From a phage, in sequence record PX880100.1: a stretch of 64,000 nt of DNA, one strand, 5' to 3'. The notes under the pieces were generated by a model that worked only from the letters and a program-made list of their open reading frames with translations, made no database searches and had not been told where the DNA came from. The position numbers and the translations under genes were made by a program. Positions 1-64,000 of the stretch are shown one piece after another; positions within the stretch are counted from its first letter, which is position 1, and every line of letters starts with the position of its first letter.

Positions 1-464
1 CCTGGCTCAAACCCAAACCATTTACGAACTTCTGCAGCCCACATTTCACGAATAGATGTATTCGTACAGATTACCAAAGTTTTCTGGCCAAATTTATACG
101 CAAGCGCAAGGGCTAGGATAGTTTTACCAAATCCAGGCTTACCATTAATAATACAGGTATCATCGCATTCTTCGTATATTGGAAGCTGATCTTCTTCACG
201 CAGCTTGAACTTAGGTTCTGGTATATCTACCGGAGCTAATGTGCGTTTATCAACTAATTCGTATTTTACTCCTTTAGCATCTAATAAATCCAGACGCGTG
301 ATAGGAATCCACTTAATCTCTTTAGCAACAACACCACTATTCTTATACATAATAGGGTATTTACTAGTCATTGTCTCTATGTGATAAGTGGTTTGCTTAC
401 TACAATAATCCCAAAGTTCATCATCGGGCTTGAAATAGGCTTTATTAGATATAACAACCTTCAT
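1..464 (-). CDS. helicase-like P-loop ATPase, N-terminal part (gene runs past window start)
   Basis: Reverse-strand translation from ATG at 464..462 gives MKVV...INGKPGFGKTILALALAY (Walker A GxxGxGKT); start overlaps the stop of the upstream ORF (ATGA). Confidence 0.55.
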   Translation of the reverse strand, partial: MKVVISNKAYFKPDDELWDYCSKQTTYHIETMTSKYPIMYKNSGVVAKEIKWIPITRLDLLDAKGVKYELVDKRTLAPVDIPEPKFKLREEDQLPIYEECDDTCIINGKPGFGKTILALALAYKFGQKTLVICTNTSIREMWAAEVRKWFGFEP

Positions 465-958
465 AATTTTATTCTAAGTCTAGGAATTTCAGGCTCCTCT
501 TGATGGACTTGATAAATAACAGGGCTATTATTTACCAGAATATAGCTTATATAAGCTGGAACATAGGATAATACAAATGGATATGGAACTTTAGCTACAT
601 AGCATTGGTATTTTCCGTTATAAATTCTAGCTGAATGCAAAACTTTAGAGGTGACAACATCATAGAACGTAGTTTTCTTCCAGTTAATAAGATTTCCATC
701 AGAATCTATAAATTGGCTACGCTTTGACCCAACTAATTGAGACAACATTGATATTCTACCTCTAATAGGATAGAGCTTGTATGGTAATTCTTTCCGTTTC
801 TCAAATAGAATAAGCCTACGTTGAGAAAAAGTGCCAGGCAACTTCCTGTTATCTAGCACATATTTATTATACCTTGTTGTAATTACGGAATAATCACCTT
901 CTTGTTCAATTGATACAAATGCCCGTAAAGCATATACGGGCAATTTGAAATCAAGCAC
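461..958 (-). CDS. hypothetical protein (165 aa)
   Basis: Track ORF; 8-nt overlap with the polymerase gene and ATGA overlap with the downstream helicase gene; no motif recognised. Confidence 0.5.
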   Translation of the reverse strand: MLDFKLPVYALRAFVSIEQEGDYSVITTRYNKYVLDNRKLPGTFSQRRLILFEKRKELPYKLYPIRGRISMLSQLVGSKRSQFIDSDGNLINWKKTTFYDVVTSKVLHSARIYNGKYQCYVAKVPYPFVLSYVPAYISYILVNNSPVIYQVHQEEPEIPRLRIKL

Positions 959-3518
959 CGAGAATCCTTCTCACGTTATCCAAATCTTTACATACAGCAA
1001 TAAACTTATCATCCTTGTATTTGCTATGATCTGGATGCTCTTTATCCATTGCAGCTAGTTTCTTATACTCGAACTCTGCATCAAGTAATACACCCTTGAC
1101 ATAACGAGTATATTCATCATCATCAATACAAGCGATTGATGGGTGCTGTTTCTTCATCTTACCACAAGAATAGTCACGAGAACCTCCAGCTTCAGAATCT
1201 GAGTCAATACCAATCGGACAACCAGGAATACTGATACCACGGTCTTTCTGAATATTACGAATCAGGATTTCATTGTATTGGTCGATCAAATCCTCACGAA
1301 CAATAGCAACTACGGAGTCGTGAACCAGCATAACAATCTTCATCTCTTGTTCTAGGCCAAGAGAAATGATCTCATTATCTGCATCTACAGCACCTAAAAG
1401 GAGACTATCAGAAGAAGCAGACTGAATGATTGCGTTAAATCCAGAACGGATTTCTTCACCCTGAACACCACGGTCTTCGGAATGGATATTATGCAGACGA
1501 CGTTTACGCCCAAAGTGACTATAGATAAATCCATGATTCTTGATCTGGTCGTGACATTTATCAATCCAACGCTTAAGCTGCGGGAACTGACCGAAGTAAG
1601 TTTCGATATAGTCCTTCGCATCCGCAACAGTACACTCTACAAACGGTTCTCCTGTCTTAGCAGCCTGTTCCAAAAGAGCTTCGTTAACAGAATGAGCTAC
1701 CTTAGCCGGGCCAGAACCATACAAAATACCAAAGGTGATTGCTTTAGCTGCTTGACGCAGAGCTGGGAATAACTTTTTAACATCACGAGGCTCGCATTGG
1801 AGCTTAAATACCATGTGTGCGATGTTAGAGTGGAAGTCAGGGTATTTATCTGGTTCATTTCTCATGTTGATAAATACTTGTTGCATATTTCTATCACCAG
1901 ATAGAACAGCAGCATAATAAACTTCCGCAGTTGTTAAGTCCCATGCAATTACACGATACCCGGGAGGGGCTACTACACAACCCTTGATAATAGATTCATC
2001 ACGAGGTAACTGTTGCAGATTCAGTTTACCAGAAGAACTCAGACGACCAGAAGTAGTCATATGTTCATGGAAGCCAGTACGAATGCAACCATCAGCATCA
2101 ATGCTCAGAAGAATCTTCTCAACGTAAGTAGAGATCAGCTTAGTCAGCTTACGAATCTCTAGTAGGGTCTTAGCAATTGGATGCTGCGTAGACAATTCGT
2201 TCAGAGCTTCTGCATCTGTAGAGTCTGCTCCAGTATCCGTCAATTTACCTGTTGGAGTTAAGCCAACATAATCAAACAGAAGAACACGGAGTTGTTTAAC
2301 AGAGTTTGGGTTAAACGCTTCGTTCTGATCTTTCTCTAGCTGAACGACTTCTGGATAAGTATACAGCTTTTCACGAGCTTTATTCAGATTATGAGTTAAC
2401 TGGTACTGTGCTTCTTTCAAGCGATCAATAGAAATTGGTACACCACGATCTTCAACACGCTGGAGAAATACGCAACCAGGCATTAGAACATCATAATACA
2501 GACTGCAAAGTTTTTCATTCTTCTCAATTTTTGGTAAGAAGAAATTGTGCAAACGTAGGGTGGCATCGGTATCTTTTGCAGCGTAAGGCCACATAATATC
2601 AAACGGAATTAAATCATAGGTGAAATCTTCTTTCTTGATCTTATGTGCTTTGCAGTAATCATCCTTGAACTTATCTAGTTCAAAGTCATAGTCACCCATA
2701 TCGGTATACTTCATTGCTAGAGATTTCAAGCCATGAGTACCACGACGTTCATCTAGAACATAATGCTGCAACATAGTATCATGGAGCCTGCGTTCTTTAT
2801 GCGCTTTATCAAAAGTAAGTCCCAGATGGTACTTATAAAAGTGCATATCAAACTTCAAGTTGTGAAAAACAATAGTGTGGTTTTCACTATCCAGAATTTT
2901 CTGGAGATAATATACTGCAACCTCTGTGAGACAATCAGAATCGATATATACACCCTGATATTCTTGGTGAGACATAGAAACACCAAGCAGATAACCATCT
3001 CGACAGTATAGTGCTGAGGTTTCGGAGTCGAATGCGACAGGTCCGATAACCATATTATACACCATCTTGATATATTCTTCCGCCTCGTCAGGGTCAGTAA
3101 TAGGACGGTAATCACCAGCTTTTGCAATCTTCTCACGACCATTGATAATATCGTGGATATTTTCTACTGTTGCATCGAAAACTGGTTTCATTTCAGGCTT
3201 AAAGTGTAACTGGGCTGGGCTGATACTCGCAATCCAGTTAGCATATCCATTATACTCTACACGTTTACCAGTATAGTCACCAATGCCTTTCTTACCTGCG
3301 AAATACAGGAAAGGTTCAGCACCTACCAGTATAACAAAATCATAATCATTCGGGTCAAATGGGTTTTCCGGAGTCCCAATAGTAATATGCTTTTTGAGCA
3401 AACGACCGGATAACTTCTCGTTACACATATGGAATACATCAACTTCCTCGCCGTATAGCTGGAAATGTTTATCGTAACGAGTGTTATTTAGAGCTTTATC
3501 AACTACTGCGATTTTCAA
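951..3518 (-). CDS. DNA polymerase, family A (Pol I-like) with 3'-5' exonuclease domain
   Basis: 855 aa; exonuclease motif FDSETSALY, polymerase motif B KAITFGILYGSG, motif C-like LVHDSVV; matches T5-type replicative polymerase architecture. Confidence 0.93.
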   Translation of the reverse strand: MKIAVVDKALNNTRYDKHFQLYGEEVDVFHMCNEKLSGRLLKKHITIGTPENPFDPNDYDFVILVGAEPFLYFAGKKGIGDYTGKRVEYNGYANWIASISPAQLHFKPEMKPVFDATVENIHDIINGREKIAKAGDYRPITDPDEAEEYIKMVYNMVIGPVAFDSETSALYCRDGYLLGVSMSHQEYQGVYIDSDCLTEVAVYYLQKILDSENHTIVFHNLKFDMHFYKYHLGLTFDKAHKERRLHDTMLQHYVLDERRGTHGLKSLAMKYTDMGDYDFELDKFKDDYCKAHKIKKEDFTYDLIPFDIMWPYAAKDTDATLRLHNFFLPKIEKNEKLCSLYYDVLMPGCVFLQRVEDRGVPISIDRLKEAQYQLTHNLNKAREKLYTYPEVVQLEKDQNEAFNPNSVKQLRVLLFDYVGLTPTGKLTDTGADSTDAEALNELSTQHPIAKTLLEIRKLTKLISTYVEKILLSIDADGCIRTGFHEHMTTSGRLSSSGKLNLQQLPRDESIIKGCVVAPPGYRVIAWDLTTAEVYYAAVLSGDRNMQQVFINMRNEPDKYPDFHSNIAHMVFKLQCEPRDVKKLFPALRQAAKAITFGILYGSGPAKVAHSVNEALLEQAAKTGEPFVECTVADAKDYIETYFGQFPQLKRWIDKCHDQIKNHGFIYSHFGRKRRLHNIHSEDRGVQGEEIRSGFNAIIQSASSDSLLLGAVDADNEIISLGLEQEMKIVMLVHDSVVAIVREDLIDQYNEILIRNIQKDRGISIPGCPIGIDSDSEAGGSRDYSCGKMKKQHPSIACIDDDEYTRYVKGVLLDAEFEYKKLAAMDKEHPDHSKYKDDKFIAVCKDLDNVRRILGA

Positions 3519-3580
3519 ATTTAATCTCCTCTTGGTAAGTAAGTATAACTTCAGTGTTTCTTCTCTAACTTACCAATATA

Positions 3581-4471
3581 TTATACCAAATCTTTAAGCG
3601 ATTCAGCAACTAAAATTTCAATACGTTTTGCTAACATATCAATTTCATCTTTGTTTAAGTCACCTGGATCTTTGCCTTCTGGTAGAAGAAAGTTAGCAAC
3701 TACAGGTGTTAAACGCGTTTTTGTACGAATTAGCTTAGCCAATGCTTGTGCAGCCTTATTACCAGAAGCATCATTATCTAATAAGATAACAACAACTTTA
3801 ACACCAGCAATAATATAAGGACTGAACTTATCTGCAATGTTATCCGAGGTAAACTGATGTGTACCAAAGCAGCAAGAAGCATAGTCTATACCATTATCCT
3901 CTAGGTTCAGCATATCAAAGATACCTTCAACTAGAATAAGAACTGGAGTATTATATCGTACAGGGAAAATCGGTGGTGAAACTTGTTTTGGTTTTACTAA
4001 GTATTTAGGAGGGGCAGAACTGTTTATAGAACGACCCAAAAATAGGATATTGCGTCCAACAGCATCTGTGATTGGGAATACAATTCTGCCTTCCCAGTCT
4101 GCTTGGTGTTGGAAAGCAAAATATTTCTTCAAGGTCTTAGAACTTATACCTCGGAAATCACCTTCGAAAAGGTAAGCAGATTCAGGAATTGCAAGATTTG
4201 TAGATCCATTCCTAATCTCTGAAATCTTTTTACGTACCTGCGATAGTCTTGGGGACTGTCGGTACTGAGTCTCATTAAAATAATGGTAAATGCTCGGTAT
4301 ACCTTTACCGAAGCCACAACTCAAGCAGTGCATAATACCTGTTTCAGGATCAATACGCAAACTTGGGTGTTTATCGTCATGATCTGGATTGAGACAACAG
4401 ATGAGGATGTCCCCACCTGTGTCTTTATATTCAATGCCTTTCAGATCAAGTAGTTCTGTTATTCTACTCAT
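3581..4471 (-). CDS. DNA primase (DnaG-like: zinc-binding region plus TOPRIM)
   Basis: 296 aa; N-terminal CCLNPDHDDKHPS...HCLSCGFG zinc-ribbon-like motif, C-terminal VVVILLDNDASG TOPRIM-like motif; 4-nt overlap with helicase gene. Confidence 0.8.
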   Translation of the reverse strand: MSRITELLDLKGIEYKDTGGDILICCLNPDHDDKHPSLRIDPETGIMHCLSCGFGKGIPSIYHYFNETQYRQSPRLSQVRKKISEIRNGSTNLAIPESAYLFEGDFRGISSKTLKKYFAFQHQADWEGRIVFPITDAVGRNILFLGRSINSSAPPKYLVKPKQVSPPIFPVRYNTPVLILVEGIFDMLNLEDNGIDYASCCFGTHQFTSDNIADKFSPYIIAGVKVVVILLDNDASGNKAAQALAKLIRTKTRLTPVVANFLLPEGKDPGDLNKDEIDMLAKRIEILVAESLKDLV

Positions 4472-5991
4472 ATATCGCTGGCCTGTTCACCTGTTGAATT
4501 TTCAGTTTTGTCTTTCTTAGCACGTTTAGGTTGAGCCGGCTTATCCTTCTCAATAGGGATAACGAACTCAGCTTCCATTTGAGATATATCTTCCATTGCT
4601 AGGTTGGTAGTGTTATCCATTCGCAGAGTTTCCCAGTTCATTTTAGGCATAAACTTCACGCTATCAGAAGAACGAGTCTTAACGAAGTCAAACATAATAG
4701 CACCTTGACCATTATCAGCTTTTGCAGCGTTAAGATTAGCAGCCATGTCGGCGGAATCAAGAATCCCCTTTGACATACGTGTTCTACCATCTTGATCAAT
4801 CTGGTAAGGAGCTACACCAGCCACGTTATGTTTCTGGCAGATAGATTTGAAAGACGAGCTAACAACCATCTGTTCTTTCCAGTCATACATATCAATGGTT
4901 TTAGAGTCTGGAAGTCGGGTTTGGTTAATATAGTCCAGTAAAGCTACTGTAACTTTATCTCCATATCTAGCAACTAATTTATTTAATTCTACGTCAACTG
5001 TTGTAATAGATAGCTCAGGGTCATAAACAATAATCATAGGAGTATGTAGCTCATACCCTTCTATTAGCTTACTTTCCATATCGTAGAAATCACTCATCTT
5101 AGCCATTGTGTACTGTTTAACGAAGTTATCGAAAAGCTCTTCACCCCCATTAAACATTCTAGCTCTAGTTCTGGCTAATCTCAATAGAGCTGCACCTTCT
5201 AGAGTATTATTACGCATTGCTAATGCTGATACACCAGCTAACATGGCTAGATTACGTCTAAATACTTCATGTTCTTTCATCTCAATTGAGAAGTATGGAG
5301 CAATATCTCCATTCAAATATTGCTGAACCTGTATGTTTGAACAGATAATGGATTTACCAGTACCACGCCAACCACCAAGCAGTAACGTTTCTGTGCGAGC
5401 TAAACCAATTTGAGCGTCGAACTCATTACAAATACCAAGAGCGATTAAGTTCAGTTTGGTATCTTCTTCTCTCTGGAAAATACGCATGTTATCTGCGTTG
5501 AATACTTTTCCAGTATTCGTTACTTTCTCTTCTAATTTTAAGTGAAGGGAGGCAACTCGGTTGAGAATTTCTCCCTGATCCAGCATTGTTAAATCTTGAA
5601 GCACGTCTGTTTCTAGAAGCTTCAGGAATAAATCTTGTGTATATTCGGCTTCTAGGACTTCAAGTGCCTGTTCCATGCTCACTTCTGGAATTTGAGTGTT
5701 AGCTAAGACGACTAGAGCTTGAGAAAGGCGGGCGTTCCTATTAGCTTCAAGCATAAGTGCGTCAATGGACGGCATTGTGTTATATTTTTTATAATAATTC
5801 TGGACGGCTTGGTAAATTGAGGAGAAAGCGTCATTAAAATGATCTTTATGCAGTTTTGAGAATGTTTCCAATGCTATTTGCTTCTGTTCGGAAGCTAGAA
5901 GCATCTTCAACACTACAGCTTGCACGTTAAACAAGGTCATTCTCCTTTGCACGCTTTCGTGCCTTCTAAATGCAAAAAGGGGAAGGAGCAT
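4468..5991 (-). CDS. replicative helicase-like RecA-fold ATPase
   Basis: 507 aa; Walker A LLGGWRGTGKS; GGAGG-type RBS before ATG at 5991 (alternative start at 5940); operon with primase and polymerase. Confidence 0.7.
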   Translation of the reverse strand: MLLPLFAFRRHESVQRRMTLFNVQAVVLKMLLASEQKQIALETFSKLHKDHFNDAFSSIYQAVQNYYKKYNTMPSIDALMLEANRNARLSQALVVLANTQIPEVSMEQALEVLEAEYTQDLFLKLLETDVLQDLTMLDQGEILNRVASLHLKLEEKVTNTGKVFNADNMRIFQREEDTKLNLIALGICNEFDAQIGLARTETLLLGGWRGTGKSIICSNIQVQQYLNGDIAPYFSIEMKEHEVFRRNLAMLAGVSALAMRNNTLEGAALLRLARTRARMFNGGEELFDNFVKQYTMAKMSDFYDMESKLIEGYELHTPMIIVYDPELSITTVDVELNKLVARYGDKVTVALLDYINQTRLPDSKTIDMYDWKEQMVVSSSFKSICQKHNVAGVAPYQIDQDGRTRMSKGILDSADMAANLNAAKADNGQGAIMFDFVKTRSSDSVKFMPKMNWETLRMDNTTNLAMEDISQMEAEFVIPIEKDKPAQPKRAKKDKTENSTGEQASDI

Positions 5992-6022
5992 AGCCCCCTC
6001 CCCTTAGGTTTAATTTACCAGA

Positions 6023-6790
6023 TTATTCAGCAGCCGCAGCTTTTGCATCCAGTTTAGCACGCTTAGCGGCACCATCATAGTCCTTAGCAACCAGACCGCG
6101 ACGAGACAGCATAGATTTAACACCGCGCTCAGACTTACCAGTTTTCTCAGCGATCTCAGCAACAGTCATGTTAACCAGATCCAGACCTTCTAACAGATCT
6201 TCACGAGTTTTAGCACTTGAAGTTTCCTGTACCGGCATAGCAGCGATACGACCTTCACGAAGTAGGCTCAGAGCTTTACCACGGATCTGCTTGATATTAC
6301 GACCGAAGTGAGCAGCGATAGCTTCAATAGTAGCACCAGCAACAACCTGATTAACAAAATCAGTTTCTTCATCCGGAGTGAAGGAACGAACAGCAGCAGC
6401 TTTTTCAGTTGGCTTAACAGAAGCGGTCATTTCCAGACTCAGGATCTTACCCTGTACCTGTTTAGCACCGAACTGACCACCAGCTACAGCAGCAGCGATT
6501 TCAGCATAGGTATACTGACCAGCATGAGCGTTCAGGAAATCAACCAGTTCAGCTTCCTGCTCAGGAGTCCACGGGGATTTCTGCACTTCGTTAGCTTTTT
6601 GTACTTCAAAACCTTCTTTACGCAGTTTAGAGCCAACAGAGCGAGCAGTAACATCTTTGCCAGTTTCAGCAGCCAGTTCAGCAGCAATAGCAGCTACTTG
6701 TTCTTGAGAGATTACAGAAACACCCAGAGCAGTGGCTTTTGCTTTCAGAGACTCGGTTACACCTTCTACGTTCCAGTTCAGTTTAGACAT
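6023..6790 (-). CDS. putative DNA-binding protein (T5 D5-like by size and position)
   Basis: 255 aa Ala/Glu/Lys-rich protein between helicase and ligase genes; assignment by synteny, not by motif. Confidence 0.4.
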   Translation of the reverse strand: MSKLNWNVEGVTESLKAKATALGVSVISQEQVAAIAAELAAETGKDVTARSVGSKLRKEGFEVQKANEVQKSPWTPEQEAELVDFLNAHAGQYTYAEIAAAVAGGQFGAKQVQGKILSLEMTASVKPTEKAAAVRSFTPDEETDFVNQVVAGATIEAIAAHFGRNIKQIRGKALSLLREGRIAAMPVQETSSAKTREDLLEGLDLVNMTVAEIAEKTGKSERGVKSMLSRRGLVAKDYDGAAKRAKLDAKAAAAE

Positions 6791-7556
6791 TATTATTTTT
6801 CTCCAATAGTTCTTTAATCGACAGGATTTCTATCCCATTCGTTTCGGCTTTCTTATAAGATGAGGAAGAACGTTTTGATTCATCCTCACAGATTAGGTAT
6901 TTGACGTCTTTGGTAACGGATTTCTTAACCGTATATCCTAGACCTTCTAAATAGTTTGTTGCATCCGTTCGATTTGCAAAATCTTGCAAAGATCCGGTAA
7001 TACATACCGCGATTCCATTTGGCTGGGCAACTAAATCATCAGTAACGACGGTTTTAGCTTTAGCACCAGTTGAGAATTTCCACGGTAGTTCGATAACATC
7101 CTTGCCTTGTGGGGAATTTAGCCAGGCTTTATAATTTTCTCCAGCCTTGCCGTCAGCCTTCACATCGTGGAAGCTAGTGCAATTTTGGGATAATTTCTTT
7201 GCTGCAACCTCTCCAATTAGAGGGATTCCTAAAGAACCGAGAACTGAACCAAAGTCAATGTCTCCGCGAACTTTAGTATTTAATTCGCTAATTAACTTAG
7301 CGGCAACCTTGCTACCCACGGCTCTAACCAAATCTTCTTCGGTTAGGTAAAATAGTTCTGAAATCTTCGTCAGCTCCAGCTTCTCAATAGTTTTCGGGCC
7401 AAAGCCCTTTAACTTCATTTTTGTACAGAAGTTCTCAATTAACTTACTTGATTGCGCTGAACAGTTGGACTTATTACGACAGAATAATTGTCCGTTGACA
7501 AGATCTAGCTTAGAACCACAAGAGGGACATTGTGTTGGAATTTCGATTTTCATCAA
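6783..7556 (-). CDS. NAD-dependent DNA ligase, C-terminal subunit (Zn-finger/HhH/BRCT part)
   Basis: 257 aa; CPSCGSKLDLVNGQLFCRNKSNC zinc finger, helix-hairpin-helix-like GFGPKTIEKL, BRCT-like tail; separate gene from the adenylation part. Confidence 0.8.
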   Translation of the reverse strand: MMKIEIPTQCPSCGSKLDLVNGQLFCRNKSNCSAQSSKLIENFCTKMKLKGFGPKTIEKLELTKISELFYLTEEDLVRAVGSKVAAKLISELNTKVRGDIDFGSVLGSLGIPLIGEVAAKKLSQNCTSFHDVKADGKAGENYKAWLNSPQGKDVIELPWKFSTGAKAKTVVTDDLVAQPNGIAVCITGSLQDFANRTDATNYLEGLGYTVKKSVTKDVKYLICEDESKRSSSSYKKAETNGIEILSIKELLEKNNNV

Positions 7557-7583
7557 ATTTCTTCCTTATCAATTTATATAGAT

Positions 7584-7612
7584 ATTATAGCAAGTATTTA
7601 AGCATTTAGCAA
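7584..7612 (-). promoter_or_regulatory. early promoter (TTGCTA -35, 17-bp spacer, TATAAT -10) for ligase C-terminal subunit gene
   Basis: Reverse strand reads TTGCTAAATGCTTAAATACTTGCTATAATATCTATATAAATTGATAAGGAAG upstream of ATG 7556; coordinates approximate. Confidence 0.6.
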
Positions 7613-7755
7613 CTACAATTTTAACTAACTTTGCTTACCCTCGCCATAACTTTCTATCCCTCAACTGAATGATAATAGTATATACCTAAGCGGCGAAAAT
7701 GTCAATAACCACTTTATAATTCCGATATGGTAGATGGGTAGCAAAGGGTTATGTA

Positions 7756-8730
7756 TTAATCGTATACTCGTTCTACTATGCATGGGATTACACCACCAGC
7801 ACGAATCACTCGAATCTGGCAACCGATCTCTAGATCAAGAGAGTTAATATAATCAACGTTATTAAGAGTCGCTTTAACAATTGTAGCATCATCAATAATT
7901 ACTGGTTCAAAATAACCTACTGGAGTTACTTTACCAGAAGCCCCTACCTGCCATTCAACTTTAGTAAGAGTTGTAATCTCGCCTTCTTCATCCTCTTTAA
8001 TGGCGAATGCTCCACGAGGGAATTTATTAGTCCAGCCTTCACGGAAGAATTTGTTGTTGTCATTAATACGAACAACTTTACCGTCCGTCGGAATCCATTT
8101 AAAAAAGGAACGCACATTAACAACTGTTAAGAAGTTCTCATTCTCTAGCCAAAGCATATCTTTTAAATATGCTTCTGTAATACCTACAGATTCAGCAGAA
8201 CACTGGATACCGTATGCAACGAAGATTAAGCCACCTTCCCCGATACGTTGTACGAAATCATCGCTATCTTTGAGGTTAATAGCACCAGAGGCAAAGTTAC
8301 GTTTATTTTCTACTTCTTTTGTAATTAGAACTTCACCAGTGATTTGAGTAGGTACTTTTTGGGAAATCTTTTTAGGGATGTTCAGCAATCTTACGTTGCT
8401 TGTGACATCATTTCCCAGAATACCGTTACCACGAGTTAATGCTTGAACAAATTCACCGTTAATATATAATAGAGAAATTGCACAACCATCTAACTTATCT
8501 GTTTCTACCTGACCTAAAGGATTAAATGGTGGTTTATCCCCACGATTATAATAAACTTTCTGTAAAGAATACATACGGTACAGATGTGGAATATCACCCT
8601 TAGGCCCGATCTCTTCTTCTAATGGGAAGCGTTTTACCAGGCAATCATACTCCTCATCAGAGATTAAAGACATGCCTTGATAATATGCTTCTTGACAACG
8701 CTTAATAAAGCCTTTTACATTATTCATCAT
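7756..8730 (-). CDS. NAD-dependent DNA ligase, N-terminal adenylation subunit
   Basis: 324 aa; KxDG adenylation motif (ETDKLDGCAISLLY); lies ~200 bp upstream of the C-terminal ligase gene. Confidence 0.82.
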   Translation of the reverse strand: MMNNVKGFIKRCQEAYYQGMSLISDEEYDCLVKRFPLEEEIGPKGDIPHLYRMYSLQKVYYNRGDKPPFNPLGQVETDKLDGCAISLLYINGEFVQALTRGNGILGNDVTSNVRLLNIPKKISQKVPTQITGEVLITKEVENKRNFASGAINLKDSDDFVQRIGEGGLIFVAYGIQCSAESVGITEAYLKDMLWLENENFLTVVNVRSFFKWIPTDGKVVRINDNNKFFREGWTNKFPRGAFAIKEDEEGEITTLTKVEWQVGASGKVTPVGYFEPVIIDDATIVKATLNNVDYINSLDLEIGCQIRVIRAGGVIPCIVERVYD

Positions 8731-8935
8731 CGGCGATTTCCATCTTGAGTTCTTTATTATATTGTGTAACCATATCCATCAAATCAGCAGATTCTTTCAG
8801 AAACGAATCTTTGTACGCCTTTTGATTTACTGTGCCTATGCTATCTTGATAATTAATACGTGCTGTGGAAAGTAGATTAAGTTTTGCTTGAATCTTGGGA
8901 AGTGTTACTGTCATAGCCATGATTGATCCTCTCAT
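8720..8935 (-). CDS. hypothetical protein (71 aa)
   Basis: Track ORF; promoter immediately upstream; overlaps ligase gene start by 11 nt. Confidence 0.5.
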   Translation of the reverse strand: MRGSIMAMTVTLPKIQAKLNLLSTARINYQDSIGTVNQKAYKDSFLKESADLMDMVTQYNKELKMEIADDE

Positions 8936-8949
8936 TAATTTATATAAAT

Positions 8950-8978
8950 ATTATATAACAAAACTGAGTTGAAAGCAA
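8950..8978 (-). promoter_or_regulatory. PN25-type early promoter
   Basis: Reverse strand: TTGCTT -35, 17-bp spacer, TATAAT -10, then ATTTATATAAATTAATGAGAGG; approximate coordinates. Confidence 0.6.
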
Positions 8979-9005
8979 ATACATTTATAAAGAAAAAGCC
9001 AAGAA

Positions 9006-9314
9006 CTAGGCATTCTTGGCTTTTAGTTCTTCAGCTCGTTTCTGTACTTCATGTAAAACCTCAGATTCACTAAGAATCTGTGTAAACGCATAGAAAAGCT
9101 GTGATGTTGTTTCTAGGGTGTAAGGAAAAGAGAAGCCAGATTTCGTTGGAAACCATTCATCATTAATATCAAGAAGCCAGTAACGAATACCCATGTATAG
9201 ATTCCCACGAAATTCAGATACTGTTAATCTTACTTGTTCCCCCTCCTTCTCCCAAAGTATGATGGACTGGTCATCAACGTGTCCTTCATAGTTTTGATTT
9301 ACCTGTTCGCTCAT
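9006..9314 (-). CDS. hypothetical protein (102 aa)
   Basis: Track ORF co-oriented with neighbours; no motif recognised. Confidence 0.5.
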   Translation of the reverse strand: MSEQVNQNYEGHVDDQSIILWEKEGEQVRLTVSEFRGNLYMGIRYWLLDINDEWFPTKSGFSFPYTLETTSQLFYAFTQILSESEVLHEVQKRAEELKAKNA

Positions 9315-9364
9315 TTACATATCCCAAATACACAAAAAGCCCCATATAGGGGCTAATTGTTTTC

Positions 9365-9661
9365 TTATCGGCCTACTGGAGAAGCACGATCTAACTCTGA
9401 TTGGAGGCTAGTCACACGACGGACTTTCTCGACAGGAATAAAACGGAAGCTATCATTAGTACGAGAGAAGACAAGGATTTCATCATCTTTCGCTTTACGG
9501 ATACGTTCGCGTTTAATACGCTCAGCCAGATATTTATCTTGGGCCGGATCAAATTCCATTGTACCCTGAAGGTACGTGGTTCCTTTCTGACGAAGTTTCT
9601 CGTAATGAAGATAAAACTCACCAAATTTTTCGCACTGTGCAATAATTTCAGCTTTAGTCAT
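9365..9661 (-). CDS. hypothetical protein (98 aa)
   Basis: Track ORF co-oriented with neighbours; no motif recognised. Confidence 0.5.
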   Translation of the reverse strand: MTKAEIIAQCEKFGEFYLHYEKLRQKGTTYLQGTMEFDPAQDKYLAERIKRERIRKAKDDEILVFSRTNDSFRFIPVEKVRRVTSLQSELDRASPVGR

Positions 9662-9698
9662 AGCTATAGTTCCTTTTGTTGGTGGATTTATCTAAATA

Positions 9699-10109
9699 TT
9701 ACTTAGTGATAGCTCGGATTGCTTCTGCCAGATGAGCAGCCGCTTTACCGGTCAGTTTGTCGATAATTGCATCATCCAGAAAATCTGGTGCTAGGCCAGC
9801 ATCAGAGAATGCTGAACGAAGGTCGGCATGAGCTTGGGCTTTGGAAGTACGAGAACCGCCAGAAGCTTTTTCTCCAGTAGATGCGCTAGATTTAGAAGCA
9901 GAGCCAGCAGCTTTCTTGATATACAAACCTGCTTTAGTCAGCTTCATACGAAAACCGTTCGGAGTTACACCATTTTCCTGGGCAATTTCGCTAACAATTT
10001 CCATGCTAACACCCGGACGTTCATCCTCTGGGAATTGCTCCATACGAGCAACGTATTCGGAAGACATTTTTTCGAACAGTTCATCAGTCCACTGAGTTGG
10101 AGTAGTCAT
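9699..10109 (-). CDS. hypothetical protein (136 aa)
   Basis: Track ORF; Ser/Ala/Lys-rich C-terminal half; no motif recognised. Confidence 0.5.
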   Translation of the reverse strand: MTTPTQWTDELFEKMSSEYVARMEQFPEDERPGVSMEIVSEIAQENGVTPNGFRMKLTKAGLYIKKAAGSASKSSASTGEKASGGSRTSKAQAHADLRSAFSDAGLAPDFLDDAIIDKLTGKAAAHLAEAIRAITK

Positions 10110-10212
10110 ATTTTATATTTCCTTAATTAAGAATTAAACAGAATAGTTCTTTCAAACTATGAGAATATTATATCAAGAATTATAGGATTAAGCAACTGAA
10201 ATTTTTCAGTAG

Positions 10213-10488
10213 TTACTCCACCAGGCCAACAGCGAGCATATCATCAATGCTGGCAATCTCCCAATCGTCGGCAATAGCTTCGCATACTGTTAATGTAACA
10301 ATCTCACTATAGGGATAATTACCAGCTACCCAGGTATGTTGGGTAACTACATCCGAATCAGTATCCAAAGTTAATAATACTAAACCGTTATTATCGTTAT
10401 TCCAACTTTTACGATACACGGTTTTTGTTTCACCATCTTTGAGCAAATCTGTTAGTTTACTCACGGCGTTTTCCTTTTTCTTTATCAA
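10213..10488 (-). CDS. hypothetical protein (91 aa)
   Basis: Track ORF co-oriented with neighbours; no motif recognised. Confidence 0.45.
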   Translation of the reverse strand: MIKKKENAVSKLTDLLKDGETKTVYRKSWNNDNNGLVLLTLDTDSDVVTQHTWVAGNYPYSEIVTLTVCEAIADDWEIASIDDMLAVGLVE

Positions 10489-11161
10489 GTTTCAGGGCAG
10501 CCTTAACAGCTTCGTTAATCAACGTAATAATTTCTTCACGAGTCCATTTATACCCCAGAGACTTTACATCAACCCCTAGCTTTTCCAGATGTTTAACAGA
10601 GGCCAACTCGTAATTCATATAATGAACGTTCTGTTGTTTGCCTTCTGATAAAAGCCATACACGGTAGCAACCAACAGGATTATCCATTGCTTTTTTGATT
10701 TCACCGATACACTGGTATCCAGGAACCCAAACAAGCTCACCAACTGCAAATTCTTCTGCTACAGCATCATCAGGAATAATCGGAGGATTCAATGGATCTA
10801 CAATATCATTCAAACGAAGTAGAGCACCGTAGCGTTCCAGAACAGATTTAACCATTGCTACAGAGCGATAATTACGATCGGCAATTTCTTCAAAAGAATC
10901 ACCAGATAAATACTGCTCAATAACGTTGGCTAACTCGATGCCTTCAATAAGTGTGCCACGTTTCTTTTTCTTCATTTCGGCAACTTGAATCTGGCGGTCT
11001 TGCCATTCTTCAATCATCCTTTCCATAGTTGGATTGGATGATACGCCGAGCATTTCACATGCTGCTTTCTTAGTACCACCGTTCTCCAGATGCTCTATAA
11101 CCTTTTTAAAGACTTCATCCGGAATTTCATGGATATGTTTCTTTCTACGAGAACCAGCCAT
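10457..11161 (-). CDS. hypothetical protein (234 aa), possible HTH regulator
   Basis: Track ORF; N-terminal LENGGTKKAACEMLGVSSNPTMERMIEEW resembles a helix-turn-helix; headed by a PN25-like promoter. Confidence 0.5.
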   Translation of the reverse strand: MAGSRRKKHIHEIPDEVFKKVIEHLENGGTKKAACEMLGVSSNPTMERMIEEWQDRQIQVAEMKKKKRGTLIEGIELANVIEQYLSGDSFEEIADRNYRSVAMVKSVLERYGALLRLNDIVDPLNPPIIPDDAVAEEFAVGELVWVPGYQCIGEIKKAMDNPVGCYRVWLLSEGKQQNVHYMNYELASVKHLEKLGVDVKSLGYKWTREEIITLINEAVKAALKLDKEKGKRRE

Positions 11162-11192
11162 ATTTAAACTCCTCTCTCAAATTTATGAATCT

Positions 11193-11222
11193 ATTATACA
11201 GAAATTTTTTGCACTATGCAAA
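11193..11222 (-). promoter_or_regulatory. PN25-like early promoter
   Basis: Reverse strand: AAAAATTTATTTGCATAGTGCAAAAAATTTCTGTATAATAGATTCATAAATTTGAGAGAGGAG just upstream of ATG 11161; approximate coordinates. Confidence 0.65.
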
Positions 11223-11229
11223 TAAATTT

Positions 11230-11514
11230 TTACGATTCCTTGAGTAAAGAAGCAAGTTCAGCATAGACTTTATCTAACTCAAAGCCGATGCGAAGAGACA
11301 CGTTTGTTTTCCGTTGTTTAAGTAACCACTCGGATATGTTAGGGATGCCAGCTAATCTATGCGGTACCACCCTACATAGCTTTTCCGAAGTGTCGTAAAC
11401 AGGAACTTTACGTTCCTTTACTGGGAACTTCCTTGTTTCCCATTTTTTATTCTTCACTGTCATTTCTAGCACCCAGCTCTGCCATTGCTTCATCATGCAT
11501 ATGTTTCTCCTCAT
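11230..11514 (-). CDS. hypothetical protein (94 aa)
   Basis: Track ORF overlapping the 3' end of the large ATPase gene; no motif recognised. Confidence 0.4.
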   Translation of the reverse strand: MRRNICMMKQWQSWVLEMTVKNKKWETRKFPVKERKVPVYDTSEKLCRVVPHRLAGIPNISEWLLKQRKTNVSLRIGFELDKVYAELASLLKES

Positions 11515-14236
11515 CAGTCATAAACTTATACGGGATTGGCATACACTCGATTTTACAATAGGTTCTGTACCAGTCTACAATATTCTCCGTGTTCATATCC
11601 TTACCAATACCCATCATACCAAGATACATTCTTGCATATTTTGGGTTAGCACTCTGACCTGTTTTAAGGAAGAAATCTTTCTTCTTACCTTTCAGAGCTT
11701 CTATGAATGGTTTGATAGTGACATTTGAACACTTCTTAATATCTTCCCAGAACATCTCGTGCATCTTATGGAAGAATGCAGCTCGATCATTCGGTTTATC
11801 CTTGATATATTGTTCAACATGCTCAACTGTTACATCTTTAATAGACTCAAGATGATAGTAGCGAACAAGAAGTAGTTTAGCTTCATACGCATCTGCATGG
11901 CGTGGAGCACAATAATCAGGAGTTGAATACAAAATAGCTTTGATTCGCTCTTCCGTATATTCCTTCCCAGCACCTTCGATAGTTCCCCAGCTTTCACTGA
12001 AAATATCAATAGTTGCACCCTGATCAAGCAAGTAATAACGTAAAGTACTAGTATAATTCCTAGACTCCAGCTCCCTGCGACGTGCGTATAATTGCTGTGC
12101 TAACTCCAGCCAACCTTCATCAATGTTATATTGCTCAGAACCTGCGGAGAATCCACTCGTAGATTTATCAATAAAATAATAAATGTTCTGAGCGCCACGG
12201 TCGCGCCTGATTGCTTGGAAACGCATGTTTGGCGCTTGGTTGCTGGTTCTAGTAATAACGAATACGTTATCAAAATAGTTGAAATCAACACCACTAGTTA
12301 CGGATGGGCTACATAATAAGCAATCAATTTGTTGGTCAATTAGCTCATTAGTTGTGTAATCCAGAATACGTCGAATATCCACATCAGATGTGGAGTTTGA
12401 GTGGATTTCCTTAACTAACGCACCCGTATTACGACGCAGCGCCATGCCCTTCTCATTCAGTTCATCAGGACCACAATCAGATACCAGAATAGATTTCTCA
12501 CCCATTTCTAGAGAAGTCTGAAGTGCAACCCAAATACTGGATTCATCCGGGAACTCATAAGCATGAGCTTTTGACAGCATCTTACGGTGATGATTATAAA
12601 ATGCTACTGGTTTATCAAACTCAATCAAAGAGCCATATGCTTCAATTGTTTCTGCACTAATATCCCCATCAGATAATATAATAATTTTTGCAGTTGCAAG
12701 AATGTCCCGAAGAACCTGAATACATTCACGACGTTGTTTAACAACCGGGGCGAATAATAGGTCATTCATTACAGCATCACATTCATCGATAAAGATTGCA
12801 TCAATTTGACCAATAAAACTCTTGAACTTATGCAAAGAGTGAATAGTTGTGGACATACGGTCAATAGCACCACGCTTAAAATTAAGCATATCTACAGACT
12901 TATCATATTGTCCTGCACTGAATTTCTTAGCATTTGAAGACACCAGCGCTCTAGTATTGGTAATTGCTAAGAAATTACCTTTAATAACTCCCGAATCTAA
13001 CCAACGCACAACCGCCGTAGTTTTACCTGTACCTAGACTTGCTTTTACAAAAGTCATATAACCTTCTGGTGGCACAGTATTTAATTTCAAGAAGTTATCA
13101 GTTTCTAGAGAATTAGTTTCTAGCTTTTTAAGTGGAATACCTTTTAAAACATCTGGTATATCACGTTTAGAATTATTAACAAATGCTTTCAGAGCCTGTT
13201 TACGACCATTATTAAAGTAATCTTGAATATTGCGACTATTATCTTTAGTTGCAATATATTCTGATAAGGCTGGACGAATTTCTTTTTCTAGCCATGCAAA
13301 ATCAACACCATCCTCCAAAGCTCTATGATAGAGTTTAGGGATAATACGTAGATACACCCCATCCTCAGCTTCTTCTAGTTCGCTGATAGTTTCCTCTACT
13401 TTATCAGAGGCAGCTTTTTTACCTTTAATTTGATCGAGTAAAGAGTAAAACTCCTCCTTAAACTCACCTCTAGTTGTTTCATAGTCAACCAGATTATTGG
13501 GTAAATTTACTTTAGAACCCTTAACAAATACCAGACGTGAAGCACCCTCCGCTTTAAACGGATCTACTATACCATCAATAAATAACGGATCTGCAAAATA
13601 ATGGAGCTGTACGGAAGAGTAATAAGCTAAGTCGGCAATATCAAAGCCATACTTTTGTCTACTACTTTCGTTGATAGATGTAAATAAGAATTTGATTTGA
13701 CCCTGAGTTACTTTAACATTAGATTCTAGTATTAAGTGCATTCGGATACCTGGTTTTAGCCCAGCCGAAGACGATGCATGAGCAATAAACCCTGCATCAA
13801 GAGGAAACATATCCTCACTAATACTATTTAACATTCTAATAATATGTCGAGCCATGCCAACAAGATCAAACTTGTTACAACCACCTGTATCTACAATACC
13901 ATCCACGTCCATTGCAATTATATGACTTGGGTTAGATACATTAAAGTTGCCCTTCTTACGTCGCACATTATTTTTAGGTGCAAGACATCGACCTCGTACC
14001 GCAACGATATGAGGGTCAGACGTTAAACGTCTCATAAGAGGAAGCATTTCTACTAGGGTTTGAGGATCAACTTCATCAATTACATCAAACTTGAAGGGCA
14101 TTGAAGCTGGTTTACCTTCAGGATGCTTTGAGGAAAATCTTTTAGCAAAAAGATAGTCTTCTGCTTTAACTTCTCGCCAATTGCCTGTGGCTAAATCGCG
14201 ATGAAATCCTGCATGACCTTGTAGGATTGAGAACAC
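11447..14236 (-). CDS. origin-binding/replication-initiation type P-loop helicase-like ATPase (T5 D2-like by size and position)
   Basis: Track ORF 11447..14314; Walker A SLGTGKTTAVV; GTG at 14236 preceded by ACAGGAG RBS is the likelier start; family assignment tentative. Confidence 0.6.
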   Translation of the reverse strand: MFSILQGHAGFHRDLATGNWREVKAEDYLFAKRFSSKHPEGKPASMPFKFDVIDEVDPQTLVEMLPLMRRLTSDPHIVAVRGRCLAPKNNVRRKKGNFNVSNPSHIIAMDVDGIVDTGGCNKFDLVGMARHIIRMLNSISEDMFPLDAGFIAHASSSAGLKPGIRMHLILESNVKVTQGQIKFLFTSINESSRQKYGFDIADLAYYSSVQLHYFADPLFIDGIVDPFKAEGASRLVFVKGSKVNLPNNLVDYETTRGEFKEEFYSLLDQIKGKKAASDKVEETISELEEAEDGVYLRIIPKLYHRALEDGVDFAWLEKEIRPALSEYIATKDNSRNIQDYFNNGRKQALKAFVNNSKRDIPDVLKGIPLKKLETNSLETDNFLKLNTVPPEGYMTFVKASLGTGKTTAVVRWLDSGVIKGNFLAITNTRALVSSNAKKFSAGQYDKSVDMLNFKRGAIDRMSTTIHSLHKFKSFIGQIDAIFIDECDAVMNDLLFAPVVKQRRECIQVLRDILATAKIIILSDGDISAETIEAYGSLIEFDKPVAFYNHHRKMLSKAHAYEFPDESSIWVALQTSLEMGEKSILVSDCGPDELNEKGMALRRNTGALVKEIHSNSTSDVDIRRILDYTTNELIDQQIDCLLCSPSVTSGVDFNYFDNVFVITRTSNQAPNMRFQAIRRDRGAQNIYYFIDKSTSGFSAGSEQYNIDEGWLELAQQLYARRRELESRNYTSTLRYYLLDQGATIDIFSESWGTIEGAGKEYTEERIKAILYSTPDYCAPRHADAYEAKLLLVRYYHLESIKDVTVEHVEQYIKDKPNDRAAFFHKMHEMFWEDIKKCSNVTIKPFIEALKGKKKDFFLKTGQSANPKYARMYLGMMGIGKDMNTENIVDWYRTYCKIECMPIPYKFMTDEEKHMHDEAMAELGARNDSEE

Positions 14237-14359
14237 AACAATACTCCTGTGTTGGAAATGAAATAAGTTTTCTTTAGGACTATTCAGAAAGAATAGAACA
14301 ACTGTTACTGTCAATTTCTCAACAAATTAATTGCAAATACTGAAGTGGGGTGGCAACTT

Positions 14360-14540
14360 CCACTTTCACGCTACACTGCCGCTTCACTATACCGCACAAA
14401 TCCTTGAGGATGGCCGCTAAGCCAGATTTGCTCACCTAATGCTTCATGTACTAGCTCATACTAGATGTAGTATACCTTACGTCATCACTTCTCAGAGTTT
14501 TTCACTCTTCCCGTCTCACTTCACAACCACCTCACACTAG
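14360..14540. repeat. iteron-like TCAC(T) direct repeats in ORF-free leader
   Basis: CTTTCACG, CTTCACTA, ATCACTTC, TTCACTCT, TCACTTCAC, CTCACACT recur at ~10-20 bp spacing in a GC-richer ORF-free stretch. Confidence 0.4.
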
Positions 14541-14735
14541 GTTGCTTCGAGGCCTTACCAGGGTTCCTACGGGATGTAGATCGCTAAGTATTCTATTAAT
14601 TATTTGTTTAAAAACCAACACGTAACAGTTAAAACAACCCTTAATGGGGCAGCCTAACTGTTCCGTATCGCGGATTGTAAACAAGAAAAATTAGCAAAAT
14701 CAATTTTTACTAATGTCTCTCGATTCAATATAAAT

Positions 14736-14764
14736 ATTATATCAAGATTTTGGGCATCCTGCAA
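14736..14764 (-). promoter_or_regulatory. early promoter driving ~500-nt leader and the large ATPase gene
   Basis: Reverse strand: TTGCAG -35, 17-bp spacer, TATAAT -10, ATTTATATTGAAT; approximate coordinates. Confidence 0.55.
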
Positions 14765-14840
14765 GTAAAATTTTCCGGATGGTGCTATCATTGGTCTTGA
14801 GTACGAGTAAAACCGAGCCAAAATGACTCGGTTATGTAGA

Positions 14841-15038
14841 TTAGACACTTAAAATACTTCTAATCTCTTCTATATACTTATCTACTTTTTTAGCATCTAC
14901 TTTACTTAGTTTTCCTATGTCAAAATCAGGATCAGTAAACATTCTAGCTATCTCTATCTCTAGAGACTTACTAATTTTCCCTGTAGTATTCCACTTAGAA
15001 ATCTTACCTTTTATCTTCCAAAATTCCTTATTCATCAT
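14841..15038 (-). CDS. hypothetical protein (65 aa)
   Basis: Track ORF co-oriented with neighbours. Confidence 0.45.
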   Translation of the reverse strand: MMNKEFWKIKGKISKWNTTGKISKSLEIEIARMFTDPDFDIGKLSKVDAKKVDKYIEEIRSILSV

Positions 15039-15118
15039 TTAACCCCGGAACATATATCCCAACACGGTTTAATTGTTCTTTAGCTTCTTTGAGAATATCT
15101 GGAGTGTACTCCCAAATA

Positions 15119-15421
15119 TCATCTTCCACCTGTAAAAAAATGGGGCGAACAACCATCATCCGGCACACGACATATGGCCAAACAACGTGGATGGAACAAA
15201 GAGAAATTTAGGGCAACAATTAAACCCATAGCAGACAATTCATTCCAATCCAATTCCCATTCCCCGGCGTATCCAGACAGGAAAACGCCAATGCATGGAT
15301 CATCTATTTGCTGCTCAGGAAAAGTGAAAGAGACTTGTCTTACCCCCAACCAACGTTGTAGCAGCTTCTCCGCACGTTTCACCAAACTAGGATCAATCTG
15401 ACGCCAATATACTTGTTCCAT
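15119..15421 (-). CDS. hypothetical protein (100 aa), paralog of the adjacent gene
   Basis: Shares DDPCIGVFLSGYAGEWELDWNELSAMGLIVALNFSLF with DEAPCIGLIVQVEEGLEEIVGWKELDEMGLVFALNYKLF in ORF 15431..15859. Confidence 0.55.
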   Translation of the reverse strand: MEQVYWRQIDPSLVKRAEKLLQRWLGVRQVSFTFPEQQIDDPCIGVFLSGYAGEWELDWNELSAMGLIVALNFSLFHPRCLAICRVPDDGCSPHFFTGGR

Positions 15422-15430
15422 TCTGCCTCC

Positions 15431-15859
15431 TTAAGCAGTTAAACCTGGGATCATATACCCGAAACGGCGAAGTTTTTGGATACCATCATTCACTTCTTCT
15501 GGTGAGTAAGACCAACCATAACGTTCATTAACCTGAAAACCAGGAGATTCACTAGTTTTATAGTTAACAACGAGGCGATGCTTAGCAGACATAAACAGCT
15601 TATAGTTTAACGCAAAAACTAAGCCCATTTCATCTAACTCTTTCCAGCCGACAATCTCTTCAAGGCCCTCTTCTACCTGAACAATTAAACCAATACAGGG
15701 GGCCTCATCAATATCATCTTTAAAAGCAAAGGAGATTTCGTTATTCTCACACCATATTTTCAAGGAGTTAATAGCCTCATTATACAGGCTAGCCGGGAGA
15801 GTACGCCAAAAGTTAACCAAAATTGGGTTAGCTTCTTTAGAGAAGACATTATTAAACAT
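15431..15859 (-). CDS. hypothetical protein (142 aa), paralog of the adjacent gene
   Basis: Track ORF; C-terminal half homologous to ORF 15119..15421 (tandem duplication). Confidence 0.55.
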   Translation of the reverse strand: MFNNVFSKEANPILVNFWRTLPASLYNEAINSLKIWCENNEISFAFKDDIDEAPCIGLIVQVEEGLEEIVGWKELDEMGLVFALNYKLFMSAKHRLVVNYKTSESPGFQVNERYGWSYSPEEVNDGIQKLRRFGYMIPGLTA

Positions 15860-15861
15860 AT

Positions 15862-16374
15862 TTACACCTTAAATTGTTGTAGGGCTTTACACATTTCAAG
15901 ATCTGGACTAAATTCTAACATATAGCTAACAGCTTTTAAATCCTGAAGATTTATCCCGGTCCTACCGTTGACTATAACCGTTGGATACTGATACATCATA
16001 GCACCCCCATCATCAAGCACACACCAATGTTTGAGCTTATGCTTTTCAACGAAGCGAAGAACAGAATTACCCCTAGATAATCCACCCCCAGTAAAATCCG
16101 TTGTACCAAGAAAACGATCGATAAGACCTAATCCGGTCATAATCTGAACGTTCTCCATCTCATTTCTGACAGAGAACCAAGATGATACTCCAACAATCAT
16201 TATCGGAGAAGGACGAATAAAGTCCTGAAAAGCCTTGAGAAGCGGTTTGAAAACCCAGTCACTTCCAAAGAAAATCTTTTCATCATCAGGTGCATGATGG
16301 TGGGAGATGCTTGAATTGAGCACCCCATCAATGTCCAGAAAAATAATTGGAGTATTACTTATTTCCTGACACAT
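15862..16374 (-). CDS. HAD-superfamily hydrolase (phosphatase/nucleotidase-like)
   Basis: 170 aa; N-terminal IIFLDIDGVLNS matches HAD motif I (DxDG[TV]); 20-nt overlap with upstream Sir2-like gene. Confidence 0.6.
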   Translation of the reverse strand: MCQEISNTPIIFLDIDGVLNSSISHHHAPDDEKIFFGSDWVFKPLLKAFQDFIRPSPIMIVGVSSWFSVRNEMENVQIMTGLGLIDRFLGTTDFTGGGLSRGNSVLRFVEKHKLKHWCVLDDGGAMMYQYPTVIVNGRTGINLQDLKAVSYMLEFSPDLEMCKALQQFKV

Positions 16375-17170
16375 GAGGTCTACCCCCTAAATGAGCTTCT
16401 ACACGAGCAATAAAATCAGGATCACTGAAAGCATCTACCGCACCTTTACTCCAGTAAGGGATACCGCGTTCTTCCAGCTGGTACATCTCACTACGAGTCA
16501 TACCTTGATAGCCAGGTTCCGCCGCTAGGGCACTATCATAGTAGTTAACAACCATTAGCTTGGCAGCAGTCAAATTAAGAACAGGAAATAGTTCCCAGTA
16601 GAAGTTAATTACTTGGTTAGAGCAACCAACCACAATGATCATATCTTGACTGGTAATACCATCAAAAACATTGTACATTTCCGCATATGCTGGAGCATGC
16701 TCTCCAAAGAAGATTACATTAGGTTTAACCCATTTATAATCATCTGGATCAATAGAATTGTATCCTACATCAATAATCCGTTTATTGCTACTATTGTAGC
16801 TATCAGCTACAACAACCTCTTTTAAATATCCGTGAATGTGCAGAATGTCACTATGTGGAACGCCAGCACGCTCAATAAGGTCATCAACGTTGGTAGTCAA
16901 GTTTACTACTTGACCTGGATATTGTTTATACCATTCACCAATACGCAAATGCGCAAGATTGGGTTCAACAGTTTTTAGCTCTTCACGACGCCTGTTGTAA
17001 AACATATGGGTTTTATGATAAAAATTACCACGAAAGGCATGAATATTGCATACCTCTTCTAAGTCATAATCATCCCACAATGCTTTACCACTAGCAGTAT
17101 CAGTACGGAAGGCTCGTACACCGCTTTCAACACTCAAACCTGCACCGCTAATAACAATTAATCTACGCAT
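16355..17170 (-). CDS. Sir2-family NAD-dependent enzyme (zinc-ribbon-less sirtuin-like protein)
   Basis: 271 aa; GAGLSVESGVRAFR, TTNVDDL, HIHG and NVIFFGE motifs in Sir2 order; no CxxC zinc-ribbon cysteines after the HG motif. Confidence 0.7.
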   Translation of the reverse strand: MRRLIVISGAGLSVESGVRAFRTDTASGKALWDDYDLEEVCNIHAFRGNFYHKTHMFYNRRREELKTVEPNLAHLRIGEWYKQYPGQVVNLTTNVDDLIERAGVPHSDILHIHGYLKEVVVADSYNSSNKRIIDVGYNSIDPDDYKWVKPNVIFFGEHAPAYAEMYNVFDGITSQDMIIVVGCSNQVINFYWELFPVLNLTAAKLMVVNYYDSALAAEPGYQGMTRSEMYQLEERGIPYWSKGAVDAFSDPDFIARVEAHLGGRPHVSGNK

Positions 17171-17384
17171 TTTTCACCTGTTCTCTGAAGTTTTGCCCAA
17201 TACTGTCTAATAGCTCAGCTAATTCTTTATTGCCTTTCTCCATTAAGGTATTAGCAATAACTTCTAGCATAGTAGCGCAGGATTCAATACCATCCTTATA
17301 GCCAGTTTCCCAGTGCTGCATTAATGCGTTTTCCAAAGCGGCGTTTAAACCCTTATCTGGTAGCATCGGCTTCGAGAATGCCAT
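17163..17384 (-). CDS. hypothetical protein (73 aa)
   Basis: Track ORF, overlapping neighbours in an operon-like chain. Confidence 0.45.
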   Translation of the reverse strand: MAFSKPMLPDKGLNAALENALMQHWETGYKDGIESCATMLEVIANTLMEKGNKELAELLDSIGQNFREQVKNA

Positions 17385-17577
17385 AAAGTTTCTCCTCTAG
17401 TTCCATAACACGATTTTCATAAGAGGCACGCAACTTTTCAATTGCCAGCGCACGCACTGTAACCTCATTAGAATTAATAGCTAACTGGGCCAGATCTTCT
17501 GTTTCCATACGTCCGTTGTAAATTAAGCGATATTTAAGGTGCTTCACATTCTTAGTCATTATTAAACTCCACTGCAA
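17353..17577 (-). CDS. hypothetical protein (74 aa)
   Basis: Track ORF, overlapping neighbours in an operon-like chain. Confidence 0.45.
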   Translation of the reverse strand: MQWSLIMTKNVKHLKYRLIYNGRMETEDLAQLAINSNEVTVRALAIEKLRASYENRVMELEEKLYGILEADATR

Positions 17578-17932
17578 CTGTTTCTAGGTCTTCATCAGAA
17601 AAACTAGAGTATATATCTTTAAGATACTGTTTAATACTCCAAGTAATATCTTCATACCCATTGGGGCTACGTTGGTATACTTTTAACACTCTATTATACA
17701 CAAATTCAAGATTACATTTTACTTCATCTCTGTCTTCATCAAACAAGCAATATGGGTTATAAGGCGATACATCTAGATTTGTTCCTACCCAATCGCCAAT
17801 AATGGTAGGGTATGCAACACCCTCTATACGCGAGTAATCACCTGTGGCAGCAAAGACAGCCTCCGCAATATCATCCACACCCAGATGGAAACTACCACAT
17901 GTAGATTCAACTATATAAGGCTTTAATTTCAT
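17552..17932 (-). CDS. hypothetical protein (126 aa)
   Basis: Track ORF; PN25-like promoter immediately upstream. Confidence 0.5.
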   Translation of the reverse strand: MKLKPYIVESTCGSFHLGVDDIAEAVFAATGDYSRIEGVAYPTIIGDWVGTNLDVSPYNPYCLFDEDRDEVKCNLEFVYNRVLKVYQRSPNGYEDITWSIKQYLKDIYSSFSDEDLETVAVEFNND

Positions 17933-17960
17933 ATTTTTCTCCTCTCAAATTTATAAATCT

Positions 17961-17989
17961 ATTATATATAAATTTTTGGCTGAAAGCAA
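17961..17989 (-). promoter_or_regulatory. PN25-like early promoter
   Basis: Reverse strand: TTTATTTGCTTTCAGCCAAAAATTTATATATAATAGATTTATAAATTTGAGAGGAG; approximate coordinates. Confidence 0.65.
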
Positions 17990-18024
17990 ATAAAATAAAA
18001 GCCAGGTCGACTAGCAACCCGGCT
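17990..18024 (-). terminator. putative rho-independent terminator after nrdD
   Basis: Imperfect GC-rich hairpin (GCCAGGT...ACCCGGC) followed on the reverse strand by a T-run; approximate. Confidence 0.45.
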
Positions 18025-18031
18025 GATTAGC

Positions 18032-19906
18032 TTATTTAGCTCGAATATCCTGATGTTTCACCCTGCCCATAACCTCGTGCTGTTTGCCGGGGTTAAATGG
18101 ACGAGCACCCGGATTTCCAAGATACCCACAAACTCGACGAGTTACTTCAAGAGTTTCGGGGTCATGATTACCACAGATAGGGCACTTAAATCCATCTTCG
18201 GATGCTATTGTTTCACCTAAGAATCCACATTTACCACAAGAATCCACTGGAGTATTAATACCGAAGTAATGAACCTTACTAGCCGCATAATTAATAACCC
18301 ATTCCAGTGCATCTGGGAATCGTTTCATATCCGGTAGTTCTACATAGGAAATGCACCCACCAGAAGCAATCGGAGTAAAGTTAGACTCATAATCAAATTT
18401 CACGTTAGGAGCAACTTTACGTTCCACATCAAGGTGGTGAGAGTTAGTGTAGTATCCTTTGGACAGAATATCTTCATGCTCCGGGAAATATTCACGGTCT
18501 AGACGACAAAAACGGTCGCATAGGGATTCTGATGGTGTAGCATACAGACTATAACCTAGTTTAGTTTCTTCCTTCTTCTGATCGACTCTATCCCGCATGT
18601 ACTGCAATACACGCTGAACAAACTTGATGCAGGTCTCGGACATTGTGTCTACATCTTTGCCAAACATGAACTGTAGCATTTCATGGCAGCCAATATACCC
18701 TAGAGATACAGAAGCACGGTTATAGAAATGATCGAATACATATTCCTCAGGCCCCAAGCGTAACCCAAAGGCTCCTGACATATAGAGGATGGGTGCAGCT
18801 TTAGCTTGAATGTATTTTAAGCGATCAACTCTCCACTCCAACGCTTTTAATGCTGTATCCACACGTAGCTCAAGCAAATCAAAGAATAGGTCAATATTTC
18901 CCTCAGCTTCGATAGCAATTCTAGGCAAGTTTACAGAAACAACACCTAAGTTATTACGACCGGCAGTTTCACCATCTTCTGTAGCAGCTAGGAATGAACG
19001 ACAGCCCATAGAAACTTTGTAGTCCCCAGTAACTTCCACAACCTTATCATAGCTGATATAATCTGGATACATACGTTCAGCAGTACATTTCATAGCTAAC
19101 TTCTTGATGTCATAATTAACATCTCCTGGTTTCATGTTAACACCATCACGAAGTACAAATACCAGTTTCGGGAAGATAGCTGTACGTTTATTGATACCTA
19201 AACCATCCATGCGTACTTTCAGTATTGCTTTCTGTACTAGACGTGCTTCCCAAGAAGTTCCTAGACCAAAACCAAAGGTAATAAATGGACTCTGACCGTT
19301 AGAGTTGAACATTGTATTGATTTCATACTCTAGACCCTGACAGGCATCATAGACTTCCTTTTCAGTCATCTCCGTAGCCATTACTGATGCTTTGGCTTCA
19401 TCCTTAGTCCAACGTTTTGCAAACGCATGATTTTTGTCATAGGATTTACGAACATAAGGGGCTAATACTTCATCAAGGCGATCTACAGAAGTACCACCAT
19501 ACTGATGGGAGCTAACCTGAGTGATAATCTGAGCAGTAATAGCCGCCGCAGTAGTAATAGAGTTTGGAGTGCTAATTTCAGCATTACCAACCTTCATACC
19601 ATTCTTCAACATATCTTCCAGAGCTACCAGACAACAGTTAGTCATGCCTAATGCAGCATAATCAGCATCATGGAAATGAATATCCCCAATCATATGAGCA
19701 TTTCGAATCTGAATTGGCATTTCTTCTAGAATCAGATACTTACTCAATTCACCTGCAAGCATATCCCTTTGTGTAGGGAAACGTTCTGAGGGTTTATTAG
19801 CATTATTAAACAGCAGCTCTTCATCTGCTGACCCTTCGATAATCTCTTTGCAGTTTCTAATTAACGCCTGCATTTCTTTATACTTTAGTTCTTCATTGCG
19901 ATTCAT
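18032..19906 (-). CDS. nrdD: anaerobic ribonucleoside-triphosphate reductase (class III RNR)
   Basis: 624 aa; C-terminal zinc ribbon CGKCGF...CPICG and glycyl-radical motif RVCGYLG. Confidence 0.9.
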   Translation of the reverse strand: MNRNEELKYKEMQALIRNCKEIIEGSADEELLFNNANKPSERFPTQRDMLAGELSKYLILEEMPIQIRNAHMIGDIHFHDADYAALGMTNCCLVALEDMLKNGMKVGNAEISTPNSITTAAAITAQIITQVSSHQYGGTSVDRLDEVLAPYVRKSYDKNHAFAKRWTKDEAKASVMATEMTEKEVYDACQGLEYEINTMFNSNGQSPFITFGFGLGTSWEARLVQKAILKVRMDGLGINKRTAIFPKLVFVLRDGVNMKPGDVNYDIKKLAMKCTAERMYPDYISYDKVVEVTGDYKVSMGCRSFLAATEDGETAGRNNLGVVSVNLPRIAIEAEGNIDLFFDLLELRVDTALKALEWRVDRLKYIQAKAAPILYMSGAFGLRLGPEEYVFDHFYNRASVSLGYIGCHEMLQFMFGKDVDTMSETCIKFVQRVLQYMRDRVDQKKEETKLGYSLYATPSESLCDRFCRLDREYFPEHEDILSKGYYTNSHHLDVERKVAPNVKFDYESNFTPIASGGCISYVELPDMKRFPDALEWVINYAASKVHYFGINTPVDSCGKCGFLGETIASEDGFKCPICGNHDPETLEVTRRVCGYLGNPGARPFNPGKQHEVMGRVKHQDIRAK

Positions 19907-19935
19907 TATACTCTCCTTCTCTAACTAAGACTACT

Positions 19936-19964
19936 ATTATAACTCATTCGAGGGCGGATGTCAA
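19936..19964 (-). promoter_or_regulatory. consensus sigma70 promoter for nrdD
   Basis: Reverse strand: TTGACA, 17-bp spacer, TATAAT, ~40 nt upstream of the nrdD ATG; approximate coordinates. Confidence 0.65.
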
Positions 19965-20156
19965 CAATATTTTACTATAAAGTTCTGTAACATGATCTGA
20001 GTCAAAAAATTTTATTTGCCAATCTCTATTAAAAATTGTATAATCACGCACTCGTGCACGCGATATAAAATGATTATCTAGTATCACACATCTCACGTTA
20101 AAAGCAAGCAAATTTTTTATTTAAATGCAATATCATAGGCTTATTTAAAATTGTAG

Positions 20157-20185
20157 TTGCTTTTTACTGTATATATTGGTATAAT
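20157..20185 (+). promoter_or_regulatory. early promoter for phoH operon (divergent from the nrdD promoter)
   Basis: TTGCTT, 17-bp spacer, TATAAT, then ATATTTGTAAGTTGATAAAC; approximate coordinates. Confidence 0.6.
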
Positions 20186-20258
20186 ATATTTGTAAGTTGA
20201 TAAACAAGATCTTTTTGTTGATCCTCTGTTAGCGAAGTACACTATAGGAGTGTTATTT

Positions 20259-21011
20259 ATGGGAAAAGCACGTCAAAAAAGAGAGAACCGCAATGGTTCA
20301 AGAAAGCGTGGCAACAAGTATGAGAATAACGTAATTCAGGCTGATTTTTCTAATGATTACGCTAACCCAGTTGCTAAATCCCTAGTAGGTAAAAACCGCG
20401 AGCAAAAATCATATATCAATATGATCAAGAACAACACAGTGACTGTGGGTATTGGTGAGCCAGGTACAGGTAAAACCTTTATTCCGTCTGTTCTTGCAGC
20501 TCAGGAACTTGTAGACATTCACTCAGATATTGAGCAAGTGATCCTCGTACGTCCTAATGAACCTCTAGGTAAGTCTCTTGGTATGCTTCCTGGTGATCTA
20601 GCGGAAAAGCTAGAGCCTTGGTTGGAGCCAATAGCTGATGGTATGAAATGGGCCATCGGCGATCATGCATATAAAGGATATGTCGAACGTCAGAAAATTA
20701 AATTTTTGGCTATCGAACATGCTCGTGGCAGAACTTTCAACAACTCCTATGTAATTGTCGACGAAGCTCAGAATATTTCCGTTGAGGCAATGATTTGTCT
20801 CCTAACTCGTGTAGGGCAAGACTGCCGTTTAATTATCTGCGGAGATATAGCTCAGAAAGACATTAAAGGTGACTCAGGTCTAGCACTCCTTATGGAAGTC
20901 TATGAGAAATACGAAAATGCCCCCTTCTCAATGATCGAATTGATTGATAACGTTCGTTCTGTTGAGTCTAAAGCATTCTATGATATTTTTAAAGACATGG
21001 GGAAGGTGTAA
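20259..21011 (+). CDS. phoH: PhoH-like P-loop ATPase
   Basis: Walker A GIGEPGTGKTF; ATG at 20259 with AGGAG RBS (track ORF starts at in-frame GTG 20250). Confidence 0.8.
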   Translation: MGKARQKRENRNGSRKRGNKYENNVIQADFSNDYANPVAKSLVGKNREQKSYINMIKNNTVTVGIGEPGTGKTFIPSVLAAQELVDIHSDIEQVILVRPNEPLGKSLGMLPGDLAEKLEPWLEPIADGMKWAIGDHAYKGYVERQKIKFLAIEHARGRTFNNSYVIVDEAQNISVEAMICLLTRVGQDCRLIICGDIAQKDIKGDSGLALLMEVYEKYENAPFSMIELIDNVRSVESKAFYDIFKDMGKV

Positions 21012-21012
21012 T

Positions 21013-21255
21013 ATGGGAAACGTCGTTCATCTGAGCCGTAAAACTAAAATACATCGTACTTCACTGAGTGCTGCTAATATGATTACACGTAAGGAAGGGG
21101 AAGAAAGTCCTAAGACAACCCTAGCGTGGAAAATTGTAACCTCAAATCCAAATAAACCATTCAATTATAACGAGCTAAGCACCTCTATAGATATTCTATT
21201 AAAAGAAGTAGCTAGAGCTAAAGTAATTGAACAAGCTAAAAAGCTAGACTGGTAA
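21013..21255 (+). CDS. hypothetical protein (80 aa)
   Basis: ATG at 21013 directly after the phoH stop, GGAAGGTG RBS; track lists a longer overlapping frame from 20944. Confidence 0.5.
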   Translation: MGNVVHLSRKTKIHRTSLSAANMITRKEGEESPKTTLAWKIVTSNPNKPFNYNELSTSIDILLKEVARAKVIEQAKKLDW

Positions 21256-21376
21256 TATACAGGGCCTGGGTATGAAAATACTCGGGCCTTTTCTATCAGA
21301 AAATTTTATTTGCCTAATGACCGATAATAAAGTAGAATATTCCTTAAATCCTGATAACTATAAAAAGGAAAGCCAA

Positions 21377-23707
21377 ATGAGCCATCGCATTGAAAAAGTA
21401 ATTAAACGTGACGGTACTGTAGAAGACTTTGCTCCTGAAAAACTCAATGGTTGGGCAGAGTATGGTTGCAAAACAGTTGATGTAAGTTGGTCAGCCATTA
21501 CTATGGCTGCTCAAAAAACTCTACCTAAAGGGGTTGTAGATTCCGATACTCTGATGGACGCATTAATTAAGGCTGCCGAAAGTCTTATCAAAGATAACCC
21601 AGCATATGATGTGCCCGCAAAGGAATTACGTCTTGCGCAAATGCGTAAACGTCTTTATGACTCTTTCGAACCGCCTTCTCTGCGCTTCTTCCACGACCAT
21701 ATGGTTAGCGTAGGTGCATGGGAAGACATGAGTGCATGGATTACCGATGAGCAATTTGAAGCTCTGAATCAGGTTATCGACCATGATCGTGACCGTCTTT
21801 TTACTAGTGGTGGACTGAAGCAGTTCTTTGATAAGTATTCCCGGCGTAACATAGCCACTGGTGAAATTTATGAAACTCCGCAGTTTGCCTACATGGGTAT
21901 GGCAATGGCGATGCTATCTCAACCTAACTGGACAATTCTAGATGCAATCGACCTCTACAACGCAATGTCACTCCACAAAATCAACGTTCCTACGCCGCCA
22001 CTGGTTGGTCTGCGCTCTAGTGACCGTGGATTTGCTAGTTGCTGCCTCGTGGATTCCACTGACACGTTGGATTCAATCGACACCGCCGAGCACATCGTCT
22101 TCAAAATGGTCGCAGCCAGAGCGGGAATCGGGTATCATCTTGAAAGCCGATCAATTGCTGATCCGGTGCGAAATGGGGCATTCCCGCATTCCGGAAAACT
22201 GCCATATTATCGACACATTGACCGCTCAGTAAAGGCTAATACTCAGCAAACTCGTGGTGGTTCTGCTACAGTGTCTTATCCATACTTCGATCCTGAAATC
22301 ATTCAATTGATGCAGGTTAAGCAACAACGTGCTACAGATGAGAATAAAATCGATAAGATGGATTATTCTCTGAGCTTCAACAATCTTTTGTTAAAACGTT
22401 ATCTGAAAAATGAAGATATTACGCTAATGTCATACTTCTATGCTCCAGAAGTTCATGAAGCGTTTTATAGTGATGACGAGGCTAAATTTGAAGAAATCTA
22501 CGTGGCAGCGGAGAAACGTGTGGCATCTCTTACAAAGATCGACCACGAAGGAAAAACAGTTCCAGCAGCTCCTAAAGTCTGTGCAAAAGAAATCCTAGAT
22601 ACTTGGCTACGTATCCGAATGGAAACAGGACGTATGTATGCTCATCACATCGGGGAATCTAATCGTCACGGTAACTTCCTTGATCCGATCCGTATGACAA
22701 ACCTTTGTGTTGAAATTACTCAGCCTACACGCCCGTTCCATCATATCACAGAGCTGTATAAGACAAAAGAGCAGCTTGATCAAATGAAGCCGGAGGATAT
22801 TGGTGAAGTATCTCTGTGTAACTTAGGTGGTGTTGTACTTGGACGCATGGAATCTCTGGCTGAGTGGGAAAAAACTTGCTACATCCTTCTGAAATTCGTT
22901 GATACAATTATTGAAATTCAGGATTATCCATTCCCAACTATGGAATATACGGCTAAGAAACGTCGTAATGTTGGTATTGGCCTGATGAACGCAGCAGGTG
23001 CAATGGCAGCAGAAGGTCTGGCTTATGAAGGTATTGAAGCCCGTAACTGGATTCACCGTGAGGCTGAAAAACTGTCTTACTTTCTGCATAAAGCCTCTGT
23101 ACGCCTAGCTAAAGAACAGGGTGCATGTGAGTGGTTTGATCGTACTAAACCATCTAAAGGAATTCTGGTAATCGACACTTACAAGAAAACTGTTGATGAA
23201 CTGGTATCCGTAGGTCTAGAAATGGATTGGGAGTCTCTGCGTGCAGATATTCTGAAATATGGTATGCGTAACTCTGTTCTGACTGCTCAGATGCCGGGAG
23301 AAAGTTCTTCTGTTCTGTTAGGTGTTACTAACTCTATTGAACCGCCTCGTAAGATTGTATCTATCAAAGGTAGTGCAGTGAATAAAGTAATTGCAATTGC
23401 TCCGGGTGCAACCGATTGGGAAACGTTAATGAGCTATAAACTGGCTTATGATGTAGATCGTATTGAGTGGATCAAATGGGTAGCAACTATGCAGAAATTC
23501 TTCAGTCAGTCTATCAGTACGAATATGTACTATGACTACACCAAGTTTGAGAATGAAATCATTCCTGGCCCAGTAGTAGTTCGTGATTTCATGACTGCTG
23601 TTAAGTATGGTTGGAAGACTTTCTATTACGCAAACTTCAACACCGCTAATGGTGGTGGTGCAGGAGAAGAATCCGCAGGCTGCGCTTCTGGTGGTTGTAC
23701 CATCTAA
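21377..23707 (+). CDS. nrdA: ribonucleoside-diphosphate reductase large subunit (class Ia)
   Basis: ATG at 21377 (MSHRIEKVIKRDG, ATP-cone-like start) with AAGGAAAG RBS; long RNR-alpha-like ORF; track lists an extended N-terminus from 21272. Confidence 0.85.
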   Translation: MSHRIEKVIKRDGTVEDFAPEKLNGWAEYGCKTVDVSWSAITMAAQKTLPKGVVDSDTLMDALIKAAESLIKDNPAYDVPAKELRLAQMRKRLYDSFEPPSLRFFHDHMVSVGAWEDMSAWITDEQFEALNQVIDHDRDRLFTSGGLKQFFDKYSRRNIATGEIYETPQFAYMGMAMAMLSQPNWTILDAIDLYNAMSLHKINVPTPPLVGLRSSDRGFASCCLVDSTDTLDSIDTAEHIVFKMVAARAGIGYHLESRSIADPVRNGAFPHSGKLPYYRHIDRSVKANTQQTRGGSATVSYPYFDPEIIQLMQVKQQRATDENKIDKMDYSLSFNNLLLKRYLKNEDITLMSYFYAPEVHEAFYSDDEAKFEEIYVAAEKRVASLTKIDHEGKTVPAAPKVCAKEILDTWLRIRMETGRMYAHHIGESNRHGNFLDPIRMTNLCVEITQPTRPFHHITELYKTKEQLDQMKPEDIGEVSLCNLGGVVLGRMESLAEWEKTCYILLKFVDTIIEIQDYPFPTMEYTAKKRRNVGIGLMNAAGAMAAEGLAYEGIEARNWIHREAEKLSYFLHKASVRLAKEQGACEWFDRTKPSKGILVIDTYKKTVDELVSVGLEMDWESLRADILKYGMRNSVLTAQMPGESSSVLLGVTNSIEPPRKIVSIKGSAVNKVIAIAPGATDWETLMSYKLAYDVDRIEWIKWVATMQKFFSQSISTNMYYDYTKFENEIIPGPVVVRDFMTAVKYGWKTFYYANFNTANGGGAGEESAGCASGGCTI

Positions 23708-23716
23708 TATTAACAA

Positions 23717-23738
23717 GGGGACGTATGTCCCCTTTATT
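23717..23738 (+). terminator. rho-independent terminator after nrdA
   Basis: GGGGAC-GTAT-GTCCCC hairpin followed by TTTATT; approximate coordinates. Confidence 0.6.
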
Positions 23739-23766
23739 AGGCCTTTTATGGCTGTAATTTTAAATT

Positions 23767-24249
23767 ATGGAAGAAAAATACAAAGAAATAGCGGGGTTAT
23801 TTGATTATAATCCAGAAACAGGGATATTTACCCATAAAGCTAGAGAAGATAAATCCTTCAATACTAGATTTGCTGGCAAAGAGGCTGGTTCTCTAGAAAA
23901 ATGCTCTGGATATATTGTAATGCAAGTAAAAGGCACTAAGTATTACGCGCATATCCTAGCATTCCTTATCGTTAATGGGTATATTCCAAAAGAAGTAGAT
24001 CACGATAATAGAATACGGCATGATAACCGAGCTATTAATTTAAAGGCCTCTGACAGACACAGTAATGGTAAAAATGTCGGGGCGCACAAAGATAATAAAT
24101 TAGGTATTAAAAATATTCACCAAAAAGCTAGTGGATCTTACCAGGTACAGATAGCCCGTAAAGGTGTAAAATATACTAAAACATTCAAAGAACTTGAGGA
24201 TGCTATAGAGTGGCGCGATATGAAACTATTGGAGCTTGATAGTTTATAA
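23767..24249 (+). CDS. HNH homing endonuclease-like protein with AP2-like DNA-binding domain
   Basis: 160 aa; HNH-type region EVDHDNRIRHDNRAINL and AP2-like segment GIKNIHQKASGSYQVQIARKGVKYTKTF; free-standing between nrdA and nrdB. Confidence 0.65.
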   Translation: MEEKYKEIAGLFDYNPETGIFTHKAREDKSFNTRFAGKEAGSLEKCSGYIVMQVKGTKYYAHILAFLIVNGYIPKEVDHDNRIRHDNRAINLKASDRHSNGKNVGAHKDNKLGIKNIHQKASGSYQVQIARKGVKYTKTFKELEDAIEWRDMKLLELDSL

Positions 24250-24255
24250 TTTTAC

Positions 24256-24284
24256 TTGCTAATCGCTACCTGATTTGCTATAAT
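24256..24284 (+). promoter_or_regulatory. early promoter upstream of nrdB
   Basis: TTGCTA, 17-bp spacer, TATAAT; approximate coordinates. Confidence 0.55.
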
Positions 24285-24315
24285 ATTCCTGAAATAGTGA
24301 GAAAGAGGAAAATCA

Positions 24316-25461
24316 ATGACTACTTTACTAAACCTGAATTGGGATCATACTAACGCTGATCTTTTCCTGGGCGATTCTCTAGGTATCGCAGATTATGTAC
24401 GTGTAGCACATCCAGAACTAGAACGTCTGGCACTTCTGCAACGCTCTCAATTTTGGACTGAAACTGAAATCAGTCTGGAAGCAGATAAGAAACAATGGCC
24501 CAATCTCCCACGTGAAATCCAGGAAATCACACTCCTGAACTTAGCATGGCAGACTCAAACAGATTCCTTTATCAGTCGTGCTCCTGAAGCAGCTATTATG
24601 CCGCTTGTAAGCCGTCCAGAATTGGAAGGTATGCTCAAGCAGTGGAGCTATTTTGAAGACCTGCATAGTCGTGCTTATAGTAATATTATTCGTAATGTGC
24701 TGACTGATCCAGCAGAATTTATTGATTCTGTAACCAAAAACCAAGAAGCATTCGCACGTATCGCTGATTCTGTTGAGCTGTTCGATGAACTGTACCAGTT
24801 AGGTCAGTATTTCATCGCGGTACGTGATCATCGTGGTGACAATACATATCCAGAAACTGAGTTCCCTGAAGTTAAGCGTGAAACTCAGGCTAAACTGTTA
24901 GATGCTTATTTTGCAATCTACGGTCTGGAAGCAATGCAGTTCTACGCATCCTTTGCATGTACTTTTGCTCTAGCAGAGAACGATATTCTGCAAGGTATTG
25001 CTAAAAATCTGCAATTAATCGCTAAAGATGAGGCTCTGCACACCCAGATGTCTAAAACAATCATCCAGATTATGTTCCAGCAGTTTGACAAAGATCTGGT
25101 AGATGAAGCAGTGGCTAAAGCACCAGCACAGCTCCTGAAAACTCTAAAAACTGAGATTGAATGGGGTCATTTCATTTTCAAAGGTCGTAGTCTGATTGGT
25201 TTGAATGCAGAACTTCTAGAAGAATACTTGTACTTTGTGGGGCGTAATGCATTTATGCACATTGGTGTAGAATGGCCTAGTCACTTACCAGTAATCACTA
25301 AAAACCCTATTCCGTGGATCATGAACTGGTTGGATACTACTTCTCTACAGCCTGCTCCACAAGAAATCCAGATTGGTGCAGCCTACCGTGTAGGTCAGGT
25401 AACTGAGACCTCTACTGATACTCTGGAAGATCTGGGCAATGAATTTGGAGATTTCCTATGA
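24316..25461 (+). CDS. nrdB: ribonucleoside-diphosphate reductase small subunit
   Basis: 381 aa; position after nrdA, iron-ligand-like EALH segment; 4-nt overlap with the DHFR gene. Confidence 0.8.
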   Translation: MTTLLNLNWDHTNADLFLGDSLGIADYVRVAHPELERLALLQRSQFWTETEISLEADKKQWPNLPREIQEITLLNLAWQTQTDSFISRAPEAAIMPLVSRPELEGMLKQWSYFEDLHSRAYSNIIRNVLTDPAEFIDSVTKNQEAFARIADSVELFDELYQLGQYFIAVRDHRGDNTYPETEFPEVKRETQAKLLDAYFAIYGLEAMQFYASFACTFALAENDILQGIAKNLQLIAKDEALHTQMSKTIIQIMFQQFDKDLVDEAVAKAPAQLLKTLKTEIEWGHFIFKGRSLIGLNAELLEEYLYFVGRNAFMHIGVEWPSHLPVITKNPIPWIMNWLDTTSLQPAPQEIQIGAAYRVGQVTETSTDTLEDLGNEFGDFL

Positions 25462-25991
25462 TTACAGCAATGTATGCAGTTGGGCCGAATGGGGAGTTCG
25501 GCCTCCGAGGTAAGCTTCCCTGGGGTTCTTTTAAAGAAGAACTAGATGCTTTTTATTCACAATTAGATGTACTAAATCCTGATAATATTATTATTGGGGC
25601 AGGTACTTATTTAGCTCTTCCATATGCCGTTAGGGAACGTATGATTGGAGCTTCTGACCTATTTATTCGTGCTGATCGTCCACTGCCAGATGATATTACA
25701 CATGATATTTACACTCCCATATCAATGATAGGTGATACATTACCTACTTTTCTAAAAGATCAGCAAACAGTAGTTCTAGGTGGAGCTAATCTTCTTCTAG
25801 AAATGTATCAACATGGGCATATTGAAAGTGCTTTTGTATCTACAATCTTTAGTGAACAGAAGCTAGAGGCAGATACACACCTAGATAGTATGATACTGGA
25901 TTATAACTATGAATCCACTCGATTAGTCTATGCAGTTGGCGCAAACAGTGATAACAGCCTGCGATTTGTACAGGAATTGGTTACTTATTAA
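25458..25991 (+). CDS. frd: dihydrofolate reductase
   Basis: 177 aa; N-terminal MITAMYAVGPNGEFGLRGKLPW typical of DHFR; start overlaps nrdB stop and end overlaps thyA start. Confidence 0.8.
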   Translation: MITAMYAVGPNGEFGLRGKLPWGSFKEELDAFYSQLDVLNPDNIIIGAGTYLALPYAVRERMIGASDLFIRADRPLPDDITHDIYTPISMIGDTLPTFLKDQQTVVLGGANLLLEMYQHGHIESAFVSTIFSEQKLEADTHLDSMILDYNYESTRLVYAVGANSDNSLRFVQELVTY

Positions 25992-26830
25992 TGCAACAAT
26001 ACTTAAAAATTTTGACAGATGTAATTTTACTAGGTGAACCCCGTAATGACCGTACAGGAACAGGCACAGTTTCAATTTTTGATTCCTATGCTAAGTTTGA
26101 CCTACGTGAAGGGTTCCCGGCTGTAACTACTAAACGCCTGGCCTGGAAATCAGTAGTAGGAGAACTCTTATGGTTCCTATCTGGGTCTACAAATCTCCAT
26201 GATCTGCGTGTATTCACATTTGGTCGTGACGAAGGACAGTGGACTATCTGGACCCCAAATTATGAAGACCAAGCTATAAGTATGGGGTATGATAAGGGTA
26301 ACCTAGGACCAGTATATGGTAAACAGTGGCGTAACTTTGGTGGGCGAGATCAGATTCTAGAACTTATTGAAGGACTCAAGAATAATCCTCATGGCCGCAG
26401 ACATCTAGTTTCTGCATGGAACGTAGCTGAACTAGACAAAATGGCGTTACCACCATGTCACTACGGCTTCCAGTGTTATGTAAGTAACGATGGATACCTA
26501 GATCTTAAATGGACACAACGTTCTGTAGATTGTTTCCTCGGTTTACCTTTCAATATTGCTAGTTATGCTTTATTAACGCATATATTAGCAAAACTGACAG
26601 GATTAAAACCTCGTTATCTTATCTTTAGTGGCGGTGATACTCATATCTATAATGACCACATGGAACAGGTAGAAGAACAGGTAAAACGTAAACCTCGTGC
26701 TTTACCTACTCTAGTAATGCCAGAGTTTGTAGATCTTTACGATTTATTAGAAAATAATACGGCAGCTTGGTCATTCCATTTAGAGGGGTATGATCCTCAC
26801 CCAGCTCTTAAAGCTAAGATGTCTTCTTAA
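25991..26830 (+). CDS. thyA: thymidylate synthase
   Basis: 279 aa; catalytic-cysteine motif ALPPCHYGFQCYV. Confidence 0.9.
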   Translation: MQQYLKILTDVILLGEPRNDRTGTGTVSIFDSYAKFDLREGFPAVTTKRLAWKSVVGELLWFLSGSTNLHDLRVFTFGRDEGQWTIWTPNYEDQAISMGYDKGNLGPVYGKQWRNFGGRDQILELIEGLKNNPHGRRHLVSAWNVAELDKMALPPCHYGFQCYVSNDGYLDLKWTQRSVDCFLGLPFNIASYALLTHILAKLTGLKPRYLIFSGGDTHIYNDHMEQVEEQVKRKPRALPTLVMPEFVDLYDLLENNTAAWSFHLEGYDPHPALKAKMSS

Positions 26831-26835
26831 CTCAA

Positions 26836-26860
26836 ATAGCCCTTCGGGGCTATTATATTT
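26836..26860 (+). terminator. rho-independent terminator after thyA
   Basis: ATAGCCC-TTCG-GGGCTAT hairpin followed by a T-rich tract; approximate. Confidence 0.55.
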
Positions 26861-26869
26861 AAATTTCAT

Positions 26870-26898
26870 TTGCTTACTGAGTGAAATTTAGATATAAT
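26870..26898 (+). promoter_or_regulatory. early promoter
   Basis: TTGCTT, 17-bp spacer, TATAAT; approximate. Confidence 0.55.
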
Positions 26899-26922
26899 AT
26901 ATTTTATAAATCGGAGACAACT

Positions 26923-27177
26923 ATGGGACTCTTTAAAAAGAAAGTTTATTTAACACAAAGTCAAGAACGTAGGTTCTTAGCTCTGTCTCAATATTATCAC
27001 TTACCTTTCGATCATTTTGTAGAACGGGCGTTAGAACAATTCCTAGAAAAGGAATTAAAGGCAATTAGACCTGAACCGCCAAGAGTACCAAATGATGCAC
27101 AGAGAGGTCATCCATGTATTCCTCCTATGCCGCCAATTCCTCCAGCGACTAGGGTAATTATAGAAGGCGAAAACTAA
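26923..27177 (+). CDS. hypothetical protein (84 aa)
   Basis: ATG at 26923 with GGAGA RBS downstream of the promoter; track ORF extends upstream to 26881. Confidence 0.5.
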   Translation: MGLFKKKVYLTQSQERRFLALSQYYHLPFDHFVERALEQFLEKELKAIRPEPPRVPNDAQRGHPCIPPMPPIPPATRVIIEGEN

Positions 27178-27446
27178 TGTCTATTCTTTTATCTGCTTTA
27201 GAAGCAAAACAAAATACTATTGCTGTTATTAAACAGGAAGTACTTAATCTAGAGTCACTTATTGCCGTAGAGATTGATAAAGCAATCAAAGAAAAAGAAT
27301 TTAACTGCCATATTCAGGGATTAACTGAATATTCAGAAAACGCCAGAAACAGCGTTATGCAACGACTCACTAAACTAGGCTATGTCGTAGAAGCTAAGTA
27401 TGAGCAGCGTGAAGGTTTTTGGCTTGAAATTGACTGGAGCAAATAA
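27177..27446 (+). CDS. hypothetical protein (89 aa)
   Basis: Track ORF, start overlapping the upstream stop. Confidence 0.5.
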   Translation: MSILLSALEAKQNTIAVIKQEVLNLESLIAVEIDKAIKEKEFNCHIQGLTEYSENARNSVMQRLTKLGYVVEAKYEQREGFWLEIDWSK

Positions 27447-27922
27447 TGTCGGTTTTCCACATTTACACAGATGGTGCTTGTAAGTCTAACCCAGGTCCAG
27501 GTGCTTGGGGTTTTATTGTCTATGATGATAACGACGATCGTTTAGGTTCTAAATCTGGTTATAATCCTAAAACTACAAATAATGAGATGGAACTCACAGC
27601 TATTGTAGAAGCTCTACGTTGGTCTGTTAAAAAAGATAATAGACCAATTGCTATCTATACTGACTCTGCTTATTGCAAAAATGGCATGGAAAGTTGGATG
27701 TTTTCTTGGCAAAAGAAAGGCTGGAAGAAAGCAGATGGTGAAGTTCCTCTTAATCTAGAACTTTGGCAGGAAGCATTTAAATTAACACAGCAGTATATCA
27801 ACTTTCATAATACTAATCCTACCTTTATTAAGGTTAAAGGGCATTCTGGTATTAGTGGTAATGAAGCTGTAGATGCATTGTGTAATACAGTTATTACCGA
27901 GCAAGAACTTGCCGATATGTAA
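27446..27922 (+). CDS. rnhA: ribonuclease H (RNase HI-like)
   Basis: 158 aa; MSVFHIYTDGACKSNPGPGAWG N-terminal motif typical of RNase HI. Confidence 0.85.
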   Translation: MSVFHIYTDGACKSNPGPGAWGFIVYDDNDDRLGSKSGYNPKTTNNEMELTAIVEALRWSVKKDNRPIAIYTDSAYCKNGMESWMFSWQKKGWKKADGEVPLNLELWQEAFKLTQQYINFHNTNPTFIKVKGHSGISGNEAVDALCNTVITEQELADM

Positions 27923-27942
27923 TAAATAAATTAAAAATTTTC

Positions 27943-27971
27943 TTGCTTAAAGCCCTCTAATTTAGTATAAT
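27943..27971 (+). promoter_or_regulatory. early promoter
   Basis: TTGCTT, 17-bp spacer, TATAAT; approximate. Confidence 0.55.
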
Positions 27972-27998
27972 ATTCGTATTGAAAGTGAGGAGGGCTTT

Positions 27999-28277
27999 AT
28001 GCGAATTTATAACTCAAATTCACTAGGATTTAAACCATTGAGAAAACGTGCACAATCACCTCGTCAAATAAGAAAGGCTAATATTGGTGAGCCAGAAACA
28101 CGTCTTCCACCCCCTCCAGAACAACGTTTAGTTTATCTGGACGAAGAATTAGCTAAACGCGAAAGAAAAGCTCAAGAAGAGATTGAGCGTAAGAAAATGT
28201 GTACTGCTCCGGCGTATAATAAAGGAGCGTATCAATATGTCTCAGATGCTGAACAAGCTAAGATGGTTGGTAGATAA
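27999..28277 (+). CDS. hypothetical protein (92 aa)
   Basis: Track ORF directly downstream of promoter and RBS. Confidence 0.5.
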   Translation: MRIYNSNSLGFKPLRKRAQSPRQIRKANIGEPETRLPPPPEQRLVYLDEELAKRERKAQEEIERKKMCTAPAYNKGAYQYVSDAEQAKMVGR

Positions 28278-28293
28278 TTTTTAAAAAATTCAT

Positions 28294-28322
28294 TTGCTAA
28301 ACGCTTCAAATTCTCGTATAAT
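28294..28322 (+). promoter_or_regulatory. PN25-type early promoter
   Basis: TTGCTA, 17-bp spacer, TATAAT, then ATACTTCATAAATTGATAAAC; approximate. Confidence 0.6.
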
Positions 28323-28360
28323 ATACTTCATAAATTGATAAACAAAAAGGAAAACAAATA

Positions 28361-28876
28361 ATGGCTAAGCAGAAAAACGCAAAAACTCAAGCAGCTCCGG
28401 CAGTTAAAACTTTCCCGCAGACTGAGGCTAATCGCAAAGCTCGTCTGGAACGTCACCTGCGTAAGCATCCTACCGATGCTCAGGCTGCTCAAGCACTGAA
28501 TAATCCGGCTCCGATTCGTCAGAAGCCTAAAGCTAAAAATGCCACCCGTAAATCCTACAAAATGGTTATGTATGTAGAAAATTACGGACACAAATCTGTC
28601 CCAGTTTCCCTGAGCTTCAACGCTGGGGCTGAATTGTTCTCTCGTAATGGTATGTCTATGAAAGACTATGAGAAGGCAGTTAACCAGAAACGTAAACCAA
28701 CAGCAGATGTATTGCGTGATACTCGTGGACAGTTTGGTTCTGTTAAGCCAAATATCTTTGGCGTAGAGTATAGTAAAGATAATGTTCGTGCTCTGTGTTA
28801 CGGTGTAGGCATTAAGTTCACGGGTGATTCTGCTCGTAAATCTGCTAAACCAGCTCGCAAGCGTAAAGCGAAGTAA
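28361..28876 (+). CDS. hypothetical basic protein (171 aa)
   Basis: Track ORF; Lys/Arg/Ala-rich, possibly nucleic-acid binding; no specific motif. Confidence 0.5.
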   Translation: MAKQKNAKTQAAPAVKTFPQTEANRKARLERHLRKHPTDAQAAQALNNPAPIRQKPKAKNATRKSYKMVMYVENYGHKSVPVSLSFNAGAELFSRNGMSMKDYEKAVNQKRKPTADVLRDTRGQFGSVKPNIFGVEYSKDNVRALCYGVGIKFTGDSARKSAKPARKRKAK

Positions 28877-28939
28877 TAGATAAATAGGGGCAGAAGCCCC
28901 TACAATCTACTAATTCTCTAACTAATCAAGGATATTTTT

Positions 28940-29155
28940 ATGTTCTCTAAGAAACCACGCTCCGTTACTGAAATCGTTGCTTCCTTTACCACTATCACTG
29001 ATGAGCTTCAAGCTCGTATTGAGGCTGATCAAAAAATTGCTGCGGATATTCAGAAACAGCAGGAAGAACTCGCTTTAAAGTTGGCTGAAACCAACAAGAG
29101 TGAAAAATCTGCCCAAACTATTATGGAAAATATCCTTAAACTGCTGGGCAAGTGA
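28940..29155 (+). CDS. hypothetical protein (71 aa)
   Basis: Track ORF followed by a terminator hairpin. Confidence 0.5.
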   Translation: MFSKKPRSVTEIVASFTTITDELQARIEADQKIAADIQKQQEELALKLAETNKSEKSAQTIMENILKLLGK

Positions 29156-29163
29156 TTTAAATC

Positions 29164-29188
29164 AGGGGGCGAAAGCCCCTCTTATTTG
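29164..29188 (+). terminator. rho-independent terminator
   Basis: AGGGGGC-GAAA-GCCCCT hairpin followed by CTTATTTGG; approximate. Confidence 0.55.
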
Positions 29189-29196
29189 GAGAAACT

Positions 29197-29433
29197 ATGC
29201 GTAATTTTGTAGCAAAGAATGATTTTAACCGTGCTAGCACTCATAAGTCCGCTAGAGATTATACACGACTTTCTAGTCATGAGGTAATGGATACCTGTTA
29301 TGAAGAGCTGGAAGGTAGCTGGAATGAGTGGCCCGACTTCTCTATGGAAGAGAACTGGGATGTCAGTGAGGATATGCTTCCTGGTTTTAAAGACCCCAAG
29401 AAGTGGGAGTCTATTAAAGAGACAGCTCTTTAA
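29197..29433 (+). CDS. hypothetical protein (78 aa)
   Basis: Track ORF, no motif. Confidence 0.45.
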   Translation: MRNFVAKNDFNRASTHKSARDYTRLSSHEVMDTCYEELEGSWNEWPDFSMEENWDVSEDMLPGFKDPKKWESIKETAL

Positions 29434-29461
29434 TAGTTTTCTACACAATAAAGGATAAGTT

Positions 29462-30163
29462 ATGAAAGTAAAACCATTTGGTATGCTAGATATTGAATCT
29501 CTGGGAACTCCAGGAGATTGTGGTACTACTCATATCGCAATGCCTTCTTTCGCTTTTGTGGCTATGCATGGAATTGATAAAGACCCTGATCTAATATTTG
29601 TTACTTTGGATGTACAAGATCAGCTTAATTCTGGTGCCAAAGTTACAGCATCTACTCTAGCATTCTGGATGGATCAAGCTAAAAATAGCCCGTCTGCTAT
29701 CCACATTATGGAAGCTATGAAGGAACGTAATCCAAAACTGATTGCCTTCCAAAATGGTAAACATCATTGCACTAATAAACTCGGCTCTAACTATGCTGCC
29801 TACTCTATGGCTAAAAATATTATGGAGTTGGCTTTAGGCGAAAATGCTTTGTATTATGGCAACGGTCCAGAGTTTGATATGACTATCTACTCTGCAAACA
29901 CGTTCCATGCTGGAACCAATGAAGAGGTAGTTCCGTGGAAATTCTGGAATTTGGGTAATGTTCGATCTCTTCGTAACCTCTGGATGCAAGCTGGATACAG
30001 TTATAAAGCTCTAGAGACCGAAGGTATTAGCTGGGCAATAGCTAAAATGGAGAAGATGGACACCATTCGTTATGGGATCTATCCGGTTAAGCACGACCCA
30101 GCATTTGATGCCTTAGTTGAAAGCTATTGTGTTGCAGCTATGATCGAAAAAATGAAAATTTGA
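29462..30163 (+). CDS. putative DEDDh-type 3'-5' exonuclease
   Basis: 233 aa; N-terminal FGMLDIESLG (exo motif I-like D-x-E) and C-terminal YPVKHDPAFDALVE (H-x4-D motif III-like); tentative. Confidence 0.4.
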   Translation: MKVKPFGMLDIESLGTPGDCGTTHIAMPSFAFVAMHGIDKDPDLIFVTLDVQDQLNSGAKVTASTLAFWMDQAKNSPSAIHIMEAMKERNPKLIAFQNGKHHCTNKLGSNYAAYSMAKNIMELALGENALYYGNGPEFDMTIYSANTFHAGTNEEVVPWKFWNLGNVRSLRNLWMQAGYSYKALETEGISWAIAKMEKMDTIRYGIYPVKHDPAFDALVESYCVAAMIEKMKI

Positions 30164-30164
30164 T

Positions 30165-30193
30165 TTGCTTCCGGCCCCAAAATTCTGTATAAT
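30165..30193 (+). promoter_or_regulatory. PN25-type early promoter
   Basis: TTGCTT, 17-bp spacer, TATAAT, then ATATTCATAAATTTGAGAAAAC; approximate. Confidence 0.6.
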
Positions 30194-30233
30194 ATATTCA
30201 TAAATTTGAGAAAACAACAAAAGGAAAACAAAT

Positions 30234-30416
30234 ATGCCAGTATCTAAAAATGTTCGTAAAAATGGTAAGAAAGCTACTCGTAATCTGGGTATCCGTCGTA
30301 TGGCTGAACGTCAATCAGGTGTCCAGAAAATCTTTGATCTGCTAAATCGTGCTAATCCTAAAATTGATAACAGTAAAGATACTGTTCTGCGTACCTTACT
30401 GGCAATGGGTCTGTAA
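30234..30416 (+). CDS. hypothetical protein (60 aa)
   Basis: Track ORF directly downstream of promoter. Confidence 0.45.
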   Translation: MPVSKNVRKNGKKATRNLGIRRMAERQSGVQKIFDLLNRANPKIDNSKDTVLRTLLAMGL

Positions 30417-30468
30417 TAGACCAACTTTAAACAAATTCAAATCTTAAACTTCATATAAGGAAGAAACA

Positions 30469-31107
30469 ATGACCACTCGTATTTCTAAAACTCGTGCTCT
30501 GGCAACCATCAAATCTCTGGAAGCTAAAATCCGTAAAGCTACTGAACAACAGCTTCTGATCGCTGTTGGTGAAGGTAAGGATAAAAACCAGGTTGTAGTT
30601 GGCGCTGCAATCGAAGTAGCTGATCTGTCTACTCGTATTAAGACTGATTTCCAGTCTCTGCTGGATATGATGTCCCAGCGCGATCGTATCAAAGCTGCTC
30701 TGATTAAAAGCAATGCGGAAACAATCGTTGAGATTGGCTCTCGTAAGATGACTGTTGCGGAAGCAATTGAAGCTAAGCGTTCTATGGAACTTAAAGCTCA
30801 ACTGCTGGCTAACATGCGTAAGCAGTTCCATGCCGCTACAGTTAAGTTTAATGCGCAGAAAGCACAGTTTGATGCTAAATATGAGCGTTTGCAGGATAGC
30901 ATGGCTACCCGCGATAAGAAAACTTCCGAAGATGAAGTTAAAATGCAGCTCAACCTGCTGGAACTCAAGAATACTCCATTCTTGATTGATCCGCTGGAAC
31001 TGGAGAAGCTGATTAAGCAGCATGACGAGGAATACCAGGACTTTGCAACAAATGTTGACTTTGTTCTGTCCGAGTCTAACGCCTCTACCTTCATTGAAGT
31101 AGAGTAA
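30469..31107 (+). CDS. hypothetical coiled-coil protein (212 aa)
   Basis: Track ORF; Ala/Glu/Lys-rich helical sequence. Confidence 0.5.
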   Translation: MTTRISKTRALATIKSLEAKIRKATEQQLLIAVGEGKDKNQVVVGAAIEVADLSTRIKTDFQSLLDMMSQRDRIKAALIKSNAETIVEIGSRKMTVAEAIEAKRSMELKAQLLANMRKQFHAATVKFNAQKAQFDAKYERLQDSMATRDKKTSEDEVKMQLNLLELKNTPFLIDPLELEKLIKQHDEEYQDFATNVDFVLSESNASTFIEVE

Positions 31108-31490
31108 TAATTTAAAAGCTAGTAAATCGGTAGACGAAAGCCCAAGCATCTTACCTCGCAGCAGCGGTTGAAATACGAGGTTAAATAAGACCGCTGACCA
31201 TACTATAAAGTATAATCTATTGGAGATTATGTTTATTACACCAGCCTTTTAAGCTGACACGTAAGAACAAAGCGTCGTTGATATTACCGACACAACTTCA
31301 AAGATCAACATTTAAGTATGAAAGCTGAAAAGTTTAAAGAACTCAAACTTCTAAACTTCTAAAGCTAAAAGATGCAAAGTATTCGTTGATGATTCAAACC
31401 CTAGATCAAAGGTACATGGCTCATAAGATATGGCCTGTGGCGCCTCTAGGCTGTTTATCGGTTTACTAGTTTCACAATTTAAAAATGTAT

Positions 31491-31519
31491 TTGCTAATTT
31501 ATTAAGTTATCTGTATAAT
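31491..31519 (+). promoter_or_regulatory. early promoter
   Basis: TTGCTA, 17-bp spacer, TATAAT; approximate. Confidence 0.55.
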
Positions 31520-31549
31520 ATATTTTTAAATTGATGAAACGAGGCTATT

Positions 31550-31867
31550 ATGACTTTTCATATTTTGATTGATGATGTGCGTAATCTTCACGGAATGGAC
31601 ATTATCATTCGAACCCCAGAAGCCGCTGTAGAGTTTCTGAATAAAACTGATACCACCGGCCATTTCGTTTATATGGATAATGACTTGGCTGTAGATGGTA
31701 TGGAAGGTTATCAAATTCTTCGTTTACTCTTAGAATTTGGGCAGAGACCAAAGAAAGTGGTACTAGTAACCTCGAACCCAGTAGCTAAGCAAAATATGCG
31801 TAATGATTTGCTTGACTTAGGGTATAAAGAAAATCCCAATCGTGTTGAATATGATTGGCAGGAGTAA
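31550..31867 (+). CDS. hypothetical protein (105 aa)
   Basis: Track ORF downstream of promoter. Confidence 0.5.
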   Translation: MTFHILIDDVRNLHGMDIIIRTPEAAVEFLNKTDTTGHFVYMDNDLAVDGMEGYQILRLLLEFGQRPKKVVLVTSNPVAKQNMRNDLLDLGYKENPNRVEYDWQE

Positions 31868-31872
31868 AAAGA

Positions 31873-32322
31873 ATGAAGGCAGCTTTGCTTTTAGTAGCTG
31901 CCCTTACCTTCAGCTTTAGTAGTCAGGCATCGCACGATGCAAAAGAAATAGATTGCATTGCTAAAAATATCTATTTCGAAAGTCGTGGTGAGGGCATAAA
32001 GGGAATGACGGCGATTGCACATGTTACTAAAAACCGTGTAAACTCCGGTAAATTCCCAGATTCCTACTGTAAAGTAGTATATCAGTCTAACCAGTTCTCT
32101 TGGGTATCTAAGAGACCAAAAGTTGATAAAACTGATGAGGCTTGGCAAACCGCTAAGAATTTAGCTAGAGTGATATACTACGTTGATTTACCACAAGATC
32201 CTACATATGGAGCACTTTACTTCCATAGTGGTAAAGATAAACCTTACTGGACAAAGAAGTTTAAGAAAACAACTAAGATTAAGGGACATACGTTTTATAA
32301 ACCTGTTGTCACTAAAACTTAA
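31873..32322 (+). CDS. secreted SleB/CwlJ-like cell-wall hydrolase
   Basis: ATG at 31873 with GGAG RBS; signal peptide MKAALLLVAALTFSFSSQA; conserved segment IAKNIYFESRGEGIKGMTAIAHVTKNRVNSGKFPDSYCKVVYQSNQFSW. Confidence 0.6.
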   Translation: MKAALLLVAALTFSFSSQASHDAKEIDCIAKNIYFESRGEGIKGMTAIAHVTKNRVNSGKFPDSYCKVVYQSNQFSWVSKRPKVDKTDEAWQTAKNLARVIYYVDLPQDPTYGALYFHSGKDKPYWTKKFKKTTKIKGHTFYKPVVTKT

Positions 32323-32330
32323 AAATTTAC

Positions 32331-32359
32331 TTGCTTAAATACTTAAATTTCCGTATAAT
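32331..32359 (+). promoter_or_regulatory. early promoter
   Basis: TTGCTT, 17-bp spacer, TATAAT; approximate. Confidence 0.55.
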
Positions 32360-32390
32360 ACTTCCATAAATTAATGAGAGGAAGCGAAAT

Positions 32391-32561
32391 ATGAAATCAG
32401 TTGTAATTATTGGTGTTAACACTCGCGGTATTCGTACTACGAAAACTGTTAAAACTTCCAACGTTGCTGAGATCACTACGAACCCTAAAAAGTTTGATTT
32501 CGCCAAAGTCTCAGCAGTTATGACAGAACAATCTTTTAACCAAGCGTTAGGAATGAAATAA
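32391..32561 (+). CDS. hypothetical small protein (56 aa, below track cutoff)
   Basis: ATG at 32391 with GAGAGGAAG RBS after the promoter; stop overlaps ATG of next gene (TAATG). Confidence 0.5.
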   Translation: MKSVVIIGVNTRGIRTTKTVKTSNVAEITTNPKKFDFAKVSAVMTEQSFNQALGMK

Positions 32562-33004
32562 TGGAAGAGAATATTTTAGATGTTTTGCGTAGAGCTTTGC
32601 AGGATTCTAAGTTTAATGGTTCTGATAAAGAAGTCGCTAAAAGCTATCAGACCATAATCGGGGATCTTCAGCGTATTGATAAAGATTTCATCACTTCTGA
32701 ACAATTTGTGTCTTATCTCAAAGCTCAACTAAAAAGCATTAACCAGATGAAAGCTAAACTTCATGGTCAAGATCTTGATAGTTATAGCTTGCAGTCCGCT
32801 CAGTATGAATACATTCTAAATAAGTGGTTGCAGGAGTATCTGCCTCCTCAGTTATCTGATACTGAGATTCGTAAATACTTTGCAGAATTAGTTAAGCTAA
32901 ACCCTGGAATTACAAAAGGTATGCTGATGAAAGCGATTAAGGAAGAATTTCCTGGGCGTTATGATGGTGGTACTGCTGCTCAGATTGCTGGCGAATTTAA
33001 TTAA
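32561..33004 (+). CDS. hypothetical protein (147 aa)
   Basis: Track ORF; translationally coupled to the upstream small ORF. Confidence 0.5.
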   Translation: MEENILDVLRRALQDSKFNGSDKEVAKSYQTIIGDLQRIDKDFITSEQFVSYLKAQLKSINQMKAKLHGQDLDSYSLQSAQYEYILNKWLQEYLPPQLSDTEIRKYFAELVKLNPGITKGMLMKAIKEEFPGRYDGGTAAQIAGEFN

Positions 33005-33012
33005 AAATTTAT

Positions 33013-33041
33013 TTGCTAAATGCTTATAAATTCTGTATAAT
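33013..33041 (+). promoter_or_regulatory. PN25-type early promoter feeding an ORF-free RNA region
   Basis: TTGCTA, 17-bp spacer, TATAAT, ATATTCATAAATTAGAGAAC; no ORF for the next ~800 bp; approximate. Confidence 0.6.
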
Positions 33042-33264
33042 ATATTCATAAATTAGAGAACAGCGAGCCGATTACGCTGAGTGCAGAATCCCAACCGGAG
33101 CGCATTGAATAGAGTCGGTGGGTTAGTTGTAAAACTAGTACACAGGGGGCGGCAATCCCGGTTAGTGGCTAGAACGTGTAAAATGAGGCGTCTGAAACCT
33201 CTCCCCTAAACTCTTCTCTAATTTATAAATAGTGGGGTGTGGAAATCACTTATGTAGTAACACT

Positions 33265-33336
33265 GCCGTCCTAGTATAATTGGTATTATCAAGCCGTAAC
33301 TGGTGGAAGATGTAGGTTCGAATCCTACGGTCGGTA
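33265..33336 (+). ncRNA. tRNA-like element (T-arm and acceptor stem present, anticodon arm not foldable by eye)
   Basis: GTAGG-TTCGAAT-CCTAC T-arm and GCCGTCC/GGTCGGT acceptor pairing (one mismatch); no convincing anticodon stem; possible pseudo-tRNA. Confidence 0.3.
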
Positions 33337-33838
33337 AGAACTGGATAACTGATGCTTTTAACGTAAAAGCTTCCGAGGTTAGTTGCGCACTGCCTAAACC
33401 ACGCGGTAGTTGGTTCCAGACTAACCAACCAGTCTGCTGAATAGTTTTATTACGATTTAACTATGTCCAGGCTAAAGAAGAACTTTAGAAGGTATTCTAG
33501 GATAGTGAAGTTCTTTCTCCACATCGGAGTAGTTTTTCAAGCTATCCACAAAGTGGGAAATGCTGACATGAGAGATGTCACTAATGGTGCACAATAGCAC
33601 AGGTAATTCGCGATAATTCCTGTTGAGTAGCAGCAAAAGGCGGGAAGTCATGACCCCAAGCCTAACCGAGTCCTCAATATACCGCAGGACATAACCACTA
33701 AGTCACCCTGACTTAAACTGGAAAATAATAGACGTTACTGTATTTTGTCTTGAAATACTTAATGAGTGAGACTTATGACTCTCCCGGTATCGTCTGTATT
33801 TTTAAGAGTTTTTACGAGAGTTCTTAAAAATACTTAAA

Positions 33839-33913
33839 CGGGGTGTAGTCTAAGGGAGAGGCAGGAGTCTTCTAAATTCCTTTATGCAGGTTCGAATCCT
33901 GTCACCTCGGCCA
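33839..33913 (+). tRNA. tRNA-Arg (anticodon UCU)
   Basis: Acceptor CGGGGTG/CACCTCG, D-arm GTCT..AGGC, anticodon arm GGAGT-CTTCTAA-ATTCC, T-arm GCAGG-TTCGAAT-CCTGT, encoded CCA. Confidence 0.7.
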
Positions 33914-33947
33914 ATTTTATTAACTGTAACTAAAACAAAGGAAATAT

Positions 33948-34895
33948 ATGTTTAATACTAAAAATATGAAAGAACTGACTTCTGAGCAGAAAGTAATTCG
34001 TACTATTAAACGTTGGGGGATTGGTGCTGTAGTTGGTTTAGCAGGTTTAGTTCTAGCTCTTAACTCCTATACCGTTGTTCAAGACGGTACTGTTAAGACC
34101 CAGACTTTCTTGGGTAAAGTTGATCCTAATCCAGTATTACCTGGTTTCCATGTTGTAAATCCTTTTGCTTCTTTTGATACTTTTAGTACTAAAGATATTG
34201 CTCTAAAATTAGATAAACTTCAGGTTCCTAGTCAGGATAAGTTTAAATCCACTGTTGACCTGACTGTTATGTTGCAGTTTGATGGTTCTAAAGCACCGAT
34301 TAACCGTATTAATGCAGGTAATCAGGATCAAGCGTTAGACAAATATGTAACTGAAAAATTACTGTCTACTATTCGTGAGTTTGGTAAGTCTGTACCTAAA
34401 GCACAAGATTTATTTGATGCTAAAATTCAGGCTCAATTGCAAACTGCAATTCAACAGGAAGTTGAAGAGTATGCACGCCCATATGGTTACACAGTTAAGC
34501 AGGTGTTCCTTCAGGATATTACTTTGCCACCGGTAATCATGGAACAGGTACAGAATACCAAAGTTCGTGAAGAACAGGTTAATGCTGCTAAAGCTGAATT
34601 AGCTCGTGTTGAACAGGAAGCACAGCAAAAAGTTAAACAAGCAGAAGCAGATCGTGAAGCTCGCAACAACCAAGCTATTGCTAATGAACGTGACGCAGAT
34701 GCTAAACTGTACGCAGCTAAGAAAGAAGCTGAAGCTAACGCCGCATTGCAACGTACCATTACTCCTGAGATGATTCGCTGGAAGCAACTGGAAGTTGAAA
34801 TGATCCGTGCTCAGAAGTATCAAGGTGGTGTACCACAGACGGTAGTTGGTACTGGTTATGATGGCCAAATGATCATGGATATGCGTAATAAATAA
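33948..34895 (+). CDS. SPFH/band-7 (prohibitin/HflC-like) membrane protein
   Basis: 315 aa; N-terminal TM helix (WGIGAVVGLAGLVLALN), central SPFH-like region, C-terminal coiled coil rich in A/E/Q/K/R. Confidence 0.6.
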   Translation: MFNTKNMKELTSEQKVIRTIKRWGIGAVVGLAGLVLALNSYTVVQDGTVKTQTFLGKVDPNPVLPGFHVVNPFASFDTFSTKDIALKLDKLQVPSQDKFKSTVDLTVMLQFDGSKAPINRINAGNQDQALDKYVTEKLLSTIREFGKSVPKAQDLFDAKIQAQLQTAIQQEVEEYARPYGYTVKQVFLQDITLPPVIMEQVQNTKVREEQVNAAKAELARVEQEAQQKVKQAEADREARNNQAIANERDADAKLYAAKKEAEANAALQRTITPEMIRWKQLEVEMIRAQKYQGGVPQTVVGTGYDGQMIMDMRNK

Positions 34896-34919
34896 TACCC
34901 GCATGTAACATCTGAAGTA

Positions 34920-34954
34920 AGCCCTGCGTTTCCTGGAGAGCGCAGGGCTTTTCT
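34920..34954 (+). terminator. rho-independent terminator
   Basis: AGCCCTGCG...CGCAGGGCT hairpin followed by TTTCT; approximate. Confidence 0.6.
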
Positions 34955-34991
34955 ATATAATGTAATTATAAAACTAACTAGGAGATTAAAC

Positions 34992-35510
34992 ATGGGTGTT
35001 GATGAATTAACACAGCATCTTCTATCTAGAGGATTTGATGCAGATAAATATCATTGCTGGTTAAGTCCGGAAGGATGGCTAACAGTCCCGTTGTATGATT
35101 TCTCTGGGATGTTGAGGGGCTATCAAACTTATAATCCTTCTGCTCCAAAAGGTCATGGTAAGTATCCCTTTGAAGCTAAATATTTTACCTATTCTACTAC
35201 CCAGTGTGTATGGGGATTAGAAACTCTCAATGGAGATGAAAAAGTAGTATTGATCGCTGAATCTGTATTTAAGGCAGTTGCGTTACATAACGCTGGTTAT
35301 CCAGCCCTAGCAATGTTGGGTTCTTCTCCAGGAAAAGCGTTATTAAAGCAACTGAAATTATTACCTTTTAAATTGGTAGCTGTCGGGGATAACGATCCTG
35401 CGGGTGAAAAATTTGCTAGAAAATTAAACGGCTTTGTTTCTCCTGTAGATGTGGATGAGATGTCTACCGAAAACTTGAAAAATTTTCTTGCTATGAAGCT
35501 AAATTTCTAA
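34992..35510 (+). CDS. hypothetical protein (172 aa)
   Basis: Track ORF with GGAGA RBS. Confidence 0.5.
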   Translation: MGVDELTQHLLSRGFDADKYHCWLSPEGWLTVPLYDFSGMLRGYQTYNPSAPKGHGKYPFEAKYFTYSTTQCVWGLETLNGDEKVVLIAESVFKAVALHNAGYPALAMLGSSPGKALLKQLKLLPFKLVAVGDNDPAGEKFARKLNGFVSPVDVDEMSTENLKNFLAMKLNF

Positions 35511-35531
35511 TATAATATATCTTATAAATTC

Positions 35532-35620
35532 GGAAGAATAGCATAACGGTATTGCAGCAGATTGCTAATCTGTCGGTTTGAAATATAGCCTTGTGGGTTC
35601 GATTCCCACTTCTTCCGCCA
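35532..35620 (+). tRNA. tRNA-Ser (anticodon GCU), class II
   Basis: Acceptor GGAAGAA/TTCTTCC, 3-bp D-stem, anticodon arm GCAGA-TTGCTAA-TCTGT, long variable arm, T-arm GTGGG-TTCGATT-CCCAC, encoded CCA. Confidence 0.7.
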
Positions 35621-35626
35621 AATTCT

Positions 35627-35704
35627 GGTTCTCAAGCTCATATGGTATGAGCACCCAGCTCATAACTGGAAGGTACGTAGGTTCGAATCCTCGGGGAGCC
35701 ACCA
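35627..35704 (+). tRNA. tRNA with CAU anticodon (Met or Ile2 type)
   Basis: Acceptor GGTTCTC/GGGAGCC with G-U pairs, D-arm GCTC..GAGC, anticodon loop CTCATAA, encoded CCA; T-stem has two mismatches, so fold is uncertain. Confidence 0.5.
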
Positions 35705-35922
35705 ACTTAATTAGGGGATTACAAGTGGAATTATACATAGTTTATGTTGTGTTTATTCAAGATAGAGAATACCCTGATGAATATAAAAAAGGATATAGGT
35801 TAGCCAGAGCTACCTCTGAAGTCCAAGCTATGGATAAAGTGGCAGATTATATGATTACGGTAGAAAACGTACACTATATCGACTACCTTGAGGCCTCAAA
35901 AGTAATTGACTAAGGAGACTAT

Positions 35923-36108
35923 ATGTCCAAGTTTCAAGAACTCAAGCAAGAGCTAGAAGAATGTGCCTGCCCTGAGTGTAGGGGAATTGGTGAAAGTTCT
36001 GATGCAGAAGCAGGAGATACTTTTTGCAATATCTGGGTTTGCCCAAATTGCAATGGTACAGGTATTAATCCTAACTGTGGTATTTCTCTAGATATTGAAA
36101 GAGGGTAA
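35923..36108 (+). CDS. small zinc-ribbon-like protein (61 aa)
   Basis: Track ORF; CxxC...CxxC cysteine pairs (CACPECRG, CPNCNG); AAGGAG RBS. Confidence 0.5.
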   Translation: MSKFQELKQELEECACPECRGIGESSDAEAGDTFCNIWVCPNCNGTGINPNCGISLDIERG

Positions 36109-36209
36109 TATCTGTGAAACTAAAAGATTATTATATTGGTTGGTTTGTGGGACTAGTAGTAGGATTTTCACTAGGCTATAATATGTATCAACTAATAAAC
36201 TGATTACAC

Positions 36210-36286
36210 GGGGGTGTAATCGAATTGGCATAGGTACTGGACTTAAAATTCAGGTTTTGTGGGTTCGAATCCCACCACCCCTACCA
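36210..36286 (+). tRNA. tRNA with UAA anticodon (Leu-type anticodon, short variable arm)
   Basis: Acceptor GGGGGTG/CACCCCT, anticodon arm CTGGA-CTTAAAA-TTCAG, T-arm GTGGG-TTCGAAT-CCCAC, encoded CCA; D-arm not cleanly resolved. Confidence 0.5.
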
Positions 36287-36301
36287 AATTAAGGAAATAA
36301 G

Positions 36302-36469
36302 ATGTATAGACCTCCACCTCCGCCAACACGTCGTTCTAGAGAAGTTATCCTCATGGAATTGACTAAAAACTTCAAGGCAACTCTTGAAGATAGAGATTTA
36401 GGCACGGATGAAGACATTGATTTTATTTGTAGACTATTAAAGATGAAACTGGAGAAACAACATGGCTAA
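36302..36469 (+). CDS. hypothetical small protein (55 aa, below track cutoff)
   Basis: ATG at 36302 with AAGGAAATAAG RBS right after the tRNA; proline-rich N-terminus; overlaps the next ORF start. Confidence 0.5.
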   Translation: MYRPPPPPTRRSREVILMELTKNFKATLEDRDLGTDEDIDFICRLLKMKLEKQHG

Positions 36470-36668
36470 TCCTGAAATTACCGCACAACGTTTCATGCTT
36501 AAAGGCATGATTGCTGAAGCAGGTATGACTCAAGAGGTTGCAGACTTTCATAAGCAAATTCTTGATATTATAACTCTAGCTAAAGAGACTGGAGAAAAAG
36601 AGCACGCAGCAGCAATTATGGCTATATCTCTTATTAGTCTAGACTTGGCTGAAGAATCTGGAGTTTAG
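36462..36668 (+). CDS. hypothetical protein (68 aa)
   Basis: Track ORF. Confidence 0.5.
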   Translation: MANPEITAQRFMLKGMIAEAGMTQEVADFHKQILDIITLAKETGEKEHAAAIMAISLISLDLAEESGV

Positions 36669-36698
36669 CTCCTCCAAATAGAATTTTTAAAAATGTAC

Positions 36699-36728
36699 TT
36701 GCCTTTTGCTTTAAATTTCTGATATAAT
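36699..36728 (+). promoter_or_regulatory. early promoter
   Basis: TTGCCT, 18-bp spacer, TATAAT, then AGTTATATAAATTGATGAAGGAG; approximate. Confidence 0.55.
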
Positions 36729-36758
36729 AGTTATATAAATTGATGAAGGAGTTAACTA

Positions 36759-37034
36759 ATGCAAAATCGTGTTATAGCAACTGGTATTGAAAGTGCAATC
36801 TGTAAATCCTGGGAAGGCTGGGAAGGTGAGATTGAATGGCTTTATTTCTATGATGTAGAACTTCTGCCGGAAGTTAAAGCTAAATGTGTTGAAGCTGGAA
36901 TGGCTCCAGATGCAAAAGCTGATATTGATATTTCAATGTCTGAACTTAAAGGCCGTGTAATTACTGTTAGTGATGAGGGTGAAGAAGTTTTCGAACTTCC
37001 ATTCTCCTTAACTGTCACTCCTAAGTTCGACTAA
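36759..37034 (+). CDS. hypothetical protein (91 aa)
   Basis: Track ORF downstream of promoter. Confidence 0.5.
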   Translation: MQNRVIATGIESAICKSWEGWEGEIEWLYFYDVELLPEVKAKCVEAGMAPDAKADIDISMSELKGRVITVSDEGEEVFELPFSLTVTPKFD

Positions 37035-37070
37035 CTAATACAGCACTGAGCAAGTTCTTTAAAATTTGAC

Positions 37071-37099
37071 TTGCTCAGTGCCTTAAAACTTGGTATAAT
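37071..37099 (+). promoter_or_regulatory. early promoter feeding a tRNA block
   Basis: TTGCTC, 17-bp spacer, TATAAT; followed by a 14-bp inverted-repeat leader hairpin and tRNAs; approximate. Confidence 0.5.
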
Positions 37100-37161
37100 A
37101 GTTATCTAATTTGGAAACATATTTAAAAGTGTTTAAACTAGTATTTGAATACTTTTAAATA

Positions 37162-37267
37162 TGTTGGATTAGTATCGTAGAGGTAGCGAAGCAGACTGTA
37201 AATCTGCCGACTCGGAAGGGTCTCGGGTGGTTCGACTCCATCATCCATCATCCATCATCCAACACCA
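37162..37267 (+). tRNA. tRNA-Tyr-like (anticodon GUA), class II, atypically long; boundaries uncertain
   Basis: Perfect anticodon arm GCAGA-CTGTAAA-TCTGC, D-stem TCG/CGA, T-arm GGTGG-TTCGACT-CCATC; 3' region carries ATCCATC-ATCCATC-ATCCAAC then ACCA; GTTGGAT pairs with the last copy. Confidence 0.5.
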
Positions 37268-37274
37268 AATTTAA

Positions 37275-37351
37275 GTCCTGTTAGACAAACTGGTAAAGTC
37301 ACTACCCTTTCAAGGTAGGATTTGCGGGTTCGATCCCCGCACAGGACGCCA
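37275..37351 (+). tRNA. tRNA-Glu (anticodon UUC)
   Basis: Acceptor GTCCTGT/ACAGGAC, anticodon arm CTACC-CTTTCAA-GGTAG, T-arm GCGGG-TTCGATC-CCCGC, encoded CCA. Confidence 0.8.
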
Positions 37352-37360
37352 ATTTCTGCA

Positions 37361-37436
37361 TTCCTAGAGTGTTACTGGACAGCATGTCGGTCTCCAAAAT
37401 CGTACGGTCTAGGTTCGAGTCCTAGTAGGTTTGCCA
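37361..37436 (+). tRNA. tRNA-Trp-like (anticodon CCA), acceptor pairing unresolved
   Basis: Anticodon arm TCGGT-CTCCAAA-ATCGT and T-arm CTAGG-TTCGAGT-CCTAG with encoded CCA; spacing to neighbouring tRNAs fits, but 5' acceptor strand could not be paired by eye. Confidence 0.4.
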
Positions 37437-37442
37437 AAATTT

Positions 37443-37517
37443 GCACCTTTAGCTGAGATGGATTAGCGCTTGCCTGAAGAGCTTGAGAGGTTCGTTCGAT
37501 ACGAACAGGGTGCACCA
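37443..37517 (+). tRNA. tRNA-Phe-like (anticodon GAA)
   Basis: Acceptor GCACCTT/AGGGTGC, D-arm GCTG..TAGC, T-arm GTTCG-TTCGATA-CGAAC, encoded CCA; anticodon loop CTGAAGA but stem has two U-U mismatches. Confidence 0.55.
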
Positions 37518-37519
37518 AA

Positions 37520-37807
37520 TTGAGGGGGCTGCTGATGCATCCTGAAAACTTCTTTATTTACTGCGCTGATAAGTCGCTGAAACGTAGAATTAACAAAGTC
37601 TATCATTATCGTGCTAGTCAACAGCCTTATGTATATGCTTTTGACGGTGATCACATTCCATTAGAACAATTATCTTGTGATTACATGATATTGAAGAACT
37701 TTGACGAGACAAAGATCTCAAGCGTTCATAATCGACAGAATCCCTTAACGTGGAAATATAAGAAGAAAAAGAAAGGCATCAAATTCTTAAAAAATGTAGT
37801 TGCTTAG
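37520..37807 (+). CDS. hypothetical protein (95 aa)
   Basis: Track ORF starting 3 nt after the tRNA; TTG start. Confidence 0.45.
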   Translation: MRGLLMHPENFFIYCADKSLKRRINKVYHYRASQQPYVYAFDGDHIPLEQLSCDYMILKNFDETKISSVHNRQNPLTWKYKKKKKGIKFLKNVVA

Positions 37808-37828
37808 TTTCCAAAAGTTCTGTATAAT
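37800..37828 (+). promoter_or_regulatory. PN25-type early promoter
   Basis: TTGCTT, 17-bp spacer, TATAAT, then AATTACATAAATTGAACTGGAG; approximate. Confidence 0.55.
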
Positions 37829-37857
37829 AATTACATAAATTGAACTGGAGAAGCAAC

Positions 37858-38082
37858 ATGACAGAACAAGAATTGAATGAACGTAAGCTGGTAATGCTCC
37901 GCTTACTAAACATTTTCTCTGGTATGGATGGGGGTATTGACTTTGTTCATCTACGTTCTTTTGTAGAAGAAGCAGAAGGTGAATCTATCACTAAAATCCT
38001 TAAACATATGGGTTTACTATTAGATGCTGCTGGTGTAGCAACGGAATATAACCTCGAAGATCTACCGGAGCGTATTAAATGA
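37858..38082 (+). CDS. hypothetical protein (75 aa)
   Basis: ATG at 37858 with GGAG RBS; track lists an extended frame from 37840. Confidence 0.5.
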   Translation: MTEQELNERKLVMLRLLNIFSGMDGGIDFVHLRSFVEEAEGESITKILKHMGLLLDAAGVATEYNLEDLPERIK

Positions 38083-38267
38083 AGAAGCCAAAAGCTAAAT
38101 TAGTTAAGTTCGACTGTTGTGACACAGAAATCTTATTCACTAAGTTTGGTGAATTTAAGATGTGTGAATGTGGAACATGTGGTTATGATCATGGTGATGG
38201 ATATTATTGCAGGACTCTTGGACCAGCAAATCTAATCCACTTTTCATGGCCGGAAGATAAAGAATAA
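38079..38267 (+). CDS. small zinc-ribbon-like protein (62 aa)
   Basis: Track ORF; cysteine clusters FDCCDTE and CECGTCGYDHGDGYYC; 4-nt overlap with upstream gene. Confidence 0.5.
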   Translation: MKKPKAKLVKFDCCDTEILFTKFGEFKMCECGTCGYDHGDGYYCRTLGPANLIHFSWPEDKE

Positions 38268-38269
38268 TT

Positions 38270-38344
38270 GCATCCTTGTCCGAGTGGCTTAGGTGACGGT
38301 CTGCAAAATCGTCTAGGTTGGTTCAATTCCAGCAGGGTGCTCCA
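38270..38344 (+). tRNA. tRNA-Cys (anticodon GCA)
   Basis: Acceptor GCATCCT/AGGGTGC, anticodon arm ACGGT-CTGCAAA-ATCGT, T-arm GTTGG-TTCAATT-CCAGC, encoded CCA. Confidence 0.7.
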
Positions 38345-38350
38345 AATTCA

Positions 38351-38433
38351 GGGTCGTTAGCCAAGCGGTTTGGCGGTGGACTGTTAATCCATGTCGAAAG
38401 ACAACGTAGGTTCGAATCCTACACGGCCCGCCA
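38351..38433 (+). tRNA. tRNA-Asn (anticodon GUU) with an enlarged (~13-nt) variable region
   Basis: Acceptor GGGTCGT/ACGGCCC, D-arm GCCA..TGGC, anticodon arm GTGGA-CTGTTAA-TCCAT, T-arm GTAGG-TTCGAAT-CCTAC, encoded CCA. Confidence 0.65.
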
Positions 38434-38535
38434 AATTCTGTGTAGAGTTAAGTAAACCGGTAGCCAACCAGCTATCATTGCTGACATCGAATTCAGCCAC
38501 AGATACCATTTTCATTAATAACTGAGGAAACAAGC

Positions 38536-38721
38536 ATGTCCAAGAATGTAATTGCGCAGCTAGAAGTTCATCGTGATAGCACTATCAACAATATTGAAGT
38601 TGAGAAGAAATACATCGAAGAACTTAAACATGATATACTAGTAAGTCTCAACCGTCTTAATGTACGAAAAGAGTTTCTTAAAGAACTTAATGCAGCTATT
38701 GAAAAACTCAAAGCTGAGTAA
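38536..38721 (+). CDS. hypothetical protein (61 aa)
   Basis: Track ORF with GAGGAAAC RBS. Confidence 0.5.
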   Translation: MSKNVIAQLEVHRDSTINNIEVEKKYIEELKHDILVSLNRLNVRKEFLKELNAAIEKLKAE

Positions 38722-38730
38722 ATGAATTAT

Positions 38731-38807
38731 GCGACCGGGGCTGGCTTGGTAATGGTACTCCCCTGTCACGGGAGGGAATGTGGGTTCAAATCCCATCGGT
38801 CGCGCCA
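38731..38807 (+). tRNA. tRNA-Asp (anticodon GUC)
   Basis: Acceptor GCGACCG/CGGTCGC, anticodon arm CTCCC-CTGTCAC-GGGAG, T-arm GTGGG-TTCAAAT-CCCAT, encoded CCA. Confidence 0.8.
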
Positions 38808-38824
38808 AATAAGGTAGGTTAGCT

Positions 38825-38983
38825 ATGGAACGTAGAGAGTTTACTCCAGAAGAGATAGAGCAGATAAAAGAATCTGCTACGAAAAATGCTAGAATATCTC
38901 TGTCACTAGAAGGTATCATTATTAGTGATGTAAACTTTGAAAAAATCAAAGCCATAGCTGATGAACTGGAAAAAGTAATTTAA
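38825..38983 (+). CDS. hypothetical small protein (52 aa, below track cutoff)
   Basis: ATG at 38825 with AAGGTAGG RBS between two tRNAs; acidic helical peptide. Confidence 0.45.
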   Translation: MERREFTPEEIEQIKESATKNARISLSLEGIIISDVNFEKIKAIADELEKVI

Positions 38984-38984
38984 T

Positions 38985-39060
38985 ACATCCATAGCTCAAT
39001 GGTTAGAGCTACCGCCTCTTAAGCGGAGGGTTCTAGGTTCAAGTCCTAGTGGGTGTACCA
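38985..39060 (+). tRNA. tRNA-Lys (anticodon CUU)
   Basis: Acceptor ACATCCA/TGGGTGT, D-arm GCTC..GAGC, anticodon arm CCGC-CTCTTAA-GCGG, T-arm CTAGG-TTCAAGT-CCTAG, encoded CCA. Confidence 0.65.
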
Positions 39061-39086
39061 AACTAAACTAGCACGAGAAATATACT

Positions 39087-39434
39087 ATGCGTAATGCTAA
39101 AGAAGAGTTGTTACTTGCCTTAAAAAATACTAATTCTGAAGTTAAGTGTATTAAAATAGAATTCGGGTATTATGGGGACAAAAAAGTTTGGGTATTACCT
39201 CTGGGGTATACAGAAGAAGATATTGGGGATTTTCTTAATAACCTAGACTTTGAGTATGATTCTGGTTATGGTGGACAACTACTTTATGGTAATGTATGGT
39301 TTGCCGATGGAACCTGGCTAGAACGTGGGGAATATGATGGAGCTGAGTGGTGGGAATACAAGGCTACTCCAGCAATTCCAGAGGAATGCCGAACAATTAA
39401 TGGTGAAGTAGATAATACTTTAAGGTTAAACTAA
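39087..39434 (+). CDS. hypothetical protein (115 aa)
   Basis: Track ORF. Confidence 0.5.
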   Translation: MRNAKEELLLALKNTNSEVKCIKIEFGYYGDKKVWVLPLGYTEEDIGDFLNNLDFEYDSGYGGQLLYGNVWFADGTWLERGEYDGAEWWEYKATPAIPEECRTINGEVDNTLRLN

Positions 39435-39438
39435 TAAA

Positions 39439-39538
39439 ATTTCAGTGCAGAACACGGAGCTAGCAATTCGGAAGTGCTGACTCATGATAAGCTGCCTATG
39501 TACTTGCAAAGCGGTCGTGTCCAAGACTCGGACTCTTG
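39439..39538 (+). ncRNA. structured ORF-free element closed by a ~10-bp long-range stem
   Basis: TTCAGTGCAG at the 5' end pairs with CTTGCACTGAA at the 3' end, enclosing internal hairpins (GTCC-AAGACTC-GGAC); no ORF. Confidence 0.35.
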
Positions 39539-39556
39539 CACTGAAAACAATCAAAC

Positions 39557-39684
39557 ATTCTAGCGTGGTTGATGGGGAAACCAGCTTGGCTAGGGCAGAA
39601 GCTCGTTCGATTCGAGTGAAAGAATGGTTCTCGTAAGTCCGCACAAGTGATAATAGGTTCGAGTCCTGTCTAGAATGACACTAT
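39557..39684 (+). ncRNA. tRNA-like element of atypical length (~128 nt)
   Basis: ATTCTAG...CTAGAAT acceptor-like pairing, D-arm-like GGTT-GATGGGGA-AACC, two T-arm-like motifs; too long for a canonical tRNA. Confidence 0.3.
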
Positions 39685-39826
39685 AAAGTTTACTTATTAT
39701 GTAGGTTCCGATAGATCGGCGGGTCTATTCTGGCATTTAAGAGAGGTCTCGCAAACTTCTTTGTCAGCCGTGGGGTTGGTAGCCTCCAGGTGGCCTACAC
39801 AATAAGTAAATTTATTAAAAATTCAT

Positions 39827-39855
39827 TTGCTATTTCTCTTAATTATCTGTATAAT
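39827..39855 (+). promoter_or_regulatory. PN25-type early promoter
   Basis: TTGCTA, 17-bp spacer, TATAAT, then ATATTTTATAAAGTGAAGAGAAGG; approximate. Confidence 0.55.
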
Positions 39856-39887
39856 ATATTTTATAAAGTGAAGAGAAGGAAAGCAAA

Positions 39888-40046
39888 ATGAAACACAAGA
39901 TAGCTCAAGTTTTTATGGCATTATGGTGTATGCCAATAGCTATAACAGCATTTAATCTAGATACTTTTACTATAGAAGAAAAATGTATCGGATTAGTTAG
40001 TGGCTTTAGTATGCTTGGCTTATCTTTGTTGTGGTTGAAGAAATAA
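39888..40046 (+). CDS. hypothetical small membrane peptide (52 aa, below track cutoff)
   Basis: ATG at 39888 with GAAGGAAAG RBS after the promoter; hydrophobic sequence; stops 4 nt before tRNA-Pro. Confidence 0.5.
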   Translation: MKHKIAQVFMALWCMPIAITAFNLDTFTIEEKCIGLVSGFSMLGLSLLWLKK

Positions 40047-40050
40047 TATT

Positions 40051-40128
40051 CTCCGTGTAGCTCAGTTTGGCCAGAGCGTTTCGTTTGGGGCGATAGGGTC
40101 GGGGGTTCAAATCCTCCCACGGAGACCA
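40051..40128 (+). tRNA. tRNA-Pro (anticodon UGG)
   Basis: Acceptor CTCCGTG/CACGGAG, D-arm GCTC..GAGC, anticodon loop TTTGGGG (stem with one U-U), T-arm GGGGG-TTCAAAT-CCTCC, encoded CCA. Confidence 0.7.
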
Positions 40129-40134
40129 AACAAT

Positions 40135-40212
40135 TGCGGGTTAGATCTCTGGTAGAGATCGCTAGTCTCATAAGCTAGAAAGAGGTAGGTTCGATTCCTG
40201 CACCCGCTTCCA
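40135..40212 (+). tRNA. tRNA with CAU anticodon (Met-type; T-T mismatch at pair 1-72)
   Basis: Acceptor TGCGGGT/ACCCGCT, D-arm GATC..GATC, anticodon arm CTAGT-CTCATAA-GCTAG, T-arm GTAGG-TTCGATT-CCTGC, encoded CCA. Confidence 0.6.
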
Positions 40213-40232
40213 TTTTAATAGAGGATTTCGAA

Positions 40233-40400
40233 ATGAAAGTATTTCGATTAGTAGTAAGTGACAAACGCTTAGGTAAGAATACATCAAAATCCTTACTTGC
40301 TCATTATGGTAGAAATTGGGATGAAGTAATGGCAGAGTTTAGTACTAATCACTCTTACTTGAAAGTTCACTCTATTAAAGAAGTATACAATGGTTACTAA
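40233..40400 (+). CDS. hypothetical small protein (55 aa, below track cutoff)
   Basis: ATG at 40233 with GAGGA RBS between tRNAs. Confidence 0.45.
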   Translation: MKVFRLVVSDKRLGKNTSKSLLAHYGRNWDEVMAEFSTNHSYLKVHSIKEVYNGY

Positions 40401-40401
40401 T

Positions 40402-40480
40402 AGATCGCTAGCTCAATAGGTTTAGTAGCATCCGACTTTTAATCGGAAGGTTCTGGGTTCAAGTCCCAGGCGATCTACCA
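40402..40480 (+). tRNA. tRNA-Lys (anticodon UUU)
   Basis: Acceptor AGATCGC/GCGATCT, anticodon arm TCCGA-CTTTTAA-TCGGA, T-arm CTGGG-TTCAAGT-CCCAG, encoded CCA. Confidence 0.8.
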
Positions 40481-40484
40481 ATTT

Positions 40485-40558
40485 GCTCGGTTAGTTTAAT
40501 GGGAGAACCCCGTCTTTACATGGCGGTTGAGATAGTTCGATTCTATCACCGGGTACCA
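40485..40558 (+). tRNA. tRNA-Val (anticodon UAC)
   Basis: Acceptor GCTCGGT/ACCGGGT, anticodon arm CCGTC-TTTACAT-GGCGG, T-arm GATAG-TTCGATT-CTATC, encoded CCA. Confidence 0.8.
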
Positions 40559-40577
40559 ATTAACTCAAAATAAGGAA

Positions 40578-40937
40578 TTGCAAATGCAATTATCAAGCAA
40601 GATTCAAGGTTATTTCGGTCATGTGACAATGGAGTTCGCTATCTCTAAAGGTTGGGACTTCGAACAAGATTTAGCTGAGTTCTACAAAGATATTGATCTG
40701 AACGTACCGTACATGGGACTTTCTACTGGTCAGGAGATCACAGAAGCCGATGTATTCAAGGCAAGTCAAGGTGAGGTAACACCTAGTTTTGCCGAGTTCT
40801 GGTTAGGCATTACGTTAAAAGAAGATGCACCAGATAGTGGTGTACTAATGTCTAGTATGCACTCTGGAAGTTCCGATTACCTTTTCATTAGCGATGTTAA
40901 GGAAATACAAGAAGTCTGCAAAAATGTACTTGCTTGA
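40578..40937 (+). CDS. hypothetical protein (119 aa)
   Basis: Track ORF (TTG start; in-frame ATG at 40584) with AAGGAATTG RBS. Confidence 0.5.
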   Translation: MQMQLSSKIQGYFGHVTMEFAISKGWDFEQDLAEFYKDIDLNVPYMGLSTGQEITEADVFKASQGEVTPSFAEFWLGITLKEDAPDSGVLMSSMHSGSSDYLFISDVKEIQEVCKNVLA

Positions 40938-40957
40938 TGCTTAATTTCTTGTTATAA
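40929..40957 (+). promoter_or_regulatory. PN25-type early promoter feeding an ORF-free leader and tRNAs
   Basis: TTGCTT, 17-bp spacer, TATAAT, then ATTTATATAAATTGATGAGGAG; approximate. Confidence 0.55.
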
Positions 40958-41195
40958 TATTTATATAAATTGATGAGGAGAAATCCTCATCATAGTTCAC
41001 TAAGGTATTAGCTCGACCTAGGACTGGCTGCCAAAAAGCACGATCCCTACGATTCGGGAGAAGTTCTAGATTGGTCCACTAGATTCAGCGGCAACTGAAT
41101 AGTGTATTGGGTTTGCGAGATGACGTAGTTCCTTCCGCTCTAAGCGAAGGTGCTGTAGTTACGCCGAGCTAATAGCCTTAGTAAACTAAAGAATT

Positions 41196-41274
41196 TGGGG
41201 AATGGGTCTGCATGGAGTGGACACCTCGCTTGCACCGAGGACATCAGAACGGTTCGATTCCGTTATTCTCCACC
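41196..41274 (+). tRNA. tRNA-Ala (anticodon UGC)
   Basis: Acceptor GGGGAAT/ATTCTCC, D-arm GTCT..GGAC, anticodon arm CCTCG-CTTGCAC-CGAGG, T-arm AACGG-TTCGATT-CCGTT, encoded CCA. Confidence 0.8.
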
Positions 41275-41279
41275 AAATA

Positions 41280-41356
41280 CGCGTGATTGATGGAATTGGC
41301 ATACATACCGTCCTTAGAAGTCGGGTTTTGAGGGTTCGAATCCCTTGTCACGCACC
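41280..41356 (+). tRNA. tRNA with UAG anticodon (Leu-type anticodon, short variable arm)
   Basis: Acceptor GCGTGAT/GTCACGC, anticodon arm CCGTC-CTTAGAA-GTCGG (one mismatch), T-arm GAGGG-TTCGAAT-CCCTT, encoded CCA. Confidence 0.5.
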
Positions 41357-41468
41357 AAATTTGATGGTCAGAGTAAATTAAACCTACTATCTCGGTTGAG
41401 CTGTTTTAATGGGTTCGAATCCCAGCGAGGCGTAACTGCCTGGTGTGATAGAGGCATCATCTTATTAT

Positions 41469-41559
41469 TGGAAGAGCAAATCGAATTGGCGACGAAAACC
41501 GCTTGGAAAGTGGCTGACTGGTAAAACGGCTTGAGAGTTCAAATCTCTCCTCTTCCGCC
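41469..41559 (+). tRNA. tRNA-Ser (anticodon GGA), class II
   Basis: Acceptor GGAAGAG/CTCTTCC, anticodon arm ACCGC-TTGGAAA-GTGGC, long variable arm, T-arm GAGAG-TTCAAAT-CTCTC, encoded CCA. Confidence 0.7.
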
Positions 41560-41571
41560 AAACAATTTATA

Positions 41572-41666
41572 TGGTAGGTCAATCCAATGGCTGGCGTGGG
41601 ACTCCGACTTGAAATCGGTTGATCGTAGTGATACGGTGTAAGGGTTCGATCCCCTTACCTACCTCC
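41572..41666 (+). tRNA. tRNA-Ser (anticodon UGA), class II
   Basis: Acceptor GGTAGGT/ACCTACC, anticodon arm TCCGA-CTTGAAA-TCGGT, long variable arm, T-arm AAGGG-TTCGATC-CCCTT, encoded CCA. Confidence 0.7.
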
Positions 41667-42032
41667 AAATCTTGAAGTATGCCGGAATCGGTAGACGGGG
41701 CTGCCTAAAAGGTTTATAGGGAACATCCACTCCCTGCAACATACCCCATAAAGCGGCTGAGATAAATGGTCTATCTCGTGAAGGTTCAAGTCCTTCTGCT
41801 TCTTGATACATCAATGGCTCAAAGTGTAACGGCGCTATTTGATGCGCTTAGTAAGACTTCCCCGACATGCGTTCGGGAGTAAGCTGCTAAGGCTAGAGTA
41901 GAAGAGTTTCTGAGAGCCGCCACAATTGAAGATTCGTACTCGTCTTGAGCTGCGTGCAATAGGAGATAACTTGATTAGTATTCTAGAACATGCTAATTGA
42001 GGAAGGTTTCGCTAACCCTGCGAGTTTTCAAT

Positions 42033-42109
42033 TGTGGCTATATCATAATTGGTTAATGATCCTGATTGTGAATCAGGCCTATGTGGATTCGAATTCCACT
42101 AGCCACCCC
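42033..42109 (+). tRNA. tRNA-His (anticodon GUG)
   Basis: Acceptor GTGGCTA/TAGCCAC, D-arm TCAT..ATGA, anticodon arm CCTGA-TTGTGAA-TCAGG, T-arm GTGGA-TTCGAAT-TCCAC, encoded CCA. Confidence 0.85.
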
Positions 42110-42135
42110 AAATTAACTTAAATAGGAAATAAAAT

Positions 42136-42330
42136 ATGGCTGATTTCTGCAAACAATGCTCCATTGATATGTGGGGCAGAGATACTGGTGATCTTTCTGG
42201 TTTGATTACAGAAGCTGAAGTTAAAGAAGGCTACGGTGCTGTTGTGATTTGCGAGGGATGCGGAGTTATTCGAGTAGATCATGAAGGCAAACGTTTGGAA
42301 GAATCTGAGCCAACAACAATTTTTCCGTAG
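42136..42330 (+). CDS. small zinc-ribbon-like protein (64 aa)
   Basis: Track ORF; CKQCS...CEGCG cysteine pairs; AGGAAATAAA RBS. Confidence 0.5.
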   Translation: MADFCKQCSIDMWGRDTGDLSGLITEAEVKEGYGAVVICEGCGVIRVDHEGKRLEESEPTTIFP

Positions 42331-42342
42331 AATAAAAATTAT

Positions 42343-42418
42343 TGGGATGTAGATCAATTGGCAGATCGTCGGCCTCTGACTCCGAAGGCTCCACGTTCGA
42401 TCCGTGGCATCCCAGCCA
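42343..42418 (+). tRNA. tRNA-Gln (anticodon CUG)
   Basis: Acceptor TGGGATG/CATCCCA, D-arm GATC..GATC, anticodon loop CTCTGAC, T-arm CCACG-TTCGATC-CGTGG, encoded CCA. Confidence 0.7.
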
Positions 42419-42424
42419 AATAAT

Positions 42425-42500
42425 TGGAGAGTAGTGTAACGGTTAGCACAACGGCCTTTGACTCCGTTAATGGTAGGTTCGATTCCTCCTTCTCCAGCCA
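42425..42500 (+). tRNA. tRNA-Gln (anticodon UUG)
   Basis: Acceptor TGGAGAG/TTCTCCA, D-arm GTGT..GCAC, anticodon loop CTTTGAC, T-arm GTAGG-TTCGATT-CCTCC, encoded CCA. Confidence 0.7.
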
Positions 42501-42508
42501 AATAATAA

Positions 42509-42584
42509 GCGGTTAAGCACACGGGTTGTGTCGCAGGCCTTCCAAGCCTCGCTGAGTAGGGTTCGATTCCCTCTAGCCGCTCCA
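42509..42584 (+). tRNA. tRNA-Gly (anticodon UCC)
   Basis: Acceptor GCGGTTA/TAGCCGC, anticodon arm AGGC-CTTCCAA-GCCT, T-loop TTCGATT, encoded CCA. Confidence 0.65.
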
Positions 42585-42600
42585 ACTTTAAGGGGACATT

Positions 42601-42822
42601 ATGCACGTTTTTGAGTTTCGTAATAAAAGTACCGATAAACGAGTTATTGTTATCGGGGAAACATACCGAGCATACGAACAAACTGACGGCTCTGTTATCC
42701 TGAATGACGAAAAAGGAGGTTTTAGCTTTTATCCCAAAGAAACTTACGAAGAATTTCGTACAAAGTTTCTTCTACCAGACTGGCTAGAAGTAGCGCAGCA
42801 ACGAGAACCCGAAGATGGCTGA
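42601..42822 (+). CDS. hypothetical protein (73 aa)
   Basis: Track ORF with AAGGGGAC RBS. Confidence 0.5.
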   Translation: MHVFEFRNKSTDKRVIVIGETYRAYEQTDGSVILNDEKGGFSFYPKETYEEFRTKFLLPDWLEVAQQREPEDG

Positions 42823-42979
42823 TAACCTAAAAGTCAAGATCGATAAACAAAAGAAACGTGTCGAAGTAGAGATTGGTGAAGAACGTGTAGCCTTCACCTT
42901 TGAATTTCTACAACAAATGGCAATGACAGTTATGACTGATAAGTCTCCTGTTATTGAAAAAGAAATCCCGTTGAAATAA
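42815..42979 (+). CDS. hypothetical small protein (54 aa, below track cutoff)
   Basis: ATG at 42815 overlapping the upstream stop; ends 10 nt before tRNA-Thr. Confidence 0.4.
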   Translation: MADNLKVKIDKQKKRVEVEIGEERVAFTFEFLQQMAMTVMTDKSPVIEKEIPLK

Positions 42980-42988
42980 CGGGCTATC

Positions 42989-43063
42989 GCTCCTAAAGCA
43001 TTGTTGGCGATGCAGTTGCCTTGTAAGCATCTGAACCGGGTTCGATTCCTGGTGGGAGCACCA
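42989..43063 (+). tRNA. tRNA-Thr (anticodon UGU)
   Basis: Acceptor GCTCCTA/TGGGAGC, D-arm GCAT..ATGC, anticodon loop CTTGTAA, T-arm CCGGG-TTCGATT-CCTGG, encoded CCA. Confidence 0.75.
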
Positions 43064-43078
43064 AATTTAAAAATTCAT

Positions 43079-43107
43079 TTGCTTTCTCTCTTATTTCTTG
43101 TTATAAT
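43079..43107 (+). promoter_or_regulatory. PN25-type early promoter
   Basis: TTGCTT, 17-bp spacer, TATAAT, then ATTTATATAAATTAATGAGAGGG; approximate. Confidence 0.55.
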
Positions 43108-43137
43108 ATTTATATAAATTAATGAGAGGGAAGCCAA

Positions 43138-43431
43138 ATGAAACGTTATCTTTCTGTTGTGTTCCAAACTGGTGGTCAGCGCTATACTTACGAATTTCCT
43201 GGCTCTTGGAAAGTCAAAGAAGGTGATCAAGTAGTTGTATTAACACCGCGTGACGGGTATAAGGTAGTAACGGTTAAGCAAGTATTTTCAAAAGACTATG
43301 AACCGTCTAAGTCTATTAACTATAAGATGATTCATGGTGTAGTTCGTCAAGTACCACGAGCGGAAGTCGAAATCAAAGTAGATAAAGATGATAAACTTAA
43401 ATATACCTCTTGCATAGACGAGTTGCTATAA
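43138..43431 (+). CDS. hypothetical protein (97 aa)
   Basis: Track ORF downstream of promoter. Confidence 0.5.
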   Translation: MKRYLSVVFQTGGQRYTYEFPGSWKVKEGDQVVVLTPRDGYKVVTVKQVFSKDYEPSKSINYKMIHGVVRQVPRAEVEIKVDKDDKLKYTSCIDELL

Positions 43432-43637
43432 TGAGGATTACTTTTACAGAAAAGATTATGAGTAATGGTGTTATGATCATTACCGCATGGGACAGTAATC
43501 AGTGGTGTAGTGTTTCAGGTATTAAGCCTGAAGAACAAACACTAGAAAATATCTCAAAGATTAAGCGAAGAATGGCAGAACGTGCACGACTTCCAGGTGC
43601 ACCTAGAAATGGCAAACGTTCTGCTGTGAAATGTTAA
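43431..43637 (+). CDS. hypothetical protein (68 aa)
   Basis: ATG at 43431 overlapping the upstream TAA (TAATG); track lists a longer frame from 43410. Confidence 0.45.
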   Translation: MRITFTEKIMSNGVMIITAWDSNQWCSVSGIKPEEQTLENISKIKRRMAERARLPGAPRNGKRSAVKC

Positions 43638-43638
43638 T

Positions 43639-43715
43639 GCTTCGGTAGCTTAGCGATCTAAAGCACTCGGCTGATAACCGAGAGATCGGGGGTTTAAATC
43701 CCTCCCGGAGTACCA
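43639..43715 (+). tRNA. tRNA-Ile (anticodon GAU)
   Basis: Acceptor GCTTCGG/CCGGAGT, D-arm GCTT..AAGC, anticodon arm CTCGG-CTGATAA-CCGAG, T-arm GGGGG-TTTAAAT-CCCTC, encoded CCA. Confidence 0.8.
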
Positions 43716-43811
43716 AATTTAGGAATTAAGACTATGCGTCCAGGAAAGTTTAGAAAAGCTAATTGGTCTAAAGAGTATAAAGAATACTTACTTAGTCTAG
43801 TAAAACATAAC

Positions 43812-43887
43812 AGTTAGTTGGCAGAGTGGTTATGCACCTCCTTCATACGGAGCGACTACAGTGGTTCAAATCCACTACTAACTACCA
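43812..43887 (+). tRNA. tRNA-Met (anticodon CAU)
   Basis: Acceptor AGTTAGT/ACTAACT, anticodon loop TTCATAC, T-arm AGTGG-TTCAAAT-CCACT, encoded CCA. Confidence 0.7.
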
Positions 43888-43924
43888 TTAAAACAGCTAG
43901 AGATAGCTAAATATAGGAGCAATT

Positions 43925-44119
43925 ATGTTAACAGTTAAAATAATGTCCACTGATGGTGGTGAGCAGATTCATGTTGGTAAAAGCGTAGGGTTTAACCCCA
44001 GAAATAAAAGCATAGCTATTTCTGGAATAGATCAAGCAATCTTCTTAAAAGAAGATGAAGTAGCATACGTTATGAACCAAACCGGTAAGACAGTTTCTGT
44101 ATATCGTGGTAAACTATAG
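43925..44119 (+). CDS. hypothetical protein (64 aa)
   Basis: Track ORF with AGGAG RBS. Confidence 0.5.
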   Translation: MLTVKIMSTDGGEQIHVGKSVGFNPRNKSIAISGIDQAIFLKEDEVAYVMNQTGKTVSVYRGKL

Positions 44120-44161
44120 AGAATAAAGAGCTGAGCCAATTTCTAACATCAGGGAGATCTA

Positions 44162-44530
44162 ATGAAAGCATATCAAAATCTTAAATCTGGAGTAATCAAC
44201 CTCGTTCATGAAAATCAGATCATTCAACTATACTCCGATAACGGTGAACTTAAACAGAAAGTTCTAGTTGAAGACCTAGAAGGTATCACACCACAATTCG
44301 ATCCCGAAGCCTTCCGTGAGGTCAAAGTGGAAGTCGCCCCTCAAATCGAAGGTGGTCAACACCTAAACGTCAATGTGTTAAGCCGTGATCAGCTTTTGGA
44401 TGCGCAGAAACATCCTGAAAAATACCCTCAATTAACTATCCGTGTTTCAGGGTACGCTGTACGTTTTAACGCACTGACGCGTGAACAACAGAACGACGTT
44501 ATTAGTCGTACATTTACTCAGGCGATGTAA
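44162..44530 (+). CDS. autonomous glycyl-radical cofactor-like protein (GrcA/YfiD-like)
   Basis: 122 aa; C-terminal [31 protein letters not shown] closely resembles the glycyl-radical motif RVSGYAVRF of GrcA and pyruvate formate-lyase C-termini. Confidence 0.7.
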
Positions 44531-44611
44531 TGGGGTTTGGATACGGTTTCTCCGAACTACGCAAGGTAGTCGAGCAAACTCCATTTATCTCTCAAGTTTT
44601 AGGAGAAATGT

Positions 44612-44926
44612 GTGGATCGAGCATTAAGACGTCATCACCGCCAACGTGTGAAGAACAACCGCAAGAAGTATTGGACAGTCTTTCCACATGAAGAAAGCCC
44701 TAAGCGGTTAGGTATTATCACTACTACTCCTTGCATCTGTTCTTGTTGGATGTGTGGGGACCCTCGCAAATACTATAAGAATAGTAAAGCAGGCATGAAA
44801 ATTTCGGAGATTAGAAAAATGGAAGCAATGATTATGGGCATCTCAAATGATGAATTTGATGGCTTTGTAGGATTCGGAGAAGGAATTAGCTCAGGCTGTT
44901 TCGAAGATGAACGCCCCGATCTGTAA
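44612..44926 (+). CDS. hypothetical protein (104 aa)
   Basis: Track ORF (GTG start) followed by a terminator. Confidence 0.45.
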   Translation: MDRALRRHHRQRVKNNRKKYWTVFPHEESPKRLGIITTTPCICSCWMCGDPRKYYKNSKAGMKISEIRKMEAMIMGISNDEFDGFVGFGEGISSGCFEDERPDL

Positions 44927-44934
44927 TTAATAAC

Positions 44935-44971
44935 AAACCCCAGCTATTGAATAAGTAGTCTGGGGTTTTTC
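44935..44971 (+). terminator. rho-independent terminator
   Basis: ACCCCAG...CTGGGGT hairpin followed by TTTTTCT; approximate. Confidence 0.6.
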
Positions 44972-45047
44972 TGTATACAGGTAAATAATCTATGTATAAT
45001 AAAATTCATCCACATTAGGTTAATTTAAAAGACTTAATGGAGGTAAT

Positions 45048-45395
45048 ATGAGCCGTACTTATCGTAAACAATCTGGTGATCAGTGGTGGAAGTCTAAAGA
45101 ACACTTCTCTCAAGAATATTCTTTCTTCAAAGAAAATGGCTACTGGATTCGTGTTATTTATGCCAAATCCTGGGACGACATCAAAAAAGAAATGAAGGAA
45201 GCAACCATTCGTAATGAGAAAAAGGATGGTTATAACTGGAATTCCATTAGTAAGAATGTTAAGTGGCACTCTAATAAAATGGTTCGTCAAGGGAATCGTC
45301 AAGAACTCCACCGCGTGATGAAAGATCCAGAAAATTACGATTATAATCGCGATCATGACATGCGTAAGCGTGGGTTATGGTGGTGCTATGACTAA
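45048..45395 (+). CDS. hypothetical protein (115 aa)
   Basis: Track ORF with GGAGG RBS. Confidence 0.5.
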   Translation: MSRTYRKQSGDQWWKSKEHFSQEYSFFKENGYWIRVIYAKSWDDIKKEMKEATIRNEKKDGYNWNSISKNVKWHSNKMVRQGNRQELHRVMKDPENYDYNRDHDMRKRGLWWCYD

Positions 45396-45412
45396 ATTCT
45401 GAAATAATTCAT

Positions 45413-45441
45413 TTGCTAAACCTCTCTTTTCTTGCTATAAT
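45413..45441 (+). promoter_or_regulatory. PN25-type early promoter
   Basis: TTGCTA, 17-bp spacer, TATAAT, then ATATTTATAAATTGATGAGAGAGG; approximate. Confidence 0.55.
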
Positions 45442-45471
45442 ATATTTATAAATTGATGAGAGAGGTTTGAA

Positions 45472-45753
45472 ATGAAAAATCGCCTAGACTGTGCCATTCA
45501 TGTTCTTGAACATGATGTTACTGGAACCTGTATGTCCTACCATGAAGCAGGTCGTTTAATTAAAGAACGTGTGGCAGATGTGTGCGGATTGAAGATTACT
45601 GCTGAGGAAGCTGATGATCTTTTAGGTCAAGCACTGGAGAAAACCGAAATGTTCCTCTGCGATTCTTGTTCTTGGTGGTGTGAAGCTCACGAACGTTCTT
45701 TCAACGATTATGATGTATGTCGTGATTGTAGTGGGGAGGATGAAGATGAATAA
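45472..45753 (+). CDS. hypothetical Cys-rich protein (93 aa)
   Basis: Track ORF; CDSCSWWC...CRDCSG cysteine pairs; acidic C-terminal tail GEDEDE. Confidence 0.5.
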   Translation: MKNRLDCAIHVLEHDVTGTCMSYHEAGRLIKERVADVCGLKITAEEADDLLGQALEKTEMFLCDSCSWWCEAHERSFNDYDVCRDCSGEDEDE

Positions 45754-46045
45754 GTTTATTATTGCACTGATGATCTCCGCAGTTAGTTTCGGTTCTCTGG
45801 CGTCTACCAAAGTTTCTATGAAAAATGGTAATGTTAAAGTCCAACAGAGCGGCATTATTACCGAGTATGGTAAAGTTCGTGATGTTAAAGAACGTAATGG
45901 TAAGGTAGAAATCTATACTAATAAAAACTTCTCTACTCCAGCCGTTACTATTAGCAAACGCGGTGAAATAACCACTCAACGTACTAATAGCTCCAGTTCT
46001 TTTACTTGTCGTTATGATTGCGACTTTGAAGGTGAAGATGAATAA
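45746..46045 (+). CDS. hypothetical secreted protein with signal peptide (99 aa)
   Basis: ATG at 45746 inside GAAGATGAATAA junction; N-terminal MNKFIIALMISAVSFGSLAS signal-like sequence; track frame extends upstream to 45680. Confidence 0.5.
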   Translation: MNKFIIALMISAVSFGSLASTKVSMKNGNVKVQQSGIITEYGKVRDVKERNGKVEIYTNKNFSTPAVTISKRGEITTQRTNSSSSFTCRYDCDFEGEDE

Positions 46046-46433
46046 TTTAGACCCTAGAATTAAATTTGCAATTACAGAAATCCAAGATCAAATTGATGAG
46101 GACTTCACTGTTTGGTCAAGGTCTGGTAATGGAGAATATTGCCAGCTTTATAGCATGAAAATGGGTATCTCAATTGAGCTTAATATCAACTCTGAAGGCA
46201 GAGTAGAAGCCCAACCCATGTTCAGTGTTCCAGGCTTCTCTGGATTTGTTGCAGGTATAAAATTGTGTCTACCAAATAACCATCTTCATCGAGTTATTTG
46301 TCAGCTAGAGACTATTAAGCATTTCTTGCCAGAAGATAACATTAATGACTACTACCACGAAGTTGTAGCAGCTCATATGATGAAAGAATCTAAACGTCGG
46401 AGAGAAGAACGTGAAAAGACTAAACATCAATAG
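46038..46433 (+). CDS. hypothetical protein (131 aa)
   Basis: ATG at 46038 inside a second GAAGATGAATAA junction; track frame starts at 46014. Confidence 0.5.
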   Translation: MNNLDPRIKFAITEIQDQIDEDFTVWSRSGNGEYCQLYSMKMGISIELNINSEGRVEAQPMFSVPGFSGFVAGIKLCLPNNHLHRVICQLETIKHFLPEDNINDYYHEVVAAHMMKESKRRREEREKTKHQ

Positions 46434-46707
46434 CACAGTGCAGATTCCAGCAACTAAGGATGTTTTAACATTCCTACGGAGTGAAAACGCTCAGTTTTGG
46501 CATGATCATGTTGTAAAGAACGGTAGTACTCCAGATGTAGTTGCCTTTGCTAAAAAACGTATCGAAGAATATAAAGATCCAGAGATTAAAGATGGGATGA
46601 TTACTATGCAATTGTGGGTAGCCATGAATACGTTTGGACCTACTATGAGTCTAGGAGTTACTCCACTGTTTACTAATATTCTAATTAATGAAAAGGATCT
46701 GAAATGA
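46411..46707 (+). CDS. hypothetical protein (98 aa)
   Basis: Track ORF overlapping neighbours. Confidence 0.45.
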   Translation: MKRLNINSTVQIPATKDVLTFLRSENAQFWHDHVVKNGSTPDVVAFAKKRIEEYKDPEIKDGMITMQLWVAMNTFGPTMSLGVTPLFTNILINEKDLK

Positions 46708-46988
46708 TTATCTCTCCATTTGCTCTTTGGTTCGTCATTGGATCTATAGTAGCTATTTACAGCTTGGTTGATGATCTGTATATTTCTAAGAATAAAGATG
46801 TAATATTATACGTTATACATAAAACTCGACCGTTAGATCTGCCTCCTCTTGATGATAAAACATTACTCAGATGTGCTAGATCTATGATATTTATTGTGGA
46901 TATTCTTCTAGGCCCAACATCTGTATTTTTCTTTTATAGAAAGACTCGTAATATGAAAAAATTTAAAGCTGAAATGCAGAATACCTAA
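46704..46988 (+). CDS. hypothetical membrane protein (94 aa)
   Basis: Track ORF; hydrophobic N-terminus ISPFALWFVIGSIVAIYSL. Confidence 0.45.
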   Translation: MIISPFALWFVIGSIVAIYSLVDDLYISKNKDVILYVIHKTRPLDLPPLDDKTLLRCARSMIFIVDILLGPTSVFFFYRKTRNMKKFKAEMQNT

Positions 46989-47098
46989 AGAACTCGCGTA
47001 GGACCGAGTTGCGTCACCTGCAGCTGTTACGGATAAGGGAGTCGTGCCCCTTAGTGCGGTAAGTGGTGAGGTGGCTGCTAGCCATAACTGGAGATAAT

Positions 47099-47443
47099 AT
47101 GACTACATTACTAATTCTTGTTACAACTTGGTTTTTAATCGGTGCTGGATATGCGATAGCTATTATTAGACATCTGGACGAATATTCTGCTGAATGGTTT
47201 GTTAAGTATCTACGTATTGATGATCAAGAACAGAAGTTTAAAGATGAAAAGCAGAAAAAAGCAGTAAATAATATGACAGCCAAAGAATGCTTGTTCTACA
47301 TGCGTATTGTAGGGTTCTTTGGACTATTAGTTGCTGGCCCAATTGGTTCTACCATTGCCCCGTATAAAGAAACAGTTGCTGACATCAAATTGTGGAGAAA
47401 TGCAGGGGTACTACGCAAAGCTAGAGAAACTAATATTACATAA
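47099..47443 (+). CDS. hypothetical membrane protein (114 aa)
   Basis: ATG at 47099 with GGAGATAAT RBS; two predicted TM segments; track frame starts at 47063. Confidence 0.5.
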   Translation: MTTLLILVTTWFLIGAGYAIAIIRHLDEYSAEWFVKYLRIDDQEQKFKDEKQKKAVNNMTAKECLFYMRIVGFFGLLVAGPIGSTIAPYKETVADIKLWRNAGVLRKARETNIT

Positions 47444-47538
47444 GATTGATATTAAAATCAACTTACTAGCAAAAGCAAATAATGACAAAGCCCAGCCTGC
47501 AAAGTTGCGACTGGGCTATTTTTATAATAAAATTTTAG

Positions 47539-47567
47539 TTGCTTAGATGCCCAAACTTTTGTATAAT
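47539..47567 (+). promoter_or_regulatory. early promoter
   Basis: TTGCTT, 17-bp spacer, TATAAT; approximate. Confidence 0.55.
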
Positions 47568-47598
47568 ATGTTTATAGATTGAGGCAAGAGGATTAAAT

Positions 47599-48297
47599 AT
47601 GAGGATTATTTCTAAGTTCGCCGATGTGTATGATTTGCAGAACAGTTTGTTAGACCCAGATCGTGTTTGGGAACGTAAAACTGAAGAGTTGCTGGTTAAA
47701 GTAACCGATGATGCAGAAAAGAACATTGTGCACACTCGCCAGGTATTTCGTGATGGTTCGCTATCTTTCCGTGGTGATTTCGAATATTTTGTAAACCCAC
47801 TATTTGTTGCAGGTGAAGTTTACTGGTTACACGAGCTATACTGCTGGCATCCAGCATTTAGCTTCAAAACGTTTAATCTCGACACTATGTTCGATAAAAT
47901 GGAAGAGATGGGATTGCATGCTCGTTCTTACTTAATGGATAAGAGTCGCGGAGATGTTCGTGAAACAATGCGTGATTTGCTCGCTGAAGCAAAACCTAAA
48001 GCAGAACGTATCTTATCCGAACTGCGTGTACCGATTGCATATGTGAAAGGTATTAAAAAGAACGATAACGATGATGTTCGTAACTTCGTGATTCAGACTA
48101 ACATTCGTTTCCATCAGTCAGGTATTCCGTGGCAGGAAATTGAAAGTAACTTATACCGTTTACACCAAGTTCTCGAACAGTATATCTTTGGAGTACTAGG
48201 AACTGGTGAGCCTGATATGATTAAAGTATCAGATAAAGACAGGTTAGCAGCGCATGGATTTGATACAAAAACTTCTTTCAGGAATATGGCACGGTAA
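47599..48297 (+). CDS. hypothetical protein (232 aa)
   Basis: Track ORF with AGAGGAT RBS. Confidence 0.5.
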   Translation: MRIISKFADVYDLQNSLLDPDRVWERKTEELLVKVTDDAEKNIVHTRQVFRDGSLSFRGDFEYFVNPLFVAGEVYWLHELYCWHPAFSFKTFNLDTMFDKMEEMGLHARSYLMDKSRGDVRETMRDLLAEAKPKAERILSELRVPIAYVKGIKKNDNDDVRNFVIQTNIRFHQSGIPWQEIESNLYRLHQVLEQYIFGVLGTGEPDMIKVSDKDRLAAHGFDTKTSFRNMAR

Positions 48298-48703
48298 GTG
48301 GTATATCCTGGGAGCAGGTCTAGCGATAGGCATCGGGTTTGGTACTTATCACTTAGTAGATAAAGTGGAGACTCTAGCAGGTGATCTTGCAGTAGCTACT
48401 AAAAAGATCTCTTCTCTAGAGACTTCGCTTAATAAGGTGAAAGCTGAAAGCGAACTTCGTGAGACTAGAATGAATCAGTATTTCACGATGAATAACATTT
48501 CGCAAACAGATCTAGACAAAAAGATTAAGCAGTTAGATAAAGCTCTTAGTCGACAAGATATTATAGCTGCAAAGCCTGGATTGGTAACATTAATTGCTAA
48601 AAAGCAGAGTAAAGAGTTCGAGGAAAGATTAGCGTGTTTAACTGGAAACTTGGAATACTGCTCGCAGCCGCAATCACAATCACAGGCTGTGCAGAAGAAA
48701 TAA
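48254..48703 (+). CDS. candidate i-spanin (TM anchor plus coiled coil)
   Basis: 149 aa; one N-terminal TM helix (WYILGAGLAIGIGFGTY) followed by helical, charged periplasmic-type sequence; lipoprotein gene embedded in its 3' end. Confidence 0.45.
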   Translation: MDLIQKLLSGIWHGKWYILGAGLAIGIGFGTYHLVDKVETLAGDLAVATKKISSLETSLNKVKAESELRETRMNQYFTMNNISQTDLDKKIKQLDKALSRQDIIAAKPGLVTLIAKKQSKEFEERLACLTGNLEYCSQPQSQSQAVQKK

Positions 48704-48987
48704 AACCAGAGCCATCTCATGAGTTAAAGCAAGCTCATGTAGACTGGCCTAAAGGACTTCAACCGTGTAGCTTTGACTTTAAGTTTGAAAAGAAATTAGC
48801 TACAAATGGAGAAGATGGCGTAGTAGTTGTTGTACCATATAAAGATTGGAATATGTTGGCAAAATGCCGTGAGGCAGAATATTCATATATTTCACGACTG
48901 ACTGGTATGGTTTGCTTCTATCGCCAAGATTTACAAGAAAAACGTTGCTTAGTTTACTATCCACCAATTAACAATAGGAAAGATTAA
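48634..48987 (+). CDS. candidate o-spanin (outer-membrane lipoprotein)
   Basis: 117 aa; GTG start with GAGGAAAG RBS inside the preceding gene; signal peptide with lipobox-like LAAAITITGC; stop overlaps dNMP kinase ATG. Confidence 0.45.
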   Translation: MFNWKLGILLAAAITITGCAEEIKPEPSHELKQAHVDWPKGLQPCSFDFKFEKKLATNGEDGVVVVVPYKDWNMLAKCREAEYSYISRLTGMVCFYRQDLQEKRCLVYYPPINNRKD

Positions 48988-49739
48988 TGTCAGTATTAGT
49001 CGGTTTACATGGTGAAGCTGGTTCGGGAAAAGATACCGTTGCAAAATTAATTATCGATTGGTGTAATGACACGTATCCAACGTGTTTATCCCGTCGTTAT
49101 AGTTTTGCTAAGCCCGTTTATGAACTTGCATCCGTAATCCTCGGTGTAACTCCAGAGTTTCTAGGAGAGCGCAGGGGAAAAGAGATTGACCAATGGTTTA
49201 CGGTCACACAATCTCAGTTGGAGCGAGCCAGGGATGTATGGTTTAAGTACGGTATCGATAAGTTCGAAGATTTCTCGTACGTTTGGCCTATTTTTGAGGA
49301 AAAATATCTTAATCCTCAACAACTTATATCAGAGAATAAAGAAGACGGTCTTTATAGTTTATTTATTTCTCCGAGAAAAATGTTACAGCTCGTAGGAACA
49401 GAGCTAGGAAGGCAGCTGGTGCATGAACGCATTTGGCTCATAATTCTGGAGCAATCCATCTCTAAAGACGACCCAGATGTCGCCGTAATAACAGATGTTA
49501 GATTCCCCAATGAAGGAGAGCTACTCAGAGAAACAAACCATTTAGATATGGATTCTTTGATAGTAAATGTAGTACCAGCTGAGCAGAAGTTCACTATTAA
49601 ATCAGATCATCCATCTGAAAGTGGTATTCCTGCAAAATATATTACTCACGAATTAGTTAATAAATTCGATGGTATCAATAACCTTAAACTAGAAGTTTAT
49701 AACTTCTGTGACTTAGAGCTAGAACCACTAGTTGGATAA
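48987..49739 (+). CDS. dnk: deoxynucleoside monophosphate kinase
   Basis: 250 aa; P-loop LVGLHGEAGSGKDT at the N-terminus. Confidence 0.7.
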   Translation: MSVLVGLHGEAGSGKDTVAKLIIDWCNDTYPTCLSRRYSFAKPVYELASVILGVTPEFLGERRGKEIDQWFTVTQSQLERARDVWFKYGIDKFEDFSYVWPIFEEKYLNPQQLISENKEDGLYSLFISPRKMLQLVGTELGRQLVHERIWLIILEQSISKDDPDVAVITDVRFPNEGELLRETNHLDMDSLIVNVVPAEQKFTIKSDHPSESGIPAKYITHELVNKFDGINNLKLEVYNFCDLELEPLVG

Positions 49740-49751
49740 TCAAGGATCGCT

Positions 49752-50351
49752 ATGACTAATAAAAAAGAAGAAAAGACTAACCTGTTTCACTCCATTCGCC
49801 AATCTAATGAGTATACCTTTTTCTTTGATGAAGAATTAGGCCCGCCGGATGAATACCGTGATTTATCAATGGTACTTATGCAGGCAAATGAGGACGACGA
49901 AATTAATCTGATGATTAATGGCCCAGGTGGTTATGTTGATACTGCTGCACAGTTATCTAACTTAATTGCTAATTGCCGTGGAACAGTTATAGGGCATCTG
50001 GTTGGTCCTAGTGCTTCTGCTTACTGTACAATTTTCCTATCCTGTCATGGATGGGTAGTACATCCACATGCTACGCTAATGGGACACACGTTCTCTGGCG
50101 GATTCTGTGAGAAGGGTCAAGAAATCAAGAAAGCCTATGAATCTTACAACAAGTTCGTAGAAGATATGATGCTAGATGTCTACTATCCGTTCTTCTCAAT
50201 AGACGAAATCGACGAGATGGTAAAAGACAACAAAAATATCTATCTAGATAGCAAAGAAATCCATAAGCGTATTGAAATCTTGGCGAAATATCGATCTGAG
50301 CAGTATAATAAAGCCCAGTTACCTCAATCCGAGGAGTATAACGAAGAGTAA
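49752..50351 (+). CDS. ClpP-like serine peptidase (S14 family-like)
   Basis: 199 aa; INGPGGYVDTAAQ (cf. ClpP INSPGG), GPSASAYCTIF (catalytic Ser context), VVHPH (His). Confidence 0.55.
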   Translation: MTNKKEEKTNLFHSIRQSNEYTFFFDEELGPPDEYRDLSMVLMQANEDDEINLMINGPGGYVDTAAQLSNLIANCRGTVIGHLVGPSASAYCTIFLSCHGWVVHPHATLMGHTFSGGFCEKGQEIKKAYESYNKFVEDMMLDVYYPFFSIDEIDEMVKDNKNIYLDSKEIHKRIEILAKYRSEQYNKAQLPQSEEYNEE

Positions 50352-50360
50352 GTAGTTTTA

Positions 50361-50393
50361 AGCCAGGGTTTAACGACCCTGGCTTTTCTTTTA
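50361..50393 (+). terminator. rho-independent terminator
   Basis: AGCCAGGG...CCCTGGCT hairpin followed by TTTCTTTTAT; approximate. Confidence 0.6.
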
Positions 50394-50454
50394 TCTAAAA
50401 TTCTTCTTGACAACGACAAAATTTTGTGCTCCAAAGAAAATCTTTAAAAACACA

Positions 50455-50482
50455 TTGTAATTTTCCTCCAAAATTAGTATAA
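50455..50482 (+). promoter_or_regulatory. promoter for the holin-endolysin pair
   Basis: TTGTAA -35-like, 16-bp spacer, TATAAT; approximate. Confidence 0.45.
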
Positions 50483-50507
50483 TGGTACTGGTTAGAGGAG
50501 GTTACAA

Positions 50508-51164
50508 TTGGAAAAGTTCTTACAATTATTAACGGTACTGCTCCAAGAAGCGAAAGATCCAGCATCGCTTCTTAAACGTCTGCTAACTATCTTAGTTGCT
50601 GTCATTATTTTCTTATTTGTTAGTAATACTAGCGAGGTGATGTCATTCTTAAAGACTTTCTCCACGTCTGCGGTTCTACAGGATGTTCAAACTCAAAGGA
50701 TAGATAACTTTCCTAATGTAGCTAGAGAAAAGAGCATGGTACTCTTTTCTCAAACGGGTGCGGATGCTGTTTTTGTAGTCAAGTATAAACCCGATGCCAT
50801 TAATGATTATTCTAACATTATTGCATGGGAAAGCAATGCGCAATTAGATAGGGCTGACTTGGCCGATAAAGCAGTAAATAAAACGTCTGAGCTATACAGA
50901 CGTCACTTAGAGGGCTTTAACTACGCATCGGATTTAAGTGTAAGAGTAAATAAATATACGGGGTTAAATATACCTGCGTTTAAGAATGTTACTTTTAATT
51001 ACATATACACTTGTCCATATTTCAATCTAAACAATATCTATGCTGGATATATTGGTATTGCTTGGAAAGATAATCCTGTAGATGCAGCCGATTCTGAGAA
51101 ATTCAAGGAATATTTAACAAAGCTCTGTTCCCCACAACAGAGATCTTTAGGTAGATCAATATGA
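50508..51164 (+). CDS. holin-like membrane protein
   Basis: 218 aa; TTG start after GAGGAGG RBS; TM segment LLTILVAVIIFLFV; stop overlaps endolysin ATG (ATGA). Confidence 0.5.
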   Translation: MEKFLQLLTVLLQEAKDPASLLKRLLTILVAVIIFLFVSNTSEVMSFLKTFSTSAVLQDVQTQRIDNFPNVAREKSMVLFSQTGADAVFVVKYKPDAINDYSNIIAWESNAQLDRADLADKAVNKTSELYRRHLEGFNYASDLSVRVNKYTGLNIPAFKNVTFNYIYTCPYFNLNNIYAGYIGIAWKDNPVDAADSEKFKEYLTKLCSPQQRSLGRSI

Positions 51165-51574
51165 GTTTTAAATTTGGTAAAAACAGCGAAAAACAATTAG
51201 CTACCGTTAAGCCAGAGCTACAAAAAGTAGCTCGTAGAGCTTTAGAATTATCTCCATATGATTTCACGATCGTACAGGGTATTCGTACAGTAGCACAAAG
51301 TGCCCAGAATATTGCTAATGGTACCTCATTTTTAAAAGATCCTAGTAAAAGCAAGCATATTACTGGGGATGCGCTTGATTTTGCTCCATATATTAATGGC
51401 AAAATTGATTGGAATGACTTAGAAGCATTTTGGGCGGTTAAAAAGGCTTTTGAACAAGCGGGTAAAGAACTAGGTATTAAACTTCGTTTTGGTGCTGATT
51501 GGAATAACTCCGGAGACTATCACGATGAAATAAAACGTGGTACCTATGACGGCGGTCATGTCGAACTAGTTTAA
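51161..51574 (+). CDS. lys: endolysin, L-alanyl-D-glutamate peptidase (M15 family)
   Basis: 137 aa; zinc-ligand pattern SKHITGDALDF ... GDYHDEIKRGTYDGGHVE typical of M15/VanY-type peptidases. Confidence 0.8.
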   Translation: MSFKFGKNSEKQLATVKPELQKVARRALELSPYDFTIVQGIRTVAQSAQNIANGTSFLKDPSKSKHITGDALDFAPYINGKIDWNDLEAFWAVKKAFEQAGKELGIKLRFGADWNNSGDYHDEIKRGTYDGGHVELV

Positions 51575-51585
51575 TTAATAACTGA

Positions 51586-51608
51586 GGCGGGAATATTCCC
51601 GCCTTTTT
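51586..51608 (+). terminator. rho-independent terminator after endolysin
   Basis: GGCGGG-AATATT-CCCGCC hairpin followed by TTTTT. Confidence 0.65.
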
Positions 51609-51651
51609 AGGCAAAGGGGGCTTTAATAATTTTTGAAGATAGGAGAAAGCC

Positions 51652-52068
51652 ATGTTTGCAGAACTATTCACTATGATGCTGCTAGGTATCTGGAAAATAA
51701 GTCTAGTAGTATTCGTTTTAATGATAGTCTTCACTATCATTGCATTAACTACCCGAAATAGCTTATTAATAAAGGTTATTCACGGACTAGAGTATATAAT
51801 TATGGGTTCATTCGGCGTTTGTAAATGCAATTGCCATAGAGATACGAAATATTGTTGGTTATGGATGGAACTAGAGAATCCTATATCCATAGCTTTGGCT
51901 GTTTCATTCGGTATGATTCTTATGGCCCTTACTCTAGCATTAATACCTTTGATGTTAGCTGGGGGAGTTACAGCGTATTTCACCCTTTTCTCCCCGATAC
52001 TTATGTACTCAATTTACCCAGTAACTATGTATCTAGTTAGGAAAAAATTTATACATGCAGTAGATTAA
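51652..52068 (+). CDS. hypothetical multi-pass membrane protein (138 aa)
   Basis: Track ORF; several hydrophobic segments. Confidence 0.5.
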   Translation: MFAELFTMMLLGIWKISLVVFVLMIVFTIIALTTRNSLLIKVIHGLEYIIMGSFGVCKCNCHRDTKYCWLWMELENPISIALAVSFGMILMALTLALIPLMLAGGVTAYFTLFSPILMYSIYPVTMYLVRKKFIHAVD

Positions 52069-52081
52069 GATAAAAAAGTAG

Positions 52082-52110
52082 TTGACTTTTAGCCCTAGTT
52101 ATTATATAAT
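52082..52110 (+). promoter_or_regulatory. early promoter
   Basis: TTGACT, 17-bp spacer, TATAAT, then ATATACATAAATTAGTTAAGAGAGG; approximate. Confidence 0.55.
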
Positions 52111-52143
52111 ATATACATAAATTAGTTAAGAGAGGTATATATT

Positions 52144-52575
52144 ATGTCTGATCGTTTCTATACTCAAATGGCGGAGCATTTTCGTATACCACATTACGAG
52201 CTAAACATTGCACTCCGTGATCATGACTCTCCTGAGTACAAAAAGCTCGAAAAGAAAGCGGAAAAATCTATTGATACAAAGGTAGGTGCATCTATGTCTA
52301 AGGGCAAAAAGTTAACTCGTCTTGATCTTAATAAAATTTTAACTGAACTTTTGGGTACTGATATTGAGGGTGCTAAATTACCGCTTATTGTACTAGAGAC
52401 TATGATTAAAAAGGTCAAAAATAAAGAATATAAGAAGGTAGAAGTCCCAGAAGGCAGATTAAAGGCTCCTTATCAGGAAGCATTAACCGAGTGTTTGGGT
52501 GTAAATCTTGATCTGAGCACCGCAACCGTAAAAACTATGAAAAACTTCTTAGAGGCCATTAATAACTATGAGTAA
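52144..52575 (+). CDS. hypothetical protein (143 aa)
   Basis: Track ORF downstream of promoter. Confidence 0.5.
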   Translation: MSDRFYTQMAEHFRIPHYELNIALRDHDSPEYKKLEKKAEKSIDTKVGASMSKGKKLTRLDLNKILTELLGTDIEGAKLPLIVLETMIKKVKNKEYKKVEVPEGRLKAPYQEALTECLGVNLDLSTATVKTMKNFLEAINNYE

Positions 52576-52858
52576 ATTAGTATATCTATTGAAAGGTTCC
52601 ACCTGCAATCCTTGCAAGATGTTTGAGCCAGTATTTGATAAAGTAGTCAGTGACTATAATTTGGAAATCCATAAAGAGACTGATAATACAGAATTAATGC
52701 AGAAATTTGGTGTGCGCCAAGTTCCTGTAGTAGTTCTAGCAGATCGCTTACCTAATGGTCGAGTAGAAGCCAATCATATTTTGATTGGACGTCAGCTTCG
52801 TAAAGAAACTATGCACGAAGCTATTAAAAATTTCCTGGATGATAATCCAGAGGACTAA
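52568..52858 (+). CDS. thioredoxin/glutaredoxin-like protein
   Basis: 96 aa; N-terminal CxxC active-site-like motif STCNPCK. Confidence 0.55.
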   Translation: MSKLVYLLKGSTCNPCKMFEPVFDKVVSDYNLEIHKETDNTELMQKFGVRQVPVVVLADRLPNGRVEANHILIGRQLRKETMHEAIKNFLDDNPED

Positions 52859-52865
52859 TAAACAA

Positions 52866-52896
52866 AGCCTGATCTTAGCGGATCAGGCTTTTATTT
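52866..52896 (+). terminator. rho-independent terminator
   Basis: AGCCTGATC...GATCAGGCT hairpin followed by TTTATTTTAC; approximate. Confidence 0.6.
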
Positions 52897-52899
52897 TAC

Positions 52900-52928
52900 T
52901 TGCTTTTTGCTAAAAATTTTGGTATAAT
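52900..52928 (+). promoter_or_regulatory. early promoter
   Basis: TTGCTT, 17-bp spacer, TATAAT; approximate. Confidence 0.55.
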
Positions 52929-52955
52929 ACTTATATAAATTGATTGGAGGATTAA

Positions 52956-53201
52956 ATGTTAGCGGAACAGGCAAAACGTTTAGCCAGGATAAATAGAGCT
53001 GCCCTTCTTAAGAGCAGAAAGAAACCATATAAATATGTTAAAAAGAGAATAGTTTCTTCTGTGGGGATTGGAGGTTCTTTTGTACAGTTTAATCGTGATG
53101 AAATCAGTTATGAGGCTATAAAAGCCCTCTATAAAGAGGGTTATACTCTACAACTATCTAATGATTATGGCACAACTATTTTAACTGTTATTTGGGAATA
53201 A
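52956..53201 (+). CDS. hypothetical protein (81 aa)
   Basis: Track ORF. Confidence 0.5.
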   Translation: MLAEQAKRLARINRAALLKSRKKPYKYVKKRIVSSVGIGGSFVQFNRDEISYEAIKALYKEGYTLQLSNDYGTTILTVIWE

Positions 53202-53203
53202 TT

Positions 53204-54067
53204 ATGAAAAAAGAATTTAATGTACATAAAACTCTAGTAGTGCCAGATGACGCCAACTTGTTTTTCGTCGGTGATATTCATGGATGCAATGATTTGCTAG
53301 AAGATGCACTGAAATTAGCTGGGTATAATAGCAAAAAAGATTGCTTAGTATGTGTTGGTGACTTAATTGACCGAGGCACACAAAACCTACAAGTTTTAGC
53401 CAAATTCCTGTATAATCCACATTTTGTCAGTGTCCGTGGTAATCACGACCAGTTTATGATTGCAGGAGATTGGGCTAATTGGATGTATAACGGTGGTATA
53501 TGGGCTATGGAAGAGCTGGATGCAGACACCATTAAAAATATCGCCGAAGATATGGCTGAAAAAATGCCAGTATTCCTAACTGTTAGACATCGTGGTAAGA
53601 AGTATGGTGTTGTTCATGGTGGTGTACCTTTTACATACAAAGAATGCGGTAATGAGGTAGAAACCCCAGTATGGGATAATCTTATTGCACAAGTAGAAGC
53701 AGCTAAGGAAGACCCACATGACCATCCTGGATACCATATTGAACCATATTTATGGGATCGAGATGTAATCCAAGAAATAGGCTTCTACTTGTCCAAAAAC
53801 GGTGAGGAACATCCGTATTTTCAGCGTTATGCAGGATTTAAAGAAAAATACATGGTAGAAGTGCCCGAAGTTAAAGGGGTAGATTTCGTGTTTCATGGAC
53901 ATACTGGAGTACCTTACCCACTTCTTTATAAAAACCGTGTTTACCTTGATACTGGCGGTGTTTTCAACGGGCAGTTGACGGTTGCGCAAGTTAACGATGA
54001 AACTGGCAAAATCACCACATTTACCACAGACAAAAATAATAGCTGCGGTGTACAGAGGATTCTTTAA
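53204..54067 (+). CDS. Ser/Thr protein phosphatase (calcineurin-like metallophosphoesterase)
   Basis: Motifs GDIHGC, GDLIDRG, GNHD in canonical order; ATG at 53204 (track frame begins at TTG 53192). Confidence 0.8.
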   Translation: MKKEFNVHKTLVVPDDANLFFVGDIHGCNDLLEDALKLAGYNSKKDCLVCVGDLIDRGTQNLQVLAKFLYNPHFVSVRGNHDQFMIAGDWANWMYNGGIWAMEELDADTIKNIAEDMAEKMPVFLTVRHRGKKYGVVHGGVPFTYKECGNEVETPVWDNLIAQVEAAKEDPHDHPGYHIEPYLWDRDVIQEIGFYLSKNGEEHPYFQRYAGFKEKYMVEVPEVKGVDFVFHGHTGVPYPLLYKNRVYLDTGGVFNGQLTVAQVNDETGKITTFTTDKNNSCGVQRIL

Positions 54068-54366
54068 TGAATGATAGAATGAAAGAGGTACGAGAAGAAT
54101 TACAAGCCATGCATATTGATGCCCTTCGTTGGAGGGCATTAGTTAATGCTTTCGTCAAAGGAGATACCGGAGTAATATATTCTGGAATAGCAGTCAATTT
54201 TTGTTTTAATTCTCCTGCTGAAATAGAGATAGAGACAAGGCTTACTACCTATCTTAATGAGGTAGACCTTAAGGAAGGAGAGACTCCTGAGGAGTTTAAA
54301 ACCAAAGTGTTAACCTCTTGGGTTGATAGTTTAATACAGAATAAGGAAAAGAGTAATGAAAGTTAA
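54067..54366 (+). CDS. hypothetical protein (99 aa)
   Basis: Track ORF, start overlapping upstream stop. Confidence 0.5.
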   Translation: MNDRMKEVREELQAMHIDALRWRALVNAFVKGDTGVIYSGIAVNFCFNSPAEIEIETRLTTYLNEVDLKEGETPEEFKTKVLTSWVDSLIQNKEKSNES

Positions 54367-54946
54367 ATTCTGGTCAGACTTGCACTTAGACCACCCTGGA
54401 GCGTTACGTTTCCGTCCGTGGTTTAAGAACATGAAAGAGCACGATGAGTATATTCTAGATACTTTGTCCAAGCATATTGGTAAGCGAACAAAACTTATTT
54501 TGCTAGGGGATATTGCAGTAGGTCGTGAAGGTCTGGCCAAATTAAAGTCGGTTATCCACAATGTTCCTAACCAACTCATTATGGGTAATCATGATGCGGA
54601 ACGTCAAGGACTGAGCATTAGGGACTTAGCAGAAGTTTATGATGATATTCAGGCTCTAGGTAAACAGACTGGAGGTGGCAAAAAGTTTTGGCTATCTCAC
54701 TGCCCTTTACATCCTAATGAACTTCGTGGCAAACTAAATATTCACGGACATGTACATACTATTTCTTTACGTGACCCACGTTATATTAATGTCTCATTTG
54801 AAATGAGTAAAACTCCAGTTCCACTAGAGGATATTGTGTCTGGTAAGTTTACTAGCTATGACAGAGTAGTTAATTGTACTACCGGTGAAGTATTACAAAT
54901 AGGGGAAGATGTAGCTGCTGTATTACGTGGTGATATAAATGTCTGA
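54356..54946 (+). CDS. metallophosphoesterase (second calcineurin-like phosphatase)
   Basis: 196 aa; LGDIAVGREG and MGNHD motifs, GHVH near C-terminus. Confidence 0.65.
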   Translation: MKVKFWSDLHLDHPGALRFRPWFKNMKEHDEYILDTLSKHIGKRTKLILLGDIAVGREGLAKLKSVIHNVPNQLIMGNHDAERQGLSIRDLAEVYDDIQALGKQTGGGKKFWLSHCPLHPNELRGKLNIHGHVHTISLRDPRYINVSFEMSKTPVPLEDIVSGKFTSYDRVVNCTTGEVLQIGEDVAAVLRGDINV

Positions 54947-55054
54947 GTATATAGCTGAGGCTATTATTAAACGAATCATACAAGCGATAGCAATACTTAT
55001 AATCCTTTGTATTGCTATTGGTACGGGATTAGGCATTTTAATTAAAAGTTTTAT

Positions 55055-55083
55055 TTGCTAAAATGCTTAAGTTTCTGTATAAT
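55055..55083 (+). promoter_or_regulatory. early promoter
   Basis: TTGCTA, 17-bp spacer, TATAAT; approximate. Confidence 0.55.
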
Positions 55084-55113
55084 TACTTTATAAATTGATG
55101 AGAAGGAATCAAA

Positions 55114-55545
55114 ATGAACAAAGTTGATAAAGCTCTAGTTTTCGCAGCAGCAGATAAGTTTGAACAAGTTAAGGCAACTTTCCGAACCCTGTTCCAGTCT
55201 TACGTTCAGGATAAGTCTAATCCTATTTCTGAACGTTTGATGGTCTGGGAATGCCATGCCTGCAATGCCCTATTAATTGCGGATTATCGTAGCGATATAG
55301 ATAAAGATCTGTGCGAAATCCTTATCCCTGAGGAGGCAGAACGTTATCAGTTAATCTCTTTCCAAGATTTGGCGGAACATATCATTCCTGATGATCTTTG
55401 GGATAAATACTACGGTGATCCTGAGGACGAAGGAATGACTCCAGAAGCCTGTATTGAGCTGATCTGCAAAGATCATCCTGAAATTGCAGAGAAATTTGAA
55501 AAAGTTTTTGCTTCTGAGTTCTCCGGCGTTGTTAACGATTGGTAA
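55114..55545 (+). CDS. hypothetical acidic protein (143 aa)
   Basis: Track ORF downstream of promoter. Confidence 0.5.
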   Translation: MNKVDKALVFAAADKFEQVKATFRTLFQSYVQDKSNPISERLMVWECHACNALLIADYRSDIDKDLCEILIPEEAERYQLISFQDLAEHIIPDDLWDKYYGDPEDEGMTPEACIELICKDHPEIAEKFEKVFASEFSGVVNDW

Positions 55546-55562
55546 GTAATTAAAAAATTCAG

Positions 55563-55591
55563 TTGCTTTAAGCCTTAAAATTCTGTATAAT
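55563..55591 (+). promoter_or_regulatory. PN25-type early promoter
   Basis: TTGCTT, 17-bp spacer, TATAAT, then AAGTTCATAAATTAATGAGAGAGG; approximate. Confidence 0.55.
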
Positions 55592-55623
55592 AAGTTCATA
55601 AATTAATGAGAGAGGAAATTCTA

Positions 55624-55875
55624 ATGGAAAACATGACTAAAAACGAAATGGCTAACGTTCTGGCAATTCTCCTCGACATGCAGGGTTTTGAGGGTCAGCT
55701 CATGAAGATGTCTATTCCGGCAATGAAAAAGATGTATGATTCTCTGAATAAGAATGCTATGGCGTTCAACCTCGCAAAACAGGAAGCACGTTTTGCGAAA
55801 GAGCATCAAGCGACTGCCGAACGTCGTGCAGCATCTTTTGAGCGTGAAGTTAAGCAACTGAAAGGTAAGAAATAA
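55624..55875 (+). CDS. hypothetical protein (83 aa)
   Basis: ATG at 55624; track frame begins at 55606. Confidence 0.5.
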   Translation: MENMTKNEMANVLAILLDMQGFEGQLMKMSIPAMKKMYDSLNKNAMAFNLAKQEARFAKEHQATAERRAASFEREVKQLKGKK

Positions 55876-56039
55876 TGGAAAGGGTATCAATTGCACTCCT
55901 ATCATTACTTATAGGAATACTAGTATATAATATGGTTGCTCTTAACATACACTTAACCGAAGTAGACAAGTCTCTCCATGAGCTAAATGTAGAGATTTGC
56001 AAAGTAACTCCAAATAACGAAAAATGTAAGGGTATTTAA
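55875..56039 (+). CDS. hypothetical small membrane peptide (54 aa, below track cutoff)
   Basis: ATG overlapping the upstream TAA (TAATG) and stop overlapping the next ATG; hydrophobic core IALLSLLIGILVYNMVAL. Confidence 0.45.
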   Translation: MERVSIALLSLLIGILVYNMVALNIHLTEVDKSLHELNVEICKVTPNNEKCKGI

Positions 56040-56320
56040 TGTTAATTGAAATTCTTATTGGATTGTTAGTGCTTATGACACTAGCAGCGATTGGTGGGAT
56101 TATTGGTATTGTAAGCATACGAAAAAATATGGAGAGTATGCTTATTACTAATAGTGGACTCCACTGTCGCTTAATAGAACAAGAACAAGATATTGAACTA
56201 GCACAAAGACGCTCAGATATTCTAAAAGAAAAACTAAACAATATTGAAGCAATAGTTGGGAATACAAAATTACCTAATAAAGTGATGCGTGCACAGATAA
56301 TTACGGAGATTAAAAAATGA
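56039..56320 (+). CDS. hypothetical membrane protein (93 aa)
   Basis: Track ORF; N-terminal TM segment. Confidence 0.5.
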   Translation: MLIEILIGLLVLMTLAAIGGIIGIVSIRKNMESMLITNSGLHCRLIEQEQDIELAQRRSDILKEKLNNIEAIVGNTKLPNKVMRAQIITEIKK

Positions 56321-56562
56321 TGATGTTTATTCTAGCGTTTTATCTAATTGTGGTTGGTGTACTGGTTACTAAATACCACACATGGACGCCAAAGAATGTT
56401 GTTAAGGTAGCCTTATTTGTTATCCCAGTTCCACTTATTATCTTTTCTATGTTACTGGTGATGTTAGTTGGTAAAGTAACAAAAACCGATATTAAACGTA
56501 TTGCTGATGAATTACAACAGTCTTGTGATATGGTAGAGGATATTCTCAAAGATGAAGCTTAA
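56317..56562 (+). CDS. hypothetical membrane protein (81 aa)
   Basis: Track ORF; two hydrophobic segments. Confidence 0.5.
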   Translation: MMMFILAFYLIVVGVLVTKYHTWTPKNVVKVALFVIPVPLIIFSMLLVMLVGKVTKTDIKRIADELQQSCDMVEDILKDEA

Positions 56563-56878
56563 TTTTAATGAATTAAATACCTTACATGAGATACTACAGT
56601 TTGTAAATAATAATATTAGTATTCCAGATGATACATTAGAAGTTCTCACGTTAATCGAGAAAAAGGTAGGAATTGAGATTGAGGACTCTTGGAAACCACT
56701 CTCTGTATTAACACCACTTAATATGAAAGTGATAGTTAAAAATATTGATACTGGTGAAGAGTGTGAAATGATTCGTAAAGAACTAGCTGATAGCTATTCA
56801 CCAAAGTCTGTAGTAATGTACCATGATGATACCGCTAAGACTCTACAGACAGCTAATTACGTATGGCGTCTCCCATGA
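56552..56878 (+). CDS. hypothetical protein (108 aa)
   Basis: Track ORF. Confidence 0.5.
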   Translation: MKLNFNELNTLHEILQFVNNNISIPDDTLEVLTLIEKKVGIEIEDSWKPLSVLTPLNMKVIVKNIDTGEECEMIRKELADSYSPKSVVMYHDDTAKTLQTANYVWRLP

Positions 56879-56977
56879 TTGATTTAGTACCAATTACTGC
56901 GGGGCTACTAGCACTATTAGTGCTCGCAGTTTTTATTATTGTGGAGCAGGCCAAAGTAATAAGGAGACTTAAAAACA

Positions 56978-57178
56978 ATGATAAAACGTCTTGTTTATCA
57001 GGCACCAAAGATTGTAACTGAGTATTTTGTATTACTGCCTCAGATTGTATTTCTAACAGCGTTATTTAATATACTTTTTCAACATCTAGGAATAACGGAA
57101 AATATCTTCTACACTTCTGAACTACTTCCTTTTATGTACGAAGGCATCATCGTGGCAATTAACGGAGTTCGTAAATGA
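56978..57178 (+). CDS. hypothetical membrane protein (66 aa)
   Basis: Track ORF; hydrophobic. Confidence 0.45.
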   Translation: MIKRLVYQAPKIVTEYFVLLPQIVFLTALFNILFQHLGITENIFYTSELLPFMYEGIIVAINGVRK

Positions 57179-57636
57179 CAGCACTACAACAACTACAGAA
57201 TTACTGGTTTGATAACCAATTTAACGATCTCTTTATCCAGTTATTTGTCGAAACGAACGGACGCTTCAACTACCGATTCTTTAATAAGTTTCACGAAACA
57301 AAATTCTCGCATACAGAAATTAATGCAGCGATCCAAGACCTAACTGGTTCTAAAGTAATCCAGTATCGTGAAGTCTACTTCACACCAGATTGTTTTGGGT
57401 TTGAATTGTTTAAGAAAGCATATAAATTTGGTAAGTTTGAAGATGCTCGTCAATGGGTTTACGATTTCTGGTACAACACTGATATTGTTCCTAGTCGTGT
57501 GCTGATTCTTAACTGGATTGCTAAGCAACATCCACCTAAAGCTCAATCGTCCTTCTTACCAACTGACACAGGAAATCTCTACCATGACAGAAAAGAAAAA
57601 TCCATTGCTGGAGCAGATGAAGGAATGGGAGAGTAA
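57175..57636 (+). CDS. hypothetical protein (153 aa)
   Basis: Track ORF. Confidence 0.5.
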   Translation: MTALQQLQNYWFDNQFNDLFIQLFVETNGRFNYRFFNKFHETKFSHTEINAAIQDLTGSKVIQYREVYFTPDCFGFELFKKAYKFGKFEDARQWVYDFWYNTDIVPSRVLILNWIAKQHPPKAQSSFLPTDTGNLYHDRKEKSIAGADEGMGE

Positions 57637-57955
57637 TATTGAATCTGGTCTAGTAGACGGAGAAGATATTGTTAACTCTATGTTAGAAGTAACAATAGAT
57701 AATATTAACCCTATTTTGGCCAGTGAAACCTCAGATCTTATAGGACTTTCTAGTACTTTCGATTCTTTAGCTAAATTAGCTTTAGATGATGAAGAGATAA
57801 CCAAAGAAGATCTCGCCTCAGCTATGAATATGGCTATTAACGCTTACATTGGCAAACGTACCGATGAACTTGACAAACAAATCAAAAAGCGTGATACAAC
57901 GTTAAATCTTATGGAAACGGCCACTATTTTAAGAAGTGGTAAACAACTTCATTAA
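57584..57955 (+). CDS. hypothetical acidic protein (123 aa)
   Basis: ATG at 57584 with AGGAAA RBS, in frame with track ORF 57518..57955. Confidence 0.45.
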   Translation: MTEKKNPLLEQMKEWESNIESGLVDGEDIVNSMLEVTIDNINPILASETSDLIGLSSTFDSLAKLALDDEEITKEDLASAMNMAINAYIGKRTDELDKQIKKRDTTLNLMETATILRSGKQLH

Positions 57956-57960
57956 TTCTA

Positions 57961-57994
57961 GAGGCCAGGACTTAATTGTTCTGGCCTTTTGTGT
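57961..57994 (+). terminator. rho-independent terminator
   Basis: GGCCAGGA...TCTGGCC hairpin followed by TTTTGTGTTT; approximate. Confidence 0.55.
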
Positions 57995-58009
57995 TTCAAG
58001 GAACTTCAA

Positions 58010-58213
58010 ATGCAAGTATATGTCCTTACTAGAGATATAAATGAGTATAATCAGGATGGAGAGTATTTTGTAAAAGTATTCGCTGAAAAGCCAAGTAAAC
58101 AACAATTATTAGATGCTGGAGTACCAGAAGACCAGGCTAAGTGTATACTACAAGATAAAGAGTTTACTGGTGATGCTTACGAATGTTTCTACCTTAGCTG
58201 TGAGAATATCTAA
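58010..58213 (+). CDS. hypothetical protein (67 aa)
   Basis: ATG in frame with track ORF 57989..58213. Confidence 0.45.
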   Translation: MQVYVLTRDINEYNQDGEYFVKVFAEKPSKQQLLDAGVPEDQAKCILQDKEFTGDAYECFYLSCENI

Positions 58214-58214
58214 T

Positions 58215-58661
58215 ATGAGAGAAAAAGTAAATGAATTATTAATCGAGGAAGCTAACAACTTCCCAATAAATAGGTTTATCAAATCGGATGGATCTATTAA
58301 TAGAACTAAGATTAAGCAGCTACATCCCGACTTTCAACAAGAAGCGCTAAACCTTATATTTATCAAGAAAGCTGTTGCAGCTCATGGAGTTTTCTTTGGG
58401 TATGAACGTGTAAATTATAAGACAATGCAACAGCAAGTAGAGATCTATTGTCCAGATCATGATGGTTATTACTGGCAAACTGCTAGATCTCATTTAGAAG
58501 GGCATGGTTGTCGACTGTGTGCACACAAGGTTGTGCAGCGTGTCACGGATTATGGAACTTATACAGTACCAGCATGTTATCATAAATTTGTAATTGACGA
58601 TAATCATATAGTTTGGTATAATAAGTTTTCAAAGTTAAGAATGGAGATAAATAGTGAGTAG
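58215..58661 (+). CDS. hypothetical protein (148 aa)
   Basis: ATG at 58215 in frame with track ORF 58113..58661; Cys/His cluster CPDHDGYYW...HGCRLCAHK. Confidence 0.45.
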   Translation: MREKVNELLIEEANNFPINRFIKSDGSINRTKIKQLHPDFQQEALNLIFIKKAVAAHGVFFGYERVNYKTMQQQVEIYCPDHDGYYWQTARSHLEGHGCRLCAHKVVQRVTDYGTYTVPACYHKFVIDDNHIVWYNKFSKLRMEINSE

Positions 58662-58944
58662 CTATATTATATGGTCAAACCCATTAGCAGCACTTAGTAA
58701 CAAACTATTTAAAACAACGTGGGGATATAATGAAATAGACTTAAGCAGTCGCCCAATATCAAATACATGCTCTCTAGTCCCAGATCTGTATAAAGTAGTA
58801 ATAAATAGCGTAGAATATTTGGTTGACGAATTTGATAGAAGACATATACTAGAGGGCATTTATGATAACAATACATCAATGAATGAATTGATAGAACATG
58901 CCCAAATGTGTGATAAAAGCTGGATGTTAATATGGAAGTCATAG
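58654..58944 (+). CDS. hypothetical protein (96 aa)
   Basis: Track ORF. Confidence 0.45.
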   Translation: MSSYIIWSNPLAALSNKLFKTTWGYNEIDLSSRPISNTCSLVPDLYKVVINSVEYLVDEFDRRHILEGIYDNNTSMNELIEHAQMCDKSWMLIWKS

Positions 58945-59165
58945 CAATTATTTTAGTAATTATGTTATTCATCGTAATACTTGTATCTTTTGCTATTATG
59001 CATAGAGCCAGAGAATTAGCAGAAGATGTAGTAAAATTACGGGGTGAGTTGGCCGCTCTCAAACTACAACGTGAAGCTCTCAAGCTATTCGTAGCTCAAG
59101 GTAGCGTGGAGCATACAGCGGAAGACTTCATCATATATCTCAAACGTTACATGGGAATCAAATAA
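58932..59165 (+). CDS. hypothetical membrane protein (77 aa)
   Basis: Track ORF; N-terminal TM segment. Confidence 0.45.
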   Translation: MEVIAIILVIMLFIVILVSFAIMHRARELAEDVVKLRGELAALKLQREALKLFVAQGSVEHTAEDFIIYLKRYMGIK

Positions 59166-59350
59166 TGGAAACTCTTTTTCTTTTAATGCTCGTAGGTTCA
59201 CTGCTATTAATACTAGCACTTCTGCTAATCTGCAACATTCTTAATAATAAGAATCTAGAGTTAAAGTGTGAGAACCAAATCCTTAACCGTGAACTTAAAC
59301 AATATAATCTAGCAGCCCATAAACTGTTAGACAAACTGGAGAATAAATAA
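59165..59350 (+). CDS. hypothetical membrane protein (61 aa)
   Basis: Track ORF; N-terminal TM segment. Confidence 0.45.
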   Translation: METLFLLMLVGSLLLILALLLICNILNNKNLELKCENQILNRELKQYNLAAHKLLDKLENK

Positions 59351-59964
59351 TGTTTACACAACAACCTATTCAAGTAGTACCAGACCATGAACTGAACACA
59401 TGGGATTATAGCTTTAAAGATTTAACTGCTACTGTACAATTCAAATCTATGAAGCTAACATTTGCACACACTGACCTTAGAGCCTGTAAAGATCTTGAAA
59501 GTAAGCTCGAAGATGCTCGTAAGATTTTTGGCACGGCTCGCATCCCGGCTGATAACCTGATTAATGCACTGATCGATGCAGGGTACAAACTTGTGAAGAC
59601 TGAGGTAAATCGTCCCAGTACCCCAGTGACTATTAGAGATCCGTGGCAATCAGGGCCAATCGCAATGCTAAATAACTCCGATAAAAGATTAATGTCGGAT
59701 ATGCACAATGTTCCTTGTGGGGGTGTGATAAGTAGTACGCAGTCATATAAGTTTGCGGAAGATTACGGCCCATCTGTGCAGTTAAAACATACTCAAGAAG
59801 CTTTTGAATCTGATATACGAAGCGCAGCACCTGCGGATGCTGGAGTTTCTAGGAGTTCTGTTTGTACTACTCATTTTAATAATCCTAGTAAACATGGAAG
59901 TTTAGAGGATGCTATTATGGAGGCGTTAGGAGCTGCTCTTAATGAAGATAAGAGAGGTAATTAA
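59350..59964 (+). CDS. hypothetical protein (204 aa)
   Basis: Track ORF, start overlapping upstream stop. Confidence 0.5.
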   Translation: MFTQQPIQVVPDHELNTWDYSFKDLTATVQFKSMKLTFAHTDLRACKDLESKLEDARKIFGTARIPADNLINALIDAGYKLVKTEVNRPSTPVTIRDPWQSGPIAMLNNSDKRLMSDMHNVPCGGVISSTQSYKFAEDYGPSVQLKHTQEAFESDIRSAAPADAGVSRSSVCTTHFNNPSKHGSLEDAIMEALGAALNEDKRGN

Positions 59965-60854
59965 TGGGATTTTATAGTAATAGAAAACCAAAAGGTGTAA
60001 CTGGTAAATTCGCAGTTGAAGAAAGACCTTTTCCACCAGTAGATGTAGAGAAACTACGTGAACTTCTAGAAATGCTAGAAGGTTGCCATGAACGTTGTTA
60101 TTCTGAACTCTCTTTAAATGAGAAACGTGTTGTTGAGATGTTCTGTATTCGTTCAGCTAGAACAGCTAAAGGTACTTCTCCAAAAGATGAAGTAAAAGAA
60201 TACAGAGTTCTAGTGATGCATGCTTGGGCACAACGTTTTGCAGTTCATTCACTTCAGGAATGGTTTAATCTTCCAGCATATAAAGATTTCCATGTTTATG
60301 AAGATGAAGTTATGAATTATAATGAGTTGTATGGTTTGTCTTTCAAAAAGACAGGCTCACCGATGCATGATGCACTCAATTCATTCCCTGATCATTACCT
60401 TCCAGTTCGTGAATACAGAGATCGTGAAGGAAATAAACCCTGCTTCACTATTTGGAACAAGTCTAAGACGATATCTGATCTAGATAATTATTGGTTCCGC
60501 ACAAAAGAAGGATTCCTAGGAACAGAGCCTTTACCTAAGGATCTCAAACCTATCCTTCCGCCTGCGAAACCTAAGCATGAAGTAACGATTGCTATTAATA
60601 GAATAATTCTAGGAGCAGATGATCTTACTAAACAAATCGCCGCAGTTATCGCAGTTCTATTTGATGGTACAAATTCTTCTGCACGTTATGAGAAGCTAAC
60701 AGGTAACAAATTGCAGATACCTAACGAGTTATATGAGAGTTCGTGCAAGATCTATGATAATTTTAGTAAAGTAGATTACCCCGTGAGGTCCATCAAAGAA
60801 CTCATGGAGTATGCGGAGATGGGGATGAAAGGAAATCTCATGTTCGATGAATAA
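59964..60854 (+). CDS. hypothetical protein (296 aa)
   Basis: Track ORF; last rightward gene before the repeat region. Confidence 0.5.
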   Translation: MGFYSNRKPKGVTGKFAVEERPFPPVDVEKLRELLEMLEGCHERCYSELSLNEKRVVEMFCIRSARTAKGTSPKDEVKEYRVLVMHAWAQRFAVHSLQEWFNLPAYKDFHVYEDEVMNYNELYGLSFKKTGSPMHDALNSFPDHYLPVREYRDREGNKPCFTIWNKSKTISDLDNYWFRTKEGFLGTEPLPKDLKPILPPAKPKHEVTIAINRIILGADDLTKQIAAVIAVLFDGTNSSARYEKLTGNKLQIPNELYESSCKIYDNFSKVDYPVRSIKELMEYAEMGMKGNLMFDE

Positions 60855-60861
60855 ACTCTAC

Positions 60862-60890
60862 TTGACGTTATGATTTCTGCATGTTATAAT
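60862..60890 (+). promoter_or_regulatory. promoter directed into the ORF-free repeat region
   Basis: TTGACG, 17-bp spacer, TATAAT; no ORF downstream; approximate. Confidence 0.45.
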
Positions 60891-61193
60891 AACTCTATGA
60901 AATAACATAGAATAAAGAGATCCACCCGGATACGGATAGTGGATGGGAAACTTCTATTTCCCCCGTAGCTTGTCGGAGGGCTAGGGAAATCTTAAGAAGT
61001 TTTGTACCATCTCACGCAATTCGTATCCCAGGGGTGGAGCATCTCTTCCAATCTTTGGGGGATCTTATATTTAAATTAAAGGTAAAACTTTTGACCACAT
61101 AATTTACATTCAAGATGATACACTTGTTGCCACCGCTCTTCCTAGGATGGCACGACACTTTCTAGTAGACTCCTAAGTTTCTAGGAAAATCCT

Positions 61194-61930
61194 GTCGTAT
61201 TTGCACATATTATAGGGCAGTTTCTCTCCTGCTATAAATATCCTAGGCCGGTTTTCCTACACAGGGCGGTTATTGGGAGGGCGGTTATTTCTAGAAGACA
61301 TTTTTCCAAAACACATTTCCAGAATTCATTGTCGGATTCGCACATTGTGTTTCTAGAAATTTATGGTCGGATTTGCACAATCGCCTAAGTTTTTAGGAAC
61401 ATATAATCTCCTGAAAATGGCAGCATTATTTCGGGCCGAAGGCCCATGATTGCCTGAGTTTTTAGAGCCACAAGAATTTTCGCTTGTCAAGCTATTTTGC
61501 CCCATTTAGCTAATAAAATTTTACCTTTTCTGCACTTATCTCAAATTAACCCAAATCTTCTCAACTCTTCCCCAAAATCCCCGCAAATCAGGTGCTCCGC
61601 ACCAAACATGCACCTCTCTCACAGTTCTCTCAAATTTTTCTCGCTCTCTCAACTTCTCCCCGAACTCATACAATCACACACCCTCTAATCGAAGTCACAA
61701 AAATCTTGTCGGATTCGCACAAATAAACCCATGTCGGATCTGCACATACTCTAGCTAATTCCACAGGATTGATGCGCAGCATCGGATTGCTGGAGTTTTT
61801 GGGAAAATTCATTGTCGGATTTGCACACTATAAAAATTTTTCGGGTCGGATTTGCACACTACCAAAAATTGTCGGATTTGCACATACACGCCCACGCGTA
61901 ATCCATGGGGGCAAATGTCGGATTTGCACA
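61194..61930. repeat. nine dispersed copies of a 14-bp motif GTCGGAT(T/C)(T/C)GCACA
   Basis: Copies at about 61194, 61331, 61366, 61708, 61733, 61814, 61845, 61871, 61917, all in the same orientation with irregular spacing (25-342 bp). Confidence 0.7.
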
Positions 61931-61934
61931 AAAG

Positions 61935-61952
61935 CGCAGGGCAATTGCCCTG
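61935..61952. repeat. perfect 18-bp palindrome GCAGGGCAATTGCCCTGC
   Basis: Read directly; could form a hairpin or cruciform. Confidence 0.7.
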
Positions 61953-61972
61953 CTCGCCTGAATGCGAATAAA

Positions 61973-62150
61973 AATGAGAATGATTCTCATTTAAAAAGCG
62001 GAATGCGAATGATAATGATTCGTATTTAAGAATGGAAATGAGAATTATTCAGGAAGTGAAACGATTCTCATTTAAAAAGTGGAATGATTATTAGTTACAT
62101 AGTAAAACGCGAATGATAATGATTCGTATTTAAGAATGGAAGAGAGAAAC
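61973..62150. repeat. interleaved direct repeats and palindromes
   Basis: Unit GATTCTCATTTAAAAAG(C/T)GGAATG occurs twice and unit GCGAATGATAATGATTCGTATTTAAGAATGGAA twice; palindromes AATGAGAATGATTCTCATT and CGAATGATAATGATTCG inside. Confidence 0.65.
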
Positions 62151-62163
62151 ACTATTATTTAAG

Positions 62164-62172
62164 TTATCCACA
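62164..62172 (+). promoter_or_regulatory. DnaA box (TTATCCACA)
   Basis: Exact 9-mer consensus; second copy 73 bp downstream. Confidence 0.55.
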
Positions 62173-62236
62173 GACTTATTAACAGCACGATTTGACTTGA
62201 CAGAATCCTAGCCATTTTGAGGCGTTATTAACAGAC

Positions 62237-62245
62237 TTATCCACA
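62237..62245 (+). promoter_or_regulatory. DnaA box (TTATCCACA)
   Basis: Exact 9-mer consensus; flanked by permuted CAGACTTAT / TTAACAG motifs shared with the first box. Confidence 0.55.
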
Positions 62246-62263
62246 GCTTATCCTACTGTATAA

Positions 62264-62283
62264 ATATACAGTATTCCTACGCA
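62264..62283. promoter_or_regulatory. LexA (SOS) box-like palindrome TACTGTATAAATATACAGTA
   Basis: CTGT-N8-ACAG with AT-rich spacer and palindromic flanks, matching the E. coli LexA-box consensus pattern. Confidence 0.45.
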
Positions 62284-62467
62284 GTGAATAATTCTAATAT
62301 AGCGTTAAAACGTCCTAGATCGCATTCTAACGCGTTTAATTTTGTTGGGGATACTAAAACAAGGGCAAAATTGGAGGAGGCTTAGAAATTAGTTAGCTCG
62401 CTAACGATCACACAAGGCGACACGTAACACCCTAACCATTAGCAGGCTAACCATCGCGGGCGCGGTC

Positions 62468-62488
62468 AAATGAGAATCATTCTCATTT
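62468..62488. repeat. palindrome AAATGAGAATCATTCTCATTT
   Basis: Read directly; related to the AATGAGAATGATTCTCATT palindrome ~500 bp upstream. Confidence 0.65.
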
Positions 62489-62639
62489 GAGAATTGGGGG
62501 CACTTCCCGATAGTTGCGCCCCGTGATTATTACAGTAGTGGGCAACCGTTACGTTTTGCCCACTCCCGCCACTCATCTTGATACCTAGACTTGCGACGGC
62601 GTACTAAAAACCGTTTATACCAGTGATTAAACCATTGTT

Positions 62640-62873
62640 TCATAAATCCTCCTCCGGTAGTCGATGCGTGATTTTTTCCTCCTCCCCGTAGGAATCCGCC
62701 AAATGCTGATAATAACCATCGTGATCATAAATCACTTTATCATACTCGCCACGCTCGACCGCTTGCCGATTCTCCGGCGTATCGGGCACATAAAAAACAT
62801 CAACCATTGTACTAGTTTTGGTCACAATAATTTTATTGCTCATAATAACTCCTAGTAAATATATTTTTGCCAA
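62640..62873 (-). CDS. hypothetical protein (77 aa)
   Basis: Track ORF; higher GC than the rest of the window; GGAGG-type RBS upstream on the reverse strand. Confidence 0.5.
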   Translation of the reverse strand: MAKIYLLGVIMSNKIIVTKTSTMVDVFYVPDTPENRQAVERGEYDKVIYDHDGYYQHLADSYGEEEKITHRLPEEDL

Positions 62874-62943
62874 TAGTGGCGAACGTTATCGCCACCAGCG
62901 GAATCATTAGCTGCCTCAACATTACCAACGAAAATATATAATT

Positions 62944-63327
62944 TCATTGCGCCACCTTTCGAAACGCTGTTTCAATACTATCAGCGGTGGATTGAATATA
63001 CGCGCCTTTCATTATCAGGCGCTCGGTGCACACCTTGCGGAAAATATTAATAAAATCATCTTCATTTTCTGCAATTAACGCTTCACCCATAACCTGAACA
63101 TCACAAGATGCAAAGGTCAAAAATTGAAACGCTAGTTCACGGGCAACGACCGCATTGATTTTATAATGCGCCTTGCCCTCATAAATATTAATAACGCCCT
63201 TATAAGCGGGTGAAAGCTGATTCAAATAGTTTGCTAGTAATGCCGGACGGCAATTAGCAACAAAACGATTGCCTTCATAAATAACCATTTTATAACACCC
63301 CACGAAACGCAGCGTAAAAGGTGGCAA
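62944..63327 (-). CDS. hypothetical protein (127 aa; alternative start at 63288)
   Basis: Track ORF; the ATG at 63288 lies 1 nt after the upstream gene stop, suggesting coupling. Confidence 0.5.
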   Translation of the reverse strand: MPPFTLRFVGCYKMVIYEGNRFVANCRPALLANYLNQLSPAYKGVINIYEGKAHYKINAVVARELAFQFLTFASCDVQVMGEALIAENEDDFINIFRKVCTERLIMKGAYIQSTADSIETAFRKVAQ

Positions 63328-63502
63328 AGTGTTTAACCGTTTCAGCGATCACGTTGCCGCGCTTGTCGAATTTTTTCTCAGTAACACGAAAGGCATTTTT
63401 ATTACGTGCTACATATTCGATTTTACAGTCTTCACGCTCGAACGTGTTAACGTCCACCAGCTTAAAGCCTTTCGAACGTGCAAGGGAAACGTTACGAATC
63501 AT
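63290..63502 (-). CDS. hypothetical protein (70 aa)
   Basis: Track ORF with reverse-strand GGAGA RBS. Confidence 0.5.
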   Translation of the reverse strand: MIRNVSLARSKGFKLVDVNTFEREDCKIEYVARNKNAFRVTEKKFDKRGNVIAETVKHFATFYAAFRGVL

Positions 63503-63519
63503 TTTTATTCTCCTTTACC

Positions 63520-63652
63520 AGTCATGCAGCCCAGCAGATAAGAAAACGCAGCAATTACCGCGCCAATAATAACGGCGTGAACACCGAAAGCTATTGCAAA
63601 CAACGATAAAATAGCGCCCAAGATACCCGCCAGAATAGCTCGAAAAATAATC
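63520..63652 (-). CDS. hypothetical small membrane peptide (about 44 aa, below track cutoff)
   Basis: Reverse-strand ATG with AGGAGA RBS; product MIIFRAILAGILGAILSLFAIAFGVHAVIIGAVIAAF is one TM helix; coordinates approximate. Confidence 0.4.
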
Positions 63653-63700
63653 ATTTTTATTCTCCTAGTCAGTGGGGGATATAATATCCCCCGTTACTAA

Positions 63701-63931
63701 TTACATTAAAACAATTTTTGCAGCTTGTTTTTTAGTACAGTGTTCCGCTTTCAGCGTGTCCAGCAAAAAGCCCGCCGTTTGCTGATCGATTTTATCGGCG
63801 TTGTATAGTTCTTGGATGGTGTTATAAGTTTTAGCAATGCCGAACTCCTGCACCATTTCATGAATGATTACGCGATTAGACACCCAACCTTGAGCGGTGA
63901 ACAGATGACTAGCAGAAGAGTATGCAACCAT
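63701..63931 (-). CDS. hypothetical protein (76 aa)
   Basis: Track ORF; followed on the reverse strand by the GGGGGATAT-A-ATATCCCCC hairpin. Confidence 0.5.
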   Translation of the reverse strand: MVAYSSASHLFTAQGWVSNRVIIHEMVQEFGIAKTYNTIQELYNADKIDQQTAGFLLDTLKAEHCTKKQAAKIVLM

Positions 63932-64000
63932 TTTAAGCCTCCAAATTTTTGGGAAATTTTCAATCCACCGTTTTGGTGTAAAGGCATTATAACAAAAAAG

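What the first reader, a model, noticed from the sequence alone, without database searches (positions are those of the whole stretch)
23767..24249. Free-standing HNH/AP2-type homing endonuclease between nrdA and nrdB
A 160-aa ORF with an HNH-like core (VDHDNRIRHDNR) and an AP2-like DNA-binding segment sits in the 60-bp-flanked gap between the two class Ia RNR subunit genes, a classic homing-endonuclease insertion site in phage nucleotide-metabolism operons. Both flanking genes appear intact, so it is free-standing, not intron- or intein-borne.
Basis: partly seen in the sequence, partly recalled or inferred. Interest (0 to 1): 0.4.

Follow-up and report, generated by a model that had tools for sequence, protein, structure and literature searches.

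The report
Homing endonuclease gene between nrdA and nrdB
A small selfish "homing endonuclease" gene of a well-known type sits between the two ribonucleotide-reductase genes of this T5-like phage; about half of related phages have the same spot empty, and it is already annotated as such in public genomes, so it is real but ordinary.

Summary

Of about 447 T5-like records, 251 have an empty 106-bp spacer (terminator, nrdB promoter, RBS). Forty-four carry this gene and 4 a chimeric variant. At least 112 carry unrelated paralogous HNH genes inserted about 70 bp further downstream in the same spacer.

Here a 526-nt segment replaces 24 nt of the empty allele. The cassette is AT-rich (35% vs 43% GC). 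It is far more diverged than its flanks (dS about 1.0 against about 97% flank identity) yet under strong purifying selection (dN/dS 0.05).

Verdict: a free-standing HNH-AP2 homing endonuclease gene, functionally analogous to T4 mobE but from a different HNH family. An identical protein is already annotated, so novelty and interest are low. Cleavage activity and the target site remain untested.

The parts
21272..23707 (+). nrdA, ribonucleotide reductase large subunit (811 aa), intact. Upstream flank of the cassette.
   Evidence: Pfam Ribonuc_red_lgC E 1e-118 and lgN. TIGR02506 scores 598 bits, above its cut-off.
23640..23707 (+). Variant 3' tail of nrdA, encoding the C-terminal Cys-x4-Cys tail ...GAGEESAGCASGGCTI*. 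It is co-inherited with this sub-type of the endonuclease gene and is probably a co-converted flank.
   Evidence: Only about 80% identical to all other T5-like loci, while the preceding 800 nt are 93-99% identical. The 127-nt tail plus leader is above 95% identical only in FGS017 and Kenya-K44, the next best match being 78.5%. Exactly two records also carry a >=99%-identical endonuclease; FGS017 is one and the other was not listed.
23715..23734 (+). Cassette-specific hairpin AAGGGGAC-GTAT-GTCCCCTT followed by a weak U-tract (TATTAGG). It replaces the canonical terminator of the empty allele and is probably a leaky terminator that limits read-through into the endonuclease gene.
   Evidence: RNA fold gives an 8-bp stem. 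The scan does not call a + strand terminator here but does call one in the empty allele: AAGGAGATCTTCGGGTCTCCTT followed by TTTCTTTGAA. The terminator function is inferred.
23722..24247 (+). Segment present here and absent from empty-site alleles. These 526 nt replace 24 nt (TCTTCGGGTCTCCTTTTTCTTTGA) of the 106-bp empty spacer.
   Evidence: Junction alignments of 35 unique loci. The right boundary is identical in all A-type alleles (stop codon TAA followed by TTTTACTTGCTAATCGC). The left boundary is approximate, within 23708-23725.
23767..24249 (+). Free-standing HNH-AP2 homing endonuclease gene (160 aa plus stop). No Shine-Dalgarno sequence and no sigma-70 promoter lie in the 59-nt leader.
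   Evidence: dN/dS is 0.05 against orthologues. GC is 35.2% against 42-43% in the flanks.
23767..23940 (+). N-terminal beta-rich domain (residues 1-58), the equivalent of the I-HmuI N-terminal DNA-binding sheet. This is the part swapped in the chimeric A2 alleles.
23941..24075 (+). HNH (His-Me finger, beta-beta-alpha-metal) nuclease core, residues 59-103, with catalytic D78, H79, N91, N100 and N103.
   Evidence: Pfam HNH_3 covers residues 59-100. These columns are invariant in the family alignment. The family profile aligns to I-HmuI residues 33-104, with DH and N96 aligned.
24109..24246 (+). C-terminal AP2-like DNA-binding domain (residues 115-160): a three-stranded sheet plus one helix.
24256..24284 (+). 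nrdB promoter (TTGCTA, 17 nt, TATAAT, with TG upstream). It is shared unchanged with empty alleles, and the cassette lies immediately upstream of it.
   Evidence: Promoter scans of the window and of the empty allele. The same element is annotated as a promoter in T5 AY543070. It is conserved in about 440 records.
24304..24309 (+). nrdB ribosome-binding site (AGAGGA), unchanged relative to empty alleles.
   Evidence: Read directly from the sequence and the junction alignment.
24316..25461 (+). nrdB, ribonucleotide reductase small subunit (381 aa), intact. Its first 200 nt are the same 'wild-type' sequence as in empty-site phages.
   Evidence: Pfam Ribonuc_red_sm. The first 200 nt are 93-100% identical to empty alleles against 72-89% to B-type alleles.

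Best explanation
This is a free-standing homing endonuclease gene (HEG) of the I-HmuI-type HNH_3 family, with an AP2-like C-terminal DNA-binding domain, lodged in the nrdA-nrdB spacer of a T5-like phage.

Shown:
- The protein has the fold and catalytic residues of an HNH nuclease, flanked by two DNA-binding modules.
- The gene is a discrete, AT-rich 526-nt cassette that replaces 24 nt of a spacer which is empty in most relatives.
- The cassette has a different evolutionary history from its flanks and is under strong purifying selection.

Inferred mechanism:
- The gene has no promoter or Shine-Dalgarno sequence of its own. It is probably expressed at a low level by read-through from nrdA across a weakened hairpin.
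- During co-infection with a T5-like phage that has the empty spacer, the elongated protein binds a long asymmetric site near the insertion point.
- That site most likely lies on the nrdA-tail/terminator side. This is the only flank that differs between carriers and non-carriers, and it is partly destroyed by the insertion itself.
- The HNH site (H79 as general base; D78 and N100 as metal ligands) nicks or cuts the site.
- Recombination-dependent repair then copies the cassette and the adjacent nrdA tail from the carrier genome.
- The carrier would be immune because its own site is altered.
For: Protein evidence:
- Pfam HNH_3 scores above its cut-off and PHROG_99 matches at E 4e-49.
- D78, H79, N91, N100 and N103 are invariant across 47 homologues.
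- The family profile hits I-HmuI 1u3e (E 1.7e-6) and AP2/ERF structures (down to E 5.8e-10) on adjacent, non-overlapping parts of the protein.

Population evidence:
- 251 records have the empty junction.
- 44 carry this gene at >=90% aa identity and 4 at 60-80%.
- The boundaries are precise and shared across carriers.

Discordant history of cassette and flanks:
- The HEG is 84% nt-identical between the window and FFH_1, while the flanking nrdA and nrdB are 97-98% identical.
- dS is about 1.0 and dN/dS 0.05.
- GC is 35% against 43% in the flanks.
- The nrdA tail and hairpin variant matches at >95% only FGS017 and Kenya-K44; likewise just two records carry the HEG at >=99%.

Signs of a homing-gene life cycle in relatives: an in-frame stop in H8, a tandem partial duplication in SB6, and a domain-swapped chimera in S124 and H8.

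Expression design: it parallels the experimentally studied T4 mobE, which is promoterless, terminator-limited and sits between nrdA and nrdB (PMC2790892). No promoter was found in front of the ORF.
Against: - No nuclease activity, target site or biased inheritance has been measured for this protein or any close relative. The biochemically characterised T5 enzymes F-TflI, II and IV are not significantly similar.
- The target could not be located by association, because the nrdA tail is hypervariable in all allele classes.
- The missing SD sequence and promoter could mean the gene is barely expressed.
- The same distribution could arise from ancient presence with repeated loss, plus ordinary recombination between phages.
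Confidence: 0.78

Rival explanations
1. The gene is a stranded or domesticated endonuclease. It descends from a homing endonuclease but no longer homes. It is kept because the protein serves the phage, for example by cutting competing co-infecting phages without copying itself, or by binding DNA through its AP2 domain as a regulator of the nrd operon.
For: Very low dN/dS (0.05) despite deep divergence (dS about 1) shows selection on the protein itself. It sits right at the terminator/promoter junction of an essential operon. The Barth et al. text notes that HEG DNA-binding domains have been co-opted as regulators.
Against: The gene is absent from about 90% of close relatives, which have an intact, conserved spacer, so it is dispensable. 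All catalytic residues are retained. The cassette-versus-flank discordance and the linked flank tract are the signature of gene conversion. Purifying selection is also expected for an actively cycling HEG.
Confidence: 0.14
2. The pattern is ancestral presence with many independent deletions. The gene was in the common ancestor of T5-like phages and has simply been lost repeatedly. The polymorphism would then reflect decay and general phage mosaicism, not endonuclease-driven spread.
For: Carriers occur in both Tequintavirus and Epseptimavirus and in Yersinia phage phiR2-01. One empty allele (L024) carries a carrier-like GCTGCT insertion in the nrdA tail, which could be a footprint of loss.
Against: All 251 empty alleles share one near-identical 106-bp spacer with a different, canonical terminator, and independent deletions would not regenerate it. 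Five other paralogous HEG lineages occupy the same spacer in another register. The cassette is much more diverged than its flanks.
Confidence: 0.05
3. The gene is a housekeeping HNH nuclease of the phage, for example a packaging-associated HNH like HK97 gp74, or the enzyme that makes the site-specific nicks of T5 DNA.
For: HNH proteins have such roles in other phages (abstracts listed). T5 DNA carries specific single-strand interruptions (annotation).
Against: Most T5-like phages lack the gene, so it cannot supply a conserved function of the group. It is not next to terminase genes but inside the nucleotide-metabolism operon. It belongs to the HNH_3/I-HmuI homing group with an AP2 domain, not the zinc-ribbon packaging HNH group.
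Confidence: 0.02

Closest known systems
Orthologues already annotated in T5-like phages (Salmonella phage vB_Si_CECAV_FGS017 XHH62893.1 'HNH endonuclease'; Kenya-K44, SP01, NBEco001 'homing endonuclease'; EPS7 'H-N-H endonuclease F-TflVI'; FFH_1; Yersinia phiR2-01)
   Same: Same gene at the same position between nrdA and nrdB. The protein is 100% identical in FGS017 and 91-92% identical in the EPS7/FFH_1/SP01 group.
   Different: There is essentially no difference. The window/FGS017/Kenya-K44 sub-type has its own hairpin and nrdA-tail variant and is only 84% nt-identical to the commoner sub-type. None of these orthologues has been studied experimentally, as far as the searched literature shows.
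T4 MobE (free-standing HNH endonuclease between nrdA and nrdB of phage T4; Wilson & Edgell 2009, PMC2790892)
   Same: Same genomic niche between the two aerobic RNR subunit genes. Both are free-standing and lack their own promoter, with a hairpin or terminator limiting expression and the nrdB promoter downstream. Both are presence/absence polymorphic among relatives.
   Different: MobE belongs to a different branch of the His-Me superfamily: it is listed with PF01844-type HNH group 1, whereas this protein is HNH_3 group 2. MobE has no AP2 domain, and the phage family is unrelated. MobE nicks nrdB codon 42. In this phage the nrdB 5' region is the same as in empty alleles, so that site is unlikely to be this enzyme's target. 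The resemblance is an analogy, not family membership.
I-HmuI (intron-encoded HNH nicking endonuclease of Bacillus phage SPO1; PDB 1u3e)
   Same: Best structural and profile match. It shares the N-terminal beta-sheet DNA-binding domain plus the HNH core, with D74/H75/N96 equivalent to D78/H79/N100.
   Different: I-HmuI is encoded inside a group I intron and ends in helical/HTH modules, whereas this gene is free-standing and ends in an AP2-like domain.
T5 hegH (P-TflVIII) and the other HNH genes in the same spacer (phiLLS, AKFV33, IrmaTschudi types)
   Same: Same protein family and architecture (HNH_3, about 165-175 aa), same orientation, and the same 106-bp nrdA-nrdB spacer. The literature already notes these genes and compares them with mobE (PMC3326045).
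   Different: They are only 36-49% identical to the window protein. They are inserted about 70 bp further downstream, after the -10 box, where they replace the nrdB RBS and their stop codon overlaps the nrdB ATG. They are linked to a substitution cluster in the first ~130 nt of nrdB that this phage lacks.
HNH-AP2 homing endonucleases (Magnani et al. 2004; 'IPA-HNH' HEGs of Barth et al. 2023, PMC10448857)
   Same: An N-terminal HNH domain with a C-terminal AP2 domain. They are found in phages and are frequently located next to ribonucleotide reductase genes.
   Different: The ICP1 'IPA-HNH' proteins are too divergent to hit Pfam HNH_3, whereas this protein does hit it. The relationship to that subgroup was not tested here.

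Membership tests
HNH_3 / I-HmuI-type His-Me finger endonucleases (Pfam PF13392) | Match to the family HMM above the curated cut-off | tested here: met
   35.9 bits against a cut-off of 24.8, E 5.6e-9, residues 59-100. All 47 aligned homologues also match.
HNH_3 / I-HmuI-type His-Me finger endonucleases (Pfam PF13392) | Catalytic residues: Asp-His general-base pair, structural Asn, and metal-binding Asn 21 residues after the His | tested here: met
   D78, H79, N91, N100 and N103 are invariant in 47 sequences. The profile alignment places them on I-HmuI D74, H75, N87 and N96. The catalytic roles of the I-HmuI residues are taken from my recollection of Shen et al. 2004.
HNH_3 / I-HmuI-type His-Me finger endonucleases (Pfam PF13392) | Beta-beta-alpha-metal fold with an adjoining N-terminal beta-sheet domain | tested here: met
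HNH_3 / I-HmuI-type His-Me finger endonucleases (Pfam PF13392) | Site-specific nicking or cleavage of DNA | not testable with these tools
   Requires biochemistry.
AP2 DNA-binding domain (Pfam PF00847) | Direct match of this protein to the Pfam AP2 HMM | tested here: not met
   No AP2 hit even at E <= 1.
AP2 DNA-binding domain (Pfam PF00847) | Homology at profile level, and a three-stranded sheet plus helix fold | tested here: met
Free-standing homing endonuclease gene (operational definition) | Not inside an intron or intein; neighbouring genes intact | tested here: met
   nrdA and nrdB are full-length with complete domain matches. The ORF is bounded by 59- and 66-nt non-coding gaps.
Free-standing homing endonuclease gene (operational definition) | Presence/absence polymorphism at one site, with conserved flanks and a defined empty allele | tested here: met
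   251 empty-site records, 44+4 carriers, and identical boundaries.
Free-standing homing endonuclease gene (operational definition) | History of the element discordant with that of its flanks, or a linked co-conversion tract | tested here: met
   The cassette is 84% nt-identical where the flanks are 97-98% identical. dS is about 1.0. The nrdA tail/hairpin variant matches at >95% in just two records (FGS017, Kenya-K44), and two records hold the HEG at >=99% identity.
Free-standing homing endonuclease gene (operational definition) | Endonuclease-dependent biased inheritance into the empty allele | not testable with these tools
   Requires phage crosses.
T4 MobE family | Sequence homology to MobE (classical HNH, PF01844-type, His-Me group 1) | tested here: not met
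   The only Pfam hit is HNH_3. The His-Me classification lists MobA-E in group 1 and HNH_3/I-HmuI in group 2. No direct MobE comparison was run.
T4 MobE family | Location between nrdA and nrdB, promoterless, with a terminator-limited transcript | tested here: inconclusive
   The position criterion is met. No promoter was found and a hairpin is present, but transcription was not measured.
T5 F-TflVI (hegF), the name given to the EPS7 orthologue | Orthology: high identity and the same locus | tested here: not met
   41% aa identity. T5 hegF lies between T5.045 and T5.047, about 26 kb away from nrdA-nrdB.

The most novel reading that the evidence does not exclude
The 106-bp nrdA-nrdB spacer of T5-like phages may be a contested landing pad. 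At least six paralogous HNH-AP2 endonuclease lineages, inserted in two registers (upstream or downstream of the nrdB promoter), behave there as mutually exclusive alleles. On this reading, the upstream type (this gene) targets the nrdA C-terminal-tail/terminator side. The downstream types target nrdB codons ~37-43, next to the radical-transfer tryptophan. That is the same spot nicked by the unrelated T4 MobE, which would be convergent targeting by a different HNH family. Phages such as SP01 would be double-resistant recombinants.
Probability: 0.3. Interest if true: 0.45.

Novelty: already known. Interest (0 to 1): 0.2.

Why it matters
As a single gene it matters little. It is one more selfish endonuclease in a phage group already known to be rich in them, and an identical protein is already deposited and annotated. 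The locus as a whole has modest value as a compact natural system: an empty allele, two insertion registers, six lineages, a chimera, a pseudogene and a duplication. Such a system could be used to study how homing endonucleases compete for one site and drive local mosaicism in therapeutic-candidate T5-like phages. The enzyme would also be a new long-site nicking or cutting specificity if it were characterised.

Tried and rejected
- Direct Pfam AP2 detection on the protein failed. NCBIfam gave only a spurious sub-threshold GldH hit. Pairwise BLASTP to I-HmuI was not significant. Profile and fold methods were needed.
- I looked for a sigma-70 promoter or an SD sequence in front of the ORF and found none. 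The hairpin is not called as a + strand terminator by the scan.
- I tried to locate the target or immunity site by associating flank polymorphisms with the presence of the gene. The result was inconclusive, because the last ~100 nt of nrdA vary in all allele classes. Only one SNP (GCA versus GCT Ala) and a 6-nt insertion track the A1 group, and an empty allele (L024) shares them.
- I searched the window for paralogues with a family HMM and found none besides this ORF.
- The IMG/VR scan with the protein returned only four loci, all copies of GenBank phages.
- I considered the packaging-HNH and T5-nickase roles and rejected them on distribution and family grounds.
- I considered that the EPS7 name 'F-TflVI' implied orthology to a T5 enzyme and rejected that.
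- Two tool calls failed on input format and two literature calls failed on term length.

Full report
**1. What is there**

The window is part of a T5-like phage genome (Demerecviridae, Markadamsvirinae). Its nrdA-nrdB region is 97.1% identical to Salmonella phage vB_Si_CECAV_FGS017. It matches 529 phage records, mostly Salmonella and Escherichia T5-like phages.

The local gene order is phoH (20250-21011), nrdA (21272-23707), the ORF in question (23767-24249), nrdB (24316-25461), a DHFR-like gene and thyA. A 24-gene tRNA cluster lies further downstream.

An in-frame TAA 6 nt upstream of the ATG fixes the start.

**2. The protein**

- Family assignment. Pfam assigns residues 59-100 to HNH_3 (35.9 bits, cut-off 24.8). 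PHROGs assigns the whole protein to phrog_99 'HNH endonuclease' (E 4e-49).
- Homologues. A first homology search found only 8 proteins. A profile search found more than 6,000, many carrying Pfam HNH_3 plus AP2.
- Conserved residues. In an alignment with 46 single-module homologues, D78, H79, N91, L92, N100 and N103 are invariant.
- Matches to solved structures. The profile of that alignment hits I-HmuI (1u3e, E 1.7e-6) over profile positions 46-112, with DH and the metal-binding Asn in register. It also hits plant AP2/ERF domains (WRI1 5.8e-10, TEM1, ERF096, AtERF1) over positions 114-168.
- Direct AP2 test. 29 of the 47 aligned proteins hit Pfam AP2 individually, but the window protein does not.

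The architecture is therefore: an N-terminal beta domain (1-58), the HNH core (59-103), a lower-confidence linker (104-114), and an AP2-like domain (115-160). This is the known HNH-AP2 homing-endonuclease design (His-Me finger group 2).

**3. The site in relatives**

I aligned the junction in the window and 35 non-redundant related loci.

The empty allele is a 106-107-bp spacer. It consists of the nrdA stop, a canonical terminator (AAGGAGATCTTCGGGTCTCCTT followed by TTTCTTTG), the nrdB promoter (TTGCTA, 17 nt, TATAAT) and the RBS.

In the window, 526 nt (about 23722-24247) replace 24 nt of that spacer. The cassette carries its own, different hairpin with a weak U-tract. It ends exactly where the promoter's -35 region begins (stop codon TAA followed by TTTTACTTGCTA).

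Two kinds of occupant exist.

- 'A-type' cassettes sit upstream of the promoter. They include the window sub-type, the commoner EPS7/FFH_1/SP01 sub-type (91-92% aa identity), and a chimeric H8/S124 type (73-78% aa identity).
- 'B-type' cassettes are inserted after the -10 box. They replace the nrdB RBS, and their stop codon overlaps the nrdB start. They include T5 hegH (P-TflVIII), and the phiLLS, AKFV33-like and IrmaTschudi types, which are 36-49% aa-identical to the window protein.

All of these are HNH_3 paralogues. A 40%-identical homologue is also found between nrdA and nrdB in the more distant Klebsiella phage Spivey.

Counts in the phage collection (about 447 T5-like records, with GenBank/RefSeq duplicates included):

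| Allele | Records |
|---|---|
| Empty spacer | 251 |
| A1 (this gene, >=90% aa) | 44 |
| A2 (chimera, 60-80% aa) | 4 |
| B1 (T5 hegH type) | 75 |
| B2 (phiLLS type) | 3 |
| B4 (IrmaTschudi type) | 34 |
| B3 (AKFV33-like) | not counted |

The exact window sub-type (>=99% aa identity) occurs in only two records.

**4. Signs of mobility**

- Discordant divergence. Between the window and FFH_1, the endonuclease gene is 84% nt-identical and the last 100 nt of nrdA are 80% identical. The rest of nrdA is 96.8% identical and nrdB 97-98% identical.
- Selection. For the gene itself dS is about 1.0 and dN/dS 0.05, so the protein is under strong selection but has a much deeper history than its surroundings.
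- Composition. Its GC content is 35.2%, against 42-43% for the flanks.
- Linked flank. The window's nrdA tail plus hairpin is found at more than 95% identity only in FGS017 and Kenya-K44. The next best match is 78.5%. The >=99% HEG class likewise holds two records (FGS017 and one not listed).
- Life-cycle variants in relatives. These include a pseudogene in H8 (in-frame stop), a tandem partial duplication in SB6, and a chimera in which the N-terminal DNA-binding domain has been exchanged while the HNH-AP2 part stays 91-97% nt-identical.

Together these findings meet the operational criteria for a free-standing homing endonuclease gene, except for the experimental ones.

**5. Likely mechanism**

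Shown: the architecture, the catalytic residues, the cassette boundaries, the polymorphism and the discordant history.

Inferred:
- Expression is by read-through from nrdA, because no promoter or SD sequence precedes the ORF and the hairpin lacks a good U-tract. This is the design demonstrated for T4 mobE.
- The enzyme nicks or cuts an empty-site genome during co-infection.
- Repair then copies the cassette and the adjacent nrdA tail.

The target is probably on the upstream side (nrdA 3' end or terminator). The downstream flank (promoter and nrdB 5' region) is identical in carriers and empty alleles, so it could not confer self-immunity. The upstream side, in contrast, is altered or interrupted. 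I could not narrow this further, because the nrdA tail is hypervariable in all allele classes.

**6. Comparison with what is known**

- The identical protein is already deposited and annotated as an HNH endonuclease (FGS017). Orthologues are annotated as homing endonucleases in dozens of genomes.
- The presence of an HNH endonuclease between nrdA and nrdB of T5-like phages, and the analogy with T4 mobE, are already in the literature for the B-type genes (PMC3326045).
- Homing endonucleases are recognised as the main source of differences among T5-like genomes (PMC10644984).
- MobE is an analogue, not a relative, because it belongs to a different HNH group.
- The name 'F-TflVI' used for the EPS7 orthologue is not orthology.
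- The characterised T5 enzymes F-TflI, II and IV are not detectably similar.
- I found no experimental work on this lineage in the searched library.

**7. Verdict**

The finding is a real but ordinary and already annotated element. What this analysis adds is the anatomy of the site (two insertion registers, at least six lineages, allele frequencies) and the linkage evidence. Interest is low (0.2). The most novel reading not excluded concerns the locus as a whole: competing endonuclease lineages, and possible convergence of the B-type target with the MobE site in nrdB.

Noticed in passing
L002 (T5), L004, L005, L006, L007, L022, L023, L025, L026, L028, L030: first ~130 nt of nrdB. The window equivalent is 24316-24445, which does NOT carry the tract.: Every B-type endonuclease allele is linked to its own dense, mostly synonymous substitution cluster in nrdB nt ~6-130. 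It is strongest at nt 110-127 (codons 37-43), just upstream of the conserved QFWTETE motif. This is the same region where T4 MobE nicks T2 nrdB (PMC2790892), which suggests a convergent target.
   Followed up: partly
L035 / L037 (Salmonella phage SP01), nrdA-nrdB junction: SP01 carries the A-type endonuclease gene and an intact nrdB promoter and RBS. However, its first ~200 nt of nrdB show the T5 hegH-linked (B1) pattern without the B1 gene. It looks like a recombinant that may resist both endonuclease types.
   Followed up: partly
L009 (Salmonella phage SB6) 2796-3576: A tandem partial duplication of the A-type cassette: a truncated 108-aa copy ending inside the HNH motif, followed by a second hairpin-less leader and a full 160-aa copy.
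   Followed up: partly
L031 / L040 (Escherichia phage H8) and L036 / L039 (Salmonella phage S124): The A2 allele is a chimera. The first ~73 residues (N-terminal DNA-binding domain) are divergent from the window protein (5' half 65-67% nt-identical), while the HNH-AP2 part is 91-97% nt-identical. It also has its own hairpin and a TATAAT directly before the ATG. The H8 copy has an in-frame stop around codon 137, which is either a pseudogene or a sequencing error.
   Followed up: partly
L008 (Salmonella phage Kenya-K36) 295-3756; L007 (Shigella phage SHSML-45) 405-3647: nrdA is 1153 aa and 1080 aa in these phages, against 811 aa here. The Kenya-K36 insertion contains a LAGLIDADG_3 domain inside the barrel domain (an intein with its own endonuclease). 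SHSML-45 has a different insertion that splits the barrel match. The RNR locus therefore hosts inteins as well as free-standing endonuclease genes.
   Followed up: partly
L024 (IMGVR_UViG_2974606035), nrdA tail and spacer: This locus has an empty 112-bp spacer with the canonical terminator. However, its nrdA tail carries the GCA Ala codon and a GCTGCT-type insertion otherwise seen only in A1 carriers. It is either a footprint of cassette loss or the ancestral flank of the A1 cassette.
   Followed up: no
L042 (Klebsiella phage Spivey, Sugarlandvirus) 3501-3980: A 40%-identical homologue lies between nrdA and nrdB and abuts nrdB. It is annotated only as a 75-aa CDS, although tblastn aligns residues 6-157, so it may be a disrupted or mis-called gene. 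The hot spot extends beyond Tequintavirus and Epseptimavirus.
   Followed up: no
listing of 40 A-type records: No listed A-type record also carries a B-type gene (its span would be >=4.7 kb), although the two insertion positions are about 70 bp apart and physically compatible. With B-types in about a quarter of records, roughly 10 co-occurrences would be expected if the two were independent, ignoring phylogeny.
   Followed up: partly
Database records MG065692 'Campylobacter phage C13' and OR847452 'Listeria phage LM 4-11-1': Records named for Campylobacter and Listeria phages match this Enterobacteria T5-like DNA at 95-97% identity. They are probably mislabelled or contaminated entries.
   Followed up: no
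window 33839-43887: A cluster of 24 tRNA genes, all on the + strand, typical of the T5 early region. No further member of this HNH-AP2 family is encoded anywhere in the 64-kb window.
   Followed up: partly
window 21027-21255 region; L001 242-463, L003 211-465: The small ORF between phoH and nrdA is annotated as 'tail length tape measure protein' in several relatives. This is implausible for a ~70-85-aa early-region ORF and is probably propagated mis-annotation.
   Followed up: no

What the first reader, a model, noticed from the sequence alone, without database searches (positions are those of the whole stretch)
31873..32322. Secreted SleB/CwlJ-like cell-wall hydrolase separate from the lysis cassette
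A signal-peptide-bearing protein with the conserved SleB-type block (ESRGEG...GM.AIAHV..NRV....FP...C.VV.Q..QFSW) is encoded ~19 kb from the holin/endolysin pair and under its own early-promoter context. A second, secreted peptidoglycan hydrolase expressed early could act on the host wall during infection or on neighbouring cells rather than in final lysis.
Basis: partly seen in the sequence, partly recalled or inferred. Interest (0 to 1): 0.45.

Follow-up and report, generated by a model that had tools for sequence, protein, structure and literature searches.

The report
Exported SleB-type wall hydrolase of T5-like phage
This is the well-conserved, already annotated T5.083 gene of T5-like phages: a small cell-wall-cutting enzyme with an export signal, encoded far from the phage's main lysis genes; what it does during infection has never been tested.

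Summary
Window 31873-32322 (+) encodes a 149-aa protein. It matches Pfam Hydrolase_2 (SleB/CwlJ catalytic domain) over the full model (E 3.4e-25). It models confidently (pLDDT 90.5) onto the SleB catalytic domain only, and keeps the SleB catalytic Glu (E36). Its N-terminus is a classic Sec signal peptide (MK / AALLLVAALTFSF / SSQA|S). That architecture persists in orthologues whose leader sequence has diverged.

The window is a Tequintavirus. The gene is the orthologue of T5 gene T5.083 (144/149 identical). It occurs in about as many T5-like records (521) as the canonical M15 endolysin (527), and is under purifying selection (dN/dS ~0.12-0.14). The T-type holin and M15 endolysin lie 18-19 kb away.

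The "own promoter" claim is only partly right. The gene is second in a two-gene unit behind a cREC-domain gene, and the canonical lysis genes are also in T5's early cluster.

The second, SleB-type "endolysin" of T5-like phages and signal peptides on relatives are already published. A T5 knock-down screen scored both T5.083 and lys "Not Fit", but the holin "Fit".

Most likely it is an accessory, Sec-exported periplasmic lytic transglycosylase, partly redundant with the main endolysin. Function is untested, and the gene is already known.

The parts
31471..31545 (+). Sigma-70 early-type promoter region serving the two-gene unit (-35 TTGCTA 31491-31496, 17-nt spacer, -10 TATAAT 31514-31519)
   Evidence: Consensus scan scored 10/12. 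The region is nearly identical to the 75-nt promoter annotated upstream of T5.084 in NC_005859. Activity and timing are not measured here.
31550..31867 (+). Upstream co-transcribed gene, orthologue of T5.084: 105-aa cREC_REC (cyclic-phosphate processing receiver) domain protein
   Evidence: Pfam PF20274, E 3.8e-15. It is 101/105 aa identical to T5.084. Its stop codon lies 5 nt before the hydrolase ATG. It is not functionally linked to the hydrolase in any obvious way. An HNH gene separates the two in phage S113, and the cREC gene is absent upstream in Sugarlandvirus.
31860..31864 (+). Shine-Dalgarno AGGAG, 8 nt upstream of the ATG
   Evidence: Read directly from the sequence.
31873..32322 (+). 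Hydrolase_2 (SleB/CwlJ-fold) cell-wall hydrolase CDS, 149 aa, orthologue of T5.083
   Evidence: Pfam PF07486, E 3.4e-25. 144/149 aa identical to T5.083. AlphaFold model pLDDT 90.5 matching only 4f55/4fet. dN/dS 0.12-0.14.
31873..31929 (+). Predicted Sec signal peptide, residues 1-19 (MKAALLLVAALTFSFSSQA), with cleavage predicted between A19 and S20
   Evidence: Hydropathy and the (-3,-1) rule. The leader architecture is kept while its sequence diverges in S113 (..LPAYA|THD) and Sugarlandvirus (..FHAQA|KID). 70 of 74 full-length homologues have a hydrophobic core plus a (-3,-1) site. Cleavage is not shown experimentally.
31930..32319 (+). Predicted mature periplasmic catalytic domain, residues 20-149, about 15 kDa, pI about 9.7. 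The last 30 residues are Lys-rich (10 Lys, 1 Asp).
   Evidence: The C-terminal charge is counted from the sequence.
31978..31980 (+). Codon of Glu36, the predicted catalytic general acid (ESRGE motif)
   Evidence: E36 is invariant in the 24-sequence alignment. It aligns with the first Glu of GESRGE in SleB 4f55/4fet. I identify that residue as the published catalytic Glu from the chain numbering and from memory; the source papers could not be opened. PMC12331253 and PMC11148199 state that the SleB catalytic Glu is essential.
31954..31956 (+). Codon of Cys28, one half of a predicted periplasmic disulfide with Cys66
   Evidence: C28 and C66 are the only Cys residues and both are invariant in alignment A1. 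71 of 74 homologues have exactly two Cys in the mature part. The disulfide is inferred, not shown.
32068..32070 (+). Codon of Cys66, the partner of Cys28
32311..32385 (+). Next early promoter (equivalent of T5 P-D/E 33; -35 TTGCTT 32331-32336, -10 TATAAT 32354-32359). It overlaps the stop codon and marks the end of the two-gene unit. No terminator was found between the two.
   Evidence: Alignment with the T5-annotated promoter. The terminator scan found none on the + strand in this stretch.
50508..51164 (+). Context only: canonical T-type holin (orthologue of T5 C1/T5.041)
   Evidence: PF11031, E 2.8e-112.
51161..51574 (+). Context only: canonical cytoplasmic endolysin, an M15 L-alanoyl-D-glutamate peptidase (orthologue of T5 lys/T5.040)
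   Evidence: PF13539, 24.4 bits, just under the 25-bit cut-off. tblastn hits are annotated L-alanyl-D-glutamate peptidase next to the holin. T5 annotation.

Best explanation
The gene is the orthologue of phage T5 gene T5.083.

Shown here:
- It encodes a single-domain protein of the Hydrolase_2 (SleB/CwlJ) fold with the catalytic Glu conserved.
- An N-terminal Sec-type leader precedes the domain.
- It is a near-core gene of T5-like phages and is under purifying selection.
- It is the second cistron of a two-gene unit flanked by T5 early-type sigma-70 promoters.
- It is unlinked to the holin/M15-endolysin pair.

Inferred:
- After second-step DNA transfer, host RNA polymerase transcribes the unit.
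- The preprotein is exported by SecYEG and cut by signal peptidase I after Ala19.
- It folds in the periplasm with a Cys28-Cys66 disulfide.
- It cleaves the MurNAc-GlcNAc glycan bond of ordinary murein as a lytic transglycosylase, using Glu36.

Most likely role: an accessory, holin-independent murein-weakening enzyme. It attacks the glycan strands while the holin-released Lys peptidase attacks the peptide stems. This would make lysis faster or more robust, and the two enzymes would be partly redundant, so neither is individually required in the laboratory.
For: Identity and fold.

Catalytic Glu and other invariant residues.

Export signal:
- Leader anatomy.
- The architecture is kept despite sequence divergence in orthologues.
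- 70/74 homologues have a hydrophobic core plus a (-3,-1) site, and 71/74 have exactly two Cys in the mature part.
- A sig_peptide is annotated on the PBES 02 homologue.
- A signal peptide is reported on the Certrevirus homologue CB7_83, which was toxic when expressed in E. coli (data not shown there; PMC7344957).

SleB-fold enzymes can attack E. coli murein from the periplasm: the T6SS effector T6EC3 rounds and bursts E. coli, and the E108Q mutant is non-toxic (PMC11148199).

Lysis role of the family:
- In Chaseviridae phage Mangalitsa the homologue directly follows the holin/antiholin gene.
- Hydrolase_2 is a typical catalytic domain of lysins from Gram-negative phages (PMC8223927).

Conservation and selection:
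- 521 phage records carry a homologue at >=60% identity, against 527 for the M15 endolysin.
- dN/dS is 0.12-0.14.

Redundancy: in the CRISPRi-ART screen of T5 the holin is 'Fit', while lys and T5.083 are each 'Not Fit' (PMC11879866 supplement).

Operon structure.
Against: - No enzymatic, localisation or expression data exist for this protein or any T5-like orthologue that I could find.
- An active transglycosylase exported from early times should endanger the cell during T5's long latent period. No restraint (inhibitor, low expression, PMF dependence) is identified.
- The 'Not Fit' calls are weak evidence. The authors say the T5 screen had reduced precision and missed many expected essential genes, and enzymes tolerate knock-down.
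- Spore SleB is described as cleaving a specialised form of peptidoglycan, the spore cortex. Activity of this clade on vegetative murein is therefore inferred from the T6SS effector and from toxicity reports only.
- In most large phages the homologue sits among nucleotide-metabolism or early genes, not lysis genes. This could point to a non-lysis role.
Confidence: 0.55

Rival explanations
1. Non-lytic periplasmic remodelling. The exported enzyme acts from early infection on the host sacculus for a purpose other than release. Possible purposes are loosening murein so the cell can enlarge, perturbing division or host envelope machines, changing the envelope so that other phages cannot inject, or generating anhydromuropeptides. 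It would contribute little to final lysis.
For: - Placement in the early cluster among tRNA and nucleotide-metabolism genes in T5-like phages and in unrelated large phages.
- Export is independent of the holin.
- The gene is near-core and under purifying selection although dispensable in the laboratory screen.
- In Vequintavirus it sits next to rIIA/rIIB.
Against: - T5's bona fide lysis genes are also in the early cluster, so position says little about timing.
- The family is located as an endolysin in Chaseviridae.
- No phenotype or target process is known.
- No partner or regulator was found nearby. The downstream 56-aa DUF7616 protein shows no N-terminal hydrophobic leader by eye.
Confidence: 0.25
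2. Action on neighbouring cells or matrix after release. The very basic enzyme (pI about 9.7, Lys-rich tail) is liberated at lysis and attacks nearby bacteria from outside. This would aid spread in dense populations or kill competitors.
For: - The mature protein is strongly cationic, with 10 Lys in the last 30 residues (and the sequence).
- Hydrolase_2 lysins of Gram-negative phages carry high C-terminal positive charge, a trait discussed in connection with outer-membrane interaction (PMC8223927).
Against: - The outer membrane normally blocks external lysins.
- A signal peptide is unnecessary for an enzyme meant to be released at lysis.
- No data support this role.
Confidence: 0.07
3. Virion-associated entry lysin. 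The protein is packaged and digests murein locally during DNA injection.
For: Many phages carry virion murein hydrolases. One metagenomic homologue lies near a PAAR/Phage_lysozyme2 protein.
Against: - A cleavable Sec leader sends the protein to the periplasm, away from cytoplasmic virion assembly.
- The gene is in the early cluster, not the late structural cluster.
- From my own knowledge, the muralytic function of the T5 virion is attributed to the tape-measure protein pb2.
Confidence: 0.03
4. Inactive remnant or mis-annotated ORF with no enzymatic function.
For: Knock-down gives no fitness defect. RefSeq product names in this region are noisy.
Against: - dN/dS is 0.12-0.14.
- The catalytic Glu and the Cys pair are invariant.
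- Presence in about 520 records matches that of the canonical endolysin.
- The model is a confident SleB fold.
Confidence: 0.03

Closest known systems
Phage T5 gene T5.083 (YP_006911.1) and its orthologues. They are annotated 'cell wall hydrolase SleB', 'spore cortex-lytic enzyme precursor' or 'endolysin' in Tequintavirus, Epseptimavirus and Sugarlandvirus genomes.
   Same: 144/149 aa identical to T5.083. Same length, same neighbours (T5.084 cREC gene upstream; T5.082/T5.081 downstream) and same flanking promoters. Already described as a second, holin-distant 'endolysin' in PMC11180984 and as ORF81 of AKFV33 in PMC3326045.
   Different: Nothing of substance: five conservative substitutions.
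Bacillus spore cortex-lytic enzymes SleB and CwlJ (Pfam Hydrolase_2; structures 4F55, 4FET)
   Same: Same catalytic-domain fold (TM 0.62-0.79, 28-31% identity). The ESRGE motif with the catalytic Glu, the NRV motif and the C-terminal H-x-F are conserved.
   Different: No N-terminal peptidoglycan-binding domain. Far below the SleB equivalog cut-off (50 against 236.5 bits). It carries a Cys pair that SleB lacks at those positions. The host has no spore cortex, so the substrate must be ordinary murein.
Signal-peptide-bearing SleB-like hydrolases of Vequintavirinae and relatives (Pectobacterium phage CB7 gp83, Cronobacter phages CR3 gp087 and PBES 02)
   Same: Same domain, N-terminal export signal, and a location away from a classical lysis cassette. 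CB7_83 was reported toxic on expression in E. coli (data not shown in that paper).
   Different: Only 34-46% identity. Those proteins have a longer N-terminal extension, and the partner of the first Cys sits elsewhere. CB7_83 is followed by a small two-TMD candidate holin, which is not the case here.
Sec-exported endolysins: cleavable-signal type (e.g. Oenococcus phage fOg44 Lys44) and SAR type (P1 Lyz, phage 21 R). These examples are from my own knowledge. The general class is described in PMC7143992 and PMC8223927.
   Same: Holin-independent export through Sec, and accumulation outside the cytoplasm before lysis is triggered.
   Different: Those are the phage's sole endolysin, usually next to a (pin)holin. 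Here the gene is an extra one, 18-19 kb from a large-hole T-type holin that already has a cytoplasmic endolysin. The leader here looks cleavable (13-residue core plus AxA-type site) rather than a releasable membrane anchor, but this is not tested.
T6SS effector T6EC3, a structural homologue of SleB (PMC11148199)
   Same: A SleB-fold enzyme acting in the periplasm of Gram-negative cells. Toxicity depends on the Glu that superposes on the SleB catalytic Glu.
   Different: Delivered by T6SS into rival cells, paired with an immunity protein, and the domain sits at the C-terminus of a larger effector. No immunity-like gene is evident next to the phage gene.

Membership tests
Pfam Hydrolase_2 (PF07486; SleB/CwlJ catalytic domain) | Significant full-length match to the family HMM above the gathering score | tested here: met
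   E 3.4e-25, 89 bits against a cut-off of 27, profile 1-100/100.
Pfam Hydrolase_2 (PF07486; SleB/CwlJ catalytic domain) | SleB catalytic-domain fold | tested here: met
   AF2 model pLDDT 90.5. Foldseek against the PDB returns only 4f55/4fet as significant, with TM 0.62-0.79 and rmsd 2.4-2.9 A.
Pfam Hydrolase_2 (PF07486; SleB/CwlJ catalytic domain) | Conserved catalytic glutamate | tested here: met
   E36 aligns with the first Glu of GESRGE in 4f55/4fet and is invariant in 24 homologues. Identifying this Glu as the published catalytic residue rests on chain numbering and my recollection, because the source papers could not be opened.
Pfam Hydrolase_2 (PF07486; SleB/CwlJ catalytic domain) | Lytic transglycosylase activity (1,6-anhydro-MurNAc products) | not testable with these tools
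   Needs purified protein, sacculi and LC-MS.
Spore cortex-lytic enzyme SleB proper (NCBIfam TIGR02869 equivalog) | Score at or above the equivalog cut-off | tested here: not met
   50.4 bits against a cut-off of 236.5. Only the C-terminal catalytic part of the model (positions 79-201) is matched.
Spore cortex-lytic enzyme SleB proper (NCBIfam TIGR02869 equivalog) | N-terminal peptidoglycan-binding domain ahead of the catalytic domain | tested here: not met
   Pfam finds only Hydrolase_2 at residues 39-142. The mature protein starts about 8 residues before the conserved core.
Spore cortex-lytic enzyme SleB proper (NCBIfam TIGR02869 equivalog) | Acts on the specialised peptidoglycan of the spore cortex in a spore former | tested here: not met
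   The genome is a Tequintavirus of E. coli and Salmonella, which make no spores. Substrate chemistry itself is not testable here.
Canonical holin-dependent endolysin of a lysis cassette | Encoded next to the holin | tested here: not met
   The holin is at 50508-51164, 18.2 kb downstream. The cassette already has an M15 endolysin at 51161-51574.
Canonical holin-dependent endolysin of a lysis cassette | No export signal (accumulates in the cytoplasm until the holin fires) | tested here: not met
   An N-terminal Sec-type leader is present and conserved in architecture.
Canonical holin-dependent endolysin of a lysis cassette | Required for host lysis | tested here: inconclusive
   Literature only. 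T5.083 is 'Not Fit' in CRISPRi-ART, but so is the canonical lys, and the screen had low precision for T5.
Sec-exported (signal-peptide or SAR) endolysins | N-terminal Sec-targeting hydrophobic segment | tested here: met
   MK / 13-residue core with KD 2.36 / SSQA. Present in 70 of 74 homologues and in homologues from four other phage groups.
Sec-exported (signal-peptide or SAR) endolysins | Fate of the leader: cleaved by signal peptidase I, or retained and released (SAR) | tested here: inconclusive
   The short core and a conserved small-x-small site (SQA|S, AYA|T, AQA|K, VVA|K) favour cleavage. No predictor or experiment was available.
Sec-exported (signal-peptide or SAR) endolysins | Serves as the phage's lysis enzyme, typically paired with a (pin)holin | tested here: not met
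   No holin-like gene is adjacent in T5-like phages. The feature is met only by the distant Chaseviridae homologue.

The most novel reading that the evidence does not exclude
Large virulent phages of Gram-negative bacteria share a Sec-exported SleB-fold transglycosylase that is not a lysis enzyme. The groups include T5-like phages, Vequintavirinae, Stephanstirmvirinae, Nankokuvirus and many uncultured phages. On this reading the enzyme is an early periplasmic effector. It would remodel the sacculus during infection, for example to block superinfection, to disable envelope-spanning host machines or defences, or to adapt lysis to stationary-phase or heavily cross-linked walls. It would be conditionally essential only outside laboratory conditions. 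A weaker variant is that it and the M15 peptidase form a deliberately redundant two-bond lysis system, which would explain why neither scores in knock-down screens.
Probability: 0.2. Interest if true: 0.5.

Novelty: already known. Interest (0 to 1): 0.2.

Why it matters
The finding adds little new. The gene, its domain and its distance from the holin are already annotated and published.

The open point is functional. A near-core, selectively maintained, exported murein hydrolase exists in a model phage (T5) alongside a classical holin/endolysin/spanin set, and nobody has shown what it does. If it proved redundant with Lys, that would explain why the T5 endolysin scores as dispensable in knock-down screens. 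It would also matter for engineering lysis-defective T5-like phages. If it proved to be a non-lysis periplasmic effector, it would define a widespread early function in large lytic phages. As an enzyme, a small, basic SleB-fold lysin active on Gram-negative murein could be of modest interest for enzybiotic work.

Tried and rejected
Tests of alternative readings:
- Lipoprotein or Tat export: rejected. There is no lipobox Cys and no twin-Arg in the leader.
- True SleB equivalog: rejected. 50 bits against a cut-off of 236.5, and no PG-binding domain.
- Functional coupling with the upstream cREC gene: rejected as obligatory. An HNH gene is inserted between them in S113. The cREC gene is absent upstream in Sugarlandvirus and in distant phage homologues. 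cREC homologues also occur in KVP40-like Vibrio phages.
- A periplasmic inhibitor or immunity gene next door: none seen. The downstream DUF7616 protein (56 aa) shows no N-terminal hydrophobic leader by eye.
- The opposite-strand ORF 31891-32148 (85 aa): treated as spurious because it lies inside a strongly supported, conserved CDS.

Searches that led nowhere:
- Literature searches for any experimental work on T5.083 or T5-like SleB proteins found only genome descriptions.
- The HIDEN-SEQ essentiality preprint does not cover T5-like phages.
- The primary SleB structure papers could not be opened.
- No supplementary proteomics text was held for phiR2-01.
- An Rfam scan of 30000-35000 found nothing relating to the gene.

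The genome-contig scan found only distant cellular homologues at 30-43% identity (plus one 23-residue fragment match at 57%). No recent bacterial donor is evident.
Full report
**What the window is.** A 2.5-kb stretch around the finding is 99.5-99.6% identical to Salmonella phage MET_P1_100_107 and Escherichia phage OSYSP. OSYSP is a Tequintavirus (Demerecviridae, Markadamsvirinae). The window also carries 24 tRNA genes and the T5 set of early genes in T5 order: nrd, thy, frd, rnh, Sir2-like and others. So this is the early region of a T5-like virulent phage.

**Checking the observation.**
- The ORF runs from ATG 31873 to the TAA at 32320-32322 and encodes 149 aa. AGGAG lies 8 nt upstream of the ATG.
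- It matches Pfam Hydrolase_2 (PF07486) over the whole model: E 3.4e-25, 89 bits against a 27-bit cut-off. It also matches PHROG 938, labelled 'endolysin', at E 1.2e-29.
- By sequence, the only solved relatives are the SleB catalytic domains 4F55 and 4FET (E about 4e-8 to 1.5e-7).
- An AlphaFold2 model built on 24 homologues has mean pLDDT 90.5. Its only significant PDB matches are those same two entries (E about 1e-5, TM 0.62-0.79, rmsd 2.4-2.9 A).
- E36 in FESRGEG aligns with the first Glu of GESRGE in SleB. It is invariant across homologues down to 31% identity, together with Y34, E40, G44, R55, Q74, W77, H139 and F141. The SleB catalytic Glu is reported as essential (PMC12331253 and PMC11148199). 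My assignment of that residue to this motif rests on chain numbering and memory, because the primary papers were not available.

**The export signal.** The N-terminus reads MK / AALLLVAALTFSF / SSQA|SH. That is a short positive n-region, a 13-residue hydrophobic core (Kyte-Doolittle mean 2.36) and a c-region with small residues at -3 and -1. There is no lipobox and no twin-arginine.

The comparative evidence is stronger than the single sequence:
- In Epseptimavirus S113 the leader is MLKVLLLLATTISSLPAYA|THD. In Sugarlandvirus it is MKAAILMISILTSFHAQA|KID. The sequence has diverged but the architecture is preserved.
- Of 74 full-length homologues from the protein search, 70 have a hydrophobic core followed by a (-3,-1) site.
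- C28 and C66 are the only cysteines, and both are invariant. 71 of the 74 homologues have exactly two Cys in the predicted mature part. This fits an oxidised periplasmic protein.
- The homologue in Cronobacter phage PBES 02 carries an annotated sig_peptide. The Certrevirus CB7 paper reports a signal peptide on its homologue.
- SignalP could not be run and cleavage is not shown. A SAR-type retained anchor is not excluded, though the short core and the conserved AxA-type site argue for cleavage.

**Genomic context.** The gene is the orthologue of T5.083, with 144/149 residues identical. The preceding gene (31550-31867) is the T5.084 orthologue. It is a 105-aa cREC_REC domain protein (PF20274, E 3.8e-15) and ends 5 nt before the hydrolase ATG.

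The T5 record annotates a promoter upstream of T5.084 and another, P-D/E 33, overlapping the end of T5.083. Both 75-nt elements are almost unchanged in the window, at 31471-31545 and 32311-32385. The first is also picked up by the consensus scan as TTGCTA-17-TATAAT. No terminator-like site separates the units. The hydrolase gene is therefore the second cistron of a two-gene unit and does not have its own promoter.

The link to the cREC gene is not obligatory. An HNH endonuclease gene is inserted between the two in S113. The cREC gene is missing upstream of the Sugarlandvirus orthologue.

The canonical lysis genes are a T-type holin at 50508-51164 (PF11031, E 2.8e-112) and an M15 peptidase endolysin at 51161-51574, 18-19 kb away. 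In T5 these genes, and the spanin candidates T5.044/045, also belong to the early cluster (PMC8624392). An early position therefore does not distinguish the hydrolase from the lysis genes.

**Distribution and selection.**
- tblastn finds the protein at >=60% identity in 521 phage records. The T5-type M15 endolysin is found in 527. The gene is therefore practically a core gene of T5-like phages.
- dN/dS is 0.12-0.14 against T5, S113 and Sugarlandvirus orthologues.
- More distant homologues (30-46% identity) occur in Vequintavirus, next to rIIA/rIIB. They also occur in Justusliebigvirus, Certrevirus and Nankokuvirus (among DNA-metabolism genes), and in uncultured phage contigs among nucleotide-metabolism genes. 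All those examined have an N-terminal hydrophobic leader.
- In Chaseviridae phage Mangalitsa the homologue directly follows the holin/antiholin gene and is annotated as the endolysin. I did not scan that genome for other lysins.
- Cellular homologues found in bacterial genomes are only 30-43% identical over the full domain.

**What is already known.**
- The gene has been called 'cell wall hydrolase SleB' since the AKFV33 genome paper, which listed it with the lysozyme and holin as early-region products (PMC3326045). The same name appears for phiLLS.
- Guzel et al. 2024 explicitly discuss that T5-like Salmonella phages have two 'endolysins': an M15 enzyme next to the holin and a SleB-domain enzyme far from it. 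They ask which one the phage mainly uses (PMC11180984). One of the phages in that paper is the best match to this window.
- Hydrolase_2 is listed as a characteristic catalytic domain of lysins from Gram-negative phages, with high C-terminal positive charge (PMC8223927). This protein shows that charge: pI about 9.7, with 10 Lys in the last 30 residues.
- I found no biochemical or genetic study of any T5-like orthologue.

**Functional clues from the literature.**
- In the transcriptome-wide CRISPRi-ART screen of T5, T5.083 is 'Not Fit'. The holin C1 is 'Fit'. The canonical endolysin lys and the two spanin candidates are also 'Not Fit'.
- This pattern would be expected if the two murein hydrolases can substitute for each other. 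It is equally expected if knock-down of a catalytic protein is simply ineffective. The authors themselves warn of low precision for T5.
- A T6SS effector with the SleB fold rounds and bursts E. coli when sent to the periplasm, and this depends on its catalytic Glu (PMC11148199).
- The CB7 homologue was reported toxic on expression in E. coli, as data not shown.
- Together these make it plausible that the clade cuts ordinary Gram-negative murein, whereas spore SleB is described as cleaving a specialised form of peptidoglycan.

**Most likely mechanism.**
- Shown: the fold, the conserved catalytic Glu, the leader, the operon layout, the conservation and the purifying selection.
- Inferred: Sec export, cleavage after A19, a C28-C66 disulfide, and lytic-transglycosylase attack on glycan strands from the periplasm, independent of the holin.
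- I rate an accessory lysis role as most likely (0.55). In this role the enzyme weakens the glycan strands and complements, or backs up, the holin-released L-Ala-D-Glu peptidase.
- Action on neighbouring cells (0.07), a virion entry lysin (0.03) and a dead gene (0.03) are unlikely, for the reasons given under the rivals.
- The main unexplained point for any 'active from early on' model is how the cell survives an exported murein hydrolase through the latent period. I found no regulator.

**Verdict.** The 'own promoter' claim and the 'early versus final lysis' contrast do not hold as stated. The gene is an already known and already discussed feature of T5-like phages whose function has not been tested. 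Interest is low.

Noticed in passing
window 31550-31867 (+): The gene co-transcribed upstream of the hydrolase is a cREC_REC (PF20274, 'cyclic-phosphate processing receiver') domain protein, the orthologue of T5.084. It is conserved in about 400 T5-like records and, at 37-39% identity, in KVP40-like Vibrio phages. The CRISPRi-ART supplement text lists T5.084 among five unknown-function 'Fit' genes, but the table in supplementary file 16 calls it 'Not Fit'.
   Followed up: partly
window 33265-33336 (+): Rfam scores a tRNA here at 35.5 bits, above the gathering score, but ARAGORN did not call it. It lies in the ORF-poor stretch between the YqeY-like gene and tRNA-Arg. That stretch corresponds to the 719-nt stable 'RNAX' annotated in T5.
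   Followed up: no
L011 2510-3423 (Escherichia phage Mangalitsa, Chaseviridae): A Hydrolase_2 homologue with an N-terminal hydrophobic leader sits immediately after a holin/antiholin gene and before nrdB. It is annotated as the endolysin there, in contrast to its 'extra' status in T5-like phages.
   Followed up: partly
PMC11879866 supplementary file 16 (phage T5): In the T5 knock-down screen the holin scores 'Fit'. The canonical endolysin lys, both spanin candidates and T5.083 all score 'Not Fit'. This is either redundancy between the two murein hydrolases or insensitivity of knock-down for enzymes.
   Followed up: partly
L012 972-1496 (Salmonella phage S113): An HNH homing-endonuclease gene is inserted exactly between the cREC gene and the hydrolase gene in this Epseptimavirus. 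This shows the two-gene unit tolerates interruption.
   Followed up: no
window 32391-32561 and 32561-33004 (+): Downstream unit behind the P-D/E 33-like promoter: a 56-aa DUF7616 protein (E 4.7e-33) and a 147-aa protein with a sub-threshold YqeY/GatB-like C-terminal match (25.4 against 27 bits). RefSeq labels the latter 'tRNA amidotransferase'.
   Followed up: no
window 33948-34895 (+): A 315-aa SPFH/Band-7 domain protein (E 2.4e-17), the orthologue of T5.080. RefSeq annotates it 'lipoprotein', and the T5 record notes a single transmembrane domain. It is another phage-encoded envelope protein close to the hydrolase gene.
   Followed up: no
window 31108-31470: About 360 bp without a credible ORF lies between the T5.085 orthologue and the promoter of the cREC/hydrolase unit. 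A gap of the same size exists in T5 (43142-43504). No Rfam family matched.
   Followed up: no
window 30469-31107 (+) and RefSeq records L001/L002: Several RefSeq product names in this early region look like automated mislabels. Examples are 'tail fiber protein' for the T5.085 orthologue (no Pfam hit), and 'tail length tape measure protein', 'baseplate wedge subunit' and 'major head protein' for small early ORFs.
   Followed up: no
proteins P0046-P0067 (metagenomic, 159 aa); locus L007 6001-6480: A clade of uncultured-phage homologues has a Ser/Thr-rich, weakly hydrophobic leader (MLTFKQLASIAILSTTFITS...) and a roughly 20-residue Tyr/Lys-rich insert before the catalytic domain. This looks more SAR-like than the T5-type leader. 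The genes sit between dGTP-diphosphohydrolase-like and Metallophos/Thy1 genes.
   Followed up: no
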